In this document: positions 1 to 64,000 of the stretch, piece after piece
Layout of the letters: each line of letters begins with the position of its first letter
How positions within the stretch are numbered: position 1 is the stretch's first letter
NCBI GenBank assembly: GCA_049975205.1
Contig: JBNGDL010000007.1
Location: forward strand, 36,952 to 100,951
Direction: 5' to 3'
Source of the DNA: Anaerolineae bacterium
GTDB lineage: Bacteria > Chloroflexota > Anaerolineae > B4-G1 > SLSP01
DNA: 64,000 nucleotides
Made by a program: the position numbers and the translations under genes
Notes under the pieces: generated by a model
What the model was told of the DNA's origin: nothing
The model's database searches: none
The model's input: only the letters and a program-made list of their open reading frames with translations

Positions 1-2
1 AG

Positions 3-194
3 TTGGCTCGGCTCGAGGCGTTCCTAGGTCTTGAGCTGGCGCGGATTCCGGTCAAGTCGGAGGCCGTGGGCCGCTGGCGGTCCGACACGGGTACGACGTA
101 CTACGATTTCCTGGCGCCCGCCATGGCGCAGTATGGGTACGAGATACCCAGCGACGCCCAGGCGGAGGAAGAAGAGTTGCTGAAGCGAGCATGA
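3..194 (+). CDS. 3' end of a gene truncated by the window edge; weak resemblance to sulfotransferase-family C-termini
   Basis: Open frame runs in from the window edge, with the stop at 192-194. The tail LEAFLGLE...KSEAVGRWR resembles the conserved C-terminal block of bacterial sulfotransferases. Only 63 aa are visible. Confidence 0.3.
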   Translation: MARLEAFLGLELARIPVKSEAVGRWRSDTGTTYYDFLAPAMAQYGYEIPSDAQAEEEELLKRA

Positions 195-207
195 GTGGAG
201 GTTCACG

Positions 208-1200
208 ATGTTGAGAGTCGGTGTGATTGGGATGGGCCCGATTGGTAATCGACACGCAATGATTCACCAAGAGGATGATCTGGTAGAGTTGGTTGGTGTC
301 TGTGACATCATCGAGGAGCGGGCGGATGCGGCGGCGGAGCGCTTTGGTGTCCCAGCGTTCTACGACGCGCAAGAGATGCTTGATGCGCTGTCGCCGGATT
401 TGGTCAGTATCACGACGGCGGGGTACGAGAACGGCAGCGATCACTACGAGCCCACGTTGCAGGCGTTTGAGGCTGGTTGCCACGTTCTTGGAGAGAAGCC
501 AATCTGCAATGAGATTACCAAGGCCGAGGAGATGGTGGCCAAGGGTCGGGAGAAGGGGCTTTGTTATGGCATCGATCTGAACCACCGGTTCACGAAGGCG
601 GCTCAGATCGCTAAGCAGTGGCAGAACGAGGGGCTGCTCGGAGACCTGCTCTTTGTGAATATGGCGATGTGGATTATGAACCCTAACGAGAGCTCGCCTC
701 ACTATATGATCAAGTCGCTCCATCCCCATACGGTGGATGTGATGCGCCATTTCTGTGGCGACGTCGAGGCGGTGCAGTGCTTCGCGACGAAGGCACCGGG
801 ACGCAGGATCTGGTCGACGGCTTCGTTTAATGTGAAGTTCAAGAATGGCGCTGTCGGGACGCTCAGTGGTTCCTATGACATCGAGCGTGGACATCCGATG
901 GAGCGGTGCGAGGTCGCCGGGACGAAAGGACGGTTCGTGTTGGAGGACATGTGGCGACAGGTCACGCTCTATCCCGCCGGCGACTTCATCAAGCAGCAGT
1001 ACACGAACCCGGTCTTTGGCGGGCATCGCGACTTCGAAGACACCTTCCGCAATCGCATTCATACCTTCCTGAAGCAGGTTAGTGAGGGCGTGGACCCAGA
1101 GGACATCGATGCCTCCGGCGCGGATGGTCTGGCAGCGCAGAAGGTGCTCCAGGCGGCGATCGATTCCCTTGAGACCGGCTCCGTGGTCACCCTGGAGTAA
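208..1200 (+). CDS. Gfo/Idh/MocA family NAD(P)-dependent oxidoreductase
   Basis: 330 aa. N-terminal Rossmann motif RVGVIGMGPIGNRH and the family EKP motif (CHVLGEKPICNE). Tightly packed with the next gene. Confidence 0.85.
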   Translation: MLRVGVIGMGPIGNRHAMIHQEDDLVELVGVCDIIEERADAAAERFGVPAFYDAQEMLDALSPDLVSITTAGYENGSDHYEPTLQAFEAGCHVLGEKPICNEITKAEEMVAKGREKGLCYGIDLNHRFTKAAQIAKQWQNEGLLGDLLFVNMAMWIMNPNESSPHYMIKSLHPHTVDVMRHFCGDVEAVQCFATKAPGRRIWSTASFNVKFKNGAVGTLSGSYDIERGHPMERCEVAGTKGRFVLEDMWRQVTLYPAGDFIKQQYTNPVFGGHRDFEDTFRNRIHTFLKQVSEGVDPEDIDASGADGLAAQKVLQAAIDSLETGSVVTLE

Positions 1201-1203
1201 GCT

Positions 1204-2265
1204 ATGACGACGAAAATCGGCATCGGTGTGATCAGCTTCGCTCACGGCCACGCCCAGGCCTACTGCCAGCGGATGCTCACCTACGACGATGTGAAGCTCG
1301 TCTCGTGCTGGGATGACAACGAGACCCGTGGGGCAGAGGCAGCGAGTGCCTATGACATGCGCTACACGCCGCATCTCGAGGATGTGCTAAATGATCCTGA
1401 AATCCAAGGTGTGATCGTTACGTGCGAAACGAACCGTCATCGTGAGATGGTCGTCGCTGCGGCGGAGGCGGGCAAGGACATACTCTGTCAGAAGCCGATG
1501 GCTCTGACGCTGGAAGACTGCGATCGGATGACGGAAGCTGCCGAGAAGGCCGGCGTCAAGTTCGTGATGGCCTATCAGATGCGCCACGACCCTTCCAATC
1601 AGAAGATCAAGGAGGTGGTGGAGAGCGGTGTCCTCGGTCAGATCAGTCTCTTGCGGCGTCGTCACTGCATCCCAGTGCTCTTCAGCGAGGCGTTCGTGAA
1701 CGGTCCGACGAAGTGGCACCTCGATCCTGAGAAGAACATGGGCATGTTCATGGACGATGCGTCTCATGCGACGGACTTCATTCACTGGATTATGGGACGC
1801 CCCATCAGCGTCATGGCCGAGATCGACAATACTGTCACGGACGTGGCGCCGGACGACACGGGCGTCGCTATTTATCGGTATGCCAGTGGCGCGATGGTAG
1901 TTCTGGTCAATTCGTCGGTCACGCTGGCAGGGGAGAACACAACCGAGGTCTACGGTGACCAGGGCGTGCTCCTGCAATATTACGATGACGCCGTCTCGAC
2001 GCATCTGGCGCCGCCGGACGCGGTCGCGCTAAAGCTGTACACGCGCGTGAATCCGCAGTGGCAGGGCCTAGGGATCCCGATACCATCCAGCCACGGCGAA
2101 CGCATCGCGGGAGTCCCGCGATCGTTCGTCGATTGCATCAAGGAAGACACTGAGCCACCGGTCACGGCCGAGGATGGTCGTGTCTCGGTGGAGATGGTCC
2201 TGGGGGCCTATCAGTCCGCCCGTGAAGGACGTCGTGTAACGTTTCCGTTGAAGCAATTAGCGTGA
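1204..2265 (+). CDS. Gfo/Idh/MocA family oxidoreductase
   Basis: 353 aa. Motifs IGIGVISFAHGHAQAY and ILCQKPMALT (an EKP-type motif). Starts 4 nt after the preceding stop. Confidence 0.85.
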   Translation: MTTKIGIGVISFAHGHAQAYCQRMLTYDDVKLVSCWDDNETRGAEAASAYDMRYTPHLEDVLNDPEIQGVIVTCETNRHREMVVAAAEAGKDILCQKPMALTLEDCDRMTEAAEKAGVKFVMAYQMRHDPSNQKIKEVVESGVLGQISLLRRRHCIPVLFSEAFVNGPTKWHLDPEKNMGMFMDDASHATDFIHWIMGRPISVMAEIDNTVTDVAPDDTGVAIYRYASGAMVVLVNSSVTLAGENTTEVYGDQGVLLQYYDDAVSTHLAPPDAVALKLYTRVNPQWQGLGIPIPSSHGERIAGVPRSFVDCIKEDTEPPVTAEDGRVSVEMVLGAYQSAREGRRVTFPLKQLA

Positions 2266-2275
2266 GGAGGTTATT

Positions 2276-3079
2276 GTGAAGCTTGGAGTCAATTCTGTGC
2301 TGTTTGGTGCTTTTGATATGGAGACTGCCTTCAAGTATACGGCGATGGCCGGCTACGACGGCATTGAGCTATCGGCCATCGACGGCATGAGCGAGCATAT
2401 GGTGCTCGATCGTTGGCAAGCGCTGGCGCCAGAGATCAAGCGACTCTCGAAGGATTATGGGCTGGAGCTTCTGGCCATGGAGCAGCCCTCTCAGGATCCG
2501 GTGCGGATGGAGACGGCGTTCCAGGCTGCGGCTGAGATTGGGATACCGGTGATCAACTGCGGTCCGGGCGGTAAGGCGGATGACGAGTCCAGCTTCCAGC
2601 AGATGGTCGACACACTGGGTAAGCTCTCTGAGATGGCCGAGCGGTATGGGGTGACGCTTTGCGTCAAGGCGCACGTGGGCGCGGCGATCTATAACACTCG
2701 CACCACGCTGCGCGCTATGGAGGCGATTAGCTCTCCGGCGTTTGGGATCGACATGGACCCGTCACACATTTGGAGATCTGGTGAGGATCCTGTTGAGGCG
2801 ATAGCCGCGGTGATCTCGCGTGTGAAGCACGTGCACATCCGAGACTGCAAAGGCCGTGGCCCGCGTCCTGGCGAGCCAGCGATGCAGGCCAACGGTCGGG
2901 GCGACATCAACTTGGTGGGGTATCTACGCGTACTTCACGAGCATGGCTACGACGGCCCTGTCGACCTTGAGATCATAGGAACGAAGGCGCAAGCCTACAC
3001 CTTGGAGCAGTGCTGCGTGATCGCAGCGGAGAGCCGCGGTCACATGCAGGCATCCTTGCAGGCCTGTGGTGCTCGCTAG
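2276..3079 (+). CDS. Sugar phosphate isomerase/epimerase (xylose isomerase-like TIM barrel)
   Basis: 267 aa. Motifs AGYDGIELSAIDG, VKHVHIRDCKG and YDGPVDLEI are typical of the AP_endonuc_2/xylose-isomerase-like TIM-barrel family. Confidence 0.8.
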   Translation: MKLGVNSVLFGAFDMETAFKYTAMAGYDGIELSAIDGMSEHMVLDRWQALAPEIKRLSKDYGLELLAMEQPSQDPVRMETAFQAAAEIGIPVINCGPGGKADDESSFQQMVDTLGKLSEMAERYGVTLCVKAHVGAAIYNTRTTLRAMEAISSPAFGIDMDPSHIWRSGEDPVEAIAAVISRVKHVHIRDCKGRGPRPGEPAMQANGRGDINLVGYLRVLHEHGYDGPVDLEIIGTKAQAYTLEQCCVIAAESRGHMQASLQACGAR

Positions 3080-3259
3080 GCGTCCCATCGGCGATCCTGC
3101 AGCACTCCGTGGTCGTTGTCTGGGGAGAAGGCTGTCCAGCCTCCTCCCCATTCTCTGCGGATCCTGCCCGAGGTTTCTCCGACCACGTCAGGAGAAAGGA
3201 CCGTTCTGTTGACGTCGAGCGTGAGGATTTGCAGTAGTGCGGGCACGCGCACGGTTCCC

Positions 3260-4966
3260 ATGGGCCGGACGGCTCACATCGACGTCGTGCTCGATGGCCT
3301 CCCGGAGACTGCGTTCGGCTACGTCCTGCTTCCCTTCGTGAACGGGCGGCGCTGGGGCGCCCACGAACTGGTGTCGACAGAGCGAACAATCGCACTGCAT
3401 CTACCGCTTCCCGACCCAGGCCCTGCGTTCGTGGAGGTTGTGCTTCTGGCCTCGGATACCGAACATTGGATGGGTCTCTCAGACCCCAGTCTGTTGATGG
3501 TGGGGCAGCGGATCCCGGCCTATGGCGTACACAGCAATGTCCTGCACGTTGAGGTTGTCTGGCGGGATTTCCCGGCCCGGAAACCATTGGAGACGCTCTT
3601 CTGTATGCAGTGGGAGCCCTGGTTCACGACGGGCATAGCCCATTGGCGTACGGCCCAGTCCGTGCCTATGGTCGGGTTCTACGACTCCTTCAACGCTGAC
3701 GTGACGCGGCAGCACATCCTGTGGTTCATGGACCTCGGTGTGGACTTCATCATGCCGGACTGGTCCAACCACATCTGGGGCTGCGATCACTGGGACGAGC
3801 GCAGCGGTGGTGTGAACAGGATCCTTCACGCGACCGAGTTGACACTGGAGGTGCTCGCTTCTATGCGAGACGAGGGGCTGCCGGTGCCGAAGGTTGCCCT
3901 TATGCCTGGCCTGAGCAACGGTCCGCCCGCGACGATGGGAGCGCTCAATGAGGAGCTTGCCTGGGTCTACCACACCTATCTGCGTAATCCGCGTTTCGCA
4001 GGCCTCTGGCAGGAGCTTGAGGGCAAGCCGCTCGTCGTCGTTCTCGATACGGGGGCCGTCGCGCATCCTGACGGCACAGCTGCGTCGGCGTTCGAGATTC
4101 CCTTCTTTCAACAGACACTGGGGATGAGCGATGACGAGCTCGATGCCTTCCGTGCCGAGCAGCCCCCGGTTGATGATGCACACTTCACCGTCCGGTGGAT
4201 GTCGTCACAGAATCAGACGACGCGCCACCACGAACTGGGCTACTGGTCGTGGATGGACGGCGTTGCAGATCCGCCGGTGACCTACAGGGACGGTGAGGCC
4301 GAGGCTGTGACGGTGACGCCGTCGTTCTTCAATGCGCAGGGGTGGACGGGTCCGCTGGCGCGAGGCCGCCGTGGCGGCGCGACGTATCTGGAGACGTTCC
4401 GGCAGGCCCTTGCGCACCGCCCTAAGGTCGTCCTCCTGCACCAGTTCAATGAGTTCACAGGACAGCAAGAGGGCCAGGGCTATGGGCCGAACAATTCGAT
4501 CTACGTCGATACCTATAGCGTGGAACTCAGCGATGACCTAGAACCTGTTTCCCTCACCGCGCCGGGCTATCGGGGCGATGGCGGATGGGGCTTCACTTAT
4601 CTGAACCTCACACAGGCCCTGATGGCTCTTTATCGGGATGGCGCGGAGGCAGTCGGAACCCTGCTCGCCGTGAGCCAGCCATTGCGGGGCGCGACGGTGC
4701 GTGGCCTGAGCTTGGCTGTGGTTTGGTCTGTTCTTGGGAAACCTGTAGAAGCTTTCATAGTCTCCTTAGATGGGCAGGTCGTTGGGGAGCACGTGCAGGG
4801 CACGGTGTTCGAGCACTCGCTCTCGGATGTGGCCTCAGGCCCTCATGTGGTAACCGTCACGGCAAAGGGGGCGATGACGCGGTATCCGCTGTCTCAGACG
4901 GAGCTGGATGAGCCGCTGTCGGCGCCGATCCCGGTAAGGGTCACTGTGCCTTTCCGGGTGGATTAG
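3260..4966 (+). CDS. Uncharacterised protein, putative GH99/WbsX-like TIM-barrel glycoside hydrolase-like domain plus C-terminal Ig-like region
   Basis: Long ORF 3116-4966. ATG at 3260 (MGRTAHIDVV...). An alternative TTG at 3209 is preceded by GGAGAAAGGA. The block LWFMDLGVDFIMPDWSN ... GKPLVVVLD ... LLHQFNEFTGQQEG resembles the NEW-x-EG signature of GH99-like enzymes. No signal peptide. Confidence 0.45.
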   Translation: MGRTAHIDVVLDGLPETAFGYVLLPFVNGRRWGAHELVSTERTIALHLPLPDPGPAFVEVVLLASDTEHWMGLSDPSLLMVGQRIPAYGVHSNVLHVEVVWRDFPARKPLETLFCMQWEPWFTTGIAHWRTAQSVPMVGFYDSFNADVTRQHILWFMDLGVDFIMPDWSNHIWGCDHWDERSGGVNRILHATELTLEVLASMRDEGLPVPKVALMPGLSNGPPATMGALNEELAWVYHTYLRNPRFAGLWQELEGKPLVVVLDTGAVAHPDGTAASAFEIPFFQQTLGMSDDELDAFRAEQPPVDDAHFTVRWMSSQNQTTRHHELGYWSWMDGVADPPVTYRDGEAEAVTVTPSFFNAQGWTGPLARGRRGGATYLETFRQALAHRPKVVLLHQFNEFTGQQEGQGYGPNNSIYVDTYSVELSDDLEPVSLTAPGYRGDGGWGFTYLNLTQALMALYRDGAEAVGTLLAVSQPLRGATVRGLSLAVVWSVLGKPVEAFIVSLDGQVVGEHVQGTVFEHSLSDVASGPHVVTVTAKGAMTRYPLSQTELDEPLSAPIPVRVTVPFRVD

Positions 4967-5082
4967 GCGCCTTGACAGAATGAACGCGGCTGTTGACCTG
5001 GAGGGTGGGCCGCAAAGTTGGATGTGACGATTTGCCCGTGGGCTGAGAATCAGGGATGGGGCGACGACAGGGAGAATCGAGA

Positions 5083-7116
5083 ATGCCAGTCTACCGAAAT
5101 GCTAGCTATGGTGGTGAGTCCATTGTCTTGAAGAATGCACACCTGCGCCTGGAGCTGCACAAGCGCCTAACCGGATGGGGATGGGGCGAGATCTTCGACG
5201 GGGAGGGCAGATGTGTCGCCATCTTGGACCACCTCGGAGAGGTGCTGCTCCGCGATCAGGAGATACCAATGCGGCTCGAGGCTCAGGAGGTCCGACAGGC
5301 GTCCGACGCTGAGGGCGACACGCTCGTTTTTGAGGTCGCCTCGCTGATCGTGCAGGACAAGCTGAAGGGGACCTCCTTTGAACCGTGGATCACCTATCCA
5401 CTCGACATGCGTATTGTAGAGGGTGAGGTCCGAATCACGTTGCTAAAGGACGAACCCGTAATCAGACTTGGCCAGCGGTTCGTCGTTAATGGCAACGTTT
5501 ATGCCCGCTATGTAAGGGGTCCGTGGCTCAAGGTTGGGCAGGACACTTTCGGCACGGCGAAAGATGACGCCATCTTCCCCGGGGTTGAATGGTTGGTGGA
5601 TGAGGAGTGGTCCAGTGGGAGCGACTGGTTTAAGGATCCCTGGGCCAGGAAATGGGTGCCGCATCCAAACAAGGTCGCGGCGCCGGTGATGGCGGTGAGC
5701 TATCAAAGTACCGGCATCGGGCTTGCGTGGGATCCTAATCAACGGGCCACCGGCTGGTTCAACTACCGCTACCAGTTTCCTCAGCCGGTCTTCGCGTCGC
5801 CGAATTTCGTCGATCGGTTCAATAACCACCTGATGGGATTGATGGTGCCAGACGTTGACGTTGAGGCGCATGAGAACCAGGTCTACGCCGACCCTCCGCT
5901 GGAACTCCACCCTGGGCAACGGATCGAGTTCGAGACGGAGATCTTCCTCTCCAAGGGGACTAGCCTGAACGTCGTGGTGGACTTCGTCAAGCGCCACGGA
6001 ATGCCTGAGCCGCCTGAGCCTCGATGGCCCCTGACGGAGGCCCTGGATCGTATCGCCCGGGCCTATACGACCCACCTCTGGCATCCGGGTCGCGGCTTTG
6101 GGATGCCCCAGCGAGACGCCATCGGGCCGCGCGTGCCGCGCTTCGTGGAGCGGTATCTTGAGACTCATGGTGAAGGCGACCTGGCAAAGGCACTTTCCGA
6201 GAAGGTAGCCTGGTGTGAGGCGCATGGGGGGCATCACGCCGATCGTTGGGAGCTGGTCAAGGGGGAGGGCCGCGAGGAGTGGCTCGCGCGGGGCGAAGAG
6301 CTACTCGGTTACCAACGGCCCGATGGGTCTTTCCCCTTTGACCCTGATGGGTTGCACTACCAGAAAGATGACTTCGTTGTGGCGCGGGAGTTCCTCGAAC
6401 CGATGGGGCTCGCCGGCGATACTGCATTGGATATCACGATCCTGCCGGCGATGGAGCTCCTGAAGTTGGGCGAGGTCACGGGTCGGAGCGAGTTCACCGA
6501 GGGTGCACGGAAGGCGCTGGACTTCTGCATGTCAATGGAGCGCCCCGAGGGCGGCGACTTCTGGGAGACGCCACTCCACGCCCCGAATCTCTTGGCGGCG
6601 GGGCACGCTGCCAATGCGTACGTCGTGGGCTACCGGACGTTCGGTGACAAGCGCTACCTCGAGAAGGCAGTCCACTGGATCCGGTCGCTGCTTCCCTTCA
6701 CGCATCTCTGGCAGCCCAAGGGCATGCCGATGATGTACAATACTAAGCCCTGTCTCTGTTCTAGCGATTGGTACTTCGCCAATTGGGTTCGCGATCACGT
6801 GCAGTGGGAGGTGCTGGAGACCTTTGCACAGTCCGAGAGCCTGGGTATCGACTGGGCAGAGATCGACCGTGAGCTCGACTGGCATACCTATCAGAAGGGT
6901 ATCACGATCGCAGCCCTTCGTTGGATGGTCGACCACGAGGAAGAGCACTGGCTGCCCCACAACCTTCCCTCGACTTACGCCGACTATGAACGGGGTGTTT
7001 TCGACGACTGCTTCGCCGATACGCATAACAGCACGACGGGCAACTATGGAGGGATGGTGATCATGCCCGACGTGATCGCGGTGAACCTGATGGCGGTGAT
7101 GGAACGGGAAGGGTAG
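5083..7116 (+). CDS. Uncharacterised large cytoplasmic protein (N-terminal beta-rich region plus probable alpha/alpha-toroid C-terminal half)
   Basis: ORF 5056-7116. ATG at 5083 has GGAGA 7 nt upstream; the ATG at 5056 is also possible. The C-terminal half has toroid-like repeats (LGYQRPDGSFPFDPDG; ERPEGGDFWETPLHAPNLLAAGHAANAY). No family recognised with confidence. Confidence 0.4.
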   Translation: MPVYRNASYGGESIVLKNAHLRLELHKRLTGWGWGEIFDGEGRCVAILDHLGEVLLRDQEIPMRLEAQEVRQASDAEGDTLVFEVASLIVQDKLKGTSFEPWITYPLDMRIVEGEVRITLLKDEPVIRLGQRFVVNGNVYARYVRGPWLKVGQDTFGTAKDDAIFPGVEWLVDEEWSSGSDWFKDPWARKWVPHPNKVAAPVMAVSYQSTGIGLAWDPNQRATGWFNYRYQFPQPVFASPNFVDRFNNHLMGLMVPDVDVEAHENQVYADPPLELHPGQRIEFETEIFLSKGTSLNVVVDFVKRHGMPEPPEPRWPLTEALDRIARAYTTHLWHPGRGFGMPQRDAIGPRVPRFVERYLETHGEGDLAKALSEKVAWCEAHGGHHADRWELVKGEGREEWLARGEELLGYQRPDGSFPFDPDGLHYQKDDFVVAREFLEPMGLAGDTALDITILPAMELLKLGEVTGRSEFTEGARKALDFCMSMERPEGGDFWETPLHAPNLLAAGHAANAYVVGYRTFGDKRYLEKAVHWIRSLLPFTHLWQPKGMPMMYNTKPCLCSSDWYFANWVRDHVQWEVLETFAQSESLGIDWAEIDRELDWHTYQKGITIAALRWMVDHEEEHWLPHNLPSTYADYERGVFDDCFADTHNSTTGNYGGMVIMPDVIAVNLMAVMEREG

Positions 7117-7213
7117 GAAGCAGAGGGGTAGGGGAGAAGTGATAGGCGACAAGAGATTGAGGATTGAGGCTTTGTGGGTATGAGGGAATTCCGTATACTC
7201 GGGGAGAGATAGG

Positions 7214-8974
7214 ATGGCAAGACACGATTTGTTCAGTGATACGTGGGTCGCGACGGACGCGCTGGGACGAGAATTGCCCGGATTTAGCGTGTGTGGGGCG
7301 CCGCGAGAGAACCGGTTTGTCGGTATCTTCTACTTCATCGCCCGAGGCTACACAGGGCCGGAGCCGCCACGCGATGTCACCAAGCTCCTGGCAGAGAATC
7401 CGGAGCGCCCGCAGTTCTGGCCTGGCTTCTCGCATCACTGGGGCGAGCCTGAATACGGGTATTATCGGTCGACCGATCGCTGGGTCATCCGCAAGCATGC
7501 CTATGCGCTCGCGGACGCCGGGGTCGATACGCTGATCTTTGATGTGACGAACGATCGAACCTTCCCCGAGTGCTATGAGGCCGTCTGCGAGGTCTTCCGC
7601 GATGTCCGGGGAGAAGGGGAGCCGACGCCAGACATCTGCTTCCTGGCGAGTGAGCGATCCGCCTATGAGCTCTGGGAGAGCCTCTACAGCAAGGGGCGCT
7701 ACGCCGATCTCTGGTTCCAGTGGAAGGGCAAGCCCCTGCTCCTTTTTGGGCAGCATGGTGAAGTCCGCGGCGACATGAACGACGTCATATTCGCCCCCCA
7801 CATTCAGGAGTTTTTCACGCTCCGCCGGAGCTGGGCTTGGGATTCGCTCTCTTGGTATGGTGATGAAGGTCACCATCGTTGGCCTTGGGTGGCACACTAT
7901 CCTCAATGCATCGGATGGGATGAGCAAGGGGTGCCGGAGCAAGTCCCGGTTGCCATCGGGCAACATCCACTCTCCGGCATCGGTCGGAGTTTTCACAATG
8001 GTCACCAGCCCGAGACGGACAAGTTCGACGTCACGCCCTACACTGCCGACGGGCTGCACTTCGAGGAGCAGTGGGAGCGGGCATTGGAGGTCGATCCTGA
8101 GTTTGTCTTCATCACAGGCTGGAACGAGTGGACGGCAGGGGCGATGGTGTGCGACGATCCGTCGTATGAGGCGCTGCAAGCCAAGTGGAGCTTCTTCCCT
8201 GGCGCGGAGCTAGGGCGGGCTGGCAAGCCGTTGAAGGTCGGCGATATCTACTTCATCGACCAGTACAATCAGGAGTTCAGCCGAGACGCCGAGCCGATGC
8301 GCGGCGGGCATACTGACAATTACTACTATCAGATGATAGCGAATATCCGCCGCTACAAAGGGGTCAGACCGCTGCCACAAGTACCTGGGCCGCAGAGCAT
8401 CGACCTGGATGGCTCCTTTGACCAGTGGACGGAGGTGGAGCCTGCGTACCGAGAGCATCTCTACGATACGCTACACCGGCACGAACCAGGGTGGGGCAGC
8501 GCCGGGCCTTACGTCGATACTACGGGGCGCAACGAGTTCGCTCTGCTCAAGGTGGCGCACGACGCTGACATGGTCACTTTCTACGCGCGGACCCGTGGCC
8601 CGATATCGCCCTATACCGATCCGTATTGGATGCTCCTCTTCGTGAATGGCAACCAAGACAAGGCAACGGGCTGGGAGGGCTACGACTTTGTCGTGAATCT
8701 TGACGTGCTCGACGGCAGCCGGACCACGGTGAAGGCGAGCGACGGCGGCTGGGACTGGCACACGGTCGGGGAGGCGCAGTACAGAGTGGAGGGCAACCAG
8801 CTTATGGTGGCGGTTCCGCGAAGGTTGCTCGGTCTAGAGAAAGACCCGATGGCCTTCGATTTCCATTGGGCGGACAATATCCGCGGCAGTGGCGATATCG
8901 CAGATTTCTTCGTGGGTGGTGATAGCGCCCCGCCGCGGCGTTTTGATTACCGGTACCAGGTCTCAGGGAGCTAG
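7214..8974 (+). CDS. Uncharacterised GH99/WbsX-like glycoside hydrolase-like protein
   Basis: 586 aa. N-terminal FVGIFYFIARGY, then ADAGVDTLIFDVTND, WKGKPLLLFG and FVFITGWNEWTAGAMV (NEW motif). Distant paralog of the 3260-4966 product. Confidence 0.45.
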   Translation: MARHDLFSDTWVATDALGRELPGFSVCGAPRENRFVGIFYFIARGYTGPEPPRDVTKLLAENPERPQFWPGFSHHWGEPEYGYYRSTDRWVIRKHAYALADAGVDTLIFDVTNDRTFPECYEAVCEVFRDVRGEGEPTPDICFLASERSAYELWESLYSKGRYADLWFQWKGKPLLLFGQHGEVRGDMNDVIFAPHIQEFFTLRRSWAWDSLSWYGDEGHHRWPWVAHYPQCIGWDEQGVPEQVPVAIGQHPLSGIGRSFHNGHQPETDKFDVTPYTADGLHFEEQWERALEVDPEFVFITGWNEWTAGAMVCDDPSYEALQAKWSFFPGAELGRAGKPLKVGDIYFIDQYNQEFSRDAEPMRGGHTDNYYYQMIANIRRYKGVRPLPQVPGPQSIDLDGSFDQWTEVEPAYREHLYDTLHRHEPGWGSAGPYVDTTGRNEFALLKVAHDADMVTFYARTRGPISPYTDPYWMLLFVNGNQDKATGWEGYDFVVNLDVLDGSRTTVKASDGGWDWHTVGEAQYRVEGNQLMVAVPRRLLGLEKDPMAFDFHWADNIRGSGDIADFFVGGDSAPPRRFDYRYQVSGS

Positions 8975-9117
8975 GGTATCGGGCACATCTATGGGAGCGA
9001 TCGCCAGAGCCGCGGAGCCCCCGTAGTCTCCCCCTGAGGGGGCAAATCGCGTAGCTAAGACGCCGCCGCTTGCACTGCGGCTGCCACTAACCTGTCGTAC
9101 CATCAAGGAGAAGTCAA

Positions 9118-10200
9118 GTGTCTCGAAAACTCGGTATTGGTCTGATTGGCCTGGGCGAGATCGCCTACGCATCAACGGGTGGTGTGCTGAAGAGGACACC
9201 TAACGTGGAGATGGTAGTGGGTATGGATCCGTTGCCCGAGATCGCTGCCTCTTACGAAGAGCGCTTCGGGATCCCGTGCTCCACATCCTTGGAGGATGTC
9301 CTGGGAAATCCGAAGGTCGACGCCGTGGTCATTTCGACGCCCCACGATACGCACGTCCCCCTTGGCGTGCAAGCTGCGCAGGCTGGCAAGCACGTGGTGG
9401 TCGAGAAGCCGATATCCACGACGCTGGAAAGCGCGAAGGCCCTGATTGCTACCTGTCGGGAAGCGGGCGTCATGCTCTCCTCGAAGGAGGGGAGCGTGCG
9501 CTACCAGCCGGCAACGGCAAAGGCCAAGGCGCTTATCAGCGATGGCGTGATCGGCGAGGTGATGGCCACGCACGTCTTCGGCGCCGCCAACAAGCCAGAT
9601 AGCTATTGGACGGGTGGGTATACCGGGCGGGTGCAGACCACTTGGCGCAAGTCGAAGCGCGAGTCAGGTGGCGGCATCCTCATCATGAACTACATCTACG
9701 ACATCTACCGGCTGCGTTATCTTACCGGTCTTGAGGTCACGCGTGTCTTCGCAGAGTATGATACTTACCGGACGCCGGTCGAAGTTGAGGATTTCATTGC
9801 GGTCACGCTGCGCTATACCAACGGTGCGCTAGGTACGTTCATGGCCGGCTCTTGCGCGCCAGGGGCATCGAAGAGCGGCATACGGGGCACGCGGGCAGCC
9901 GGTAACCGCATATTCGGCACGGCTGGGCAGATCGTGTTTGAGGACAACGACCTGCTTATCTATACAGAGGTCGGCGGTGACGGCCTAGAGGCCGGGACGT
10001 GGACCCAATTATGTTTCGACCACGGCTTCGACGACGGGGCCTACGTGACCTACTTCCAGCGTTTCGCAGAAGCGGTATTCGAGGATCGCGAGCCAGACGT
10101 TCCCGGCGAGGAAGGTGTGCGGGACCTTGAGGTCTTTCTGGCTGCCTACCGCTCGGGCGAAACCCACCAGCCGATTCAGTTGCCTTTGGAGGATCGATGA
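9118..10200 (+). CDS. Gfo/Idh/MocA family oxidoreductase
   Basis: 360 aa. Motifs LGIGLIGLGEIAYAS and KHVVVEKPISTT. GTG start preceded by AAGGAGAAG. Confidence 0.8.
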   Translation: MSRKLGIGLIGLGEIAYASTGGVLKRTPNVEMVVGMDPLPEIAASYEERFGIPCSTSLEDVLGNPKVDAVVISTPHDTHVPLGVQAAQAGKHVVVEKPISTTLESAKALIATCREAGVMLSSKEGSVRYQPATAKAKALISDGVIGEVMATHVFGAANKPDSYWTGGYTGRVQTTWRKSKRESGGGILIMNYIYDIYRLRYLTGLEVTRVFAEYDTYRTPVEVEDFIAVTLRYTNGALGTFMAGSCAPGASKSGIRGTRAAGNRIFGTAGQIVFEDNDLLIYTEVGGDGLEAGTWTQLCFDHGFDDGAYVTYFQRFAEAVFEDREPDVPGEEGVRDLEVFLAAYRSGETHQPIQLPLEDR

Positions 10201-11417
10201 GCAACGCCTTGGCTGCGGATCCAGACCTGATCGCTCTGCGCTCTGAGCTGGGAGAAGAGGACGCCTTGATGCGTCGGGGCATTTTCACGGAGCCCGACAC
10301 GAAGCGAGACTACTTCACCGGCTATGCTTATCAGACGCTCTATGACTGGGACCAGTACTTTGAGAGCATCGTTCAGATCTATATGGGATGGCCGAGTACT
10401 TACATCAAGAACGGCGTGACGATCTTCCTGGATCATCAGCAGCCCACCGGCCTGATCTCGCGGTCCGTGCCCAGCAACGAGTACCATGACCCAGAGCACG
10501 TCAAACCCTTCCTGTCGCAGATCGCGGTGTTGGTTGTGAAGGCCTACGGCGAGACTGAATGGATTCTCAACGACCGCTACTTCCCGCGCCTCCGCAAGTA
10601 CCTCGACTATTGGCTGGAGGAGATGGATAGCACGGGGGACGGGCTCAGTGAGTGGATGAGTGCACCCCACACAGGGATGGACAACCAGCACGAGCGCTGC
10701 GGTTATTGGCTGGACCGATTCTCCGAGGGTGTGGATCTGAATGCCTATCTTGTTCGAGAGTGCAAGGCTTTCGCGAGCCTGGCCACGCAGGCCGGCGAGG
10801 AGGGGATCGCGACGGCATACCGGCAAAAGGCTGAGGCCCTGGCGGCGCGGATTCGCGCACAGCTATGGAGTGAGGAGGATGGCTTCTTCTACGACGGAAA
10901 CGCACGTTATGGTGAGACCACGAAGAGCCAGCACGCAGGGTGGGGGGCCATGAACCAGGTCAATGAGTCTCGGATTCGAGTAAAGTCGGTCGCTGCCTTC
11001 GCCGCCCTGTGGGCCCAGGTCGCCACGCCAGAGCAGGCCCGGCACATGGTCTTCGAGCATCTCTTCAACCCGCGTGAGTTCTGGACACCTTTTCCCGTCG
11101 CGGCGCTGGCGAAGACCGAGCGGTGGTACAGTCGCGACCACTATCCAGCGGATCTTGGGTGTAACTGGCGCGCGATGGTTTGGATTCCAACCAACTACAT
11201 GATCTATCAGGGGCTGCGGAGCTACGGCTATGGCCAACTTGCCTCGCTTGTCGCATACGTCACGCACGACTTGGTGAAGCGATCTGGAAATCGGGAGTAC
11301 TATGATGCTGAGACGGGAGAGGGACGGGGCCTCGATCCGTTCTGGGGATGGTCCCTTCTCGGACACTTCATGCCGTACGAAGAGAGCGCCGATGAGTTGA
11401 TCACAGCGCTGGAGTAG
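10197..11417 (+). CDS. (alpha/alpha)6-barrel glycoside hydrolase, GH63/MGH1/trehalase-like
   Basis: 406 aa. DYFTGYAYQTLYDWDQYFESIVQIY is typical of GH63-like and mannosylglycerate-hydrolase-like enzymes. ATGA 4-nt overlap with the upstream oxidoreductase. Confidence 0.6.
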   Translation: MSNALAADPDLIALRSELGEEDALMRRGIFTEPDTKRDYFTGYAYQTLYDWDQYFESIVQIYMGWPSTYIKNGVTIFLDHQQPTGLISRSVPSNEYHDPEHVKPFLSQIAVLVVKAYGETEWILNDRYFPRLRKYLDYWLEEMDSTGDGLSEWMSAPHTGMDNQHERCGYWLDRFSEGVDLNAYLVRECKAFASLATQAGEEGIATAYRQKAEALAARIRAQLWSEEDGFFYDGNARYGETTKSQHAGWGAMNQVNESRIRVKSVAAFAALWAQVATPEQARHMVFEHLFNPREFWTPFPVAALAKTERWYSRDHYPADLGCNWRAMVWIPTNYMIYQGLRSYGYGQLASLVAYVTHDLVKRSGNREYYDAETGEGRGLDPFWGWSLLGHFMPYEESADELITALE

Positions 11418-11491
11418 GTTGTCCTGAGTTGGGCACAAGGACATCAGAGGTACGAGGGTTGTGTAGTTAGTAGGCGAACAGGAGGATACGC

Positions 11492-12934
11492 GTGGAAAGA
11501 GACCGTAGGCCGAAGCCTCGGATTGGTTACTTCGGGAGTGGTCTAGCGGCCTATTGGCCCCAATTCCCTGATCTGAAGCCCGCCGTCCTCACGACGATGG
11601 ACCGGCACGTGGCGAAGTTGGAGGCGATGGGCTGCGAGGTCGTTCAGGGCGGGTTGGTCGATCGTCCTGAGCGCAGCATCGAGGTAGGAGAGCTGTTCGC
11701 CCGAGAACGGGTCGATCTCGTGATCGGCGAGATTATGACCTACACGGCCTCCCACATGCTTGTGCCGATCGCGCAGCGCAACATCGCGCCCTACCTGACC
11801 TTAGCCCTGCAGATGGTGCCCACCGTGGACTACGAGACGATGGGAACGGAGGACTTCACACTCATCGGGGCGGCGATGACGGCTCCTGAGGTGTCGTGCG
11901 CCTTCCAGCGGTGCGGACTGCCCTTCCACTGTGTCGTCGGGGGTGACTTCGAGGAGCGGGTCTGGGTCGAGGTCCAAGAATGGATTGAGGCTGCGGCGAC
12001 CAAGCGCGCGCTGATGAACAGCCGTCTTGGGTATCTAGGGCATTACTATCCGGGAATGCTCGACATGTACACCGATTTCACGATGCATCAGGGGCGTCTG
12101 GGAACGCATGTCGAGATCCTTGAGATGTGCGACCTGGCCGCGCGCGTCGAGGCGGTGACGGAGGATGAGATTGACGCCAAGGTGGCTGAGGCCGAGGCGA
12201 TGTTTCACATGCCGCCTCCGGGCTACGATGCCATTACTGAGCAGGTGAACCCGATGGATCTCCGATGGGCTGCGCAGGTAGCGTGCGCAGAGGATCGACT
12301 CGTTGCAGATTTCGACCTCGACGGGCTTGCCTATTACTATCGAGGCTGGGACAATAACCTCTACGAACGTATTGGTGCCTCGATGATCCTGGGCAACTCA
12401 ATATTGACCGCGCGCGGCATCCCCTGTGCGGGTGAGGCCGATCTGAAGACCTGTGTGGCGATGTTTATCCTGGAGCACTTCAACGCCGGGGGTTCCTTCT
12501 GTGAGCTCTATCTGCTGGACTTTGAGGGCGGTTTTGTGGTGGCCGGCCACGATGGGCCGGGCCACATTGGTATTGGGAACAAGAAACCGATTCTGCGCGG
12601 GATGAAGCTGTTCCACGGCAAAGCGGGCCACGGCGTCTCCGTTGAGTTCAACGTCAAGAACGGACCGGTCACCATGCTGGGGCTCACCCAGACCGGCGAT
12701 GGGCGCTTCAAGTTAGTGGCCGCGGAGGGTGAGTCGGTCCCTGGACCCATTCTCCAGATCGGGAACACAAACACGCGGGTGAAGTTCGGCGACATGAGCC
12801 CAGGTGAGTTTGGCCAGGCGTGGACGGAGACCGGCTCGACGCACCACTTCGCGCTGGGCGTGGGACACCAGCTGGGCGAGATTCGGAAGTTGGCCGAGTT
12901 ACTTGATATCGAGTTGGCAGTTGTAACCGGCTGA
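11492..12934 (+). CDS. L-arabinose isomerase-like / L-fucose isomerase superfamily sugar isomerase
   Basis: 480 aa. The N-terminal RIGYFGSGLAAYWPQFPDL and LGYLGHYYPGMLDMYTD blocks resemble the AraA family. The size matches AraA (about 500 aa). Confidence 0.6.
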   Translation: MERDRRPKPRIGYFGSGLAAYWPQFPDLKPAVLTTMDRHVAKLEAMGCEVVQGGLVDRPERSIEVGELFARERVDLVIGEIMTYTASHMLVPIAQRNIAPYLTLALQMVPTVDYETMGTEDFTLIGAAMTAPEVSCAFQRCGLPFHCVVGGDFEERVWVEVQEWIEAAATKRALMNSRLGYLGHYYPGMLDMYTDFTMHQGRLGTHVEILEMCDLAARVEAVTEDEIDAKVAEAEAMFHMPPPGYDAITEQVNPMDLRWAAQVACAEDRLVADFDLDGLAYYYRGWDNNLYERIGASMILGNSILTARGIPCAGEADLKTCVAMFILEHFNAGGSFCELYLLDFEGGFVVAGHDGPGHIGIGNKKPILRGMKLFHGKAGHGVSVEFNVKNGPVTMLGLTQTGDGRFKLVAAEGESVPGPILQIGNTNTRVKFGDMSPGEFGQAWTETGSTHHFALGVGHQLGEIRKLAELLDIELAVVTG

Positions 12935-13016
12935 ACGGATAGAGAGAATGTCGAAGATGTGGGCCGGCCACGCTGGCCCAAACAATGACTCTTCGGGAGA
13001 TGCAGAGGAGGAAACT

Positions 13017-14504
13017 ATGGCAAAGATCACGATCAACCCCAATGACATTGTCGCCACGATCAACCCCAACATCTACGGGCATTTCGCTGAGCACCTGGGT
13101 CGATGCATCTACGAGGGGATCTGGGTGGGGGAGGACTCTGCCATCCCGAACACCGGGGGCATCCGCAACGACGTTGTGGCGGCACTGAAAAAGCTTAGGC
13201 CGCCCGTCATCCGCTGGCCCGGCGGCTGCTTCGCCGACGACTATCACTGGGAGGATGGCGTAGGACCTCGCGAGGATCGCCCGCGCCGCGTCAATATTCA
13301 CTGGGGCGAGGTCGTCGAGCCCAACAGCTTCGGCACCCAGGAGTTCGTCCGCTTGTGCCGGATGGTGGGTGCGGAGCCCTACATCGTCGGCAACGTCGGG
13401 TCCGGCACGGCGCAGGAGCTGCGGGAGTGGGTGGAGTACTGCAACTTCGACCAGGAGAGCACGCTGGCGCAGCGAAGAGCGGCGGACGGCAGCCCCGAGC
13501 CCTTGGATGTCAGGTATTGGGGCGTGGGTAACGAGAACTGGGGCTGTGGCGGCAGTTTCTCGCCGGAGGACTACTGCACGGAGTTCAGGCGGTTCGCGAC
13601 GTTCGTGCGAGGCTTTGGCAATGAGCTGTTCGTGATCGCCTGTGGCCCCTCGGGCAACGACATCGAATGGACGGTGCGGTTCTTCCGCAAGCTGCGCAAA
13701 GACTACTGGGATTTCCGCAACATTCACGGGTTCGCGGCGCATTACTACTGCGGTACCGCCGGAACGGCCACGGCGTACACGGTGGATCAGTGGTACGAAC
13801 TCATCGCCAAAGGGCTGCAGATGGAACCACTCGTGGTCCAGCAGCGGGCAGCCATGGATGCCTACGATCCTGAGCGCAAGATCGGGCTCATCGTCGACGA
13901 GTGGGGAACGTGGCATCCGGTGGAGCCGGGCACGCATCCGCGTTTTCTCTATCAGCAGAACACACTGAGGGACGCTCTCGTGGCCGCAACGACGCTGGAT
14001 ATCTTCAACCGTCACGCAGACAAGGTCGCGATGGCCAACATCGCTCAGACGATCAATGTTCTCCAGGCGATGATTTTGACGCAGGAAGACAAGATGTTGG
14101 TAACGCCGACGGGACACATCTACGAGATGTATGCTCCTCACCAGGGTGGATCCTCGGTGCGTATGACCGTTGAGTCCGAGGCCGTGAGCTATCAGTCAGA
14201 CGATGGCGAAGGAGACCTACCTCTTGTCTCGGGCAGCGCGTCTCTGAAGGGGAACCAACTCTTTGTGACGCTCACGAACAGCCACGCTGAAGAAGAGGTC
14301 GAGGTCGCTGTGGAGCTGCTGGGCGGCGCGGTTGCTGATGGTGTGAAGGCACGCGTACTGACCGGGGAAATCCACGCGCATAACACATTTGACCGTCCAG
14401 AAGCTGTCCAGCCGACCTCGATGGCGCTAGCTGCGAATGGTGCAACCTTCACCATCCGGTTGCCGGCGGCTTCGGTGACGGCGGCGACGCTGGCGCTCAG
14501 CTAG
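13017..14504 (+). CDS. abfA: alpha-L-arabinofuranosidase, GH51
   Basis: NPNIYGHFAEHLGRCIYEGIWVGE, VRYWGVGNENWGCGG (acid/base Glu region) and GLIVDEWGTWH (nucleophile region). ATG at 13017 is preceded by GAGGAGG; the ORF extends up to 12948. Confidence 0.85.
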   Translation: MAKITINPNDIVATINPNIYGHFAEHLGRCIYEGIWVGEDSAIPNTGGIRNDVVAALKKLRPPVIRWPGGCFADDYHWEDGVGPREDRPRRVNIHWGEVVEPNSFGTQEFVRLCRMVGAEPYIVGNVGSGTAQELREWVEYCNFDQESTLAQRRAADGSPEPLDVRYWGVGNENWGCGGSFSPEDYCTEFRRFATFVRGFGNELFVIACGPSGNDIEWTVRFFRKLRKDYWDFRNIHGFAAHYYCGTAGTATAYTVDQWYELIAKGLQMEPLVVQQRAAMDAYDPERKIGLIVDEWGTWHPVEPGTHPRFLYQQNTLRDALVAATTLDIFNRHADKVAMANIAQTINVLQAMILTQEDKMLVTPTGHIYEMYAPHQGGSSVRMTVESEAVSYQSDDGEGDLPLVSGSASLKGNQLFVTLTNSHAEEEVEVAVELLGGAVADGVKARVLTGEIHAHNTFDRPEAVQPTSMALAANGATFTIRLPAASVTAATLALS

Positions 14505-14686
14505 ATATCGGAAGTCTCTGAGTCAAACGAAGCTGCCTCGATCTGAACGAGCAGCGCACGGCGCGGTTGTCCCAGGCCCCGGGGATCCGATCCCTGGTCG
14601 CTGGGGCTTGGGCAGCCGTGTGAAGCCGGGCGCTTACGCATCCGGTCACTAGAGGAGCTTGCGTCGTCAGTTGCTCGCCACCGAGG

Positions 14687-16261
14687 TCACGGCTCGTCGC
14701 CGGTCGGCGGTGCGACGTCGAGCAGCGTCTGCTGGCCGAAGGGTGTCCCTGGCGCAACCCCGGTCACCCTGACGAGGGTCCCGATGTCGGCCCAGTTGTA
14801 GAGGGTTTCGGCGTCCCCGATGTCCAGAATGATGCAGCCGTAGGAAGCCGGATATCCCAGAACCCCCTTTGAAAGCCGGAGTCCGTAGGACGTGATTGGC
14901 AGCTCGTGGATGCCGTTGTAGAAATCCTCGCGCTCCTCGTAGAAAGCCATGAAATACGGCATATCCAGACTCCAACGCTGGGCAAAGGCCATCTCCTCCT
15001 TGAAGAGGATTTGGAACTGCCCCGCGAGCGTCGGTGTTGTAGAGATGCCGCTGGAGACTCGGAACTCATAGACTAACGTCTCCTCTTCGTAGGCCCGTAG
15101 GGTCTGGGTGGGGAGATCGATCTCGATGCGTTTTCCTCGGACCAGTGGATGTGGGAAGAGGATGTCGATTGAGGGAACCGTGATCACTTGCCCCACATCG
15201 ATGAGGCCTGGGTCGACCTCCGGGTTGACCCGCTCTAGCTGCCATTGGGAGAACCCGTGGTTGTAGGCAATATCATAGAAGGTGTCGCCTAGCTGGACAA
15301 TGTAGGTCTTGGGCGGATGGCGCACCTCAGCGTAGACGGGGTTGTTTGCATTCGATCGTATAGCATCTGCCACCCGCGCGCTCGTCGCCTCCACGTCAAG
15401 AAGGCGTTCCTCGCCGAGTTGAGGGGCGATCGTCCCGACCCAAGTACGGATGGCATTGGTATCATATCTGAGGCGGAACCCGCCCTCATCCTGCACGACG
15501 CGCAGCCACTGGGCGATCTGATCTCGCTCAGCGGTGAACTCCGCGTAGTAACCTCCTTGCTCTGGATCCCCCGTCAGGGGATCCTGGACGACGAGCGTCA
15601 GAGACTCAGACAGCCTTGCCTCGATCTGGCTCTGTGTCGGCTCTGCCGTGGCTATGGCGGGCGGCACAACATCAAGCGTCAACTCGACACGCCCGGCGCC
15701 CTCACGTAACGCGGTCAGAGTCTGAGCGGTAGCTGCCTCGACGTCCAATTCCTGACCGTCATGTGCAGGCCCACTGCGCACCTGGCCTCCCAGGATGGTG
15801 AGACTAGCATTACGAGGCGCTATCTTGACAGCCGCCGCGATTTCCTCGATGTAGGCTTGGACGCGTGCCGGATCGGCTGGTGAGATGGGTACGGTGATCG
15901 AGACCTGCGATGGTCTGAGGACGAGGATTGCTCCTAACCACCACGGTCGGTCACGACCGATCTGGTAGGCGGCGTCGACCGCTGCATCGAGGTCGTAGCT
16001 CTGACCAGCCCTGGCCCACGTCAGGTCCCATACCTCCTCGCCGGCGACGATGGTCACCGCGAGATCCTTGGGCACGGGGAGTGCGGAGGCTAGGCGCGAA
16101 CGGGCCGCTGCGACGGTTAGGTCGCCAACGTCTATGCCCTGAATTGACACACCGGGGTAGATTCGATCCCGGTAGTGCGCGCCCACCGACACAGCTGCGC
16201 CCAGAGCGCCAAGTACGGCGAGGACCAATAAGCCTGCTGCGATCCTGCGAAGGGTCTGCAC
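14687..16261 (-). CDS. L,D-transpeptidase (YkuD domain) with LysM and N-terminal PG-binding-like region, membrane anchored
   Basis: 524 aa with a GTG start. N-terminal TM (IAAGLLVLAVLGALGAAVSV). LysM (YIVQLGDTFYDIAYNHGFSQWQLERVNP). YkuD catalytic region (NGIHELP ... ASYGCIILD). Confidence 0.8.
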   Translation of the reverse strand: MQTLRRIAAGLLVLAVLGALGAAVSVGAHYRDRIYPGVSIQGIDVGDLTVAAARSRLASALPVPKDLAVTIVAGEEVWDLTWARAGQSYDLDAAVDAAYQIGRDRPWWLGAILVLRPSQVSITVPISPADPARVQAYIEEIAAAVKIAPRNASLTILGGQVRSGPAHDGQELDVEAATAQTLTALREGAGRVELTLDVVPPAIATAEPTQSQIEARLSESLTLVVQDPLTGDPEQGGYYAEFTAERDQIAQWLRVVQDEGGFRLRYDTNAIRTWVGTIAPQLGEERLLDVEATSARVADAIRSNANNPVYAEVRHPPKTYIVQLGDTFYDIAYNHGFSQWQLERVNPEVDPGLIDVGQVITVPSIDILFPHPLVRGKRIEIDLPTQTLRAYEEETLVYEFRVSSGISTTPTLAGQFQILFKEEMAFAQRWSLDMPYFMAFYEEREDFYNGIHELPITSYGLRLSKGVLGYPASYGCIILDIGDAETLYNWADIGTLVRVTGVAPGTPFGQQTLLDVAPPTGDEP

Positions 16262-16315
16262 CTGTTTTCCTTTCGTCTTCTGGCGACCCTGGCTCTGCCG
16301 CCACGAGATGGGGTG

Positions 16316-16343
16316 ATTATACCGAATCGATGAGAGCGGACAA
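16316..16343 (-). promoter_or_regulatory. sigma70-type promoter for the L,D-transpeptidase gene
   Basis: On the minus strand: TTGTCC (16343-16338), 16-bp spacer, TATAAT (16321-16316). It lies about 55 nt upstream of the GTG start at 16261. Confidence 0.4.
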
Positions 16344-16482
16344 TCAGATCGCGGGTTTGTAGCCCTCGGACGTCATCATTGGTGACCTGGGAGGCCCCGC
16401 CCAGCACTAGGTGGCGTCGAAATGTGCCTCTATGCCACGGGGCCTAGTCGGAGCCGGGCGTGTCCGTCCGGCCTGGATGAAG

Positions 16483-16517
16483 TAGGCCTCCCGGAGATCC
16501 ACCCTCTGGGAGGCCTA
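16483..16517. terminator. Strong GC hairpin between the GH2 and L,D-transpeptidase genes
   Basis: TAGGCCTCCC(GGAG)...(CTCT)GGGAGGCCTA gives a stem of 10-14 bp. The T-rich run (ATTTAT) follows only on the plus strand, although both flanking genes are on the minus strand. Confidence 0.3.
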
Positions 16518-16554
16518 TTTATGAACTTGCCGCTGTCTGCGGCCTACCGGCGCC

Positions 16555-18885
16555 TCAGGCGACGACCTGAATCGTTGACTGAGCGGCCTCCAGGCCATCA
16601 GCCTGTGCGCGGAGGGTGATCTCGCCGGGCGTACCATTGGACTTGACGACGACGAGACAACGTCCCTCGTATGCGCTACGCTGATTGCCACGATAGCGTT
16701 CCTCGCTCAGAGGGTCGCCATTGCCTACAGCCGCGATGGTGCCCTCACCCTGCACTGTGAAGAAGATCTCGTGATCCGCCTTCGGATGGCGACGTCCCAA
16801 CTCGTCGACGACCTCGACGGTAACGAAGCTCAAGCTTCCCGGCTCGGCGGCGAGCTCCTCATGGTCAGGCGTCAGCCGGATACCCACGGCTTCGTCGACC
16901 GTGTGGACCTCCCACTTGGCGACGCGCTGATCCCCTTCGTAGGCAATGGCGGTCAGGGACCCCGGTTCGTAAGGGACGTCGAAGGTCGCGATGAAGCGTT
17001 TGTCACGCCCTGCCGGCTTCTTGCCCAGGGATCGATCGTTGAGATAGAGCTCTACCTGCTCGAAGGCGGAGTAGACGTCGACCTGGAAGGTCTCGCCCTC
17101 GTGCCCCGGCCAGGTCCAGTCGGCACTGACCAACGGCCATCCCCAATAGCTGATGACGGGCTCCTTGCCCTCAGGGTGCGGGGCATGGACCGCGATATAG
17201 AGCTGGTTTCCAGTCCCCCAGAGGATGTCGCGGTAGAAGGACTGAGGTCGCTTGAAGCCGCAGAGATCGAGGTCGCCGCAGTTGGCCTGATGCCACGGGT
17301 AGTCGCCGAGGAAGGTACGTCCTTCATCCTCATAGTAGACGCGCCCTATACCGGCCTCCCCCAGATAGTCGAGCGAGGTCCAGACGAAGTCGCCGATGAC
17401 GTAAGGCAGCTCCTCGACGGCTTCCCAGTGCTCCAGGGCCTCGCCAGCTGTGGACTCAGAGCCGTACATAATGCGGTCCGGGTGGCGATCGTGGTCGGGC
17501 CGATACTGCTTCTCCTGATAGTTGTACCCGCCGACATCGAGGGCAGAGAAGATGGCGTCGGTATCTGACCAAGGCCAACGGTCGTGACCGCCGTTGACTG
17601 CAGCCGTGACCGGGCGTGTCGGGTCCACCTCACGGATGCGATTGGCGAGTTGTTGCGCAATTGTTGCGCCGTCAGAGCGACCATTGCGCTCGTGGACCTC
17701 GTTACCGATGCTCCACATGATGATGCTGGGGTGGTTGCGGTCGCGGAGAAGCATGCTGTCCAGGTCGCGTTGCCACCAGTCCGCGAAGGCGACGTGGTAG
17801 TCGTAGGGGTTCTTGCCTTCACGCCAGCAGTCGAAGGCCTCGTCAATGACGAGCATCCCTAGGCGATCGCAGGCGTCCAGGAAGGCGGGCGCTGGTGGGT
17901 TGTGCGCGCACCGGATGGCGTTGTAGCCATTGGCCTTAAGTCGCTCGACCTTCCGCTCCTCGGCACGATCGTAAGAGGTCGCACCCATCACCCCGTCGTC
18001 GTGATGGACGCAGCCACCGCGAAGCTTCATCTCCTGTCCGTTGAGCAAGAAGCCCTTCTTGGCATCGAAGGCGATCGATCGGATGCCGAAGGGGGTCGTC
18101 GTCGTGTCCACGACCTCGTCGTCGACTACGATCTCTGTTATGAGGCTGTAGAGGTGTGGCGCTGCTGGCGACCAGAGCCGCGGCATCGCGACCTCGAGCC
18201 GCTGGTGCACGACGCTCTGAGTACTGGCTTCGAGTCGGAGCACCGCTTCGTCGCTGGCGAGGATGGCACCCTCGGGCGCCACCACGTGGGAGCGCGCGAG
18301 CACGGGCTTTTCGGTGTCCCCCTCGTTGACGAGCGTGGTCCCGACGGAGACGTCCGCGACGTCCTCCGAGACGGAGGGCGTCGTCACGTAGACGCCCCAA
18401 TGGCCTACGTGCACTGGATTGGCGACGTAGACCCAGACATGCCGGTAGATGCCCGACCCCGAGTACCAGCGGCTGTTGAGTTGGCAGTCGTTGTCGACCT
18501 TAACGGTCAGAACGTTCTCCTCTCCGATCTTGAGATAGGGCGTAAGGTCATAGTGAAAGCTGGTGTAACCGTATGGATGTCGACCGAGGAGATTGTGGTT
18601 GAGCCAAACTTCGGCGTTCATATAGACGCCCTCAAACTCAATCGTGACCTTCTTGCCCTGCCACTCAGCCGGGGCATTGAAGGTCTTGCGATACCAGCCG
18701 CGACCCATCTGGAAGTAGCCGCCCGAGGCCTTGCTAGGGGCGAGCGGCGTTCGGTCCAGCTCTACGCTCCAGTCGTGGGGTAGATCGACGACGCGCCAGG
18801 TCGAGTAGTCCGGTTCGCGCCATCGAGCGCCTTCCGGTTCGCCAAGATGGAATCGCCACCTGCTGTCGAAACTGAGTTGCTGCAT
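16555..18885 (-). CDS. Glycoside hydrolase family 2 (beta-galactosidase/beta-glucuronidase-like)
   Basis: 776 aa. NAIRCAHNPPAPAFLDACDRLGMLVIDEAF and HPSIIMWSIGNEV (acid/base Glu). The N-terminal sugar-binding and Ig-like arrangement is typical of GH2. Confidence 0.85.
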   Translation of the reverse strand: MQQLSFDSRWRFHLGEPEGARWREPDYSTWRVVDLPHDWSVELDRTPLAPSKASGGYFQMGRGWYRKTFNAPAEWQGKKVTIEFEGVYMNAEVWLNHNLLGRHPYGYTSFHYDLTPYLKIGEENVLTVKVDNDCQLNSRWYSGSGIYRHVWVYVANPVHVGHWGVYVTTPSVSEDVADVSVGTTLVNEGDTEKPVLARSHVVAPEGAILASDEAVLRLEASTQSVVHQRLEVAMPRLWSPAAPHLYSLITEIVVDDEVVDTTTTPFGIRSIAFDAKKGFLLNGQEMKLRGGCVHHDDGVMGATSYDRAEERKVERLKANGYNAIRCAHNPPAPAFLDACDRLGMLVIDEAFDCWREGKNPYDYHVAFADWWQRDLDSMLLRDRNHPSIIMWSIGNEVHERNGRSDGATIAQQLANRIREVDPTRPVTAAVNGGHDRWPWSDTDAIFSALDVGGYNYQEKQYRPDHDRHPDRIMYGSESTAGEALEHWEAVEELPYVIGDFVWTSLDYLGEAGIGRVYYEDEGRTFLGDYPWHQANCGDLDLCGFKRPQSFYRDILWGTGNQLYIAVHAPHPEGKEPVISYWGWPLVSADWTWPGHEGETFQVDVYSAFEQVELYLNDRSLGKKPAGRDKRFIATFDVPYEPGSLTAIAYEGDQRVAKWEVHTVDEAVGIRLTPDHEELAAEPGSLSFVTVEVVDELGRRHPKADHEIFFTVQGEGTIAAVGNGDPLSEERYRGNQRSAYEGRCLVVVKSNGTPGEITLRAQADGLEAAQSTIQVVA

Positions 18886-18906
18886 TCGTTTTGCCTCCGA
18901 TTTTGC

Positions 18907-20001
18907 CTATAGAGAGATGTCTTCCTGTGCGAGTACCTGTAGAAAAGCCCGTGCGCGCTCTGGATCCCGGAAAGTGCCCCTAGCTTGCTGGATGACAAGC
19001 ATGAACCCTTGCCCACCCAGATTCCGCACAATGGTTCTGGCCCCTTCTGGGGATACGAAGACTTGGCAGAGCTTGCCCCCGTCGCGGATGCGCTTGAGGA
19101 GGGGTAGCCATTTGTGGGGCGGCGGCTGGCCATCACCGGGGATCCATTGGATGCCCCGGAGCCGCTCGATCGAGAGGAGCAGGTCAAGGTGGGGAATCTC
19201 GCCCTTGCCGTCGAGATGGTAGAAGCCGTGGTCGAGGTACTCACAGCAAGCGACCAGGTCCGGCATCACGAAGCGTTCGAACATCGCCGGCGAGATCATA
19301 TAGGAGAAGTCGCATTGAAGCATGTAGGTCTTGCCTGGCGACCAGATCGGCGTCCAGCAAGATGTGCCGCGGCAGCGAGGCTGGATCAGGTGATGTTGCT
19401 CGTCATAGTAGCGGAGCCACAGCTCCGTGATCCGGGCAACCAGGCGGTCGACTTCGTCTGGGTGATCGATGAGGTCGAAGAGCAAACCCTCTGTTCCGCG
19501 GAAGGATGCGAGGATGTCGAGGTTGCCGCCGAGATCAGTATGGCCGACTTGGACCAGACCCTCCCACCGCTCCGCGATGGCGCGGGTCAGCGCTTGCACG
19601 CGCTGCCACCAGGTGTTGTTGGCGTCATAGTGAAAGTCGAGGGCCTCCACGGGTTGTGGCTCGGACGTGCTGAACCAGACAGTCTCGGAGGGCTCGCTCA
19701 CACTATGCACCTCAGCGCCGAGGAAGCCCGCCATGATGCCGGGGCCGAAGTTCAGCCACCACTGCGGAAATGCATCGGCGTAGTAGCGCGTCGCCGCCAG
19801 CGCCGGAGCGTGGCGGTCCACGATCTCGTCCGGCTTCATCTCTAGGGGATAGTTGCTAAGGAATTCATATTGGAGCGTAGGCGGAACCGGATCCGTTTCC
19901 GCCAGGTAGACCAGGGGTCGCTCCAGCTCCCCGGCCCACCAGGCGAGCGTGTCCCGCTCGACGCGCTCCCAATCTTCGTGCGTGAAATGTAGATCTGACA
20001 T
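18907..20001 (-). CDS. Uncharacterised protein; possibly uroporphyrinogen-decarboxylase-like (URO-D/MtaA-like) fold
   Basis: ORF extends to 20094, but the ATG at 20001 (MSDLHFTHEDW) has GAGGAG upstream, and a promoter-like TTGACA-16-TACACT lies inside the longer extension. The family call rests on weak recollection of similar proteins annotated as URO-D-like. Confidence 0.3.
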   Translation of the reverse strand: MSDLHFTHEDWERVERDTLAWWAGELERPLVYLAETDPVPPTLQYEFLSNYPLEMKPDEIVDRHAPALAATRYYADAFPQWWLNFGPGIMAGFLGAEVHSVSEPSETVWFSTSEPQPVEALDFHYDANNTWWQRVQALTRAIAERWEGLVQVGHTDLGGNLDILASFRGTEGLLFDLIDHPDEVDRLVARITELWLRYYDEQHHLIQPRCRGTSCWTPIWSPGKTYMLQCDFSYMISPAMFERFVMPDLVACCEYLDHGFYHLDGKGEIPHLDLLLSIERLRGIQWIPGDGQPPPHKWLPLLKRIRDGGKLCQVFVSPEGARTIVRNLGGQGFMLVIQQARGTFRDPERARAFLQVLAQEDISL

Positions 20002-20066
20002 ACGCTCCTCTTCCAATGTCGAGGCGCTGAACGGACCAGCGCCTCGTTCGCCGTCCACACGGCTAG

Positions 20067-20094
20067 AGTGTATGGTTAGCTGGAAAGGTGTCAA
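20067..20094 (-). promoter_or_regulatory. sigma70-type promoter for the 18907-20001 gene
   Basis: Minus strand: TTGACA (20094-20089), 16 bp, TACACT (20072-20067). About 60 nt upstream of the ATG at 20001. Confidence 0.45.
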
Positions 20095-20112
20095 CTTGTC
20101 AGCTTACGAGCG

Positions 20113-20141
20113 TTGACAATGCCCTCTTGCCGACGTAAGAT
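20113..20141 (+). promoter_or_regulatory. sigma70-type promoter for the GH29 fucosidase operon
   Basis: TTGACA (20113-20118), 17-bp spacer, TAAGAT (20136-20141). Implies a leader of about 120 nt before the ATG at 20269. Confidence 0.55.
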
Positions 20142-20268
20142 GACGTCGACTCCGGGTACAACCCGGGAGCAAGGCCATCGTTCCGCGTCGTAGCGGTCTC
20201 GGCAAGCGCTGGCGCTGCGACGAGACAGCAGACTGGGAGAACCACCACGCGATCGGGAGGACGCGACT

Positions 20269-21660
20269 ATGAGAGCCTACGAAGCAGACTGGGAGTCCCT
20301 TCTACGCTACACGGTCCCTGACTGGTTCAAGGATGCCAAACTCGGCATCTTCATCCACTGGGGCGTCTACGCGGTGCCAGCATACCAGAATGAGTGGTAT
20401 CCCCGCAATATGTACATCGAGAGCAGCCCCGAATACATCCACCATCGTGAAACGTGGGGCCCGCAGGACGCGTTTGGCTATAAGGACTTTATTCCGATGT
20501 TCAAGGCCGAGAGTTGGGACCCACAGGCCTGGGTGGACCTGTTTCAGGCTGCGGGTGCTAAGTATGTGGTGCCGGTGGCAGAGCACCACGACGGATTTCC
20601 GATGTATGATAGCGCCTTCACGAACTACAACGCGGCTAGGATGGGGCCCTGTCGCGATATCGTTACCGAGTTGGCGGGCGCGGTGCGTCAAGCCGGTCTG
20701 AAGTTCGGGGTCTCCTCGCATCGTGCCTTCAATGCACGCTACTACACGTTCTCCGAGGCGTTCGACACAAACAACCCCGATCATCACAAGCTCTATGGGA
20801 TTCCGCGGAAGGCCGAGGAGCCGGTGAGCTATCCGTTCATTCTGGACTGGTACGCGCGGACCCGGGAGCTGGTGGACAGGTTCTCACCGGACGTCCTTTG
20901 GTTCGACTTCGGTTGGCACCGCGATGAGTTCGAGCCATGGCGTCCGCGAGTCGTGGCCTATTACTATAACCACGCCCTCGCGCACGGATATGAGCCGGTG
21001 CTGCAGTACAAGGACAAGATACCTGCCGGTGTCGCAGTTCTGGATATCGAGCGCGGGAAGCTTGACTCAATCCGCGAGGATACCTGGCAGACCGACACCT
21101 CGGTCAGTTATAGGTCGTGGTGCTATATCAAGGAGGACGTGTTCAAGAGCGCGACCGTCGTGATCCACGACTTGGTGGACATCGTCAGCAAGAACGGCAA
21201 TCTCTTGCTCAACGTCGGTCCCAAGCCGGACGGTACGTTCCCTCAGGAGGTCGAGGATCTCCTGCAGCGTGTTGGGGCTTGGCTGAGGATCAACGGCGAG
21301 GCGATCTATGGGACCCGACCCTGGATCACATTCGGCGAAGGGCCTACCGGCGTGCCTGAGGCGTTCCGAGAAGACGACCAGGAGCCATTCTCGGCCCAAG
21401 ACGTGCGCTACACACGGAAGGGCGACATGCTCTTTGCGATCCTGATGGGCTGGCCTGGTCAGAAGATTACGCTGAAATCTCTGCAACAGGCGGACGCGTT
21501 AGGACAGCGTGGGATAGCCAAGATCACGATGCTGGGTGCCGACGGCGAGCTTCCTTGGGCCTGGGATGGGGGCGGCCTGACGGTCAAGTTGCCGGAAGTG
21601 CCGCCTTGTGAGCACGCCTACGTGCTGAAGATCGTGCCGAGACAGACGGGGGATTTATGA
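20269..21660 (+). CDS. alpha-L-fucosidase, GH29
   Basis: 463 aa. DWFKDAKLGIFIHWGVYAVPAY and YVVPVAEHHDGFPMYDS are hallmark GH29 blocks. No signal peptide. Confidence 0.85.
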   Translation: MRAYEADWESLLRYTVPDWFKDAKLGIFIHWGVYAVPAYQNEWYPRNMYIESSPEYIHHRETWGPQDAFGYKDFIPMFKAESWDPQAWVDLFQAAGAKYVVPVAEHHDGFPMYDSAFTNYNAARMGPCRDIVTELAGAVRQAGLKFGVSSHRAFNARYYTFSEAFDTNNPDHHKLYGIPRKAEEPVSYPFILDWYARTRELVDRFSPDVLWFDFGWHRDEFEPWRPRVVAYYYNHALAHGYEPVLQYKDKIPAGVAVLDIERGKLDSIREDTWQTDTSVSYRSWCYIKEDVFKSATVVIHDLVDIVSKNGNLLLNVGPKPDGTFPQEVEDLLQRVGAWLRINGEAIYGTRPWITFGEGPTGVPEAFREDDQEPFSAQDVRYTRKGDMLFAILMGWPGQKITLKSLQQADALGQRGIAKITMLGADGELPWAWDGGGLTVKLPEVPPCEHAYVLKIVPRQTGDL

Positions 21661-22478
21661 AACGTGTAGCCGTAGCGGGGAGCTTCGACGATCTACGATC
21701 CTCGCATGTCCGCTTCCTCCACGAAGCGTCGCGCCATGGAGAGCTCTGGGTCTGGCTATGGTCGGACGCTGTCGCTGCGGCGGTCGATGGGAGGCCTCCG
21801 AAGTTCCCAGAGCCTGAGCGACGGTACATGCTCGAAGCTATCCGCTATGTTGATCGGCTCGTGCCGGTCGTTCAGCAGGCCGACCCCGATGCCTTGCCAC
21901 AGGTAGACACCTGGGAGCCTGATATATGGATGGTACCTCACGCTGAGGATAGCGTCGCGAAGCGAGCCTTCTGTGCCAGTGCGGGGATTGAGTATGTCGT
22001 TGTTCCAGACGACCGGCTGGTGGGCTTCCCTGTGCCCGCTGTCAAGCGGTGGGAGCGGCCTACACCGCGGAAAAAGGTGATCGTGACGGGCTGTTATGAC
22101 TGGCTTCACTCTGGTCATGTTCGGTTCTTCGAGGAGGCGGCGGAGCTAGGTGACGTATACGTCGCCGTTGGTAACGATGAGAGCGTCCGCCATCTGAAAG
22201 AGGAAGGACATCCGCTGCTCGGAGAAGCTGAGCGCCTCTACATGGTGCAGTCCATCCGCTATGTCACCCAGGCAGTCCTCACTAAAGGGATTGGCTGGAT
22301 GGATGCAGCGCCGAATGTCGCCGAGATCCGCCCGGATATCTATGTCGTCAATGAGGACGGCGACAAGCCGGAAAAGCGCGCCTTCTGTGCCGAACGCGGC
22401 CTCGAGTACGTCGTGCTGAAGCGGAAACCCAAGGAAGGGCTGTCCCCCAGGTCGAGCACCCGGTTGCGGGGCTTCTGA
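21657..22478 (+). CDS. Tandem cytidylyltransferase-like (CTP_transf_like) two-domain nucleotidyltransferase
   Basis: 273 aa. Domain 1 reads VAVAGSFDDLRSSHVRFLHEA (HxGH degenerated to RSSH). Domain 2 reads VIVTGCYDWLHSGHVRFFEEAAELG (intact HSGH). ATGA overlap with the fucosidase stop. Confidence 0.7.
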   Translation: MKRVAVAGSFDDLRSSHVRFLHEASRHGELWVWLWSDAVAAAVDGRPPKFPEPERRYMLEAIRYVDRLVPVVQQADPDALPQVDTWEPDIWMVPHAEDSVAKRAFCASAGIEYVVVPDDRLVGFPVPAVKRWERPTPRKKVIVTGCYDWLHSGHVRFFEEAAELGDVYVAVGNDESVRHLKEEGHPLLGEAERLYMVQSIRYVTQAVLTKGIGWMDAAPNVAEIRPDIYVVNEDGDKPEKRAFCAERGLEYVVLKRKPKEGLSPRSSTRLRGF

Positions 22479-22491
22479 AGTCGTATATCAT
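22464..22491 (+). promoter_or_regulatory. Candidate promoter at the head of the STK/FHA/PP2C cluster
   Basis: TTGCGG (22464-22469), 16 bp, TATCAT (22486-22491). Overlaps the 3' end of the upstream gene. Weak -35. Confidence 0.25.
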
Positions 22492-22644
22492 AGGGTACCG
22501 TCTTCCCGGAGTTCCTTCGCCCCGACGACCCGCGGCTCACGTCGGCTCCGCTGTGACACTCAGGGAGATCGGTGATCGCGTGGCCGAAACAGGGTGCTCA
22601 GAGGCACATCAAGGCACCGCAACTCGAAAGCAAGGTGCGAGATC

Positions 22645-24243
22645 GTGGCGACGGAACGACCTGCGTCTCGTCTGCATCCGCTGTCTGCCGGCACCCTCCA
22701 TGAGCATTATCAGATACTGGAGGGATGGGAGCTGGCGGAATCGGCCTACTATGATGCGGTAGACCTCATCTGCACGCAATCTGAGTGCGGAACGCGTCAT
22801 GGCTCCGTACCAGGAGATGGGCTTTGCCTTCGCTGCCGGACACCCCTTGAGACGGTGCTGATCCACGAACGGGGTCCTATTCCGGGAGATCCGCTTTCCG
22901 CTGAGAAAATCGACCTGCTGTTGCGGCTGGGACAGGCGGGCCACCCGCATGTGCTTACCCAACGTGAAATTCTCTCGTCGCCGCGAGCTACTTGGGCTGT
23001 TGGGGTGCACCCGGGTCACTGGGGTGTCCTGGTTCGCGGGCGTCGTCCCCGGAGCTCGGAGGACGCTGTGGGCATCGTGGCCCAGGTGGCTAAGGCCATG
23101 ACCTATTTGCACCAGCAAGGCCTGGCCTTGGCGGGGCCAGAGCCCTCAGATTGGGAGGCGACGGTAGAGAAGGTGATCACGCTTGGGGGCGCGGGTGCTG
23201 TGAAGCTGGCTGACCTGAGTGGATGCACCGTGCTGCGCGGGGCGTCGCGATCACAGCAGATCGCCGGTGACGTAGCTTTCCTGGGCCGCCTGTTGTTGTA
23301 CCTGACATCAGATGTGGAAGGCATACCCTCACATCCCTCGCTGGCAGCCCCTGCGCTGTGCCCCTACGTCGCGCAGGCTCTGCAGGGGGCGTATGCTACC
23401 CCAATGGCCCTTTTGAACGATCTCACCTCGACGCCGGCACCGGCTTTGACGGCGCGACCGCTGACCCCGAACCACGGTCAGGCCTCAGATCCGGGCCGGA
23501 AGCACAGCCACAACGAGGATGCTGTCGTCACCTTTACCTACAACAAGGAGCTTCAGGGGCGCTCCGTGCCCATCGGCTTCTACTTGGTGGCGGACGGCAT
23601 GGGAGGCCATGCGGCCGGCGACGTTGCGAGCCGGACGGTCAACGAGATTGTGACAGAGTGGGTCCTGAGGACGAAGGTCTTGCCAGACCTTGCGGGCAGG
23701 ACACGCCTGCTGGGCAGCGACGGTCCGGCGGAGGAGCTGCTGACACAAGCGGTCAAGGCCGCAAACGCGGCCCTGGTTCGACAGGCCAAGGCTTCAGGGA
23801 GCGATCTGGGATCGACGGTGACCGCCGCGTTGATCCTCGGCAACTGCGCTACGATCGTGAATGTGGGTGACAGCCGCACCTACCTACTGCGCGATGGGGT
23901 TCTGAAGCAGATTACCGAGGACCATTCTCTCGTTGCCAGGCTGGTCGATGCGCAGATCATAGAGCCCGATCAAGTGCGCAGCCATCCCCAGCGCAACCAG
24001 ATCTATCGAAGCCTAGGCCATCACGAGGAAGTCGCGGTTGACACCTTCGACCTTGTCCTCCGGCGCCACGATCGCCTGATTCTCTGTTCTGACGGATTGT
24101 GGGAGATGGTCCCGGACGCGCGGATTCAGCAGATCGTTGAGGAGTCCCGAAGCCCACAGCAGGCCTGCTATGCCCTCGTCGCGACAGCCAATGAGGCCGG
24201 TGGCGATGACAACATCTCGGTGGTTATTGTGGCTATGGAGTAG
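22645..24243 (+). CDS. Zinc-ribbon pseudokinase fused to PP2C-family Ser/Thr phosphatase
   Basis: ORF opens at 22594 (GTG). The GTG at 22645 has AAGGTG 7 nt upstream. The N-terminal kinase-like fold lacks a G-loop and has a CxxxC...CxxC insert (CTQSEC...CLRC). The catalytic loop is replaced by LALAGPEPSDW. The C-terminal PP2C is intact: GRKHSHNEDAVV, ADGMGGHAAGDVAS, VGDSRTYLL, CSDGLWEMV, GGDDNISVVIV. Confidence 0.75.
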   Translation: MATERPASRLHPLSAGTLHEHYQILEGWELAESAYYDAVDLICTQSECGTRHGSVPGDGLCLRCRTPLETVLIHERGPIPGDPLSAEKIDLLLRLGQAGHPHVLTQREILSSPRATWAVGVHPGHWGVLVRGRRPRSSEDAVGIVAQVAKAMTYLHQQGLALAGPEPSDWEATVEKVITLGGAGAVKLADLSGCTVLRGASRSQQIAGDVAFLGRLLLYLTSDVEGIPSHPSLAAPALCPYVAQALQGAYATPMALLNDLTSTPAPALTARPLTPNHGQASDPGRKHSHNEDAVVTFTYNKELQGRSVPIGFYLVADGMGGHAAGDVASRTVNEIVTEWVLRTKVLPDLAGRTRLLGSDGPAEELLTQAVKAANAALVRQAKASGSDLGSTVTAALILGNCATIVNVGDSRTYLLRDGVLKQITEDHSLVARLVDAQIIEPDQVRSHPQRNQIYRSLGHHEEVAVDTFDLVLRRHDRLILCSDGLWEMVPDARIQQIVEESRSPQQACYALVATANEAGGDDNISVVIVAME

Positions 24244-24330
24244 GGGCGGAGGTTGCGCACCGCGGCGTAAGGCGATGCGGCGCCCATGGAAGATCGTGAC
24301 CAGGTAGTCTAGGGGGAGGAGGGGCGGCCC

Positions 24331-26208
24331 ATGCTGCAACCTAATACGCAACTTCAAAACCGGTATCTCATCCGCCGTCGCATTGGGGGAGGCGGGATGG
24401 GGACTGTGTACATCGCCGAAGACATGCGGCTACAGGGACGTCAGTGTGCCGTGAAGGAGATGTCACCTAGCGCCCTTGCGCCACAGGATCGAGAGTGGTC
24501 CATCGAGGCCTTCCGGCAGGAGGCTCAGATGCTCGCCCAGCTTCGCCATCCCGGCTTGACCGCCGTGACCGACTTCTTTGGGGAGGGTGGCAACTGGTAC
24601 CTCGTCATGGATTACGTCGAGGGCAAGACGCTGGCCACGAAGCTCTCGGAGGCACCAGAGGGGCGTTTCCCGGTCCAGGAGGCTCTGCGCATCGTTCGAC
24701 AGCTCTGTGACGTCCTCGAGTATCTTCACAACCAGCCATCACAGGTCATATTCCGCGATCTGAAGCCTGGGAATGTCATGGTCACCGCTGAGGGCCAGGT
24801 GAAGCTGATCGACTTCGGCATCGCGCGCTTCTTTAAGCCGGGCAAACAAGCCGACACCGCGCTACTCGGAACGCCGGGATATGCTGCGCCGGAGCAATAT
24901 GGTGGTCTGGGTCAGAGTGGGCCACAGACGGATATCTACAGCCTCGGCGTGCTCCTGTGTCACATGGTGACAGGCTTTGATCCCGTCAGTGCCATGAGTC
25001 CGTTCCCTATCCCTGACCCGACCTCGTTGATGCCGGGTATACCCCCGCGCATTGCCGCCACTATCGTTCGAGCGACCCAGTTGCGCCCGGAGCTCCGGTA
25101 TCGTAGTATCGCCGAGATGCGCGACGACCTCTTCCCACCCTCGTTCGTTCCCTATAAACCGCCTACGGAACGCCAGAGGACGCAGGTCATGCAGCCTTCC
25201 GCGCCGAGTGAGGCCGGTTCTGATCGGAAGCGGTTGCGGATGGCGCTGCTAGCGGGAGGGGCAGGTATCGCGTTGCTCGGCATCTGTGTTGGCCTTGGGG
25301 TGTTCGTCGTCTGGCCTTATCTCAGGCCCGACGCGACGGTCACGCCGACCGTGACGCCGACCCAAGCCGCTGCCACAGCCACATTCGAGGCCACGGCCAC
25401 GGTGGGTGCCACCGCCTCAGAGGAGTCGGTAACGCCAACAGAAACGCCGGCTGAGGTCGACACGGATACACCGCCGCCTCCCGTGGTAAAGGTTGATCAG
25501 GATAGCCTTGGGCTCTCGGTTCAGGGGAGGGCGCTGGCCGTCACCACGATCGGCTACGAGGACGGCGCCGACATTGTCGTGGTCGGGAGCATTCAGGGGG
25601 ATCAAGCTGGCACGCGAGACTTGGTCCAGGCACTGATCGACCACTACCGCTCGAATGAGGGCGACATACCGATGGGTGTAATGTACCACTTCGTGCCTTC
25701 CATCAACCCTGATGGCCTTACCTTGAACTCCCGCTACAACGCGCGCGACGTAGACCTCAACCGCAATTGGGGCTCTAGTGATTGGCTGCGCGACGCCGCC
25801 GTGCCGGGATACCCTGAGGGGAAGCCCGACGCGGGAGGCGCGGCACCCTTCTCGGAGCCCGAGACCCAGGCGCTGAGGGACTATCTGCTCTCTCTAAGGT
25901 CGTCTTCCGATAGGCTGCGCGTGATGATCCTACACTCCTCAGTGCGTCGTGACAAAGGTGAGGTCTATCCGGGCGGAGCCACGGCGCTGGACGCAGCACA
26001 GTCCTACGCCAACGTGACCGGCTATGACGTCGAGTATGCCTGGGCGGAGTATGTGACCTCCGGCGAGGCTGTGACCTGGTGTGAGGAGCAGTCTATCGTG
26101 TCCATTGATGTCGTCATTCCCGGATCGCAGACGCCGAGCACGAAGGTCATTGGAGATCGGACGCTGCTGCAGATCACGCTTGATGCCGTCAGGACCCTCG
26201 GTCAGTAA
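24331..26208 (+). CDS. Ser/Thr protein kinase - TM - extracellular M14 carboxypeptidase-like domain (zinc ligands substituted)
   Basis: 625 aa. Kinase motifs GGGGMGTVYIAED, CAVKEM, FRDLKPGNVMV, IDFGIARFF, GTPGYAAPEQ. One TM (LLAGGAGIALLGICVGLGVFVVW), then a T/P-rich linker. M14 blocks are VVVGSIQGDQAGT (in place of HxxE), SINPDGL, DVDLNRNWG and FSEPETQAL. Confidence 0.8.
   Translation: MLQPNTQLQNRYLIRRRIGGGGMGTVYIAEDMRLQGRQCAVKEMSPSALAPQDREWSIEAFRQEAQMLAQLRHPGLTAVTDFFGEGGNWYLVMDYVEGKTLATKLSEAPEGRFPVQEALRIVRQLCDVLEYLHNQPSQVIFRDLKPGNVMVTAEGQVKLIDFGIARFFKPGKQADTALLGTPGYAAPEQYGGLGQSGPQTDIYSLGVLLCHMVTGFDPVSAMSPFPIPDPTSLMPGIPPRIAATIVRATQLRPELRYRSIAEMRDDLFPPSFVPYKPPTERQRTQVMQPSAPSEAGSDRKRLRMALLAGGAGIALLGICVGLGVFVVWPYLRPDATVTPTVTPTQAAATATFEATATVGATASEESVTPTETPAEVDTDTPPPPVVKVDQDSLGLSVQGRALAVTTIGYEDGADIVVVGSIQGDQAGTRDLVQALIDHYRSNEGDIPMGVMYHFVPSINPDGLTLNSRYNARDVDLNRNWGSSDWLRDAAVPGYPEGKPDAGGAAPFSEPETQALRDYLLSLRSSSDRLRVMILHSSVRRDKGEVYPGGATALDAAQSYANVTGYDVEYAWAEYVTSGEAVTWCEEQSIVSIDVVIPGSQTPSTKVIGDRTLLQITLDAVRTLGQ
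25330..25482 (+). repeat. Low-complexity Thr/Pro/Ala-rich extracellular linker-coding tract (kinase)
   Basis: Encodes DATVTPTVTPTQAAATATFEATATVGATASEESVTPTETPAEVDTDTPPPP, between the TM helix and the M14-like domain. Confidence 0.6.
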
Positions 26209-26219
26209 GGAGCGAGTCT

Positions 26220-27092
26220 ATGCGATGCCCTAACTGCGGCCAAGAGAACCGCGTGGGAGCGAGGTTCTGCGGGCGGTGCGGTCAGCCCCTATCGACTAAG
26301 CCGCCTCTGGAACTCACGGAGGCTGCTTCTCGTTGCCCAGTCTGCAACAGCATCCTCAAACCGGATGCGCGCTTCTGCCCGCAGTGCGGCACCGCTATCT
26401 CCGCTCCTCGAGATGGGGTTCCAGCGCCGACGCCGCCGGCCCACACCGTGAGGGCCGGTGAGAGAGCTCTGCCGACGGTCACGCCCGCACCAGCGATCGT
26501 GAGCCCTCAAGCTGCGCCCGAGGCCAGTCGGGTGGAGGAACAGTCACGAGCTCGCGTGCGGCGCCGCCCTGCCTGGCTCGTCGGGGTCGTGATGGCGCTG
26601 CTCTCAGGGGCTGTGTTTTTCTGCCTCGTGATGGGGCTCGCTCTTCTGCCAGCCTTTGGGAGGTCGGTGCCGCCGTCGCCGGAGGTCGATCCCTCGCAAG
26701 CCGATTTGACGATCCTGGTGAGGGAGGCGTACATCAGCGATATGCTCGCCCAGGCGCTGCCGGAGGGGGTACAGGGGGATGCTGTTGTGGATGTGCAGCC
26801 CGGAAACAAGCTCGTCACGACGATCGGCTTCGATCTCCTGTTCATCGACCTTGAGGTGATTGTCCACGCCGGGATCGGGGTTGAGGGTGGTGAGATCCAG
26901 GTCTGGGTGGACCGCGTGGAGACCGGCGGACACGACATCCTTGAACTGCTCAACGTTAATCAGGTCGATCTCGGGCAGAACATCACAGGCGCGATCCAAC
27001 AGGGACTCGAAGATGAACTGGGCCCAGGTTCGCGGTTGCTGACGATTGTCACAGACGACACCAACGTGATCCTGACGGCGCGATGGGAGTAG
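26220..27092 (+). CDS. Double zinc-ribbon - TM - extracytoplasmic domain protein
   Basis: 290 aa, AAGGAG RBS. MRCPNCGQENRVGARFCGRCG and CPVCNSILKPDARFCPQCG. Pro-rich linker, TM (WLVGVVMALLSGAVFFCLVMGLALL) and an ecto-domain of about 150 aa, possibly DUF2993/LmeA-like (weak). Confidence 0.6.
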   Translation: MRCPNCGQENRVGARFCGRCGQPLSTKPPLELTEAASRCPVCNSILKPDARFCPQCGTAISAPRDGVPAPTPPAHTVRAGERALPTVTPAPAIVSPQAAPEASRVEEQSRARVRRRPAWLVGVVMALLSGAVFFCLVMGLALLPAFGRSVPPSPEVDPSQADLTILVREAYISDMLAQALPEGVQGDAVVDVQPGNKLVTTIGFDLLFIDLEVIVHAGIGVEGGEIQVWVDRVETGGHDILELLNVNQVDLGQNITGAIQQGLEDELGPGSRLLTIVTDDTNVILTARWE

Positions 27093-27098
27093 ACGGCG

Positions 27099-27680
27099 AT
27101 GACGCAGATTAGGGGTGGAGGACTGCTTCGGAATCGGTGGTTTGTGGCGTTGGTTGGGGCGGTCCTGGGGTTCTTCGTCGGCGTCGCCCTGGCGGCTGGT
27201 GTTCTGCTGCTGCTGCATGGCGACCCAGAGTCCTTACCAGGCACGTCGCCCGCAGCGGTCTACGATATTCAGGCCGTGGTTGAGGAGCGCTATATCAACC
27301 GCATCATGGTTCAGAGCGCCAACGAGATGGCGGGCCCAGTTTCCCTCTCGGCGGGCAAGATGGACATTCGACCGGGCGGGGTAGCTGACTTCGTCGTGCG
27401 CATTGATGTTGGTCCGCTTCAGCCAGTCTTCGAGGGTAGGGTAGGGTTTAGGGCCACGGAAGACGGTAGCAGCATCGAGGTAGTGCTGCTGGATGCCCGA
27501 TTCGGGAGGCTGCAGCTGAACCGGCTCGTGCCCGATGGCGTGTTGGACGACATCAACGCAGACATCAAGCGGCTCTTGGTCGACAAGATTGGGTCGCAGG
27601 GTCTCTACGTCCTGGACGTGCAGAGTGATGAGACAACGCTCATTCTCCATCTGGGCAGGGAGCCACAGGCTATCCCTTGA
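27099..27680 (+). CDS. Single-pass membrane protein, ecto-domain distantly paralogous to that of the preceding gene
   Basis: 193 aa. N-terminal TM (WFVALVGAVLGFFVGVALAAGVLLLL). The following domain repeats the pattern of the upstream ecto-domain (EERYINRIM... vs REAYISDML...; C-terminal ...TTLILHLG vs ...TNVILTARW). Confidence 0.5.
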   Translation: MTQIRGGGLLRNRWFVALVGAVLGFFVGVALAAGVLLLLHGDPESLPGTSPAAVYDIQAVVEERYINRIMVQSANEMAGPVSLSAGKMDIRPGGVADFVVRIDVGPLQPVFEGRVGFRATEDGSSIEVVLLDARFGRLQLNRLVPDGVLDDINADIKRLLVDKIGSQGLYVLDVQSDETTLILHLGREPQAIP

Positions 27681-27717
27681 CGGGACAAGGTTTTGACAGG
27701 AATGAGGAACGACCGTC

Positions 27718-30528
27718 ATGATTCGCTGTGAGCAGTGCGGCGCACTGAATCGCTCCGAGGCGCATTACTGCACGAAGTGCGGATCAGCGCTGGGGGCTGT
27801 GGCACCGGCTGATCCGCCCTCACTGTGTCCTCACTGCGGGGTCCCGCTGCGCCCAGAATCGCGTTTCTGCCCTGCCTGCGGTCGAACCGTCGCAGGCGTG
27901 ACGGTGGCCCAGGATGGGAGTATCCACGAGCAGAAGATCGTTGTTCGTTGGCCTGGCGGCGAGTCCGAGGAGCACGCTCTCGACAAGTCGGTGGTACACA
28001 TCGGGCGGGCACCGGACAACGACATCGTCCTCAACTTCCCCACGGTCTCGGGACACCATCTCGCACTTGACGTCACGCCAAGTGACGTGAGGGTCACGGA
28101 CCTCAACAGCACGAACGGGACGATGCTGAAAGGACGCTTGATCACACCCCGTTCTCCGCATCCTTGGAGAGAGGGCGAGACCCTGCGTGTGGGCGATGTC
28201 TGGGGTAACTCCATCAGCATTGTGCTGAAGGGCGCGGCGGCCCCGGCTCTCCATACCTATCCGCTGGGTATGCACCGCCTCGCGCAGCACGCCCGCATCC
28301 TGATTGGGCGCGATCCGGCGAGCCAGATCACGCTTGATCATCCCACGGTCTCGCGCCGCCACGCCGAGATCGTGCGACAGGAGGGCGGGCACGCCATCCG
28401 CGATCTGGGCAGCGTCAATGGCACCTTTGTGAACGGGCAGCGGGTCCTAGATGTCGTCCGGCTGCAGGAGGGCGACGTCATCCAGTTGGGACCGTACAAG
28501 ATGGTCTACGACGGGGACGCTGACCGGCTCTCGACCTCGGTGAGCCAGGGCCACCGATTGGATGCGATCGGGCTCGGCGTAGAGGTCGGTGGTGGTCGCA
28601 TGATCCTGCAGGACGTCTCGCTCTCCGTACAGGGAGGCGAGTTCGCGGCGCTGGTCGGCGGCAGCGGTGCGGGCAAGAGCACGCTCCTCAAGGCGATGAA
28701 CGGCTTCCGACCCGCGACCCACGGTCGGATGCTGATCGATGGGGAGCTGCTTTATCCAAATCTGGCGGCCTATCGGACCTTGATGGGCTATGTGCCACAG
28801 GATGACATCATCCACAAGACGCTGCCGGTGCGGAGCGCGCTGTGGTACTCGGCGCGGCTACGTCTGCCTGATGCGACGTCGGCCGAGATCGAGGAGCGGA
28901 TCGACCGTGTCCTCGAGTTGGTGGAGCTGACAGCGCACCAGCACAAGCCGGTTCGGGTGCTGAGCGGCGGGCAACGCAAGCGCGTCAGCATCGCGGTGGA
29001 GCTCCTGGCAGATCCCGATCTCCTCTTCCTGGACGAGCCGACCTCCGGATTGGATCCCGGGCTCGAGAAGAAGATGATGTACGATCTCAACCGGCTGGCC
29101 GATCAAGGACGGACGGTGGTGCTGGTCACGCACGCCACCGCGAACATCGAGCAATGCGATCACGTCGGCTTCTTGGAGCGAGGGAACCTCGCCTACTACG
29201 GCCCTCCCAATGAGGCTATCGCCTTCTTCAAGGCAAGAGACTTTGCTGATATCTACCTGAAGCTGTCAGAACCGGTCGACGGTTTCAGAGGAGCTCTTCC
29301 CTCGGAACTGAGGCCCTATTGGGACGCGATTCAGGCGCGACTACCCGAGGAGGCAAGAGGTCAATCGCCTGGGGTCTGTACTGCAGGGCTTCTCTGGGCG
29401 CAACACTACCGCGCAAGCGACCTTCACCAACGTTACGTCGTGAACAGGCAGGCGCGCTTGGACGCAGCTCGGCCTGGGATGGAAGCGGCGCCTGCGCGCC
29501 GCAAGCGGACTCGAGACTCGGTTCTGCGTCAGCTTGTTGTGCTTGTCCGGCGCCAGTTCGATCTGATCCGTCACGACCTGCGCACGCTGTTCATCCTGCT
29601 TTTGATGATGCCGCTCATTGCCGTTTTGTTTATGCTGGTAAGTGACAAGACGGCGTTCGTCGGGGGCGCGGCGACGGAGGCAAGTCTCAAACAGGAGCTT
29701 CTGCAGGCCCTCAATGTGACTCGGGAGGATGATCTGTCCTCCGTGGTGCTCGACGGGGAGGATCTGGAGCGATCTGCCGACTACATGCCCTACGCCGATG
29801 CGAAGACGCTGGTCACCATGCTCGGGCTTGCCTTGACGCAGGCGGGCACCTTCGGGGCCGCCTATGAGATAGTAAAAGAACGCCCGATCTTCCGTCGCGA
29901 ACGGTCCGTCAACCTCCGGGTGGGGGCGTACGTATTGTCCAAGGCTTTGGTGCTCGGCGTCTTTGCGGTCATCCAGGTAGCCAGCGTGCTCGGTGTGCTG
30001 GCGCTGAAGCTGGATCTGGGCATCGATCCTATTCTGGATATCTTTGCCTTCGGCGCCGCGGAGCTCTTCGTGACACTGCTTATCGCGGTTGTCGCCAGCA
30101 TTATGTTCGGCTTGTTCATCTCGGCCGTTGTGCCTAGCCAGGACGTGGTGCTCTACATCATCCTGATCCAGCTCTTTACCCAGATTATCCTCTCGGGCAC
30201 ACTCTTCCCACTGGGGGACAATCCGGCGTCCAAGCTCGTGCCGTCTTACTGGACGATGGATGCGATGGGTGCTACCGTGGACCTGCGGAAGTTGAACGAC
30301 GAGGGCCGGGTCTGCAAGATATGGGAACAGAAGGATGTTCCCACGGCGGAGGGCACGCGGATGACGCAACGGGGGATCGTGTGCGAGACGGCGGCGATCA
30401 AGAACCTAGACCTGCCCTGGAAGCACGACGCGGAGCATCTCTTGACAGCGTGGGGCGCCCTCGGTGCACAGGCCCTGGTTTGGATGGCTGCTACCATGGT
30501 GGTGCAATCGAGAGTCAAAGGCGACTAG
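27718..30528 (+). CDS. ZnR-ZnR-FHA-FHA-ABC ATPase-ABC2 permease fusion (Rv1747-like FHA-regulated ABC exporter)
   Basis: 936 aa. Zn ribbons CEQCGALNRSEAHYCTKCG and CPHCGVPLRPESRFCPACG. FHA1 is VVHIGRAPDNDIVLNFPTVSGHHLAL...NSTNGT. FHA2 is ILIGRDPASQITLDHPTVSRRHAEI...GSVNGT. Walker A GGSGAGKST, signature LSGGQRKR, Walker B LLFLDEPTSGLD. Multi-TM ABC-2-type C-terminal half. Confidence 0.85.
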   Translation: MIRCEQCGALNRSEAHYCTKCGSALGAVAPADPPSLCPHCGVPLRPESRFCPACGRTVAGVTVAQDGSIHEQKIVVRWPGGESEEHALDKSVVHIGRAPDNDIVLNFPTVSGHHLALDVTPSDVRVTDLNSTNGTMLKGRLITPRSPHPWREGETLRVGDVWGNSISIVLKGAAAPALHTYPLGMHRLAQHARILIGRDPASQITLDHPTVSRRHAEIVRQEGGHAIRDLGSVNGTFVNGQRVLDVVRLQEGDVIQLGPYKMVYDGDADRLSTSVSQGHRLDAIGLGVEVGGGRMILQDVSLSVQGGEFAALVGGSGAGKSTLLKAMNGFRPATHGRMLIDGELLYPNLAAYRTLMGYVPQDDIIHKTLPVRSALWYSARLRLPDATSAEIEERIDRVLELVELTAHQHKPVRVLSGGQRKRVSIAVELLADPDLLFLDEPTSGLDPGLEKKMMYDLNRLADQGRTVVLVTHATANIEQCDHVGFLERGNLAYYGPPNEAIAFFKARDFADIYLKLSEPVDGFRGALPSELRPYWDAIQARLPEEARGQSPGVCTAGLLWAQHYRASDLHQRYVVNRQARLDAARPGMEAAPARRKRTRDSVLRQLVVLVRRQFDLIRHDLRTLFILLLMMPLIAVLFMLVSDKTAFVGGAATEASLKQELLQALNVTREDDLSSVVLDGEDLERSADYMPYADAKTLVTMLGLALTQAGTFGAAYEIVKERPIFRRERSVNLRVGAYVLSKALVLGVFAVIQVASVLGVLALKLDLGIDPILDIFAFGAAELFVTLLIAVVASIMFGLFISAVVPSQDVVLYIILIQLFTQIILSGTLFPLGDNPASKLVPSYWTMDAMGATVDLRKLNDEGRVCKIWEQKDVPTAEGTRMTQRGIVCETAAIKNLDLPWKHDAEHLLTAWGALGAQALVWMAATMVVQSRVKGD

Positions 30529-30553
30529 GGACAGACGCAACGGGAGAAATCGG

Positions 30554-31189
30554 ATGATGCGACGTCGATGGGCGTGGAGTGTCGCACTGATCAGTGTGCT
30601 GTTGTCCACGGGGTGCGAGGCCGAACCTGTGACCCCCGCGACGCCCCGTCCCACGCTAACGGCAACGCCAACGGCGACAGAAAGGGCAACGGTCACCCCG
30701 ACACCTTCGCCGACAGCGGTGCCTACAGTGACGCCTGCGCCCCGGGCGACCTCGACGGCAAAGCCGACATCCACTGCCACGGCGACGTCAACGCCCCGAC
30801 CGAGGGCGCCCTCGCCGGAGTCCTTGGCCACGCAGTATCCTCAGCTTGCCCCAATCTTGAACAATACAGAGGTGAGCACGGTCTACAAGGAGCTCGCTGT
30901 GGCCTGGGAGGCGCAAGGACAGCAAGGCGTGCTCGCCGTGGCGCGGGACCGGGGCCTCTTGACGCCTGAGGGGGACATTCGTGCGACGCTTGTACTGGAC
31001 ACGGAGGATTCAACAGCTACGGTTGCGCGGTTGCAGTCATTGGGGATAGAGGTGCTGGGGACCCAGGGCGAGCGGGTCCAGATCGCCATACCCCAGGGCC
31101 TCCTGATGGCGGGTGCGAATGACCCCGGTAGCGCCCTGAATCAGCTGAGCGGCCTGGAGCACGTCGTAGGTGTCGAACCGCCGGGCTGA
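30554..31189 (+). CDS. Lipoprotein with Thr/Pro-rich linker and a domain paralogous to the pro-like N-domain of the downstream S8 protease
   Basis: ATG at 30554 (MMRRRWAWSVALISVLLSTGC, lipobox-like STGC); the ORF extends to 30464 but that would overlap the ABC gene. The C-terminal 120 aa align with residues of about 60-185 of the 31615-33969 product (YPQLA, TVYKE, RGLLTP.G, TLVLDT, G.EV, QL..L.HV). Confidence 0.65.
   Translation: MMRRRWAWSVALISVLLSTGCEAEPVTPATPRPTLTATPTATERATVTPTPSPTAVPTVTPAPRATSTAKPTSTATATSTPRPRAPSPESLATQYPQLAPILNNTEVSTVYKELAVAWEAQGQQGVLAVARDRGLLTPEGDIRATLVLDTEDSTATVARLQSLGIEVLGTQGERVQIAIPQGLLMAGANDPGSALNQLSGLEHVVGVEPPG
30629..30815 (+). repeat. Low-complexity Thr/Pro/Ala-rich linker-coding tract (lipoprotein)
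   Basis: Encodes TPATPRPTLTATPTATERATVTPTPSPTAVPTVTPAPRATSTAKPTSTATATSTPRPRAPSP. The ACG/CCG/GCG-rich nucleotide repeats also generate a spurious G/V/A-rich antisense ORF. Confidence 0.6.
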
Positions 31190-31209
31190 GCTGTGCTGAG
31201 GAGGAGGCG

Positions 31210-31305
31210 ATGACGCTGGCACCGGGAACGCTCCTGCAGCAACGCTACCGCATCATGTCGTTGTTGGGGGTGATCCCGAGTTCTCTTGTCCCGATATCGC
31301 TCTGA
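31210..31305 (+). pseudogene. 31-codon stub of a Ser/Thr kinase N-terminus (truncated before the glycine-rich loop)
   Basis: Strong RBS GAGGAGG at 31201-31207, then ATG. MTLAPGTLLQQRYRIMSLLG matches the start of the intact kinase (MLQPNTQLQNRYLIRRRIG). The frame then diverges (VIPSSLVPISL) and stops at 31303-31305. No kinase core follows in any frame. Confidence 0.5.
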
Positions 31306-31614
31306 GCCAGTCCCCCCCGACGCCGGTCAGCGGATTCGGGAAGATATGGTGCACAGAATCGAATTCCGTCAGGGCCTGGGGGACGCAACCGAGGTCGAAC
31401 ACGGCTTTGGGGCGACTCTCCAGATCTTTGAGCAAGGGGCCGTGTTTCGTACGGACACCGGCACGACCTACGTTCTTCGCGACAACGGTACCCGGATAAG
31501 TCGGCAATGTCAGGGCTCGGTCTGGACCAGGTTGCAGCGGTATTGGGCTTGGTGGGAAGTGGTTGTTCTTTTCATCTGAGTATTGAGGGTTGTGCATAGC
31601 CAGAGGCTGAAGAT

Positions 31615-33969
31615 ATGCGTGGACAACGACGACGGCTGATTAGGACATTGTTGGTCAGTGGCGGGATTCTATTGGTTCTTGGCATCCTTGTAGGGGTCGC
31701 GCTGCTCACGAATGCGTTTTCGTGGTCTTCCGAGCGGACGCGCCGGGAGCTTCTGGCCGATGGCCCTGGAATCGAGCTGACACCGCCGATAGCGATCGAC
31801 GACCTCGCGGAGGCTTATCCTCAACTGGCTTCCGTGCTGAGTGACCCGGAACTGGCGACGGTGTACAAGGAGTTCGTGGTGGCGTATCAGGAGGGCGGGG
31901 TCGAGGCTGCTTCCGAGCTGGCGAAGAGCCGGGGCTTACTCACCCCCGATGGGCAGCATCTGCGCGTGACGCTTGTCCTCGACACTGACGCGCCACAGCC
32001 GCTCGTTGATCAGTTGGAAGGTGTTGGTGTGGAGGTGGTCAGTGCATTTCGTGATCGTGTCAATATCGCCGTGCCGGTCGCCCTGATCGAGCAGGCGATG
32101 CAATCGGAGGATGTCGATAGCGTCTTCCAGCAACTCACCGAGCTTCAGCACGTGATCGCAGTGCGTTTGCCAGGTCAACGGCAGTCCGACCAGCAGACGG
32201 AGCAGGGCGAGGGGGTCCGCGCGGTTGGCGCGGAAGTTTGGCACCAGGCAGGTTTCACCGGTGCTGGGCTGCGGGTCGGCATACTCGATTTGGGTTTTGC
32301 AGGGTACCGACGCCTCCTGGGGCGTGAGCTTCCTGACAATGTCGAGGTGGAGACTTTCGGATGGATTGACGACAAGGAGGTCCACGGGACTGCCTGTGCC
32401 GAGATTGTGCACGAGCTCGCGCCCGATGCGACCCTATATCTCGCCTGGTATGATGGCAGTGATGCCGCAATGGGGGAGGCTGTCGCATGGCTGCGAGGTC
32501 ATGAAGTCGACATCATCAGCCATTCAGCCGGGAGCGTGCTCAGCCCGCGAGATGGCACGGGTTGGGACGCAGAGTTGGTTGATGAAACTGCCGCGACGGG
32601 TGTGCTTTGGGTAAACTCTGCGGGCAATGAAGCAGATGTCCATCACCGGGCGACCTTCATCGATCAGGACGGTGATGGCTATCATGATTTTGAACTCGAC
32701 ACGTCGCTCCTTCCAATCTACAACGAGGGGGATCTGCGCGTCTTTCTTGTCTGGCACGAAGATTGGGAACGGCCCACCGAGGATCTTGAGCTGTTTGTTT
32801 TCGATGCCGACGGCAACGTGCTGGCCTCCTCTGAAGATCTGCAGGATGGGGGCTTGGGACAGCAACCCGCCGAATGGGTGGTTATGCAGTCCTCGGCGTC
32901 GGTGGTCTATGCTGCCGTCTACGCCTATGATGTCGATCGCGCGATGGGCTTTGATCTTTTTGCGATCGGTCCCGGGGTCGAGATCAAGGACCCGGTCCCG
33001 GCCTATAGCGTAAACTCCCCTGGTGACGCCGTTGGGGCTTTGACCGTCGGGGCAGTGGACTGGGAGGATGACCGCCTCGCCCGCTACAGCTCTCAGGGGC
33101 CGACTACTGACGAGCGCCTGAAGCCCGAGATCTCGGGTCCGACGAGGATTTCGGGCATTACCTATGGGGCCCACGGCTTTGATGGAACGTCGGCGTCGGC
33201 GCCGCACGTGGCCGGTGTGGCTGCACTGGTGTGGCAAGCTTACCCGAGCTACACGCGACAGGAGCTGACCGATCTGCTTCTGACGTCGGCCAAGGATCTG
33301 GGACCGGCCGGGCCTGACACCGGTTACGGGTTTGGACGCCTGCAGCTGCCCCCGCCGCCCAATGCTGCGGCGGTCATCGCCAGCCCCGAAGCGCCCGCCG
33401 ACGAAGCCACTGAGACGCCGACCACAGACGTCACGCCAACGCCGGTCGCCTTTGCATTACCTGCTCCTGAGAATGACACGGATGACCGGCGGCAGAGGCC
33501 TCTCGTCTTAGTGGGGCTTCTCGTGGGAGGCCTGAGCATTGGGGGCACGGGGCTCCTTGCCATCGGCGGCTACCTTCTTCTGAGCGAACTAAGGACCCGG
33601 TCGACGCCATCATCAGAGCCGCCGAGGCCTGCTCCGCCTTTGGCAGTGGCGCCGGCGCGGCCGATGCGGCCTTCAGAGAGGCCCGCCGAGGGGCCCTCGC
33701 TGCCATCCACAGAGCGATGGGAGACAGACCAGGGCGACTTGAGGACGCCGGATGCTCATTCTGCCAAGCGGCCGACATCCAAGTCAGAATCTGAGACACA
33801 CTGTCCTTCCTGCGGGGCTCCGTTGCGATCGGGGGCTCGGTTCTGCCCCGGGTGTGGCACGCGTCTGGCGATCGCTTCGAATCCGGCTTTCTGCCGTCAC
33901 TGTGGTGCCGCGTTGCGAGAGGACAGCCGGTTCTGCCCGAAGTGCGGCCTGCCGGTCGATCGGCGCTGA
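31615..33969 (+). CDS. Membrane-anchored subtilisin-like (S8) serine protease with N-terminal pro-like domain, second TM and cytoplasmic double zinc-ribbon tail
   Basis: 784 aa. N-terminal TM (LLVSGGILLVLGILVGVALL). Catalytic triad contexts VGILDLGF (Asp), HGTACAEIV (His), GTSASAPHVAG (Ser), with oxyanion NSAGNE. TM2 is LVLVGLLVGGLSIGGTGLLAIGGYLLL. Tail motifs CPSCGAPLRSGARFCPGCG and CRHCGAALREDSRFCPKCG. Confidence 0.85.
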   Translation: MRGQRRRLIRTLLVSGGILLVLGILVGVALLTNAFSWSSERTRRELLADGPGIELTPPIAIDDLAEAYPQLASVLSDPELATVYKEFVVAYQEGGVEAASELAKSRGLLTPDGQHLRVTLVLDTDAPQPLVDQLEGVGVEVVSAFRDRVNIAVPVALIEQAMQSEDVDSVFQQLTELQHVIAVRLPGQRQSDQQTEQGEGVRAVGAEVWHQAGFTGAGLRVGILDLGFAGYRRLLGRELPDNVEVETFGWIDDKEVHGTACAEIVHELAPDATLYLAWYDGSDAAMGEAVAWLRGHEVDIISHSAGSVLSPRDGTGWDAELVDETAATGVLWVNSAGNEADVHHRATFIDQDGDGYHDFELDTSLLPIYNEGDLRVFLVWHEDWERPTEDLELFVFDADGNVLASSEDLQDGGLGQQPAEWVVMQSSASVVYAAVYAYDVDRAMGFDLFAIGPGVEIKDPVPAYSVNSPGDAVGALTVGAVDWEDDRLARYSSQGPTTDERLKPEISGPTRISGITYGAHGFDGTSASAPHVAGVAALVWQAYPSYTRQELTDLLLTSAKDLGPAGPDTGYGFGRLQLPPPPNAAAVIASPEAPADEATETPTTDVTPTPVAFALPAPENDTDDRRQRPLVLVGLLVGGLSIGGTGLLAIGGYLLLSELRTRSTPSSEPPRPAPPLAVAPARPMRPSERPAEGPSLPSTERWETDQGDLRTPDAHSAKRPTSKSESETHCPSCGAPLRSGARFCPGCGTRLAIASNPAFCRHCGAALREDSRFCPKCGLPVDRR

Positions 33970-34011
33970 TGTGATCCTCAGGGAGTCTTCGGGACGGTAA
34001 GCCTGAAGGAT

Positions 34012-34040
34012 TTGTGCTTTGCTGAGATCGATACTATCGT
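34012..34040 (+). promoter_or_regulatory. Candidate internal promoter upstream of the second pseudokinase-PP2C gene
   Basis: TTGTGC (34012-34017), 17 bp, TATCGT (34035-34040), in a locally GC-poorer 170-bp gap. Confidence 0.25.
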
Positions 34041-34138
34041 AGGTGGGTAACATGGTCTGCAAGGGGGATCCTTGGAACAGGTAACGGGCAACGGGTTCTT
34101 CGTTTCGCTTTCTCAGCGCAACCTTACATATCCCTTTT

Positions 34139-35887
34139 TTGGTGCTCTTGGGGCTCTTGTTTGTCTTGACCACCGTCGTCTTGGCAAGGCGACTTCGCAG
34201 ACGACGTGTCTCTTCGAAGACGACGCCGGAGGCAACCTCTGCAGCCGCGACACGCCAGGGTGGGGGGACCAAGCAGCTAGCGGGGACGCCTGAAGCGTCG
34301 CATCCCGATCTAAGCGGCGGCTTTTCAGCACTGGCTGAAGGTACTGTGCTTAACAACCGCTACGTGATACGTGAGGTCCGTGGATCAAGCGGCAGCCACG
34401 CGGTCTACCTGGCTGAGGATCTCTACCCGGTCAAGATGTGTCCGGCATGCCGTGGCGTGGCATCAGACGCGGATGAGATTCGGTGCACATATTGTGGGGC
34501 CGATCTGTCCGAGATCTCCCCAGCTCAGCTCAGGTATCTCGTGCAGGAGCGGGACGATCCTGCGGCGTTCAGCTCTGAAGGCCAGTTACTCCAGCTTGAC
34601 CTGAGGCATCCGGGCCTGTTGCTGCCGGTTGCGGTCTTCGTGGAAGCTCCTCACGGTCCCAAGCGGGCTTATCGTGTTATGCCCGAGTTCTCCCCGCCGC
34701 TTGTGAAGACCGTGCCCGGTCCACGTGACTTGGCCCAGACGCTCTCGTGGGGTGTCTCGTTGGCGAAGGCTCTCGCTTATCTGCATCAGCACGATGTTGC
34801 CCTTGGTTCTGTGGATATCGACCACGTCTCGGTTGATGGCGACAGAGCATGGTGGTCGGGGCTGACCCGCGTCACGATCTTGTCCGCTGAGGAGCGTGCC
34901 TCTATCCGTGAGGCGCACGCCGTCGATGTGCAGAAGCTGGCGACCTTGTTGGTACAGCTGGGGACAGGAAGGGCTAACGCGGCTCTGCCCGAGAGCTGGC
35001 CTGATGCTCTGAACCAGTTGATCACCAAGGCACACCGTGAGCCTGCGAAGGTGAGCGCTGCGGAGTTTGCTGTTATGCTGGAGCACCTGTTGGAACAAGT
35101 GCGGGAGCCTAAGCGCGTGACGCTGGTGGTCGGGCAGTGCACGGATGTGGGTTCCATTCGCTCTGTCAATGAGGATACTCTTCTCTCGGTCGACCTCGGG
35201 GCGATCCATCGCCTGCGAGATCAGGCGGCGGGGCTTTTTCTCGTCGCCGATGGTATGGGTGGGCACGACGCAGGGGATGTGGCCAGCCAGTTGACGGCTC
35301 GGACAATTGGGGAGCTGACAACAGAGGAAGGGACCCGCCCCATTTCCTCCCGTCAGCTGTTCTCCGACCCGGCAGGGTGGCTGTTGACTGCGGTCCGGCA
35401 GGCCAACCAGGCGGTATATGAGGAGCGGATGGCTGCGAAATCTGACATGGGCACGACGCTCGTCGCGGCGCTCGTGATGGGTGCGCGGGCGACAATTGCT
35501 AACGTGGGAGACAGCCGCTGTTATCTGCTCAGCAACCGTGGCATCACCCAGGTCACGGTGGACCACTCGCTGGTGGAGCGGCTGGTGGCGACTGGTCAGA
35601 TCACGCGTGAGGAGGCGGCTGTGCATCCTCAGCGTCACGTCATCTACCGCGTGATCGGCGATAGGCCGGAGGTGGAGATCGATCTCTTCGAGCAACCGAT
35701 GCAGGTCGACGAAGCGTTGTTGCTCTGCTCCGACGGGTTGAGCGGCATGGTGTCTGACGAGACGATCTGGCGGATCTGGATGGCTGCAGCCTCTCCCCAA
35801 GATGCTTGCATCCGCTTGGTCGCGGCTGCGAATAGGGCCGGCGGCGAGGATAACATCACCGCCGTGATCGTTCAAGTGCGGACCTGA
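34139..35887 (+). CDS. Zinc-ribbon pseudokinase fused to PP2C phosphatase (paralog of 22645-24243), possible N-terminal membrane anchor
   Basis: 582 aa from a TTG at 34139; alternative starts are GTG 34142 and GTG 34346. Kinase-like LNNRYVIREV..AVYLAED, insert MCPACRG...RCTYCG, alphaC-like EGQLLQLDLRHPGL. The catalytic loop is replaced by ALGSVDIDHV and there is no DFG. The PP2C is intact: SIRSVNEDTLL, ADGMGGHDAGDVAS, VGDSRCYLL, CSDGLSGMV, GGEDNITAVIV. Confidence 0.75.
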   Translation: MVLLGLLFVLTTVVLARRLRRRRVSSKTTPEATSAAATRQGGGTKQLAGTPEASHPDLSGGFSALAEGTVLNNRYVIREVRGSSGSHAVYLAEDLYPVKMCPACRGVASDADEIRCTYCGADLSEISPAQLRYLVQERDDPAAFSSEGQLLQLDLRHPGLLLPVAVFVEAPHGPKRAYRVMPEFSPPLVKTVPGPRDLAQTLSWGVSLAKALAYLHQHDVALGSVDIDHVSVDGDRAWWSGLTRVTILSAEERASIREAHAVDVQKLATLLVQLGTGRANAALPESWPDALNQLITKAHREPAKVSAAEFAVMLEHLLEQVREPKRVTLVVGQCTDVGSIRSVNEDTLLSVDLGAIHRLRDQAAGLFLVADGMGGHDAGDVASQLTARTIGELTTEEGTRPISSRQLFSDPAGWLLTAVRQANQAVYEERMAAKSDMGTTLVAALVMGARATIANVGDSRCYLLSNRGITQVTVDHSLVERLVATGQITREEAAVHPQRHVIYRVIGDRPEVEIDLFEQPMQVDEALLLCSDGLSGMVSDETIWRIWMAAASPQDACIRLVAAANRAGGEDNITAVIVQVRT

Positions 35888-35930
35888 CCGCCGGTGCTGA
35901 ATCAAGACAGAAGACATGGAGGCAGTTGAG

Positions 35931-37913
35931 ATGCGCATACGGCGTGTGCTGTCGACCTTCATCTGTCTCGCATCCCTGCTGTCGGCGATGCCGACGGCAG
36001 CACAGGAGGGCGTGCCCGAGCCTCCGGTCGTGGACATCCTTGGGACGCCGGATACCCGCTCCCAGCCCCCAAACGCTCATCTCTATGTGTCCGTCGTAGA
36101 CCGGCTCACAGGCCGTGCGTTTCTCGATCTGGAGCCAGCGAATTTCGCGGCCCAGGTCTCTGAGGTAGACGTTGAGACCGCAGTCGAGATAGACACGACC
36201 GGACTGGCTGTGGTCATGGTGATCGACCGTGGCGGGATAGCCCAGCGGGGTGATCCCAGGATCGGTCGGAGCGTTGACCTTGCATCCGCGTTGCTCGAGA
36301 TGCTGACGGTGGACGGGACTGCCACGGCGGATATGGTGGCGCTCATCGGCATCCGCGGCGAGGAACAAGGCGGACTCACGCCAGTCATCAACTTCACAGA
36401 CTACGATCCGAACGTAATCAGCAACGCCTTTGATGGGCTGCGTACAGAGGTTGTGAACGAAACGACGCCCCTTTATGACGGGCTCGACAGAGCGATAGCG
36501 TGGATCACCGATAACCCCGATCCTCAGATACGCGAGAAACTGGTACATCGACGGCGGATCATCCTGGTCTTCTCCGACGGGATAGATCGGGACTTCAGTG
36601 ACGAGTCCCACGAGACTCTGATCGTCAATCAAGCTGCGGAGAACGATATCCTCATCTATGCTGTCCAAATGAGTGACCGGGGTCGGACGGGTGATTCCAT
36701 AAGCCTAAGTGCCATGGCCACACAGACTCAGGGAGCGCTGTTCGTGCACAGTCCGGAGAGTCACGAGGAGGTCCTCGCCCGTCTGCAGGATATCACGACC
36801 CAACGGGAGGCCTACCGCCTGACCTTTCCTCTGATCCGGCCTCAAGGCCTGTACCAGGTGGAGATTCAGGTGCTTGATACGCCAGGTGGGTCAGCTTCGG
36901 ATGCTGAGAGCATCACGTCTCACCTGGAGAGGCCAGGTATCGCGTGGGTCGCACCTCCGGAGCTTCAGATTGTCGTGCCCTATTCCGAGACAGCGCTGGG
37001 GTTCCTGCCCACATCGATCCCGTTGAGCGTCCAGATGAGTTTCAAGGATGGCGCTTCGCGAGAGCCGGAGCAGGTCTCGTACTTCGCGAACGAGCAGCGC
37101 ATTGGTCTTACAAGTGCCGGTCCGGACTACGCTTTTGAATGGGACGTCGCGGATCTCGAGACGCCGGCGACCGAGCCGGTCACGCGAACCTTCACCCTGA
37201 TTGCTCGCGCGACCGATCCCTATCTCGAGGAGCCTATTGCGACGGAGCCGCTGGACATCCAGATTACGTGGGAGCAGAAAGAGGAGACGCTGAAGACGGT
37301 CACAGAGGATGTCGCCAGCAGCGTGGCGCTGAACTGGTGGGTCCTCCCACTCTTCGGCGTGCTGGCAGTGGGTATTGTCGTGCTCGCCGTGCTGCTGATT
37401 CGGACCCGAGGTCAGGTGGCGAAGCAGGTCGTGAAGGGTACCACGGCTGTCGTGAGAGGGGTCACACAACGGTTAGGCGCTGGCGGTGGGTTGCCCGCTG
37501 CACGGGGGAAGCTTGTCGTGACGCGAGGACCTCGCACGGGGACTGAGTTCCGTCTGGCAACGAGCTTGGTGCGGGTCGGGCGAGATCCTGAGTACAGCGA
37601 CTTCGCACTGCACGACCAATACGTGTCCAACCCTCACTTCTCCGTGATCGAGGAGGGAGGGCAGTTCTATATCCGGGATGAGGAGAGTACCAACCAGACC
37701 CGTCTTAATGGCGCAGTCGTCCCTGCGAATCAGCGGATCGTTCTGCCCCCGGATGCCGTCATCGATGCAGGCCAGACGCGTCTCCAGTTTCGTCGGTTGG
37801 GTGGCGAGACGCGGCTCATCAGCGCTCGCGCACAGAAGACGGAGCGAGGCAGCTCGGGGCAAGACGAGGCCAATGCGCCAACGCAGCGAGCAGGCCCAGG
37901 TTTCCGCCCGTAG
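35931..37913 (+). CDS. Secreted vWA-like domain - TM - cytoplasmic FHA domain protein
   Basis: ATG at 35931 has GGAGG 8 nt upstream; the ORF opens at 35916. Signal peptide MRIRRVLSTFICLASLLSAMPTAAQ. vWA-like strands VVMVIDRGGIA (MIDAS DxSxS not conserved) and IILVFSDGIDRDF. TM is WWVLPLFGVLAVGIVVLAVLLI. FHA is LVRVGRDPEYSDFALHDQYVSNPHFSV...ESTNQTRLNG. Confidence 0.75.
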   Translation: MRIRRVLSTFICLASLLSAMPTAAQEGVPEPPVVDILGTPDTRSQPPNAHLYVSVVDRLTGRAFLDLEPANFAAQVSEVDVETAVEIDTTGLAVVMVIDRGGIAQRGDPRIGRSVDLASALLEMLTVDGTATADMVALIGIRGEEQGGLTPVINFTDYDPNVISNAFDGLRTEVVNETTPLYDGLDRAIAWITDNPDPQIREKLVHRRRIILVFSDGIDRDFSDESHETLIVNQAAENDILIYAVQMSDRGRTGDSISLSAMATQTQGALFVHSPESHEEVLARLQDITTQREAYRLTFPLIRPQGLYQVEIQVLDTPGGSASDAESITSHLERPGIAWVAPPELQIVVPYSETALGFLPTSIPLSVQMSFKDGASREPEQVSYFANEQRIGLTSAGPDYAFEWDVADLETPATEPVTRTFTLIARATDPYLEEPIATEPLDIQITWEQKEETLKTVTEDVASSVALNWWVLPLFGVLAVGIVVLAVLLIRTRGQVAKQVVKGTTAVVRGVTQRLGAGGGLPAARGKLVVTRGPRTGTEFRLATSLVRVGRDPEYSDFALHDQYVSNPHFSVIEEGGQFYIRDEESTNQTRLNGAVVPANQRIVLPPDAVIDAGQTRLQFRRLGGETRLISARAQKTERGSSGQDEANAPTQRAGPGFRP

Positions 37914-38006
37914 TAGCGAGGATGCCGTAGCCCTGTCGGCGTTGACAAGGATCGCGCCATTTAGGTGTGAAAGGGATCTGCGGTTGAATTCAGAGGAGTT
38001 GATTCT

Positions 38007-38939
38007 ATGCCAATCTGTCCGAATTGTGGAGCACAACAGCCGGAGGGAGCTACCTTCTGCGACGAGTGTGGCGCGGCTTTAAGACGCCCCGCGGTCTCCT
38101 ATCCTGCGCCCTCGTCCAAAGACCAGGGTCGAACCGTTGTAGGCTCCAGCATGGCCGCAGGGCCGCGCCTCTGCCCGGTCTGTGGTGCGCGTAACGCTTC
38201 ACAAGACCCTTTCTGCACGAACTGCGGGGCCTCGCTCAGCGAGGAGCCCGCTCCCGCCCAGCGCGGACCCTGTGCGATGGATGGGGTGACGGTCATAGCA
38301 CCCGCTGGGGCAGGGGGGCGACCGGAGAAGCTCGGTCCTACTCCCGGTGCGGGTTCTGTTCAGGGTGGTTTGGTCTGTGGTCAGTGCGGTGCGTTGCTGG
38401 AGCCCGACAGTGCCTTCTGTGATATGTGTGGGGCGCCGGTGAGTCGTGTGTCGCCGCCCTCCGGTGACGAGACCGCGCTGTCGTCCCCTCCCGCCTCGGA
38501 TCAGGCTCCAGTCTACGAACCGACCGTCGCATCACAGGAGCGGGGATGGCAGGCGTCGGCGGGAGGAGCGCTGCAAGCGCCAACGCCCTCCGACGACGCG
38601 CTACGCCCGAAGCCTCAGGGTGCGCTGGTGGTGCGCGGGAGCAACGTCACGCTCGATCTTGTGTCAGGGACGCTGGTATGGGTGATCGGTCGCGAGGATC
38701 CACTGAGTGGTATCTTCCCGGACATCGATCTTACAGACCACGGGGGGGACGAGGGTGGTGTCTCCCGCAAGCACGCACGGATTCAGGTACAGGGCCAGCG
38801 GTTCTACGTCGAGGACCTGAATAGCACGAACCATACTTACCTGAACCGCGAACTGCTGACGCCGGGATACACCTATCCGCTCCGGGATGGCGATGAGTTG
38901 TGCTTTGGACGCGTGAAAGTGATCTTCAGGTCTTCCTAG
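38007..38939 (+). CDS. Triple zinc-ribbon - FHA domain protein
   Basis: 310 aa, GAGGAG RBS. CPNCGAQQPEGATFCDECG, CPVCGARNASQDPFCTNCG and CGQCGALLEPDSAFCDMCG. C-terminal FHA is VWVIGRED...GGVSRKHARIQV...DLNSTNHTYLN. Confidence 0.8.
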   Translation: MPICPNCGAQQPEGATFCDECGAALRRPAVSYPAPSSKDQGRTVVGSSMAAGPRLCPVCGARNASQDPFCTNCGASLSEEPAPAQRGPCAMDGVTVIAPAGAGGRPEKLGPTPGAGSVQGGLVCGQCGALLEPDSAFCDMCGAPVSRVSPPSGDETALSSPPASDQAPVYEPTVASQERGWQASAGGALQAPTPSDDALRPKPQGALVVRGSNVTLDLVSGTLVWVIGREDPLSGIFPDIDLTDHGGDEGGVSRKHARIQVQGQRFYVEDLNSTNHTYLNRELLTPGYTYPLRDGDELCFGRVKVIFRSS

Positions 38940-40028
38940 ATGTTCAGACTCAGGTCGATGGAGAGCTACGTAGCACACGTCTCCCGTGAGATGGATGACG
39001 CCCTTCGCCGGGCGCGGTCCGGCGGCGCAGGGGGCGCGAGAGCCCGCTTTGACATAGCCACAGACCGGATGATCATCTTCGGAGACCTTCATCGTGGCGC
39101 CCGGAATGCAGCGGATGACTTCCGCCAGAATGAACGTGCGTACTGCGCTGCCCTTGCGTACTACTTCAGAATGGGACATCGCCTCGTCGTGCTAGGTGAT
39201 GCTGAGGAGCTGTGGGAGGAGTCGCCTGCGACCATTCTCAGCGAGTACCGGCACACGCTGGAGCTAGAAGCTCAGTTCCACCGCGACGGCCGTTACTGCC
39301 GCGTGTGGGGCAACCACGACGATGAATGGCAGTATGAGCCACGCGTCCGTCTGCTGCTCGATCCAATCTATGGCGGTCGGCCACTGAATATCTACGAGGC
39401 GCTGTTCGTAGATGTCGAGGACGACGGCAACCGGTTAGGCTCCCTGTTTCTGGTCCACGGACACCAGGGCGATACGAAGAGCAGCCAGTGGTCCTGGCTC
39501 TCGCGGCGCGTCATCCGGTATCTTTGGCGCCCCTTCCAGCGCTTCACTGGCGCCTCCGTGAACACGCCAGCAACGAGCTGGGATCTCCGGGATAGGCTGA
39601 ACCAAGCGATGTATGCCTGGTCTGTGAAGGAGAAGAGTTTACTGCTGGTTGCTTCCCATACGCACGAGCCAGTTTTCAAGTCCCGTTCGCACGAGGCACA
39701 GATCAAAGAGCACCTTGCGGCGCTTGAGGCTGAGGCTGGAAAGGTTCCAAGTCGTGAACAGCGAGAGGAGATGGCCCGCCTGCAGGCCCGGCTAGAGTGG
39801 GTCAGGATGAAGACACAGGAGTCCGGGGGGCAAAGAAACGGCATCCACTTCCAGCTGCCGTGCTACTTCAACCCGGGTTGTTGCTGCTATGACGATGGCG
39901 ATATCACGGGGATCGAACTCGCAGAGGGTCAGATTCGCCTGATCCGTTGGCCCGATGAAGACAATGAGCCCTGTCCTCATATCCTCGCTGCGGATTCCCT
40001 GAGGGAGGTCTTTAGGGACTGCTCCTGA
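38940..40028 (+). CDS. Calcineurin-like metallophosphoesterase (possible PPP-type protein phosphatase)
   Basis: 362 aa. Motifs IIFGDLHRG, VVLGDAEELWE, WGNHDDEW, LVHGHQGD, ASHTHEP. The ATG directly abuts the TAG of the upstream FHA gene (TAGATG). Confidence 0.7.
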   Translation: MFRLRSMESYVAHVSREMDDALRRARSGGAGGARARFDIATDRMIIFGDLHRGARNAADDFRQNERAYCAALAYYFRMGHRLVVLGDAEELWEESPATILSEYRHTLELEAQFHRDGRYCRVWGNHDDEWQYEPRVRLLLDPIYGGRPLNIYEALFVDVEDDGNRLGSLFLVHGHQGDTKSSQWSWLSRRVIRYLWRPFQRFTGASVNTPATSWDLRDRLNQAMYAWSVKEKSLLLVASHTHEPVFKSRSHEAQIKEHLAALEAEAGKVPSREQREEMARLQARLEWVRMKTQESGGQRNGIHFQLPCYFNPGCCCYDDGDITGIELAEGQIRLIRWPDEDNEPCPHILAADSLREVFRDCS

Positions 40029-40109
40029 TGACGATCAGACACCTTGGGTCCCCCGTCTGGTGATCGCATCCGTTTTAGGGTAGCTGATTGATTGGCAGAG
40101 GTAGCAGAA

Positions 40110-40130
40110 AGCCCGGCGAGAAGCCGGGCT
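40110..40130 (-). terminator. Rho-independent terminator downstream of tRNA-Glu; may also stop the plus-strand cluster
   Basis: 8-bp stem AGCCCGGC/GCCGGGCT with a 5-nt loop. On the minus strand it is followed by TTTCTGC. It lies 7 nt beyond the tRNA 3' end. Confidence 0.5.
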
Positions 40131-40137
40131 TGATCGT

Positions 40138-40215
40138 TGGTGCCCCCAACGGGATTCGAACCCATGTACCAGGCTTGAAAGGCCTGTGTCCTAGACCAGG
40201 CTAGACGATGGGGGC
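40138..40215 (-). tRNA. tRNA-Glu (anticodon UUC), CCA encoded
   Basis: Reverse complement GCCCCCATCGTCTAGCCTGGTCTAGGACACAGGCCTTTCAAGCCTGGTACATGGGTTCGAATCCCGTTGGGGGCACCA. It folds with a 7-bp acceptor stem, a D-arm typical of tRNA-Glu, anticodon loop CUUUCAA (UUC), T-loop TTCGAAT and a 3' CCA. Confidence 0.9.
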
Positions 40216-40229
40216 CAGTCACTGTGGCT

Positions 40230-40257
40230 ATCGTAACACAAAGCACGCCCCTGTCAA
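40230..40257 (-). promoter_or_regulatory. sigma70-type promoter for tRNA-Glu
   Basis: Minus strand: TTGACA (40257-40252), 16 bp, TACGAT (40235-40230). The -10 ends about 14 nt before the mature tRNA 5' end. Confidence 0.55.
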
Positions 40258-40280
40258 GCAGCCTTGAGTTGCGGATTTGG

Positions 40281-40308
40281 TTGACACGCGATTCGAGTAT
40301 GTTACCAT
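40281..40308 (+). promoter_or_regulatory. sigma70-type promoter for RNase J
   Basis: TTGACA (40281-40286), 16 bp, TACCAT (40303-40308). Back to back with the tRNA promoter. Leader of about 180 nt before the ATG at 40498. Confidence 0.5.
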
Positions 40309-40497
40309 GCCGTGGTACTCGTTGAGGTGTGCATTTTTAATTGAATGTGGATTACTCCGCGGCCCGGGTGGTGTGAAGACCGGGCTGAGCGCTCTCAAGG
40401 ACTCTGTATCTCCCCGCCTGTATGGTCAGGTGCGGTTGTCCTGGTAAGAATCAACAGGGGCGCGGCGGACACTACGGTCATTATTGAAGGTGAGTCT

Positions 40498-42147
40498 ATG
40501 GAACGTTTGCAGATCGTTCCCCTGGGTGGACTAGGGGAAGTCGGTAAGAATATGATGGCCTTGGAATATGGGCGCAACATCCTCATCATCGACGTGGGTA
40601 TGATGTTTCCGGAGTCCGATATGCCCGGTGTGGACTACATCATCCCGGACTATCGGTATCTTCGGGGGAAGGCGGACCGGATTCGAGGTGTCGTGATCAC
40701 CCACGGTCATGAGGATCACATCGGAGCGCTGCCGCATTTTCTTCAGGAGTTCAATGCGCCCGTCTACGCGACCAAGCTGACCCGAGGCTTGATCGAGGTG
40801 AAGCTCCGCCGGGATCTCCAAAAACAGGTCAAGCTGCAGACGATGCAGCCTGGTGATGTGCTGCACATAGGGCCCTTTCGAGTCGAGCCTTACCACGTTT
40901 GCCACAGCATCCCGGATACTGTCGGACTGGGCATCACGACGCCGGTGGGCTTGGTTGTCCACAGCGGAGACTTCAAGTTCGACAATACGCCGGTCGACGG
41001 CTGGCCGACGGACATCGCCAAGCTGGCGGAGTTCAGCCAGCGCGGGGTGCTTGTGCTTCTGGCAGACAGCACCAACGCCGACCATCCAGGTCGGACGCTG
41101 TCGGAGCAGTCACTGAACACGACCTTGGCCGATGTGTTCCGCCCCGCCAAAGGACGCGTGATTGTTGCGACGTTTGCCTCACTGATCTCGCGCATTCAGC
41201 AGGTCATGGAGGTTGCCCAGAGCTTTGGTCGGAAGGTGGCGGTTGCAGGCACCAGCATGGCCAAGAATGTGCGAATGGCCAAACAGCTGGGCTATCTGGA
41301 TGTGCCGGACGATCTGATCCTCCCGCTTCAGGAGATCAACCGCCTTCCGCCTCATCAGGTGACCATCATCGCCACAGGTGCTCAGGGCGAGCCGCGCTCG
41401 ATCATGGGCCGCTTAGCCACGGGACGTCACTCATCACTCCGCATTATCCCTGGCGACACGGTGGTGCTGTCATCGCACACGATTCCGGGCAATGAAGAGA
41501 CCGTTCATCGCGTGATCAACCGGCTCTTCCAGAAGGGTGCGCACGTGGTCTACCATCCTGTTGCCCCGGTTCACGTCTCGGGGCATGCAAGCCAGGAGGA
41601 GCAGAAGTTTCTGATCAGCGTCCTGCGTCCGAAGTTCTTCGTTCCGATTCACGGAGAGCTGCGACATCTCAATCTCCACGCCTCGTTGGCTCGAGAGGTA
41701 GGTGTGCCGAAGGAGAACATCGCCGTCGTCGAAAATGGCTACATTCTACGCTTCTCCGAAGACGAGATGGAGATTGGGGAACGGGTGCCCGGGGGTTATG
41801 TCTTCGTCGATGGCACGTGGGTAGGCGACGCGATCAGCCAAGATCTGATCCGTCGTCGTGAAGAGCTGGCGGAGACAGGTGTCTGCTCGGTGGCCTTTGT
41901 CTACGACGAGGCGACCGGTCGGATCGTGGGCGAACCGACGATAACCGGTCGGGCGATTGCGAGCAATGATGTTATGGAGAGGCTGATTCCGGATCTCGTT
42001 GAAGTGCTGGATTCGGCGATGCGCGGGATCAGCCAGAACACGCCTGCATCAACGGTCGAGCAGATGGTTGAGAGAGCCATCTCGGACTTTTTCTACCGCC
42101 ATGCGAGAAACCGCCCTGAGGTGATCGTTCAGGCTATCGCGGTGTAA
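40498..42147 (+). CDS. rnj: Ribonuclease J (metallo-beta-lactamase / beta-CASP)
   Basis: ATG at 40498 (MERLQIVPLGGLGEVGKNMMALEYG) after GAAGGTGAG. VITHGHEDHIGALPH motif. The length and C-terminal domain fit RNase J. The ORF extension back to 40345 is non-homologous. Confidence 0.9.
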   Translation: MERLQIVPLGGLGEVGKNMMALEYGRNILIIDVGMMFPESDMPGVDYIIPDYRYLRGKADRIRGVVITHGHEDHIGALPHFLQEFNAPVYATKLTRGLIEVKLRRDLQKQVKLQTMQPGDVLHIGPFRVEPYHVCHSIPDTVGLGITTPVGLVVHSGDFKFDNTPVDGWPTDIAKLAEFSQRGVLVLLADSTNADHPGRTLSEQSLNTTLADVFRPAKGRVIVATFASLISRIQQVMEVAQSFGRKVAVAGTSMAKNVRMAKQLGYLDVPDDLILPLQEINRLPPHQVTIIATGAQGEPRSIMGRLATGRHSSLRIIPGDTVVLSSHTIPGNEETVHRVINRLFQKGAHVVYHPVAPVHVSGHASQEEQKFLISVLRPKFFVPIHGELRHLNLHASLAREVGVPKENIAVVENGYILRFSEDEMEIGERVPGGYVFVDGTWVGDAISQDLIRRREELAETGVCSVAFVYDEATGRIVGEPTITGRAIASNDVMERLIPDLVEVLDSAMRGISQNTPASTVEQMVERAISDFFYRHARNRPEVIVQAIAV

Positions 42148-42221
42148 TGGCATCTTGCATCAGGCAGCTGGGCATCGGGTTCCAGGGTCGAGCTGACCGT
42201 GTACCACCACAATAATACACA

Positions 42222-43397
42222 ATGGTTCACATCCTCGTTGCCTACAAGCAGTTTCCCGCCTCCTCCGTAGGCCACGCTGGGGGCGAGTCGCTCTACGCTC
42301 TGATGCGCGAACTCCGCGCCCGCGGACATCAGCTGTCCCTGGTGGCCCGGATCGCGGATGATGAGCTCGACCACCTCGATGAGGTTTGTGCCCTTTGCGA
42401 GCACGTTTACACGGTTCCCCATCATAGGACGCAACCAGGTCCCCGCCTACTGGCATTTGTGCGGAGCTATCTTGCCCTGCGGGGCGCGATCCGGCGCGCG
42501 ATACGGGAGACGAAGCCGGACTTTCTCCACGTTGAGACGACGCAGACGGCGATTGCAGCGCTCGGGCTGAGACGCCCTCCCGCCTCCTACCGCACCCAAG
42601 ATGTGAACTGGCATCTGTTGGAGCAGCGCGCCGCCCGTCTCTCCGGTCTGCGGCGCCTGATCGTCCAGGGGATGGGCCGTATCCTGAGGCGGTTGGAGCC
42701 CTGGATCTGCCGTCAGTACGATCTGATGTTGGCGATTTCCGAGGGAGATCGGCGCTTGCTTGCGCCGGCGTGCGGGGGTCATCGGATACTGATCGTGCCT
42801 CTGGCCCCCGCAGTCACTTCTGACTCCTCTGGCTCTCCGGCTGTCGATGGGGAGGCCAACGTCCTTTTTGTGGGCGCTATGTCGCGGGACCACAACGTGG
42901 ACGGCGTCACGTGGTTTCTGGATCGTGTCTGGGATCGCATCTCTGAAACAGTGCCCAATGCCCGCTTCTACGTCGTGGGTGGGAGCCCGCCGGACTCGCT
43001 GGTTGCCCGCGCTGACGGGAAACGCGTGGTCGTGACAGGGTACGTGGACGATCTCAGCTCGTGGTACCGTGCGGCAGCCGTCTTCGTGTCGCCGCTGTTG
43101 GTCGCGGGTGGGCTGCTGCAGAAGGTGTTGGATGCAATGGCCCTGGGGGTTCCGGTTGTGGCAACACCCGTCTCAAATCACGGGGCCTCGGCGGTGCCTG
43201 ACGAGCATCTGCTACTTGCGGATGAGCCGGCGGCCTTCGCTGATGCGGTGGTGCGTCTGCTGAGGGACCCCGCGCTAAGGGCCCGTCTTGGTGCTGCGGC
43301 ACGTCAGTTCGTGTCCCGGCACTACGACCTCGGGCCAGCGATGGACCGGTGGGAGACCGAAGTCCACGCCTTGGTCGGGGGCGGTCGCGCCGACTGA
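42222..43397 (+). CDS. Glycosyltransferase family 4 (GT-B, GT1 superfamily)
   Basis: 391 aa. C-terminal GGLLQKVLDAMALGVPVVATP block and overall GT-B organisation. Confidence 0.75.
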   Translation: MVHILVAYKQFPASSVGHAGGESLYALMRELRARGHQLSLVARIADDELDHLDEVCALCEHVYTVPHHRTQPGPRLLAFVRSYLALRGAIRRAIRETKPDFLHVETTQTAIAALGLRRPPASYRTQDVNWHLLEQRAARLSGLRRLIVQGMGRILRRLEPWICRQYDLMLAISEGDRRLLAPACGGHRILIVPLAPAVTSDSSGSPAVDGEANVLFVGAMSRDHNVDGVTWFLDRVWDRISETVPNARFYVVGGSPPDSLVARADGKRVVVTGYVDDLSSWYRAAAVFVSPLLVAGGLLQKVLDAMALGVPVVATPVSNHGASAVPDEHLLLADEPAAFADAVVRLLRDPALRARLGAAARQFVSRHYDLGPAMDRWETEVHALVGGGRAD

Positions 43398-43488
43398 GGC
43401 GCGCCGGTAAGTCGCGTGCCTCGCAGCGCCGAGGTTCAAGGCCCGGACGCCGGCGAAGGGGTGCGGGTCTGTCTGGTTTGAGTCTGCG

Positions 43489-43497
43489 TGGTATAAT
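43489..43497 (+). promoter_or_regulatory. Extended -10 element upstream of the first LCP gene
   Basis: TGGTATAAT (TGn plus a perfect TATAAT at 43492-43497), 38 nt upstream of the ATG at 43536. No clear -35. Confidence 0.35.
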
Positions 43498-43535
43498 GAC
43501 GCCCGAGTTGGTATCCTGAGTCTCGTTATTGAACT

Positions 43536-44924
43536 ATGGAAGGTATGGTGAGAGGATCTAGATCAGCAGGGCGAAAGCAAGGTGCGCCAGTTATCGTAAC
43601 GGCGATTCTACTGACGTTGCTTATCGCTATCGGCATTGCGGTTGTGCTGTTTGTTGTCTCTTGGGTCAGGGCGAGCTTCGCGACGCCCGGTATCACGCCC
43701 AGTCTACCGGAGAATACGCAGCCCAGCGAGAATGTCAGTTACAGCTTCGGGCAGCTTCTGCCCACCTGGAGCGGCAAGGATCGTGTCACGGTGCTACTCT
43801 TGGGCGTGGACGAGCGCTCGCAAGAGACCGGACCCTGGCGAACCGATACGATGATGCTGTTGACGATTGACCCACCGACCAAACAGGCCGGGATCCTGTC
43901 GATTCCTCGAGACTTGTGGGTTCCGATCCCGGGCCACAAGGACGGGCGGATCAACACGGCGCACTTTCTGGGCGATCTTTATGGGTATCCCGGAGGGGGG
44001 CCAGCGCTTGCCGTGGAGACCGTGGAGTACAACTTCGGCATCCCGGTCAACTACTACGTGCGTGTCAACTTCGAGGCGTTCGTGACGCTGGTTAACCGGA
44101 TCGGCGGCATCGATGTCTACGTCGAGGAGACCATCAACGACCCTCTCTATCCGGACCACAACTACGGCTACGATCCCCTGTACATTGAGGAGGGATGGCA
44201 TCACTTCGACGGGGAGATGGCGTTGAAGTATGCGCGGACACGGCACGCCAGCAATGACTTCGATCGAGCCCGGCGACAACAGCAGGTGATGATGGCCATC
44301 CTGGATCGCGTTACGACCTACGAGCTCCTACCCGACCTCGCTCGGAACGCCTCTGGCATCTACCGGACGCTTGAGTCCTCTGTTGCTACCGATATCGCGC
44401 TCGATCAGATGCTTGCGCTGGCGAACCTGGCTGTGGACGTCAAGAAAGAAGAAGTCCGTTCTGCCGTGATTGATCAGACGTGCACGGAGCCCTATGTCAC
44501 GCCTGACGGTGCCCAGGTTCTGATACCCATGCGAGACTGCATGCGTGAGATACGCGATTATGTCTTTGTTGCCACGCCGCGGACTGAGGCTGGTCAAGAT
44601 GCGACGGCCGTTCCACTGTCGACACCGACGCCAGAGATAGCGTCCATCGCGGTGCTGAACGGGACGACGCAAGCTGGGTTGGCGGGATCGACGGCTGACT
44701 ATCTGAGAACGCATGGGCTCACGATAGATCGGGTGGCCAACGCGGACCGGCAGGACTATGCAAGCACGCTCATCGTCCTCAATCACGATAAACCCCAGAC
44801 GGTCGCTAAGCTGCTCAAGGCGCTCGAGCTGCCGGGGACGGCTACGGTGCAGGGAGACGATCCGGCGTCGCCGTACGACATCGTCGTAGTGCTCGGGATT
44901 GATTTCGAGGTGCCAGAGCCTTGA
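43536..44924 (+). CDS. LytR-CpsA-Psr (LCP) family glycopolymer phosphotransferase
   Basis: 462 aa. N-terminal TM. VTVLLLGVDERSQETGPWRTDTMMLLTID, ILSIPRDLWVPIPG, ALKYARTRH. C-terminal LytR_C-like region. Confidence 0.85.
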   Translation: MEGMVRGSRSAGRKQGAPVIVTAILLTLLIAIGIAVVLFVVSWVRASFATPGITPSLPENTQPSENVSYSFGQLLPTWSGKDRVTVLLLGVDERSQETGPWRTDTMMLLTIDPPTKQAGILSIPRDLWVPIPGHKDGRINTAHFLGDLYGYPGGGPALAVETVEYNFGIPVNYYVRVNFEAFVTLVNRIGGIDVYVEETINDPLYPDHNYGYDPLYIEEGWHHFDGEMALKYARTRHASNDFDRARRQQQVMMAILDRVTTYELLPDLARNASGIYRTLESSVATDIALDQMLALANLAVDVKKEEVRSAVIDQTCTEPYVTPDGAQVLIPMRDCMREIRDYVFVATPRTEAGQDATAVPLSTPTPEIASIAVLNGTTQAGLAGSTADYLRTHGLTIDRVANADRQDYASTLIVLNHDKPQTVAKLLKALELPGTATVQGDDPASPYDIVVVLGIDFEVPEP

Positions 44925-44993
44925 ACTCCGTAACGCTCATGGTATCCACCGCAGGATCTAGGTCCATACCGATGGGAGCTTGCGAGGGAGCCG

Positions 44994-46397
44994 ATGGCTG
45001 AAGCTGCGAAAGATAGGGTCACAGAAGCTCGGCTGCCCTATAAGCCTCTGATCCGACTGGGGTTGGTGCTGATCTACCTGATCGGTACAGCAGTCTCAGC
45101 CTATATAGTTTTCGTGCGGGTCCGGGACGAGATAGCCGGCTCTGATCTTCTGCCGGACTTCACGATTGGGAAACCGACGGATCAGGAGAGCCCCAATGTC
45201 GAGCGTGTGGAGGGCGAGGCGCTTCCCATCTGGACCGGGACCGACCGCGTTACGGTGCTGATTTTGGGCATCGATGAGCGGCAACAGACCGAGGACTTCT
45301 GGCGCACCGATACGATCATCTTGGCCACGCTGGACCCGGTGACGATGCAGGCTGGGGTGCTGTCCATACCTCGTGACCTCTGGGTTCCCATTCCGGGCTA
45401 TACGGAGAACCGGATCAACACGGCTCACTTCATTGGCGACTCTCAGGACCATCCCGGTGGCGGGCCGGCTTTGGCTGTGGAGACAGTGGAGTACAACCTC
45501 GGTGTCGAGATTGATTACTACGTCCGCGTGAACTTCCAGGCCTTCATCGAAATCGTGGATCGCATCGGCGGCATCGAGATCGACGTGCCCGAACCGATTG
45601 ACGATGACTGTTATCCTACGGCGGACTACGGCTGTGAGCGGCTACATATTGACGCCGGGAAGCAGCATTTTTATGGTGAGATGGCGTTGAAGTATGCGCG
45701 GGTTCGGAATCTGTCGAGTAGCGACTTCGATCGTGCGAGACGCCAGCAGCAGGTCATCCGAGCCATTCTGGAGCGTGTCAGCGATAGGAAGATGCTGCCG
45801 CAGCTTGCGAGCCAGGCGCCAGAGATGTGGCGCGTCATGGAGGATTCGGTCAAGGTGGACCCCGATCTCCAGCTTGACGAGATCATAGCTTTGGCCAACC
45901 TCGTCATGACTAAGATGGATATGGACGATATCCGTTTTCGTGTGATCGATGAGAGCTGCACGCTCTTTGCTGAGACACCCGATGAGATGCAGGTCCTTGT
46001 CCCGCTGCGCGACGAGATCCGAGAGGTCCGCGATGAGGTCTTTGGCCTGAAGGCAGGGACTGATCAGCGTGAGACGGTGGAGGACGAGGACGCGACCGTT
46101 GCAGTGCTTAACGGGACGCTGACGCCAGGTCTAGCCTATGCTACGACGCAGTTTATTGAGGCCAACGGCATCAGTGTGGCGGACTACAGCAATGCCGATC
46201 GGCAGGACTACGATTCGTCGCTGATCATCCTAAATAGGGATAAGCCGATGACGGCTCAGAAACTGGTATCGATGCTGGAGCTGCCGCAGTCTGCAGTGGT
46301 CAACGGTGCGAATCCGTCTGCCGTCTACGATGTTGTCGTGATCCTGGGCTCGGACTACGTGGGGCACCAGGAGCTCGAGGAAGGGGATGCGCCGTAG
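44994..46397 (+). CDS. LCP family protein (tandem paralog)
   Basis: 467 aa. VTVLILGIDERQQTEDFWRTDTIILATLD, VLSIPRDLWVPIPG. The core is highly similar to the upstream LCP gene. Confidence 0.85.
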   Translation: MAEAAKDRVTEARLPYKPLIRLGLVLIYLIGTAVSAYIVFVRVRDEIAGSDLLPDFTIGKPTDQESPNVERVEGEALPIWTGTDRVTVLILGIDERQQTEDFWRTDTIILATLDPVTMQAGVLSIPRDLWVPIPGYTENRINTAHFIGDSQDHPGGGPALAVETVEYNLGVEIDYYVRVNFQAFIEIVDRIGGIEIDVPEPIDDDCYPTADYGCERLHIDAGKQHFYGEMALKYARVRNLSSSDFDRARRQQQVIRAILERVSDRKMLPQLASQAPEMWRVMEDSVKVDPDLQLDEIIALANLVMTKMDMDDIRFRVIDESCTLFAETPDEMQVLVPLRDEIREVRDEVFGLKAGTDQRETVEDEDATVAVLNGTLTPGLAYATTQFIEANGISVADYSNADRQDYDSSLIILNRDKPMTAQKLVSMLELPQSAVVNGANPSAVYDVVVILGSDYVGHQELEEGDAP

Positions 46398-46457
46398 GCA
46401 TTCCATTGGCGTAGACCACATAAGAAGGACAAGACCCCTGCCTGCGCGGGGGTCGTT

Positions 46458-48299
46458 TCATTCCTCTGGGGCCACAGCCGTGCCCAACGGCTTCATCACG
46501 ATGTAGTGGAACCCGTTCATAGGCACGTGTTCCACGAGCCCATAGTGCTCGCCGATCGCGGCTAAGACCGGTGGCGGATAGAACTGAGCGCGCATGATGA
46601 CCAAGCCGAAGGCCTTCTCACGAATCATGCTCTCCAGGGCTGTGGTATCTAGGAGGCCGTTGTTGTAGAGATTGAGCAGCTGGGTGGGGTTTGTGATCAC
46701 GGGCTTCCCCGCCAGCATCGTGAAGGCAGCCTCCTCACTGAGCACCGGGAGGTCGGTTGACCTGACGTGCTCCATGATTCTGGCACCGCCTTCGTAGTCG
46801 CGGGGCAACATCAGGTGGCCAACTTGCGTGTACCCCACCGCGTCGTAATAGGCATAGTCTGCGTAGGCTGACTGTCCAGCCACACCGAGAGCGCGGGCGA
46901 TAGGCCCCCAGATCGGCCCTGCGGTCGGCAGATGGAGCATGCGCGTGGTCTGAACCAGGATTAGCAGGGGCACGAGAACAAAGACTGCTCCGTGCCACCG
47001 AGGGCGAGTCGTAACGACCCAAGCGCTCAGCTTGCCAAGAGCAAAGCCTGAGAGGATGATCGCTGCGGCAACGGAGGTCACCCAGTATGCCTCTCCCGCA
47101 CCCCATTTGCCGGACATCGCTCCGGTCCCCAGCGCGGCGAGGAACCAGAGGGTGTAGATGGAGATCTGGCCAACATAGACCTCGTAGATGACCACCGCTG
47201 CGGCTAGCAGGACGAACACGGTGTGAATCTTCAGCCACGATCGCGTGAGTCCGATTAGTTGAGGATAAAAATAGGTATTTACGTTGGCAGAGATCGTATT
47301 GATCCACCAGTACCCGTCGGTAAGCTCGTTGATCAAGAGAAAGACTGTGGCGAATGCCAAGCCAAAGGCTGCGACCGTGACAACCGCTCGGCGTGGCTTC
47401 AGCAAGAATAGGTAGGCGAAGACGGCAGCTGCCGTGAAGACTGCAAGCTGCTTGGAATACCCTGCTAAGAAGAGACAAGACAGACCGAGGAGCAGGTATC
47501 CTTTTCTTTGAGGTGTGCTACTTTGCGCGCGCCCGACAGCGCCGGCGATGAAATAGACGCAGAGGACCTCGAAGAAGACCATGGTCAGGTGCTGGCGACA
47601 CAGGGGGCCAACGTGGTAGACGAAGTTGGAGGCCAGGTAGGAAAGACCGGAGGCGACAGGAATGAAGATGCCCCCGGTCCTGCGTCGCACCGTCATGCCA
47701 ATCATCACAGCTGTAAGGAGCGTGATGGTGAAGGCAAGCACCCGACCTGAGAGCAGCGTCTCTCCAAAGATCGGGAAGACCGCGATGTTCATCAAGTGGA
47801 AGACCGGGGGATAGTTGGAAGCGTAGAAGGGATAGGTGTCTGGATCTTGGTAGGGCCATCTCCCCTGACTGTGCAGGACTGCGTCGTACAGCTCAAAGCT
47901 CTCGCCCTGATCGTAGTCGTAGGGCCATCGGAACAGATCCACGGCGTAGGTTACGTAGACGAGGAGATATGCCAGGAGTGCCAGGATCGCCAGTCCTCGG
48001 AGTAGCCAGCCCGACCAGCGATAGGGTGAGGGCACAGGATTCACCGCCTCGAGCAGGTCAGGGTCGATGCGGTCATTTGGCTCCCCTTCGATAGCGGCAG
48101 GCCGGTCGCCCAGGCGCAACAGAGGAATGCCGGCGGCTGCGATGACCACTCCAACAAGCAGCAGTGCCAGCTCCAGAGGTCCGATGCCGCTCCATGCGCC
48201 GAGGCCGAGTCGACCGACCAGCAGCAGCGCGGCAACCGCGCCGACGCCCAGAGCAATGAGGAGCCAACCTAGCTGTCGCTTTGTGATCATCGCGGGCAT
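46458..48299 (-). CDS. Polytopic membrane protein, GT-C-type (ArnT/PMT-like) glycosyltransferase candidate
   Basis: 613 aa. At least 10 hydrophobic spans, an acidic first loop (WPYDYDQGESFELYD) and a C-terminal soluble domain. The family is assigned by architecture only. Confidence 0.5.
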   Translation of the reverse strand: MPAMITKRQLGWLLIALGVGAVAALLLVGRLGLGAWSGIGPLELALLLVGVVIAAAGIPLLRLGDRPAAIEGEPNDRIDPDLLEAVNPVPSPYRWSGWLLRGLAILALLAYLLVYVTYAVDLFRWPYDYDQGESFELYDAVLHSQGRWPYQDPDTYPFYASNYPPVFHLMNIAVFPIFGETLLSGRVLAFTITLLTAVMIGMTVRRRTGGIFIPVASGLSYLASNFVYHVGPLCRQHLTMVFFEVLCVYFIAGAVGRAQSSTPQRKGYLLLGLSCLFLAGYSKQLAVFTAAAVFAYLFLLKPRRAVVTVAAFGLAFATVFLLINELTDGYWWINTISANVNTYFYPQLIGLTRSWLKIHTVFVLLAAAVVIYEVYVGQISIYTLWFLAALGTGAMSGKWGAGEAYWVTSVAAAIILSGFALGKLSAWVVTTRPRWHGAVFVLVPLLILVQTTRMLHLPTAGPIWGPIARALGVAGQSAYADYAYYDAVGYTQVGHLMLPRDYEGGARIMEHVRSTDLPVLSEEAAFTMLAGKPVITNPTQLLNLYNNGLLDTTALESMIREKAFGLVIMRAQFYPPPVLAAIGEHYGLVEHVPMNGFHYIVMKPLGTAVAPEE

Positions 48300-48356
48300 T
48301 ATAGCCGGTCATCTCAGACCCGCAAGGCGCCGATCAGACTAGTCAAGAATCTCAGT

Positions 48357-48373
48357 ATTGACAATCGGTCAAT
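48357..48373. promoter_or_regulatory. Perfect inverted repeat ATTGAC-N5-GTCAAT overlapping the -35 (candidate PadR operator)
   Basis: ATTGACAATCGGTCAAT at 48357-48373. A third ATTGAC lies at 48398-48403 and a GACTAGTC palindrome at 48337-48344. Confidence 0.35.
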
Positions 48374-48386
48374 AGTACGATATGAT
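48358..48386 (+). promoter_or_regulatory. sigma70-type promoter of the padR / NifX-like / MinD-ferredoxin operon
   Basis: TTGACA (48358-48363), 17 bp, TATGAT (48381-48386). Very short leader to the RBS GAGGAGG (48391-48397). Confidence 0.55.
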
Positions 48387-48404
48387 TATAGAGGAGGATT
48401 GACT

Positions 48405-48815
48405 ATGCCGTGGGGAGGGAAACGCAGAGGTCGAGGCTACGGCCCCAAGCGCCGTTGGGGGAGGCGGATCCGTATCGTTGAGCCAATGATGCTGTTATTG
48501 CTGGCTGAGGAGCCGACGCATGGTTATCGCCTTGTCGAGCGGCTGGCGGAGCGGTACGGTATCGAGAATCTTCCCCCCCAGACCGTCTATCGCATTCTGC
48601 AGGAGATGGAAGAACGGGGCTGGGTGTCTTCAGACTGGGATCTCGAGGGGGCTCAGGGCCCTCCGAAGAAGGTATATCGGCTCGAGCCTGCGGGCAGGGC
48701 CGCGCTAGATGCATGGTCTGGTGAGATTGAGGAGTTGCGTAGCATGCTGGGGAGTTTCCTCAGCGATCACGCGCATATTAGACTGAACACAACAGAGGAG
48801 GCGGAGACGAGATGA
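48405..48815 (+). CDS. PadR family transcriptional regulator
   Basis: ATG at 48405 lies 7 nt after GAGGAGG; the track ORF opens at TTG 48399. LLLLAEEPTHGYRLVERL, TVYRILQEMEERGWVSS, KKVYRLEPAGR. Confidence 0.85.
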   Translation: MPWGGKRRGRGYGPKRRWGRRIRIVEPMMLLLLAEEPTHGYRLVERLAERYGIENLPPQTVYRILQEMEERGWVSSDWDLEGAQGPPKKVYRLEPAGRAALDAWSGEIEELRSMLGSFLSDHAHIRLNTTEEAETR

Positions 48816-49189
48816 AGATAGCAATTGGTGCATACGGTCCGGGCGAGCAGGCGATGATCGACCCCCGATTTGGACGTTGTGCGTATTTTGTGTTCGTGGA
48901 CACTGATAGCGGCGCTGTGGACTCACAGCCGAACGACGGTCTGGCAAGCGCCCACGGGGCGGGCGTCCAAGCGGCCCAGGTCGTTATCCAGTCGGGCGCT
49001 GATGCTGTGATTGCCGCGCGGGTCGGGCCTAATGCGTTTCAGGTGTTGCGCTCAGCGGGTGTGAGAGTCTACCAGGCGCAAAGCATGTCGGTTGAGGAAG
49101 CGGTGGCGGCGCTGAAGGCGAACCGGCTTGTTGAGGTCGGTCAACCAAGCGGACCCGGACACTTTGGGGGAGGAGGGAGGCGACGCTAG
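48812..49189 (+). CDS. NifB/NifX-family (MTH1175/orange-protein-like) domain protein
   Basis: 125 aa. MKIAIGAYG...DPRFGRCAYFVFVD is typical of the dinitrogenase FeMo-cofactor-binding-like domain (PF02579-type). ATGA overlap with padR. Confidence 0.75.
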   Translation: MKIAIGAYGPGEQAMIDPRFGRCAYFVFVDTDSGAVDSQPNDGLASAHGAGVQAAQVVIQSGADAVIAARVGPNAFQVLRSAGVRVYQAQSMSVEEAVAALKANRLVEVGQPSGPGHFGGGGRRR

Positions 49190-49191
49190 GA

Positions 49192-49554
49192 ATGCCACTG
49201 ACAGATGGACAGGAAGAAACTTCCAGGGCAGAGAGGCGCTCGACGGAGATTGTTGAGGTTAGAGGAGCTCCAATCGTGCCACTGGATGAACGGGAGGCCA
49301 CTCTGGTTAGAGAACAGCACACCCGAGCAGCTGATATCGCTCGCCAGGTGCTGGGTTTCCTATCCAACGTCGCCCAGCTAGCGCTGAAGATCGTGGAGGA
49401 TCGATCCGTGACTCCGGTGGAATCTCCGCAACAGTCGGCAGCCGTCCAGCCCGAGCGTACCCCCGAGCGCCCACTCGGTGTGCGATGTGGAGGCCCAGGG
49501 CAAGGGGGGCGGCAACAGCGACGTCGAAGGCGTGGAGCTAAGCAAGATCAATAG
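49192..49554 (+). CDS. Hypothetical protein with Arg/Gly-rich C-terminal tail (coding status uncertain)
   Basis: 120-aa ORF filling the gap between two NifX-like genes and starting 3 nt after the previous stop. No recognised motif. DUF5320-type proteins occupy this position in similar loci, but the sequence does not clearly match. Confidence 0.35.
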   Translation: MPLTDGQEETSRAERRSTEIVEVRGAPIVPLDEREATLVREQHTRAADIARQVLGFLSNVAQLALKIVEDRSVTPVESPQQSAAVQPERTPERPLGVRCGGPGQGGRQQRRRRRGAKQDQ

Positions 49555-49574
49555 CAGTCAAAGGAGAAAGCTTG

Positions 49575-49967
49575 ATGCGAATCGCAGTCTCTTCAGAAGA
49601 TAATCGCGGCCTTGAGGCTCAGGTCGCCCAGCATTTTGGTCGATGTCCTTACTTCACCTTTGTGGATGTGGAGGATGGCGCCATTCAAGAGGTGCGTGTC
49701 CTGGACAATCCTCATTACCACGATCATCGTCCGGGTGCGGTCCCGGATTTCGTGAAGGCGTACGATGCCACGATGATCATTGCGGGCGGTATGGGACGGC
49801 GAGCTGTGGCGCTGTTTCAGCAGGCCGGCATAGAGGCTTATACCGGTGCTGACAGCACCGTGCGGCGCTCCTTAGAGTCGGCCATGGGCGGCGAGCTAGA
49901 GGACGCCACACCTTGTCCCGGCCGAGGGGGCGACGCGTGTGATGAGCACGGGAGCCACAGTCACTGA
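49575..49967 (+). CDS. NifB/NifX-family (orange-protein-like) domain protein
   Basis: ATG at 49575 lies 8 nt after AAGGAG. MRIAVSSEDNRGLEAQVAQHFGRCPYFTFVD ... IIAGGMGRRAVALFQQAGIEAY. Confidence 0.8.
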   Translation: MRIAVSSEDNRGLEAQVAQHFGRCPYFTFVDVEDGAIQEVRVLDNPHYHDHRPGAVPDFVKAYDATMIIAGGMGRRAVALFQQAGIEAYTGADSTVRRSLESAMGGELEDATPCPGRGGDACDEHGSHSH

Positions 49968-50091
49968 TGATGCAAACTACGAGGGCTGTCAAGGGGCCTA
50001 TTGTCCTGGCCCTAAATCGCGCTTCTACCCGGCTCAGGGGACGGGTTGCGGGTGACTGCCTATGCGGCGGTGGGTGCAGGGAGGCAGCGGC

Positions 50092-50985
50092 ATGCGCATA
50101 GCTATTGCGAGTGGCAAGGGTGGCACCGGCAAGACGACGATTGCGGTGAGCCTCTTTCTCACCCTGGCGGAGCAAACGGTGCACGGCTCGGATGCAGTGT
50201 GCCAGCTGTTGGACTGTGACGTCGAGGAACCAAACGCGGCGATCTTCGCGAAGCCCGTCATTGAGGGCTCTGAGGAGGTCGGGATACGCCTGCCGGAGGT
50301 GGATTTCGACCTCTGTACCTACTGCGGGCGCTGCGCTGAGGTCTGCGCTTACCACGCCATCGCGGTCTTCGGCGATCAGCTCTTGATCTTCCCGCAGCTA
50401 TGTCACGGGTGCGGCAGCTGCACGCACAACTGCCCCGAGGGCGCCATTCACGAGGTCTTGAGTCCGACAGGGACGCTCTCGTGGGGGACGATTCGGGAGC
50501 AGCCGGCACTTCGCTTCGGACAGGGCGAGATGATAGTCGGGGAGGCAATGGCAACACCCATTATTCGACAACTCAAGCGCAAGATGCGGAGCGTTTCCCG
50601 CGAGTCGGTCACCATCCTTGACGCTCCTCCTGGCAACGCCTGCCCGGTGGTTGAGACGATGCGTGGTGCGGATTTCGCGCTGCTTGTTACAGAACCTACG
50701 CCTTTTGGGCTTCATGATCTGCGCATCGCCGTTGACGTGGCGAGCGAGGAGTTGGGTGTCCCCGTGGGCGTGGTCATCAACCGGGATGGAGTGGGGGACG
50801 GCAGCGTTGACGAGTTTTGCGCAGAACGTGGGGTTCCAATCCTACTTCGCATTCCTCTCGATCGCCGCATAGCTGAGACCTATGCGGATGGTATCCCTCT
50901 GGTGGAAGCCCTTCCTGAGTATCGATCAGAGTTTGCCGATCTCTATGCAAGCGTGGTTGCGTTGATCGAGGGGAGGGACCGATGA
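50092..50985 (+). CDS. MinD/ParA-superfamily P-loop ATPase with inserted 2x[4Fe-4S] ferredoxin domain (COG1149-type)
   Basis: ATG at 50092 after AGGGAGG. Deviant Walker A IAIASGKGGTGKTT. Cluster motifs CTYCGRCAEVCAYHAI and CHGCGSCTHNCPEGAI. Confidence 0.85.
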   Translation: MRIAIASGKGGTGKTTIAVSLFLTLAEQTVHGSDAVCQLLDCDVEEPNAAIFAKPVIEGSEEVGIRLPEVDFDLCTYCGRCAEVCAYHAIAVFGDQLLIFPQLCHGCGSCTHNCPEGAIHEVLSPTGTLSWGTIREQPALRFGQGEMIVGEAMATPIIRQLKRKMRSVSRESVTILDAPPGNACPVVETMRGADFALLVTEPTPFGLHDLRIAVDVASEELGVPVGVVINRDGVGDGSVDEFCAERGVPILLRIPLDRRIAETYADGIPLVEALPEYRSEFADLYASVVALIEGRDR

Positions 50986-51884
50986 CGGACACGATGAGAC
51001 AACTCGTGATCTTAAGCGGAAAAGGGGGGACGGGAAAGACGACGATTGCTGCGGCGCTTGCGCACCTGGCGTCCCAGGAGATCTCGTTGAGCCTCGCCGA
51101 TGCCGACGTTGATGCCGCAAATCTGGAGCTTCTCCTGGCGGCGGAGCGTCTTGCGTCTCACGACTTCATGGGAGGAGACATCGCTGAAATCAATGCCGAT
51201 CTATGTATTGGCTGCGGCGCTTGTTTTGATGCCTGTCGATTTGATGCGATCAGCTTCGTGGAAGATGAGGGCGTCTACGCCGTTGATGACACCGCTTGTG
51301 AGGGGTGTGCTGCGTGCTTCTATCGATGTCCTGTATCAGCGATCACGATGACCACTGAACTGGGTGGGTACTGGTACGAGTCGGAGACTCCATATGGACC
51401 GCTGTATCATGCACATCTGCTCGCTGGGGCAGAGAACTCGGGTAAGCTGGTCACTATGGTAAAGCAGCAAGCGAGGCTCCGAGCACTGGATGACAGCCGC
51501 CGTCTCGTTCTCGTCGATGGACCGCCTGGCATTGGCTGCCCGGTCATCTCCGCGCTCTCCGGTGCGGATGTGGCACTGATGGTCGTTGAGCCGACGCTCT
51601 CCGGCGTTCATGATCTGAGCCGAGTCGTGGGAGTGGCTGACCACTTTGACGTGCCCTCGTTTGTGGCACTCAACAAGGTAGATCTGAGCCCAAGACGCGC
51701 TGAAGAGATCGAGGCGTACTGTGAAGACCAGGGTGTCCCCATCGTAGCCCGCATTCCATACGACACGGTGATGACCGAGTCTATGGTTCAAGGGGTGCCG
51801 GTGACCGCGTATACGGATGGGCCGGTTTCGCAGGCCTTGGCACAAGGCTGGTCCATCATTCGAGACAAGTTGGGGCTGGTCTAG
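50982..51884 (+). CDS. Second MinD/ParA-type ATPase with inserted ferredoxin domain (COG1149-type)
   Basis: 300 aa. VILSGKGGTGKTT, CIGCGACFDACRFDAI, CEGCAACFYRCPVSAI. ATGA overlap with the upstream paralog. Confidence 0.85.
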   Translation: MTDTMRQLVILSGKGGTGKTTIAAALAHLASQEISLSLADADVDAANLELLLAAERLASHDFMGGDIAEINADLCIGCGACFDACRFDAISFVEDEGVYAVDDTACEGCAACFYRCPVSAITMTTELGGYWYESETPYGPLYHAHLLAGAENSGKLVTMVKQQARLRALDDSRRLVLVDGPPGIGCPVISALSGADVALMVVEPTLSGVHDLSRVVGVADHFDVPSFVALNKVDLSPRRAEEIEAYCEDQGVPIVARIPYDTVMTESMVQGVPVTAYTDGPVSQALAQGWSIIRDKLGLV

Positions 51885-51968
51885 GCAGCGCTTCGTGGTG
51901 ATTCGGCACTGTGTCGACTGATCGGGGCTGATCGCGGCTGGTCGCTAGGACGGATGCATCATGTGGTG

Positions 51969-51996
51969 GTGACAGGAAGCCAGACTTTGGTATAAT
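51969..51996 (+). promoter_or_regulatory. Promoter for the DUF59 / FmdB gene pair
   Basis: GTGACA (51969-51974), 16 bp, TGG-TATAAT (extended -10, TATAAT at 51991-51996). RBS GGAGGT and the ATG at 52012 follow closely. Confidence 0.5.
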
Positions 51997-52011
51997 ACCG
52001 GTGGAGGTCAT

Positions 52012-52317
52012 ATGGACACCGATACGACCATACGAGAGCGGATATTGATGCGGTTGGTCGACGTTATCGACCCTGAGACTGGTGTCGATGTGCTGCGGAT
52101 GCGGTTGGTCGAGGATCTTTCGGTTGACGAGAAGGGGGGCGTCGTCACCTACCGTTTTCGACCGTCCTCGCCGCTGTGTCCGTTGGCGCACAGCCTTGCT
52201 TTGGACATCAAGCGGGCTATAGCCTCGGTCGAGGGTGTGAAGGAGCAGCAGATAGAGGTTGCTGGCTATGTGAGAGCCGAGGAGCTCACCGAGATGATCA
52301 ATCGTGTGAGCGTCTAG
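52012..52317 (+). CDS. DUF59/MIP18-family Fe-S assembly protein (SufT/PaaD-like)
   Basis: 101 aa. VDVIDPETGVDVLRMRLVEDL and a conserved Cys (SSPLCPLA). Has its own promoter-like element upstream. Confidence 0.75.
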   Translation: MDTDTTIRERILMRLVDVIDPETGVDVLRMRLVEDLSVDEKGGVVTYRFRPSSPLCPLAHSLALDIKRAIASVEGVKEQQIEVAGYVRAEELTEMINRVSV

Positions 52318-52365
52318 CGGACTTATCACAGTCTACGTGTAGGCGACGTCTTCGGAGAGTGCTAG

Positions 52366-52605
52366 ATGGCGATTTACGAATACCAGTGTGAGGATTGTGG
52401 GGTGCAGTTCGAGGCGCGAAGAGCTATGAAGGATGCTGACGCGCCGATTGCCTGCCCTGAATGCGGTGGCTATCACGCGAAGCGTGGTCTGTCGCTGTTT
52501 TTCTCCGCACGGGGCGGTGGCGGCAACGGTGGACTGTCAGAGAGCGCCAGCAGCGGCTGTGCTTCCTGCAGCAGTCATTCGTGCTCAACCTGTGGAGGCC
52601 ACTGA
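52366..52605 (+). CDS. FmdB-family zinc-ribbon protein with Cys-rich C-terminal tail
   Basis: 79 aa. MAIYEYQCEDCGVQFE...IACPECGG is the canonical FmdB/CxxC_CxxC_SSSS ribbon. The tail is GCASCSSHSCSTCGGH. Confidence 0.8.
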   Translation: MAIYEYQCEDCGVQFEARRAMKDADAPIACPECGGYHAKRGLSLFFSARGGGGNGGLSESASSGCASCSSHSCSTCGGH

Positions 52606-52687
52606 ATCCAGCACCTATTTTCCCCGAAAAATGACATCGCCCTCACTTTATGTGAGGGCGGTGTGCTGTGACCGGTGAGTTCCTTAG

Positions 52688-53455
52688 TCAACTGAGGTTC
52701 AGGAACCGGCGGATCAAGCGGACAGTCTCATCTTTCCCCTGGTATCCGCTGCTATAGAAGCCGGTCAGGGGAATCAGTTCGCCTTGACGCGTCATCAGCT
52801 CCACACGATAGGTGTCACTATCGTCGTCGCTGCTCACACCCACGTGCGCCTCTACGATATCGTCCAGTAGATAGGTGCGCGTCTTTGCCCCCGTCAGCGT
52901 GGCTCGAGAGCGAGTCAGCGTGCCTTCGGCCAAACTGAAGGTCCAGCTTGTCTTGGTCGCGCGGACACCACCGATGGTCAACCCTAGGCCGACGAGGCCA
53001 ATGACCCCGCTTACGATCAGACCGGTGATGCCTCTGTCGCTGATCCTCAGGCTTGGCTGCGCCGCGTCGGCCAGAAAGGCGTTGATCTCCTCCGCCACTG
53101 AGGCGCGGTGCCGGTAGTTGGAGCCAGAGTGACTCGTCAGGGGAATGCGGCCCGAGGCGGTCTCTAGGACGACTTGGTAGAGGGCGTCGCCGTCGCTGTC
53201 TTCGTGCTCGTCTACGACAGCGGTCGTGAGCTCCGGAAGCGGCTGCCAGTTCATCCTGGCCCCAAGGAGGGATCGCTCTATGGCGCACCGGGGCGAGCCC
53301 GACGGCGTGCGCTCGCACACGAGGTCAGCGCTGCGTCCAAGGAAGTAGATCCAGAGAGGGGTGGACAGGATCAGGAGGATGCCCAGTATCAAGAGTAGGG
53401 GGCCACTCCGCGCGCGCAGCTTCAGGGTCTGATCGTCAAACTGCAGGATCTTCAT
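52688..53455 (-). CDS. Membrane protein with internally duplicated TM-plus-soluble module
   Basis: 255 aa. Two hydrophobic spans (LLLILGILLILSTPLWIYFL; GLIVSGVIGLVGLGLTIGGV). Each is followed by a module of about 90 aa ending ...YQVVLETASGRIPLT... / ...YRVELMTRQGELIPLT... Confidence 0.55.
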   Translation of the reverse strand: MKILQFDDQTLKLRARSGPLLLILGILLILSTPLWIYFLGRSADLVCERTPSGSPRCAIERSLLGARMNWQPLPELTTAVVDEHEDSDGDALYQVVLETASGRIPLTSHSGSNYRHRASVAEEINAFLADAAQPSLRISDRGITGLIVSGVIGLVGLGLTIGGVRATKTSWTFSLAEGTLTRSRATLTGAKTRTYLLDDIVEAHVGVSSDDDSDTYRVELMTRQGELIPLTGFYSSGYQGKDETVRLIRRFLNLS

Positions 53456-53646
53456 CGCCGCCCCACTTTCGGTTTGTGCTTGGTTTTGTCTGCGGGCGCA
53501 CCTTCAGTATACGCCAGGAAGGGCCCACCTGCAAGACCCAGTTGTGCAGATAACGGCGCGAAGCTAGTCGTCTGTGTGTTTTGCAGTAAACTGAGGCCGC
53601 ATATGGCAATCAGAGCGTGCTCAAATGACCTCGTGGAGGACTAGTG

Positions 53647-54618
53647 ATGACCTCATCCTACTTCATTGCCGTTGATCTGGGTGGGACTCAAATACGAACG
53701 GCTCGCTTCACTGAAGACGGCCAGATGGAGGAGCGCTATGCCACTGCGACCAAAGCAATGGAGGGGTTTGATCCGGTATTCGAGCGCGTGATCTCCGCGA
53801 TACGGCAGGTATGGCCATCAGAGGGCGTGGTTGTCGCCGTGGGGCTGGGGGCCCCGGGTCCACTCAACTTCAAACGCGGAGTGTTGCGTTTTGCTCCCAA
53901 TCTCCCCGGGTGGGTGAACGTGCCCCTGCGCGATCTGTTGCTTGAGGAGCTGGGCTTGCCCTCGTTTGTGGGCAATGATGCCGATGTTGCGGCGCTGGCC
54001 GAGCACCGCTTTGGCGCTGGCAAGGGCGTCGCTGACATGATTTACATGACAATCAGCACCGGGATCGGTGGCGGTATGATCTTCAACAACCGGCTCTTTA
54101 CGGGCGGCAATGGGTTGGGGGGCGAGGTTGGGCATATGGCCATCGATCCAAGTGGTCCAAAGTGCAGTTGCGGCAATGTCGGATGCCTTGAGGTGCTGGC
54201 GTCGGGGACGGCCATCGGCAGGCGAGCCAGGCAGCGAATTGCGGCGGGTGAGGCTTCGGTGCTCTTGGATTGGGTAGACGGCGATCTCTCACGGATCACA
54301 GCGAAACAGGTGAGTCGGGCTGGTCAAGAGGGCGATGCACTGGCCGTCTCTGTCTTCCGCGAGGCGGGTCTCTATATTGGCTCTGCGCTCGTTAGCCTTA
54401 TGTATATGCTGAACCCCTCTCTCTTTGTCCTGGGGGGCAGCGTTACGCTGGCGGGCGACCTCCTCTTTGGCCCTATCTGTCAAACGGTAAACGCGCGTGC
54501 GCCCTTGGCCTATCGGGAGCAGACACGCATCGTTCGGGCGGAACTGGGCGGTGACGTTGGTCTCTGGGGTGCCTTCGCACTCTGCCTGATGGAACTGGAC
54601 CTTGCTACGCCGCCATAA
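53647..54618 (+). CDS. ROK family sugar kinase (glucokinase-like)
   Basis: FIAVDLGGTQIRTA (ATP-binding), GIGGG, and the ROK zinc motif CSCGNVGCLEVLASG. ATG at 53647 lies 6 nt after GGAGGA; GTG at 53644 is also possible. Confidence 0.85.
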   Translation: MTSSYFIAVDLGGTQIRTARFTEDGQMEERYATATKAMEGFDPVFERVISAIRQVWPSEGVVVAVGLGAPGPLNFKRGVLRFAPNLPGWVNVPLRDLLLEELGLPSFVGNDADVAALAEHRFGAGKGVADMIYMTISTGIGGGMIFNNRLFTGGNGLGGEVGHMAIDPSGPKCSCGNVGCLEVLASGTAIGRRARQRIAAGEASVLLDWVDGDLSRITAKQVSRAGQEGDALAVSVFREAGLYIGSALVSLMYMLNPSLFVLGGSVTLAGDLLFGPICQTVNARAPLAYREQTRIVRAELGGDVGLWGAFALCLMELDLATPP

Positions 54619-54668
54619 TGTGGCATCCTCCAGGTCGATGTACAGGTAACCTCAGATAATAGCGTGGG

Positions 54669-56483
54669 GTGACTATCATGTCGCGTTTGCTGATCGTGTT
54701 AAGTGTGGTTGAGTTGATCGCGGTTGTGGCCTTGGGATGGCTCCTCGGCCCGGGGCTGGAATCGCGCTTTGTTCCCGGTGTCTGGGTCTGGGATCTCTCG
54801 TTGGGACGGATGACACCGGATCAAGCCTCTAGCTATCTCGAGACAACCCTCCCTTTGCGCCAGCCAAGCATCGTCCTCCTGGGCCCCGAGGGACAGCGGT
54901 GGTCCTATTCACCGGCTGACTTGGGTATCTCTGTCAACACGGAAGCCACGCTCAGCCGAGCCTACGAGGCGGGACATACGGCGGAGGGGCGTCACGTCTT
55001 CTCAGAGCGGCTCTCTGTGATGCTGGATGGGACTCGGCTATCGCCTGTGCTAGCGTGGGACCCCCAGGTTGCGCGACAGGCAGTGGAAGCGGTGGCTGCG
55101 GAGCTCTCGCGTCCTGCGGAGGATGCTGCCGTCCGGCTCGAGGGGTCTGACGTCCGCCTGGAGCCTGGGGGTCTTGGACGCCGCGTCGAGGTCTCACGGA
55201 CACTCGAGCTGCTCGTTCCACACCTCTATGCGCTGGAACCCGCCGAGATTGTGCTGCCGGTCACGGAACTTGCGCCCGCGATTAGCGATGATCAAGCGCA
55301 GCAGGCGTTGAGTATGGCGGAAGAGATTCTGGAGAGCCCTCTGACGTTGCTGGTCCCAGATCCAGAGGAGGGTGATCCCGGACCGTGGACCGTGGATCCC
55401 GATGTGCTGGCCGACATGCTGATTATCCACATCGAAGAGGGCAACGTGCAGGTGGGGCTGCAGGGGGCTGCTCTAGCGCAGTACCTCGGTCCGCTAGCGA
55501 CGGCGCTCTACCGAGATCCCGTCGATGCTACGTTCGAGTTCGATAGCAATAGCATTGAGCTGAGGGTCACCAACCCCAGCAAGATGGGCCGCGAAGTTGA
55601 CGTCGCAGCCTCGGTCAACCGCATCAATGAGATGCTTCAGGCGGGTGAGCATTGGGTGCCGCTGGTGATCAACGAGATTCCGCCAGAGACACCGGACACG
55701 GTCACAGCGGCGGACCTGGGTATCACTGAGTTAGTCGCCGTGGGCGAGTCCTACTTCACGGGGTCATCGTCGGCCCGCGACCGCAACATTCGGCTCGGCG
55801 CGTCAAAGTTCGACGGCATTCTTGTCAAGCCCGGCCAGCTCTTTTCGTTCAATGAGTATCTCGGAGAGGTCACGTCTGAGGCCGGCTACGACGAGTCCTA
55901 CGTGATCATCGGCAATGAAACGGTTCTAGGCGTTGGGGGCGGTATCTGTCAGGTGGCGACAACGGCGTTCCGAGCTGCCTACTTCGGTGGGTATCCGATC
56001 ATCGAGCGCTGGCCCCACGCGTACCGTGTGGGCTACTACGAGCTGGGGGGCTTTGGGCCGGGGTTTGACGCCACAGTCTATTCCCCGCTGGTCGACCTGA
56101 GATTCGAGAATGACACGCCCTATCACATCCTGATTCGGACGGAAGTGGATGCGGCAAACGCTCGGTTGCGGTTTCTGTTTTACAGCACCTCTGATGGGCG
56201 GACCGTCGAGCAAATCGGTCCAGAGTCCGGGGATCCCGTACCAGCAGGCCCTCCTGTCTATGAGTACGATCCCTCGATGCCAGCCGGTGCGGCGACCCAG
56301 ATTGAGCAGTCCCACAGCGGTCTGACAGCCATTCTCGGACGGGTGGTGCGAGATGCGGAGGGGAACGTGATGTACGAGGATGAGTTCGTGAGTGAGTTTG
56401 TGCCGTGGTCTGCGCGCTTCAAGTTTGGGCCTGGCTATACACCGCCTGCGACCGCCGAGGTCATCGGTACTCCAGAACCGTAG
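54669..56483 (+). CDS. VanW-domain protein with N-terminal TM and PG-binding-like region
   Basis: 604 aa. TM is LLIVLSVVELIAVVALGWLL. The C-terminal VanW block is GGGICQVATTAFRAAYFGGYPIIERWPH. Alternative ATG at 54678. Confidence 0.75.
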   Translation: MTIMSRLLIVLSVVELIAVVALGWLLGPGLESRFVPGVWVWDLSLGRMTPDQASSYLETTLPLRQPSIVLLGPEGQRWSYSPADLGISVNTEATLSRAYEAGHTAEGRHVFSERLSVMLDGTRLSPVLAWDPQVARQAVEAVAAELSRPAEDAAVRLEGSDVRLEPGGLGRRVEVSRTLELLVPHLYALEPAEIVLPVTELAPAISDDQAQQALSMAEEILESPLTLLVPDPEEGDPGPWTVDPDVLADMLIIHIEEGNVQVGLQGAALAQYLGPLATALYRDPVDATFEFDSNSIELRVTNPSKMGREVDVAASVNRINEMLQAGEHWVPLVINEIPPETPDTVTAADLGITELVAVGESYFTGSSSARDRNIRLGASKFDGILVKPGQLFSFNEYLGEVTSEAGYDESYVIIGNETVLGVGGGICQVATTAFRAAYFGGYPIIERWPHAYRVGYYELGGFGPGFDATVYSPLVDLRFENDTPYHILIRTEVDAANARLRFLFYSTSDGRTVEQIGPESGDPVPAGPPVYEYDPSMPAGAATQIEQSHSGLTAILGRVVRDAEGNVMYEDEFVSEFVPWSARFKFGPGYTPPATAEVIGTPEP

Positions 56484-56552
56484 GGGCGTGCTGGGAAAGA
56501 GAAGACTCCCACCCGCTCGGGTGGGAGTCTGTGCTAGAGCGTTTGGGGTGGT

Positions 56553-57686
56553 CTAGACGCCCGGTACCTGATCAGCCTGCTTTACCCATGCCTGGATCTC
56601 GAAGTTGACCTTCTGGACGAAGCTATTAGGAGGGAGATTCGCACCTTGCGCGTATTCCAGCTCCTTGATGCGTGCCTTGACCCGAATCGCGGTCGTCTCA
56701 AGGATGATCTCTTGACCCGGGCGCATCTGGACGACCTCACCTTTGGGTTCTAGCTTGGCCATAAGATCCGAATCGTTGTAAGCGTACTCGCTAGCCAGGA
56801 CCTTCGTCACGGTCCGGATGTCGCTCTTGTCGAAAAGCCAGGCCTCGAAGGCAGTGACCTTCTTGGGATCGCCAGCACCGAGGGTCTCCGAAATGCCAAT
56901 GCCGCACTCACCCAGGAAGTCAGATCCAATCTCAATGCTGAAGGACGGGTCGAAATAATCGTCGCCCAAGACGTAGGGGGTGTTAAATGACTTGACAGGC
57001 TCTTCCTCTGTGCCTGTCACTTCCGCCGCACCCATGGGCACCGTTCTGCGGTCCGCGACTGCAGATTCCTTCTGCGGCGCGCCTTCGCGTTGTCGACCGA
57101 CAAACATGTACCAGCCCACCCCCGCTGCACCCACGACAAGCAGCACGAGAGCTAGAATGCCCACGATCCGCAATATTCTGGCGAGCGGCGTAACGCTCGT
57201 GGTGTCCTCCTCCGCGGCGGGCGCTTCCTCCGGAACCAGTCCTTGTTCTTGCGCCGCCATCTGCTGCAAGCGACTGAGCGGTGACACGTAGCTGCCAAGC
57301 TCGTATTGTGCCGCGTTGTCAAGCGAGTCCTGGATATCCTCTGTGAGGAGGTCCTCTTCTGCTAACCAGGGGACGTTGTTGACCCGAACGCCCTCGTAGT
57401 TCGCCAGGTCGAGTCCCAGGCGTGATTGGAGCAATTCTAGGTCGTTGGTCCGGAAATACTCCTCGGAGGCGTAGGCGAGATAGGCTGACTTGTAGCGCTC
57501 GTGGAGGTGACCCGGCGTCGCATTGCTCCATTCGACGGGGAAGATCCACCAACCAAGCACAAACCACCCTATGAGGACACCAACGATCAAACCAATGAGG
57601 GCCTTATACCTGTCCCATACGGGCTGGATCTTGACCATCGTCTGGGCGAAGACCGAGAAGCCCGTGGCGAGAAGTTTGTCAAACAT
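56553..57686 (-). CDS. Hypothetical bitopic membrane protein
   Basis: 377 aa. Two TM segments (LIGLIVGVLIGWFVLGWWIF; IVGILALVLLVVGAAGVGWYMFV) and a conserved-looking C-terminal soluble domain. No family recognised. Confidence 0.5.
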   Translation of the reverse strand: MFDKLLATGFSVFAQTMVKIQPVWDRYKALIGLIVGVLIGWFVLGWWIFPVEWSNATPGHLHERYKSAYLAYASEEYFRTNDLELLQSRLGLDLANYEGVRVNNVPWLAEEDLLTEDIQDSLDNAAQYELGSYVSPLSRLQQMAAQEQGLVPEEAPAAEEDTTSVTPLARILRIVGILALVLLVVGAAGVGWYMFVGRQREGAPQKESAVADRRTVPMGAAEVTGTEEEPVKSFNTPYVLGDDYFDPSFSIEIGSDFLGECGIGISETLGAGDPKKVTAFEAWLFDKSDIRTVTKVLASEYAYNDSDLMAKLEPKGEVVQMRPGQEIILETTAIRVKARIKELEYAQGANLPPNSFVQKVNFEIQAWVKQADQVPGV

Positions 57687-57843
57687 AAGCTAGCCTCCAG
57701 GTATGAGTGGCGTGGATTTCTTTAACCTTGCTACAAGATTACCATACATCTTGTGTAATTGCAAGTAGTTACGATTATCTGCAATGTGGTTTTTTCTGCA
57801 ACTCTGCAAGCCATCATCCCTCTATGAACTGACGACCGATTCC

Positions 57844-57871
57844 TTGACCGACCTTTGGCTGGCGGTATAAT
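57844..57871 (+). promoter_or_regulatory. Promoter for the O-antigen-ligase-like gene; nearly leaderless
   Basis: TTGACC (57844-57849), 16 bp, TATAAT (57866-57871). The ATG at 57883 is only 11 nt past the -10 and there is no RBS. Confidence 0.5.
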
Positions 57872-57882
57872 CGCTTCACATT

Positions 57883-59406
57883 ATGATGATCGCTTGGCGT
57901 ACGCTGCTTCAGAACCTCATAGAGGGTAGTCCTCTTCGCTGGCTGGTGTTTAGCCGTCATCGCTGGATACTGGTTGCGGTCGCGGTGCTGTTGCTTGCCC
58001 TGGTCAGCGTGGGAGGAGGCTGGCTCATCGCGGAGCTCGGGGCGATCCCCGTAGCCGTGCTGGTTGCCGGTTTTGTGTACGTCATCTGGGTGCTTTACGA
58101 TCTGGAAGTGGCCTATCTCGGCGTGATTGCCGTGGTCGCCTTACTCCCGTTTGCCTCTCTGCCGTTCAGTATCGGGTTCACGCCGACGTTTCTCGATCTC
58201 ACGCTCCTATCTCTGTTTGGCGCATGGCTCCTGGCTTTCCTCTTGAGTGATGAACAGCGACTGGTCGCCACACCCGTTGGCGGGAGCGTCCTGGCCTTTG
58301 CCTTATTTGCGGTTGTTGCCTTTGTGGCCGGGCTCTCCCACGGGTCCCTCACGACCTATCTCATCCGTCATTTTGCGGAGACGCTGATGAGCATCGGGAT
58401 CTTCTTCCTGGTGGTCAATACGGTGCAGGATGTGGGTCGGCTTGGACGCCTGGTCCGCTGGCTGATTCTGGGAACGTCGGCTGCTGCAGCGCTGGGAATT
58501 GTGCTCTATCTCATCCCTGAGGAGCTGGCCATTCGTGCGCTGTCGGCGCTTGGGCGCTTTGGGTATCCGACCGGGCCCGGCGTCATCTGGTACATTCGCG
58601 ATGATCCCAGTTTGATGAAACGCGCGACATCGACTTCGATCCACCCCAACGTGTTGGGCAGCCTGGTCAACTTTGGGATTGCCCTTTCTATCCCGCAGTT
58701 GTTCGCCAAGCGCCCCGTGATCCCGAAGGTCCCGCTCCTAGGGCTTCTTGGGATTCTGGGGGGAGCGCTTGTCTTGACGGTGTCACGAAGCGCTATGCTG
58801 GGGGTAGCGTGCGCGGTCCTCGCTATCAGTGTGATGCGCTATCGCACACTCCTGCCCTTGATGGCGGTGGCGGTGATACTTTTCTTGCTGCTGCCCTATA
58901 CTCAAGGGTTGGTTGTCCATTTCATGGAGGGATTTCAGCGGCAAGATCTCTCCACGCAGATGCGTATGGGGGAGTACAAGGATGCCTTGATCCTGATCCG
59001 GCGCTATCCTGTGTTCGGGGTTGGCTTTTCCGGTGCGCCTGATTTGGACATTTATGTGGCGGTGGCCAGCCTTTATCTGATCATCGCTGCGCAGATGGGG
59101 TTAGTGGGTCTGTTGGCCTTTCTGGTTGTCCTGGGGATGGTGTTGTGGCGCTTCTGGAGCCGGCGAACCCAGATTGAGGCCCATCCAGACTTGGAGCCCC
59201 TATGGTTCGGGGTCCACGCCGCGATTATTGGCGGTGTCGTAAGCGGGATCTTTGACCACTACTTCTTCAGCTTGGATTTTCACAATTCAGTGACGCTCTT
59301 CTGGCTCCTCGTTGGGCTGGCGACAGCTGCCACGGAGCTGGTTGACGCTGGTGTCCGGGCTAGGGAACAGGCGCATGGACGAGCTGTCGGCGCTGACGGC
59401 GGCTGA
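57883..59406 (+). CDS. O-antigen ligase/polymerase-like (Wzy_C domain) polytopic membrane protein
   Basis: 507 aa, at least 10 TM spans. The LVLTVSRSAMLGVA block is typical of the Wzy_C/O-antigen ligase family. Confidence 0.7.
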   Translation: MMIAWRTLLQNLIEGSPLRWLVFSRHRWILVAVAVLLLALVSVGGGWLIAELGAIPVAVLVAGFVYVIWVLYDLEVAYLGVIAVVALLPFASLPFSIGFTPTFLDLTLLSLFGAWLLAFLLSDEQRLVATPVGGSVLAFALFAVVAFVAGLSHGSLTTYLIRHFAETLMSIGIFFLVVNTVQDVGRLGRLVRWLILGTSAAAALGIVLYLIPEELAIRALSALGRFGYPTGPGVIWYIRDDPSLMKRATSTSIHPNVLGSLVNFGIALSIPQLFAKRPVIPKVPLLGLLGILGGALVLTVSRSAMLGVACAVLAISVMRYRTLLPLMAVAVILFLLLPYTQGLVVHFMEGFQRQDLSTQMRMGEYKDALILIRRYPVFGVGFSGAPDLDIYVAVASLYLIIAAQMGLVGLLAFLVVLGMVLWRFWSRRTQIEAHPDLEPLWFGVHAAIIGGVVSGIFDHYFFSLDFHNSVTLFWLLVGLATAATELVDAGVRAREQAHGRAVGADGG

Positions 59407-59491
59407 TCTCAACTCTTGTGCTTTGATTGGCCTTAGAGTATACTTGGTGCAGTTGGTCTAATCTAAACACTGTCTTATCAGGAGGCCCTCG

Positions 59492-60610
59492 ATGAAACTC
59501 TCTTGCCTTCAGGAAAACCTCGCTAAGGGATTGAGCATTGCCGGTCGGGCCGTGCCGTCTCGCACGACGATGCCGATACTGGGGAACGTGCTCTTGGCCA
59601 CCGACCATGGTCAACTGAGGCTGGCTGCTACAAACATGGAGCTCAGCATTGTGCATTGGGTCGGTGCGCGGGTCGAGACTGAGGGCGAGATCACCGTACC
59701 AGCCCGGAATTTCATCGACTTGACGAATTCTCTGCCGCCCGATCAGGTGAACCTGACGCTGGATGAATCGACGCTGACCATGAAGCTGCAATGTGGCTCG
59801 GTCAACGCTAGTTTCCGGGGCATCTCGGCCGACGAGTTTCCATTGGTTCCGGAGGCCGATGATGATAACGGCGTCCACGTGGAGGCGGGTGATCTGAACA
59901 CGGGCTTGGTGCAGGTTACCTTTGCTGCCTCCACGGACGAAAGCCATCCGGTCTTGACCGGTGTCTTGGCGGAGTTCGAGGGCAACGCCTTGACGTTGGC
60001 GGCAGCCGACGGCTTCCGGCTGTCGATGCGCCAGATACCGTTGATCGAACCCGTGCCCGCGCCCTTAAGCGTCATCATCCCAGCTCGGGCGTTGGGTGAG
60101 CTGATGCGGATCATTGGTGGGCTGGAGGAGCCGATCAAGATCTCGACCACCCGGCCTCACAACCAGATCCTGTTCCAGATGCCCAGCACGGTGCTGAACT
60201 CGCAATTGATTGACGGGAGCTTCCCAGATGTACGCAGGATCATCCCTTCTTCCCACCGGACTCGCGTCGTCGTAGGGCGGGAGGAGATCCTTCAGGCCTG
60301 CAAGCGTGCTGCGATCTTTGCGCGCGACGTGGCCAACATCGTGACTCTGAGCATAGGCGATGACACGCTGACGGTTGCGGCGGACTCTTCTGAGTCGGGG
60401 CAGGGCTCGACGCGGTTGATGGCGGACATCGAAGGGGACAAGCTGGACATCGCGTTCAACGTGCGTTTCCTTATTGACGTCTTCTCGGCACTGGACACAC
60501 CGCAGGTCTCTCTAGAGCTGAACTCCCCGACAAATCCCGGCCTGATCCGGGCGGTGGGGGACGACGCCTTTACACACGTGGTGATGCCGATGCACCTTGG
60601 GCGACGCTAG
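59492..60610 (+). CDS. dnaN: DNA polymerase III beta sliding clamp
   Basis: 372 aa. MKLSCLQENLAKGLSIAGRAVPSRTTMPILGNVLL, with three-domain length and C-terminal ...VMPMHLGRR. RBS AGGAGG. Confidence 0.9.
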   Translation: MKLSCLQENLAKGLSIAGRAVPSRTTMPILGNVLLATDHGQLRLAATNMELSIVHWVGARVETEGEITVPARNFIDLTNSLPPDQVNLTLDESTLTMKLQCGSVNASFRGISADEFPLVPEADDDNGVHVEAGDLNTGLVQVTFAASTDESHPVLTGVLAEFEGNALTLAAADGFRLSMRQIPLIEPVPAPLSVIIPARALGELMRIIGGLEEPIKISTTRPHNQILFQMPSTVLNSQLIDGSFPDVRRIIPSSHRTRVVVGREEILQACKRAAIFARDVANIVTLSIGDDTLTVAADSSESGQGSTRLMADIEGDKLDIAFNVRFLIDVFSALDTPQVSLELNSPTNPGLIRAVGDDAFTHVVMPMHLGRR

Positions 60611-60650
60611 GCGGTCCAAGATGTAAGTTGTTTGGGTTCTGGATTCGTCT

Positions 60651-60693
60651 GGAGGCAGGATGCCGAGGTGAGTGTATCCTGTCTCCGTTTTTT
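60651..60693 (+). terminator. Rho-independent terminator after dnaN
   Basis: 11-bp stem GGAGGCAGGAT / ATCCTGTCTCC (one G-U pair), 14-nt loop, then GTTTTTTC (T-run at 60688-60693). Confidence 0.6.
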
Positions 60694-60734
60694 CTTATGG
60701 GGTTGGCCACGCGCCAAAGACGGTTTCTTAGTCT

Positions 60735-63146
60735 ATGAGAAGAGAAGTATATCTGACCAGAATCGAGGCGCTGTCCCCCGATCGATTGCGTCGGGAGTGT
60801 GATCCCTCGATATTCACGTTCGACTCGACGGATGACCTGCCTTACGAACCCGGCATCATCGGCCAGGATCGGGCCGTGGAGGCGGTTCGGTTTGGCCTTG
60901 ATATCAGCAGTCCGGGCTTCAACATCTTCGTGATGGGTCCGACGAGTTCGGGTCGCCGCTCGATCATCAAGCGGATGGTTGAGGAGAAGGCTGCACAAGA
61001 GCCGGTTCCGGATGACTGGCTCTACGTGACGCGTTTCGCGGAGCCGGGATCGCCTCGTGCTTTGCAGGTGCCCCCAGGTAGGGGGCGGAAGCTCCGTGCG
61101 GCTATGGAGCGGTTTAGCGCGACGTTGCCGGAGCGACTGCAGCAGGCTTTTGACACCGACCGCTACGCGGGGGCGCGGGAGGAGTTAGAGCAGCAGTACC
61201 GGGCATTGGAGCGAGAGGCCCTGGCCTCGGTAGACGCCGCTTGTCGCGAGCGCGATTGCGTGCTCGTTCGATCGCCCTCCGGCTTGTATATCGCTCCCGT
61301 GCGGGATGGCGACCTCCTGTCACCTGAGGCGATCAGCCAACTTGGTGTGGGAGAGCAGTCGAAGGTTCAGGAGAACCTTGAGTACCTAGACGATCTTCTG
61401 GACGACGCTATGCGGCACTTGCGAGATCACGAGCGGCAGATTCAGGGGGACATTGATCGCCTCGATCGAGAGGTCGCTGACCACACGATCCGTCCTCTCC
61501 TAGAAGAGCTTCGCGCAGCCTATGCCGACCAACCCGGAGTCCTCTCCTTCTTGGAGGAAGTGCGGGAGGATATCCTTGCGAATGTCTCGTTCTTTCGCTC
61601 CGGTGATACGGTCAGAACAGATACCGAGGGTGGCTCGCTTCTCGATGTCCCCATCAGCAAACGCTACCGGGTCAACCTGCTCGTGGACAACAGCGAACTG
61701 CAGGGTGCGCCGGTGGTCTTGGTCGAGAGACCGTCTGTACAGCGATTCTTGGGAGCCGTCGAATATGACATGCGGTACGGCATGAGCGTGACTGACCATA
61801 CGCTGATCCGGGCCGGCGCTCTGCACAAGGCAAACGGTGGTTATCTGATCGTGGATGCGACAGGCCTTGTTGAGGATTTTGACGCCTGGACTGGGCTCAA
61901 GCAGGCACTCTCCAAACAGTCCGTGCGGGTTGAGTCGCCCGATGGTCAGCGGCTGATCCGGACGGTGACACCCGTTCCGGAGCCGATACCGCTCGAGGTG
62001 AAGGTCATCCTTGTGGGGTTGCCTGAGGCCTTCTACCGGCTTTACAGATTCGACGAGGACTTCGCCAAGTTCTTCAAAGTCCAGGTGGAGTTCCATACCG
62101 AGGTGGACCGCACTCTAGAGACCGAACGGGCTTACGGGCGTTTCATTCGCATGCTCTGCCATCGCGAGGACCTGCTTCCGTTCACGCCAGAGGCCACGGC
62201 GCGGATCGTGGAGTTTGGCTCGCGGTGGGTCGAGCATCAGGATCGTCTCAGCTCGCAGTTCGGACACATCGCCGACCTCGTGCGGGAGGCAGACTACTGG
62301 GCTCGCCAAGGTGGTGAGCAAGCCGTGCACCGCGCCGATGTGCAGAGGGCGCTCAAGCAACAGCGGCGACGTGTCGGCCTGCTGGAAGAGCTTTCTCTGC
62401 GAGCGATCCTGGAAGACCGTCTTGTCCTCATGACCCAGGGCGGTGCCGTTGGGCAGGTCAACGCGCTGACCGTGGTCAGTTACGGGAGCAGTAGCTACGG
62501 TGTACCTAGCCGCATCACGGCCCAGGCCTACGTCGGTCGCGGCAACGTCGTGGACATCCATCGCGAGATCGACCTCGGTGGCCCGATTCACACGAAAGGT
62601 GTCTTGACGCTGACGGGCTATTTCGGCGGTCAATACGGCGTCTCCCGTCCCTTGTCCATGGAGGCGAGCCTGAGCTTCGAGCAAGTGTACGAGGATCTCG
62701 AGGGGGACAGCGCCTCGTGCGCCGAGCTGTACGCTCTGATCTCGGCGGTTTCGGAGCTGCCCCTCCGTCAGGATTTGGCGGTGACGGGCGCCGTTGATCA
62801 GTACGGCCACGTGATGGCGATCGGTGGCGTGAACGAGAAGATAGAGGGATTCTTTGAAGTCTGCCGCGCACGTGGGCTGACGGGAACCCAAGGCGTCATT
62901 ATCCCGACGTCCAACGTGAAGAATCTCATGTTGGAGGAGGATGTGATCGAGGCCGTGCGGAAGGGCGAATTCCATATCTATCCTGTCGACACGGTGGATG
63001 AGGGATTGACGCTGTTGACGGGGAAGCTCGCAGGCGTACCAAATGCGTCAGGCGAGTTTCCCCCAGATACCGTACACGGGCGCGTCGCTCGCCGGCTTGA
63101 AGCCTTTGCCAAGTCCGACGACGGCGACCGAGGACCGAACAGCTAG
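60735..63146 (+). CDS. LonC-like protease: degenerate AAA-like domain with Lon-insertion coiled coil plus Lon S16 protease domain
   Basis: 803 aa. The P-loop reads VMGPTSSGRRSII (no Lys). A long coiled-coil insertion spans about residues 140-260. Protease Ser-Lys dyad contexts are LEGDSASCAELYALISAVS and IGGVNEKIEGF. Confidence 0.75.
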   Translation: MRREVYLTRIEALSPDRLRRECDPSIFTFDSTDDLPYEPGIIGQDRAVEAVRFGLDISSPGFNIFVMGPTSSGRRSIIKRMVEEKAAQEPVPDDWLYVTRFAEPGSPRALQVPPGRGRKLRAAMERFSATLPERLQQAFDTDRYAGAREELEQQYRALEREALASVDAACRERDCVLVRSPSGLYIAPVRDGDLLSPEAISQLGVGEQSKVQENLEYLDDLLDDAMRHLRDHERQIQGDIDRLDREVADHTIRPLLEELRAAYADQPGVLSFLEEVREDILANVSFFRSGDTVRTDTEGGSLLDVPISKRYRVNLLVDNSELQGAPVVLVERPSVQRFLGAVEYDMRYGMSVTDHTLIRAGALHKANGGYLIVDATGLVEDFDAWTGLKQALSKQSVRVESPDGQRLIRTVTPVPEPIPLEVKVILVGLPEAFYRLYRFDEDFAKFFKVQVEFHTEVDRTLETERAYGRFIRMLCHREDLLPFTPEATARIVEFGSRWVEHQDRLSSQFGHIADLVREADYWARQGGEQAVHRADVQRALKQQRRRVGLLEELSLRAILEDRLVLMTQGGAVGQVNALTVVSYGSSSYGVPSRITAQAYVGRGNVVDIHREIDLGGPIHTKGVLTLTGYFGGQYGVSRPLSMEASLSFEQVYEDLEGDSASCAELYALISAVSELPLRQDLAVTGAVDQYGHVMAIGGVNEKIEGFFEVCRARGLTGTQGVIIPTSNVKNLMLEEDVIEAVRKGEFHIYPVDTVDEGLTLLTGKLAGVPNASGEFPPDTVHGRVARRLEAFAKSDDGDRGPNS

Positions 63147-63199
63147 GTAGGTAGGCCCATTGGGCTTAGCGAGGACTCCCGAAGTAGAAGGAGCAGGAC

Positions 63200-64000
63200 A
63201 TGACGAATCTTCTGAGGAACCCGGGCTTTGAGGAGGGCTGGTGGCGGAAGACGGATGTTGGCCAATCCTATGCTGAGATCTTCGTGCCAGAGCATTGGGT
63301 GGCCTACTGGAAGGAAGGAATGCCCGTTCCGCACGATCCGAGCAACCAGTCCGGGTATGCCCGACCGGAGATGCACGTCATCAATCGGGAGGCCCCTTTC
63401 TTGGATCCGCTGCGTGTGAGAAGCGGCTCTCGGGCGACGAAGCTGTTCACCTTTTTCCGTGTCCACGATGCGGGGCTCTATCAGCAGGTCTCTGGGATTG
63501 AGCCCGGTGCCCGCCTGCGGGGCACGGGCTGGGCGCACGCTTGGTCAAGCACGGACGATGATCCAAGGACCAGTGACGGGGCCGGAAGCCAGCCTTATTT
63601 CATCCGGGCCTCGGAGTACGATCCAGGCGAGCACGGGCAAGAGGGTGGCCTGCGCAATGCAAGTTTCCGGGTGGGAATCGATCCTGCTGGGGGTACAGAC
63701 CCGTGGGCGGACAGCGTCGTCTGGGGCGAGGCAGCGCACATCTACAACATCTTTGCTCAGATCCCCCCGTTGGAGGTCACAGCTGAAGCCGACACGGTCA
63801 CGCTCTTCGTCAGGAGCTCAGTTCTGTGGCCCTTCAAGCACTGCGATGCCTATTTCGACGATATGAGAATGGACATCACGACGGACCCTGCCTCGCCGTT
63901 GCACGTCTCGATCAGGCCGGAGCGAGTTGTCGTTGGGGAGCCCTTCGAAGTCTCCGCTACGGGCGGCCTGGGAGCGGAGACGATCACGGTGAGCTTCACA
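63200..64000 (+). CDS. 5' part of a gene continuing past the window; CBM4/9-like carbohydrate-binding-type N-terminus
   Basis: Not in the supplied track because there is no stop in the window. Hand translation from the ATG at 63200 (AAGGAG at 63188-63193) is open to 64000. It begins MTNLLRNPGFEEGWW..., and the NPGFE start is typical of CBM_4_9-like beta-sandwich modules. Confidence 0.55.
   Translation, partial: MTNLLRNPGFEEGWWRKTDVGQSYAEIFVPEHWVAYWKEGMPVPHDPSNQSGYARPEMHVINREAPFLDPLRVRSGSRATKLFTFFRVHDAGLYQQVSGIEPGARLRGTGWAHAWSSTDDDPRTSDGAGSQPYFIRASEYDPGEHGQEGGLRNASFRVGIDPAGGTDPWADSVVWGEAAHIYNIFAQIPPLEVTAEADTVTLFVRSSVLWPFKHCDAYFDDMRMDITTDPASPLHVSIRPERVVVGEPFEVSATGGLGAETITVSFT

Follow-up and report, generated by a model that had tools for sequence, protein, structure and literature searches.

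An Anaerolineae operon encoding a probably PadR-regulated variant of the orange protein (ORP) system

Introduction

[quoted passage not shown] Expression of the orp genes is restricted to low redox potential (PMC8359166). ORP homologues bind a [S2MoS2CuS2MoS2] cluster non-covalently, and the complex has been described as 'putatively involved in cell division', with MrpORP found at the poles (PMC6345978). A first-pass annotation of the DNA analysed here, made from the sequence alone, had likened one of its loci to this system, and its account of the D. vulgaris genes agrees with these publications.

Related proteins include MTH1175, TM1290, TM1816, and PH0822, which are structural-genomics proteins (COG1433, PF02579) with MinD-ferredoxin ATPases as presumed neighbors in archaea and Thermotoga; their structures have been solved without an assigned function. 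MTH1175 has been placed in the clade of IssA (PMC5524996), the thioferrate storage protein of Pyrococcus furiosus, which acts as a huge nanoparticle. Here we describe an operon of this kind from an uncultured Chloroflexi (Anaerolineae) bacterium, found in a stretch of 64 kb that we refer to as the window.

Results

Eight ORFs, all on the + strand, occupy 48.36-52.61 kb of the window in the order padR, nifX1, a small Arg-tailed gene, nifX2, minD1, minD2, duf59, and fmdB (Table 1). This is the order given by the first-pass annotation, and each gene is present, the predicted domains of seven of the eight being borne out by profile matches. Translational coupling in the operon takes the form of two ATGA overlaps and gaps of 2-20 nt: one overlap, already read in the first pass, joins padR to nifX1 (48812-48815), and the other joins minD1 to minD2 (50982-50985). 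The flanking genes (LCP, glycosyltransferase, ROK, and VanW) are unrelated and mark the bounds of the unit. A hairpin downstream of fmdB likely serves to terminate the convergent gene, perhaps working in both directions. Metatranscriptome data contribute two short contigs over 49988-50422, which are minimal evidence of expression and could reflect DNA carry-over.

Table 1. Positions and main characteristics of the operon's genes and sites in the window.
Feature	Position	Strand	Description
operator-like palindrome GTATTGACAATCGGTCAATAG	48355..48375	+	fits (C/G)TATT-N11-AATAG; overlaps -35 hexamer
sigma70-type promoter TTGACA-17 nt-TATGAT	48358..48386	+	11/12 matches
padR	48405..48815	+	PF03551 1.5e-18; short-type PadR-family regulator, 136 aa (gene caller's product P0121); start corrected to ATG 48405, GGAGG 8 nt upstream
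nifX1	48812..49189	+	PF02579 3.6e-23; ORP/MTH1175/TM1290-type, 125 aa; ATGA overlaps padR stop
small 120-aa protein	49192..49554	+	between nifX1 and nifX2
nifX2	49575..49967	+	PF02579 7.2e-22; TM1816/PH0822-type, 130 aa (P0167); start corrected to ATG 49575
minD1	50092..50985	+	CbiA/ParA + two Fer4 stretches; MinD-fold P-loop ATPase, inserted 2x[4Fe-4S] ferredoxin domain; start corrected to ATG 50092, a Met shared as start by all orthologues, GGGAGG 7 nt upstream
minD2	50982..51884	+	CbiA/ParA + two Fer4 stretches; paralogue of minD1, inserted 2x[4Fe-4S] domain
possible internal promoter GTGACA-16-TATAAT	51969..51996	+	11/12 matches; in 127-bp minD2-duf59 gap
duf59	52012..52317	+	PF01883 FeS_assembly_P 2e-14; SufT/Mrp-N-terminal type, 101 aa
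fmdB	52366..52605	+	PF09723 1.8e-14, TIGR02605 1.5e-17; 79-aa CxxC...CxxC zinc ribbon
GC-rich hairpin	52638..52660		between operon and convergent gene 52688-53455; T-run on - strand

The locus is a real, conserved operon. In a gene-order survey of 29 species-level Chloroflexota genomes (GTDB species), the genes are kept together, as the first pass had supposed: minD1 lies directly upstream of minD2 in all 29 loci, nifX1 is beside the ATPase pair in 26 of the 29, duf59 follows minD2 in 25/27, nifX2 is present in 22/29 (sometimes after duf59), and padR in 15/29. Co-conservation extends to further metagenome contigs. The host lineage is known from crude oil, sediment, and hot spring habitats. The first pass had presented the locus as a case from a different lineage; it does belong to Anaerolineae, but it does not extend the anaerobe-specific pattern, since Anaerolineae from anoxic habitats fit that distribution.

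DUF59, read in the first pass as an appended extra, is instead a core member of the cluster, usually abutting its neighbor. The protein scores 54.1 bits against PF01883 (cutoff 23.5) and has an invariant Cys56 in PSSPLCP (13/13); its TIGR02945 match (1.4e-10) is below cutoff, and it falls short of the SufT and SUF_assoc equivalogs. The second promoter proposed in the first pass exists as a site, but an obligatory role ahead of duf59 does not hold, as the site is not conserved and duf59 abuts or overlaps minD2 in most relatives.

PadR scores 66.9 bits against the winged-HTH profile PF03551 (cutoff 27). Its best NCBIfam match, PhaQ (1.4e-13), is below cutoff, and it has no Cys. Orthologues of at least 55% identity adjoin a NifX/MinD cluster in each of the four contexts examined. 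The promoter ahead of padR, proposed in the first pass as a consensus promoter, would not be significant from a promoter scan alone (3 found vs 1.5 expected); in the loci of relatives, its -35 hexamer, 17-nt spacer, and -10 are kept base for base. No sigma54 -24/-12 element matched near 48.3-48.4 kb, and counts over the window were at chance. What is new here is the palindrome (C/G)TATT-N11-AATAG over the -35 hexamer, which includes a perfect TATTGAC-N5-GTCAATA, has its sole perfect match in the window at this site, and is shared by about 19 related loci, again 5' of padR. It is found at the corresponding position ahead of padR in L003, 4, 5, 6, 9, 12, 14, 19, 29, 32-34, 35, and 41, and sits in a divergent intergenic region in L023-27. 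Its position and recurrence are good evidence, at the level of sequence, that PadR regulates its own gene through this candidate operator, and they strengthen the earlier reading of PadR as the probable regulator. Because roughly half of the related loci lack it, PadR is an accessory regulator, not a defining part. Like the family's repressors PadR, LmrR, and PhaQ, the window protein has the PF03551 winged HTH, a short C-terminal helix, and a candidate operator made of an inverted repeat with spaced half-sites over its own promoter. The window PadR differs from them in its Gly/Arg-rich N-terminal extension (MPWGGKRRGRGYGPKRRWGRR) and in its presumptive targets, which are metallocluster protein genes rather than phenolic-acid or drug-stress genes.

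The assignment of the two small proteins to the NifX/MTH1175 family, on which the first pass had staked its reading, was borne out: they score 82.1 and 78.0 bits against PF02579 Nitro_FeMo-Co (gathering cutoff 26.3). NifX1 matches the PDB entries 1rdu (TM1290; 1.4e-20), 2wfb (D. gigas ORP; 1.1e-19, aligned over residues 2-100), and 1eo1 (MTH1175; 2.9e-19), and NifX2 matches 1t3v/1o13 (TM1816) at 1.3e-26. On sequence similarity, NifX1 and NifX2 are assigned to different subfamilies, the same two that are represented by MTH1175, TM1290, TM1816, and PH0822 (1e-19 to 1e-26). In NifX2, His21, Cys25, His52, Cys115, and His126 are invariant (numbered on the 131-aa ORF from 49572). The 120-aa protein encoded between them has no Pfam or NCBIfam match; its N-terminus is acidic and variable, and it also has a conserved helix (VLxLLxxVxxLALxIVExR) and ends in a tail of the form GGRxRRRxR. 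Positional orthologues lie in the nifX1-nifX2 interval of L003, L032-34, and L041/42, and a search of 1.84 billion representatives returned just two matches; the protein represents a genuine family, though a narrow one that evolves fast.

Both ATPases (290-300 aa, about 30-35% identical to each other) contain 2x CxxCxxCxxxC. MinD-type matches extend over residues 5-78 and 165-287, with ferredoxin matches at 59-128; as the first pass had it, the eight-Cys ferredoxin module is a true insertion in the MinD fold, and it is conserved in the orthologues of both. In MinD1, the deviant Walker A motif SGKGGTGKTT is invariant, and of the eight conserved ferredoxin cysteines six are invariant and two occur in 17-19 of 19 orthologues. 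Beyond the module, C253 and the Cys of PPGxxCPVVE are invariant, and that of DCDVEEPN is kept in 18/19; C194 is invariant in 19 orthologues. In MinD2, all eight ferredoxin cysteines are invariant in 16 orthologues, as is the Cys in PPGIGCPV. More than 8000 MinD2 homologues were found, the top ones being Anaerolineae MAG proteins of 60-70% identity. No structure of a MinD-ferredoxin fusion has been solved; an AlphaFold model of MinD2 (pLDDT 89) superposes on archaeal MinD, its best PDB matches (TM-score 0.73 for A. fulgidus MinD), with NifH matches ranking below MinD/ParA. An assignment to the MinD cell-division ATPase proper was rejected: TIGR01968/01969 give 58-75 bits against cutoffs >200, and minC and minE are absent from the locus.

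Discussion

The operon is a probably PadR-regulated variant of the ORP system of sulfate reducers and not a new kind of system. Orp8 of D. vulgaris corresponds to NifX1, the paralogous Orp3 and Orp4 to MinD1 and MinD2 (likened by the description of their two [4Fe-4S] motifs), and the C-terminus of Orp9, with its Di-Nase-type domain and Cys/His motifs, to NifX2; in both organisms, the genes are clustered and the host is anaerobic. The D. vulgaris set further includes Orp7 and Orp5, a small [2Fe-2S] protein. Where D. vulgaris has two divergent sigma54 operons, IHF, and the Fe-S PAS activator OrpR, the Anaerolineae locus has a single sigma70 operon from which OrpR is absent, a PadR repressor taking its place. 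The Mrp/NBP35 ATPase of D. vulgaris (MrpORP, Orp9) is replaced by a stand-alone DUF59: no Mrp gene is present at the locus, the best score against NF041136 is 69.9 bits (cutoff 450), and NifX2 matches that model only in its Di-Nase part (positions 265-352, 2.4e-19).

We consider it reasonably probable that the genes of the locus function together, as a single operon transcribed by sigma70 and autoregulated by PadR, and that they encode an ORP-type module that handles metal-sulfur clusters. First, a PadR dimer bound to (C/G)TATT-N11-AATAG across the -35 hexamer would repress padR and the downstream genes until a signal releases it. Second, by analogy with MinD, NifH, and Mrp/Nbp35, MinD1 and MinD2 may pair in an ATP-dependent way, as a heterodimer held by the lysines of their deviant Walker A motifs. 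Each subunit would have two [4Fe-4S] clusters on its ferredoxin insertion, and the invariant PPGxxCP cysteines would point to the interface; the pair would bind NifX1, the ORP-type protein, in the way that Orp3, Orp4, and Orp8 associate in D. vulgaris. Third, ATP turnover and low-potential electrons could serve to build, reduce, or transfer an inorganic cluster of Fe-S or heterometal-sulfide type, which NifX1 would hold non-covalently and NifX2 through His/Cys ligands. Fourth, the stand-alone DUF59 may take the role of the Desulfovibrio MrpORP in supplying the ATPases with their Fe-S clusters. We infer the last three steps by homology, because no ORP-type system has a known biochemical function, and the overall function that we infer is to handle an inorganic metal-sulfur cluster at the expense of ATP and electrons. 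The SIMIBI ATPases NifH/BchL, Mrp/Nbp35/ApbC, and CooC offer a parallel for such coupling: they have the same deviant Walker A, dimer-forming P-loop with Fe-S chemistry tied to nucleotide state, and a conserved Cys near switch II, but their cluster is a bridging one, whereas MinD1 and MinD2 would carry clusters on the inserted 2x[4Fe-4S] domain, instead or additionally.

Other functions could be served by the same proteins. The operon might store and mobilize iron and sulfur in the manner of IssA, with NifX-like proteins and Gly/Arg-rich cationic partners holding an anionic thioferrate-like Fe-S polymer that the ATPases mobilize. NifX1 shares the PF02579/IPR003731 domain of the MTH1175 clade to which IssA belongs, IssA-like Gly-rich cationic tails recur in the NifX/MinD cluster family (60-70 residues, GRGMG-rich and similar to DUF5320, on the NifX1 orthologues of L001, L002, L003, and L011), and three window proteins have Gly/Arg-rich stretches: NifX1, the Arg-tailed protein, and PadR at its N-terminus. 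The composition of tails argues only weakly for this reading, however; the tail of the window NifX1 (GPGHFGGGGRRR) has just about 12 residues, the window contains no DUF5320 gene, and MinD-ferredoxin partners are not described for IssA or its loci (PMC5524996), so that we regard this reading as unlikely.

The similarity of NifX1 to D. gigas ORP and the Mo-Cu cluster of ORP homologues suggest handling or detoxification of molybdenum/tungsten-copper thiometallates, with NifX1 binding a Mo/Cu-sulfide cluster. This is improbable for an operon that neither contains nor adjoins genes for Mo/W transport or Moco biosynthesis, or Cu genes, and in which a search showed no Moco riboswitch; whether the Mo-Cu cluster matters physiologically is itself not settled. 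We give similarly little credence to a role in cell division or positioning, with the MinD-fold ATPases as spatial regulators, an idea first put forward for the D. vulgaris complex, and the metal centers as redox sensors. MinD, FlhG, and ParA are the best structural and sequence neighbors of the ATPase fold, and the Desulfovibrio complex and its polar MrpORP point the same way, but that link is merely putative, the locus lacks ParB and other division genes, and the constant partners are of Fe-S maturation type (NifX-like, DUF59). An accessory cluster of true NifX/NafY/NifB type, working for nif genes at another genomic location, is suggested by the name of PF02579, a dinitrogenase FeMo-cofactor-binding domain, and can be set aside as highly implausible, given that the closest structural matches, MTH1175, TM1290, and TM1816, are not nif proteins, that the family abounds in non-diazotrophs, and that, as the first pass had noted for this DNA, nifHDK/ENB are absent among the large ORFs of the window and also from the related loci examined.

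The ORP-type metal-sulfur module, which we favor, has two extras relative to D. vulgaris: the Arg-tailed small protein and the FmdB zinc ribbon. FmdB scores 63.4 bits against TIGR02605 (cutoff 31.3) and 53.9 against PF09723 (cutoff 34.4), and its tail is rich in Gly and Cys/Ser. Its gene is kept after duf59 in only one of the close relatives examined (L032-34). Other relatives have a different small zinc-ribbon gene within the cluster.

The operon and its products

Eight closely packed ORFs occupy 48.36-52.61 kb of the window on the + strand (table). Their assignment by Pfam and NCBIfam, with start codons refined from the products of a gene caller, from alignments of orthologues and from the spacing of Shine-Dalgarno sequences, bears out gene by gene the domain content that a first-pass annotation, made from the sequence alone, had claimed for a locus resembling the orange-protein (ORP) cluster, its one "unknown", a gene of 120 aa, being without a family match. 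The ATGA overlap by which padR had been taken to be coupled to nifX1 is present and recurs at minD1/minD2, and a 2-nt gap separates nifX1 from the 120-aa gene. Since the flanking genes are unrelated to it (upstream two LCP-family genes, a GT4 glycosyltransferase and a 613-aa membrane protein; downstream a 255-aa membrane-like protein, a ROK kinase and VanW), the operon is a bounded unit. The 613-aa protein is polytopic and probably a cell-envelope glycosyltransferase-like protein; its gene adjoins the two LCP genes, and is conserved next to them and, in the related loci L041/42, to the padR operon.

Genes and other features located in the window and in related loci (L-numbers)
Sequence	Feature	Positions	Strand	Family match
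Window	padR	48405-48815	+	PF03551
Window	nifX1	48812-49189	+	PF02579 Nitro_FeMo-Co
Window	120-aa gene	49192-49554	+	none
Window	nifX2	49575-49967	+	PF02579 Nitro_FeMo-Co
Window	minD1	50092-50985	+	CbiA/ParA + Fer4
Window	minD2	50982-51884	+	CbiA/ParA + Fer4
Window	duf59	52012-52317	+	PF01883
Window	fmdB	52366-52605	+	PF09723/TIGR02605 zinc ribbon
Window	palindrome	48355-48375		
Window	promoter	48358-48386		
Window	PadR N-terminal extension	48405-48470		
Window	second promoter-like site	51969-51996		
Window	613-aa membrane protein	46458-48299	-	no Pfam match
Window	three large ORFs	3116-8974		no Pfam match at 1e-6
Window	signalling cluster	22594-40028	+	
Window	dnaN, LonB/LonC-like protease	59492-63146		
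L041	metallo-beta-lactamase-fold gene	7965-8819		
L002	metallo-beta-lactamase-fold gene	1150-1977		
L009	ferredoxin-plus-Arg-tail gene	3461-3937		
L010	ferredoxin-plus-Arg-tail gene	4586-5038		
L017	ferredoxin-plus-Arg-tail gene	224-604		
L009	DUF5320 protein	3977-4330		
L010	DUF5320 protein	5050-5373		
L029	DUF5320 protein	4260-4643		
L001	DUF5320 protein	4938-5510		

Both ATPases have the deviant Walker A motif SGKGGTGKTT and the claimed ferredoxin insertion: in PDB sequence searches, MinD chains cover residues 5-78 and 165-287 and ferredoxins residues 59-128, with no PDB chain spanning both parts of the fusion. Judged on 16-19 orthologues, all eight ferredoxin cysteines of MinD2 are invariant (16 orthologues), and the eight of MinD1 are conserved, six being invariant and two kept in 17-19 of 19. 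An extra invariant Cys lies in a PPGxxCP motif beside switch II in both proteins, and MinD1 also keeps Cys at position 253 (invariant) and in DCDVEEPN (18/19). In an AlphaFold model of MinD2 (pLDDT 89, pTM 0.82) the ferredoxin module sits on a predicted beta-hairpin stalk, residues 55-136; among the PDB neighbours of the model archaeal MinD is best, followed by FlhG and ParA/Soj, with NifH and BchL lower.

The small proteins are NifX/MTH1175-like, as had been proposed, and are members of two distinct subfamilies. For NifX1 the PDB matches are TM1290 (1.4e-20), the orange protein of D. gigas, 2wfb (1.1e-19), and MTH1175 (2.9e-19). It has no Cys that is invariant among orthologues, which is consistent with the description of ORP as binding its cluster non-covalently. 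NifX2 matches TM1816 (1.3e-26), PH0822 and, in the MrpORP model NF041136, the Di-Nase part at the C-terminus (2.4e-19). Its orthologues share invariant His21 and Cys25 (HFGRCP), His52 (NPxxxxHxPGxVP), Cys115 and His126, a set that echoes the motifs of the MrpORP Di-Nase domain (CxHFGHCE, a proline-rich motif and CDH), which binds [3Fe-4S] (PMC6345978). This set and the PPGxxCP Cys of the ATPases are concrete targets for mutagenesis. In DUF59, Cys56 (PSSPLCP) is invariant among orthologues.

The 120-aa protein has no match in Pfam or NCBIfam, and a HMMER search of 1.84 billion cluster representatives returned nothing beyond the cluster it belongs to and a single protein at 8e-4. It is nevertheless the product of a real gene, with positional orthologues between nifX1 and nifX2 in L003, L032-34 and L041/42 that have in common a helix, VLxLLxxVxxLALxIVExR, and a GGRxRRRxR tail; these orthologues, like those of fmdB, were found by ORF-level phmmer and missed by tblastn. 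In L009, L010 and L017 the equivalent place, with padR or a different regulator on one side and the NifX genes on the other, is taken by a gene for a small 2x[4Fe-4S] ferredoxin that has a helix and, at its C-terminus, an RRRRR-rich tail. Profile comparison with these proteins (55% probability, over 18 columns only) is only suggestive of a possible kinship.

Conservation in relatives

A MinD2 query against one genome per GTDB species gave 31 loci, 29 of them in Chloroflexota, with genes assigned at ORF level. The genes are kept together, as the first-pass annotation required. minD1 stands immediately 5' of minD2 in 29/29 loci; nifX1 is present in 26/29, nifX2, either 5' of minD1 or 3' of duf59, in 22/29, and padR in 15/29 (10 on the same strand, 5 divergent). 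The DUF59 gene had been described as appended: it is present, but in 25 of the 27 loci with sequence there it lies 3' of minD2, usually overlapping it or at most 40 bp away. PadR homologues of at least 55% identity adjoin the cluster in all four contexts examined, and one at 45% identity is not beside it. In L010 an XRE-HTH plus cupin regulator stands where PadR would.

The complete gene order of the operon, with the Arg-tailed gene in place and FmdB following DUF59, recurs in L032-34, beyond which no FmdB synteny was found; instead of FmdB, many relatives have DUF5320 proteins, DUF5320-like tails on NifX1 or NifX2, or small proteins joining a DUF5320 N-terminus to a zinc ribbon. DUF5320 proteins within related clusters (MPRGDRTGPMG...GRGAGYC... 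and a coiled coil) are either free-standing or C-terminal tails of NifX-like proteins, and our literature search found no paper mentioning DUF5320. L041/42 share the upstream neighbours of the operon (GT4, two LCP genes and a 608-aa membrane protein) and have a metallo-beta-lactamase-fold gene between nifX2 and minD1. Another such gene lies immediately 5' of the cluster in L002.

Promoter and putative PadR operator

The proposed promoter 5' of padR, TTGACA-17-TATGAT, is conserved in related loci in position, spacer length and sequence, and lies within a palindrome, (C/G)TATT-N11-AATAG, which in the window reads GTATTGACAATCGGTCAATAG and includes a perfect TATTGAC-N5-GTCAATA. The palindrome also occurs 5' of padR in L003, 4, 5, 6, 9, 12, 14, 19, 29, 32-34, 35 and 41, and between padR and the cluster in L023-27, divergent loci of Leptolinea type; elsewhere across all sequences examined there are two loose matches only, and the site is the sole perfect one within the 64 kb window. 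PadR-family repressors typically use an inverted repeat of spaced short half-sites over their own -35. Because the palindrome has this form, PadR autorepression, extending in co-directional loci to control of the whole operon, is the best reading of the sequence. The second promoter that had been proposed fares less well: most relatives do not have the 127-bp gap in which it falls, so that it is at most an optional internal promoter.

PadR itself has 136 aa and no cysteine, and all orthologues of the cluster family have an N-terminal Gly/Arg-rich extension, for example MPGGRGRGGGRGRRR, whose composition is like that of the tails of NifX1, DUF5320 and the Arg-tailed protein. A scan for sigma54 -24/-12 sites gave counts at chance in the window and no site at the operon promoter, and no riboswitch turned up in an Rfam scan of 47.5-53.5 kb, whose single match was to a miRNA, by chance (E 0.17). 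Two short contigs from a crude-oil metatranscriptome (run X6) cover 49988-50422, the start of minD1 only, which is not enough to demonstrate co-transcription; in X1, the corresponding DNA run, the entire locus is covered at ~98% identity.

Relation to the ORP system and possible function

The cluster of D. vulgaris is laid out orp5-orp4-orp3 / orpR / orp7-orp8-orp9; each of the MinD-like proteins Orp3 and Orp4 has two [4Fe-4S] motifs, Orp8 is an ORP homologue, and Orp9 (MrpORP), an Mrp/NBP35 ATPase-Di-Nase fusion, loads Fe-S clusters onto the co-purifying Orp3-Orp4-Orp8 complex (PMC6345978, PMC8359166). Expression requires sigma54, IHF and the Fe-S PAS activator OrpR and is off at raised redox potential, and a function in cell division is assigned "putatively" only (PMC6345978, PMC8359166). 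Compared through these published descriptions of synteny, the locus has the Orp3/4/8 core in common with D. vulgaris, along with a second carrier of Di-Nase type, as the claimed resemblance implies; it has neither MrpORP nor sigma54/OrpR, and PadR, a stand-alone DUF59, the Arg-tailed protein and FmdB are extra. The locus is a homologue of the ORP core, distinct in architecture and regulation and predicted to work like the ORP system; the original finding is real and its interpretation supported with corrections.

The operon most likely handles an inorganic metal-sulfur cluster in a manner coupled to ATP and electrons. MinD1 and MinD2 would act as a heterodimer alongside NifX1 and NifX2, the clusters of the ATPases themselves would be matured by DUF59, and PadR would gate expression of the operon; beside the observed domain content, conservation and putative operator, we infer complex formation, the identity of the metal, the PadR signal and the client. 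As a rival, Fe-S storage like that of IssA is weakly suggested by cationic Gly/Arg-rich segments (PMC5524996), which recur in the cluster family at the PadR N-terminus, at the NifX1 C-terminus, in the Arg-tailed protein and in the DUF5320 or ferredoxin-plus-Arg-tail proteins of relatives. It is a long shot that these segments form one module binding an anionic thioferrate-like Fe-S species or thiometallate, that the operon is an ATP- and electron-driven system for storing and releasing an inorganic metal-sulfur polymer, and that the PadR tail senses the stored polyanion directly. Handling of a Mo/W-Cu thiometallate and a MinD-like positioning role are rivals to ATP- and electron-coupled cluster handling. 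Accessory functions for nitrogenase are the last rival, and a role in nitrogen fixation itself, which the first-pass annotation had excluded, is rejected because no nif genes occur among the other large ORFs of the window.

To our knowledge, ORP-type clusters of NifX-like proteins and MinD-ferredoxin ATPases are very widespread and have been without an assigned function since their description in Desulfovibrio; one of the ATPases here has more than 8000 homologues. The locus is not a new kind of system, which, with the uncultured host, limits its immediate value. What is new and useful is the conserved putative PadR operator and the substitution of DUF59 for Mrp. The locus is a compact version of the ORP system in a single operon, its regulatory switch (a small Cys-free PadR and a putative 21-bp operator) is simple and testable, and the stand-alone DUF59 in the place of MrpORP is a natural experiment. 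The PadR signal, once found, could show what the system responds to and hence its purpose.

Host lineage and other features of the window

The closest homologues of MinD2, PadR and NifX2, at 60-72% identity, are in Anaerolineae, Chloroflexi, Caldilineae and Thermoflexia MAGs, near-identical sequence is found in crude-oil, hot-spring, sediment and soil metagenomes, and outside the operon the window has the look of a saccharolytic Chloroflexi genome. The locus had been presented as a case from a different lineage; that lineage is Anaerolineae, and given it and these habitats the host fits the anaerobe-specific distribution of ORP and is not an exception to it. A literature search joining "orange protein" with "Anaerolineae" returned nothing relevant.

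GC skew is positive across the whole window, with no switch. Elsewhere, a dense signalling cluster encodes two PP2C phosphatases, a Ser/Thr kinase-M14 carboxypeptidase fusion, several double-zinc-ribbon proteins, a 936-aa fusion of zinc ribbon, FHA, ABC ATPase and ABC-2 permease, a subtilase with C-terminal zinc ribbons and more FHA proteins. Three successive large ORFs (616, 686 and 586 aa) lie amid sugar-utilisation genes, and dnaN, for the DNA polymerase III beta subunit, is followed by a gene for a LonB/LonC-like protease.
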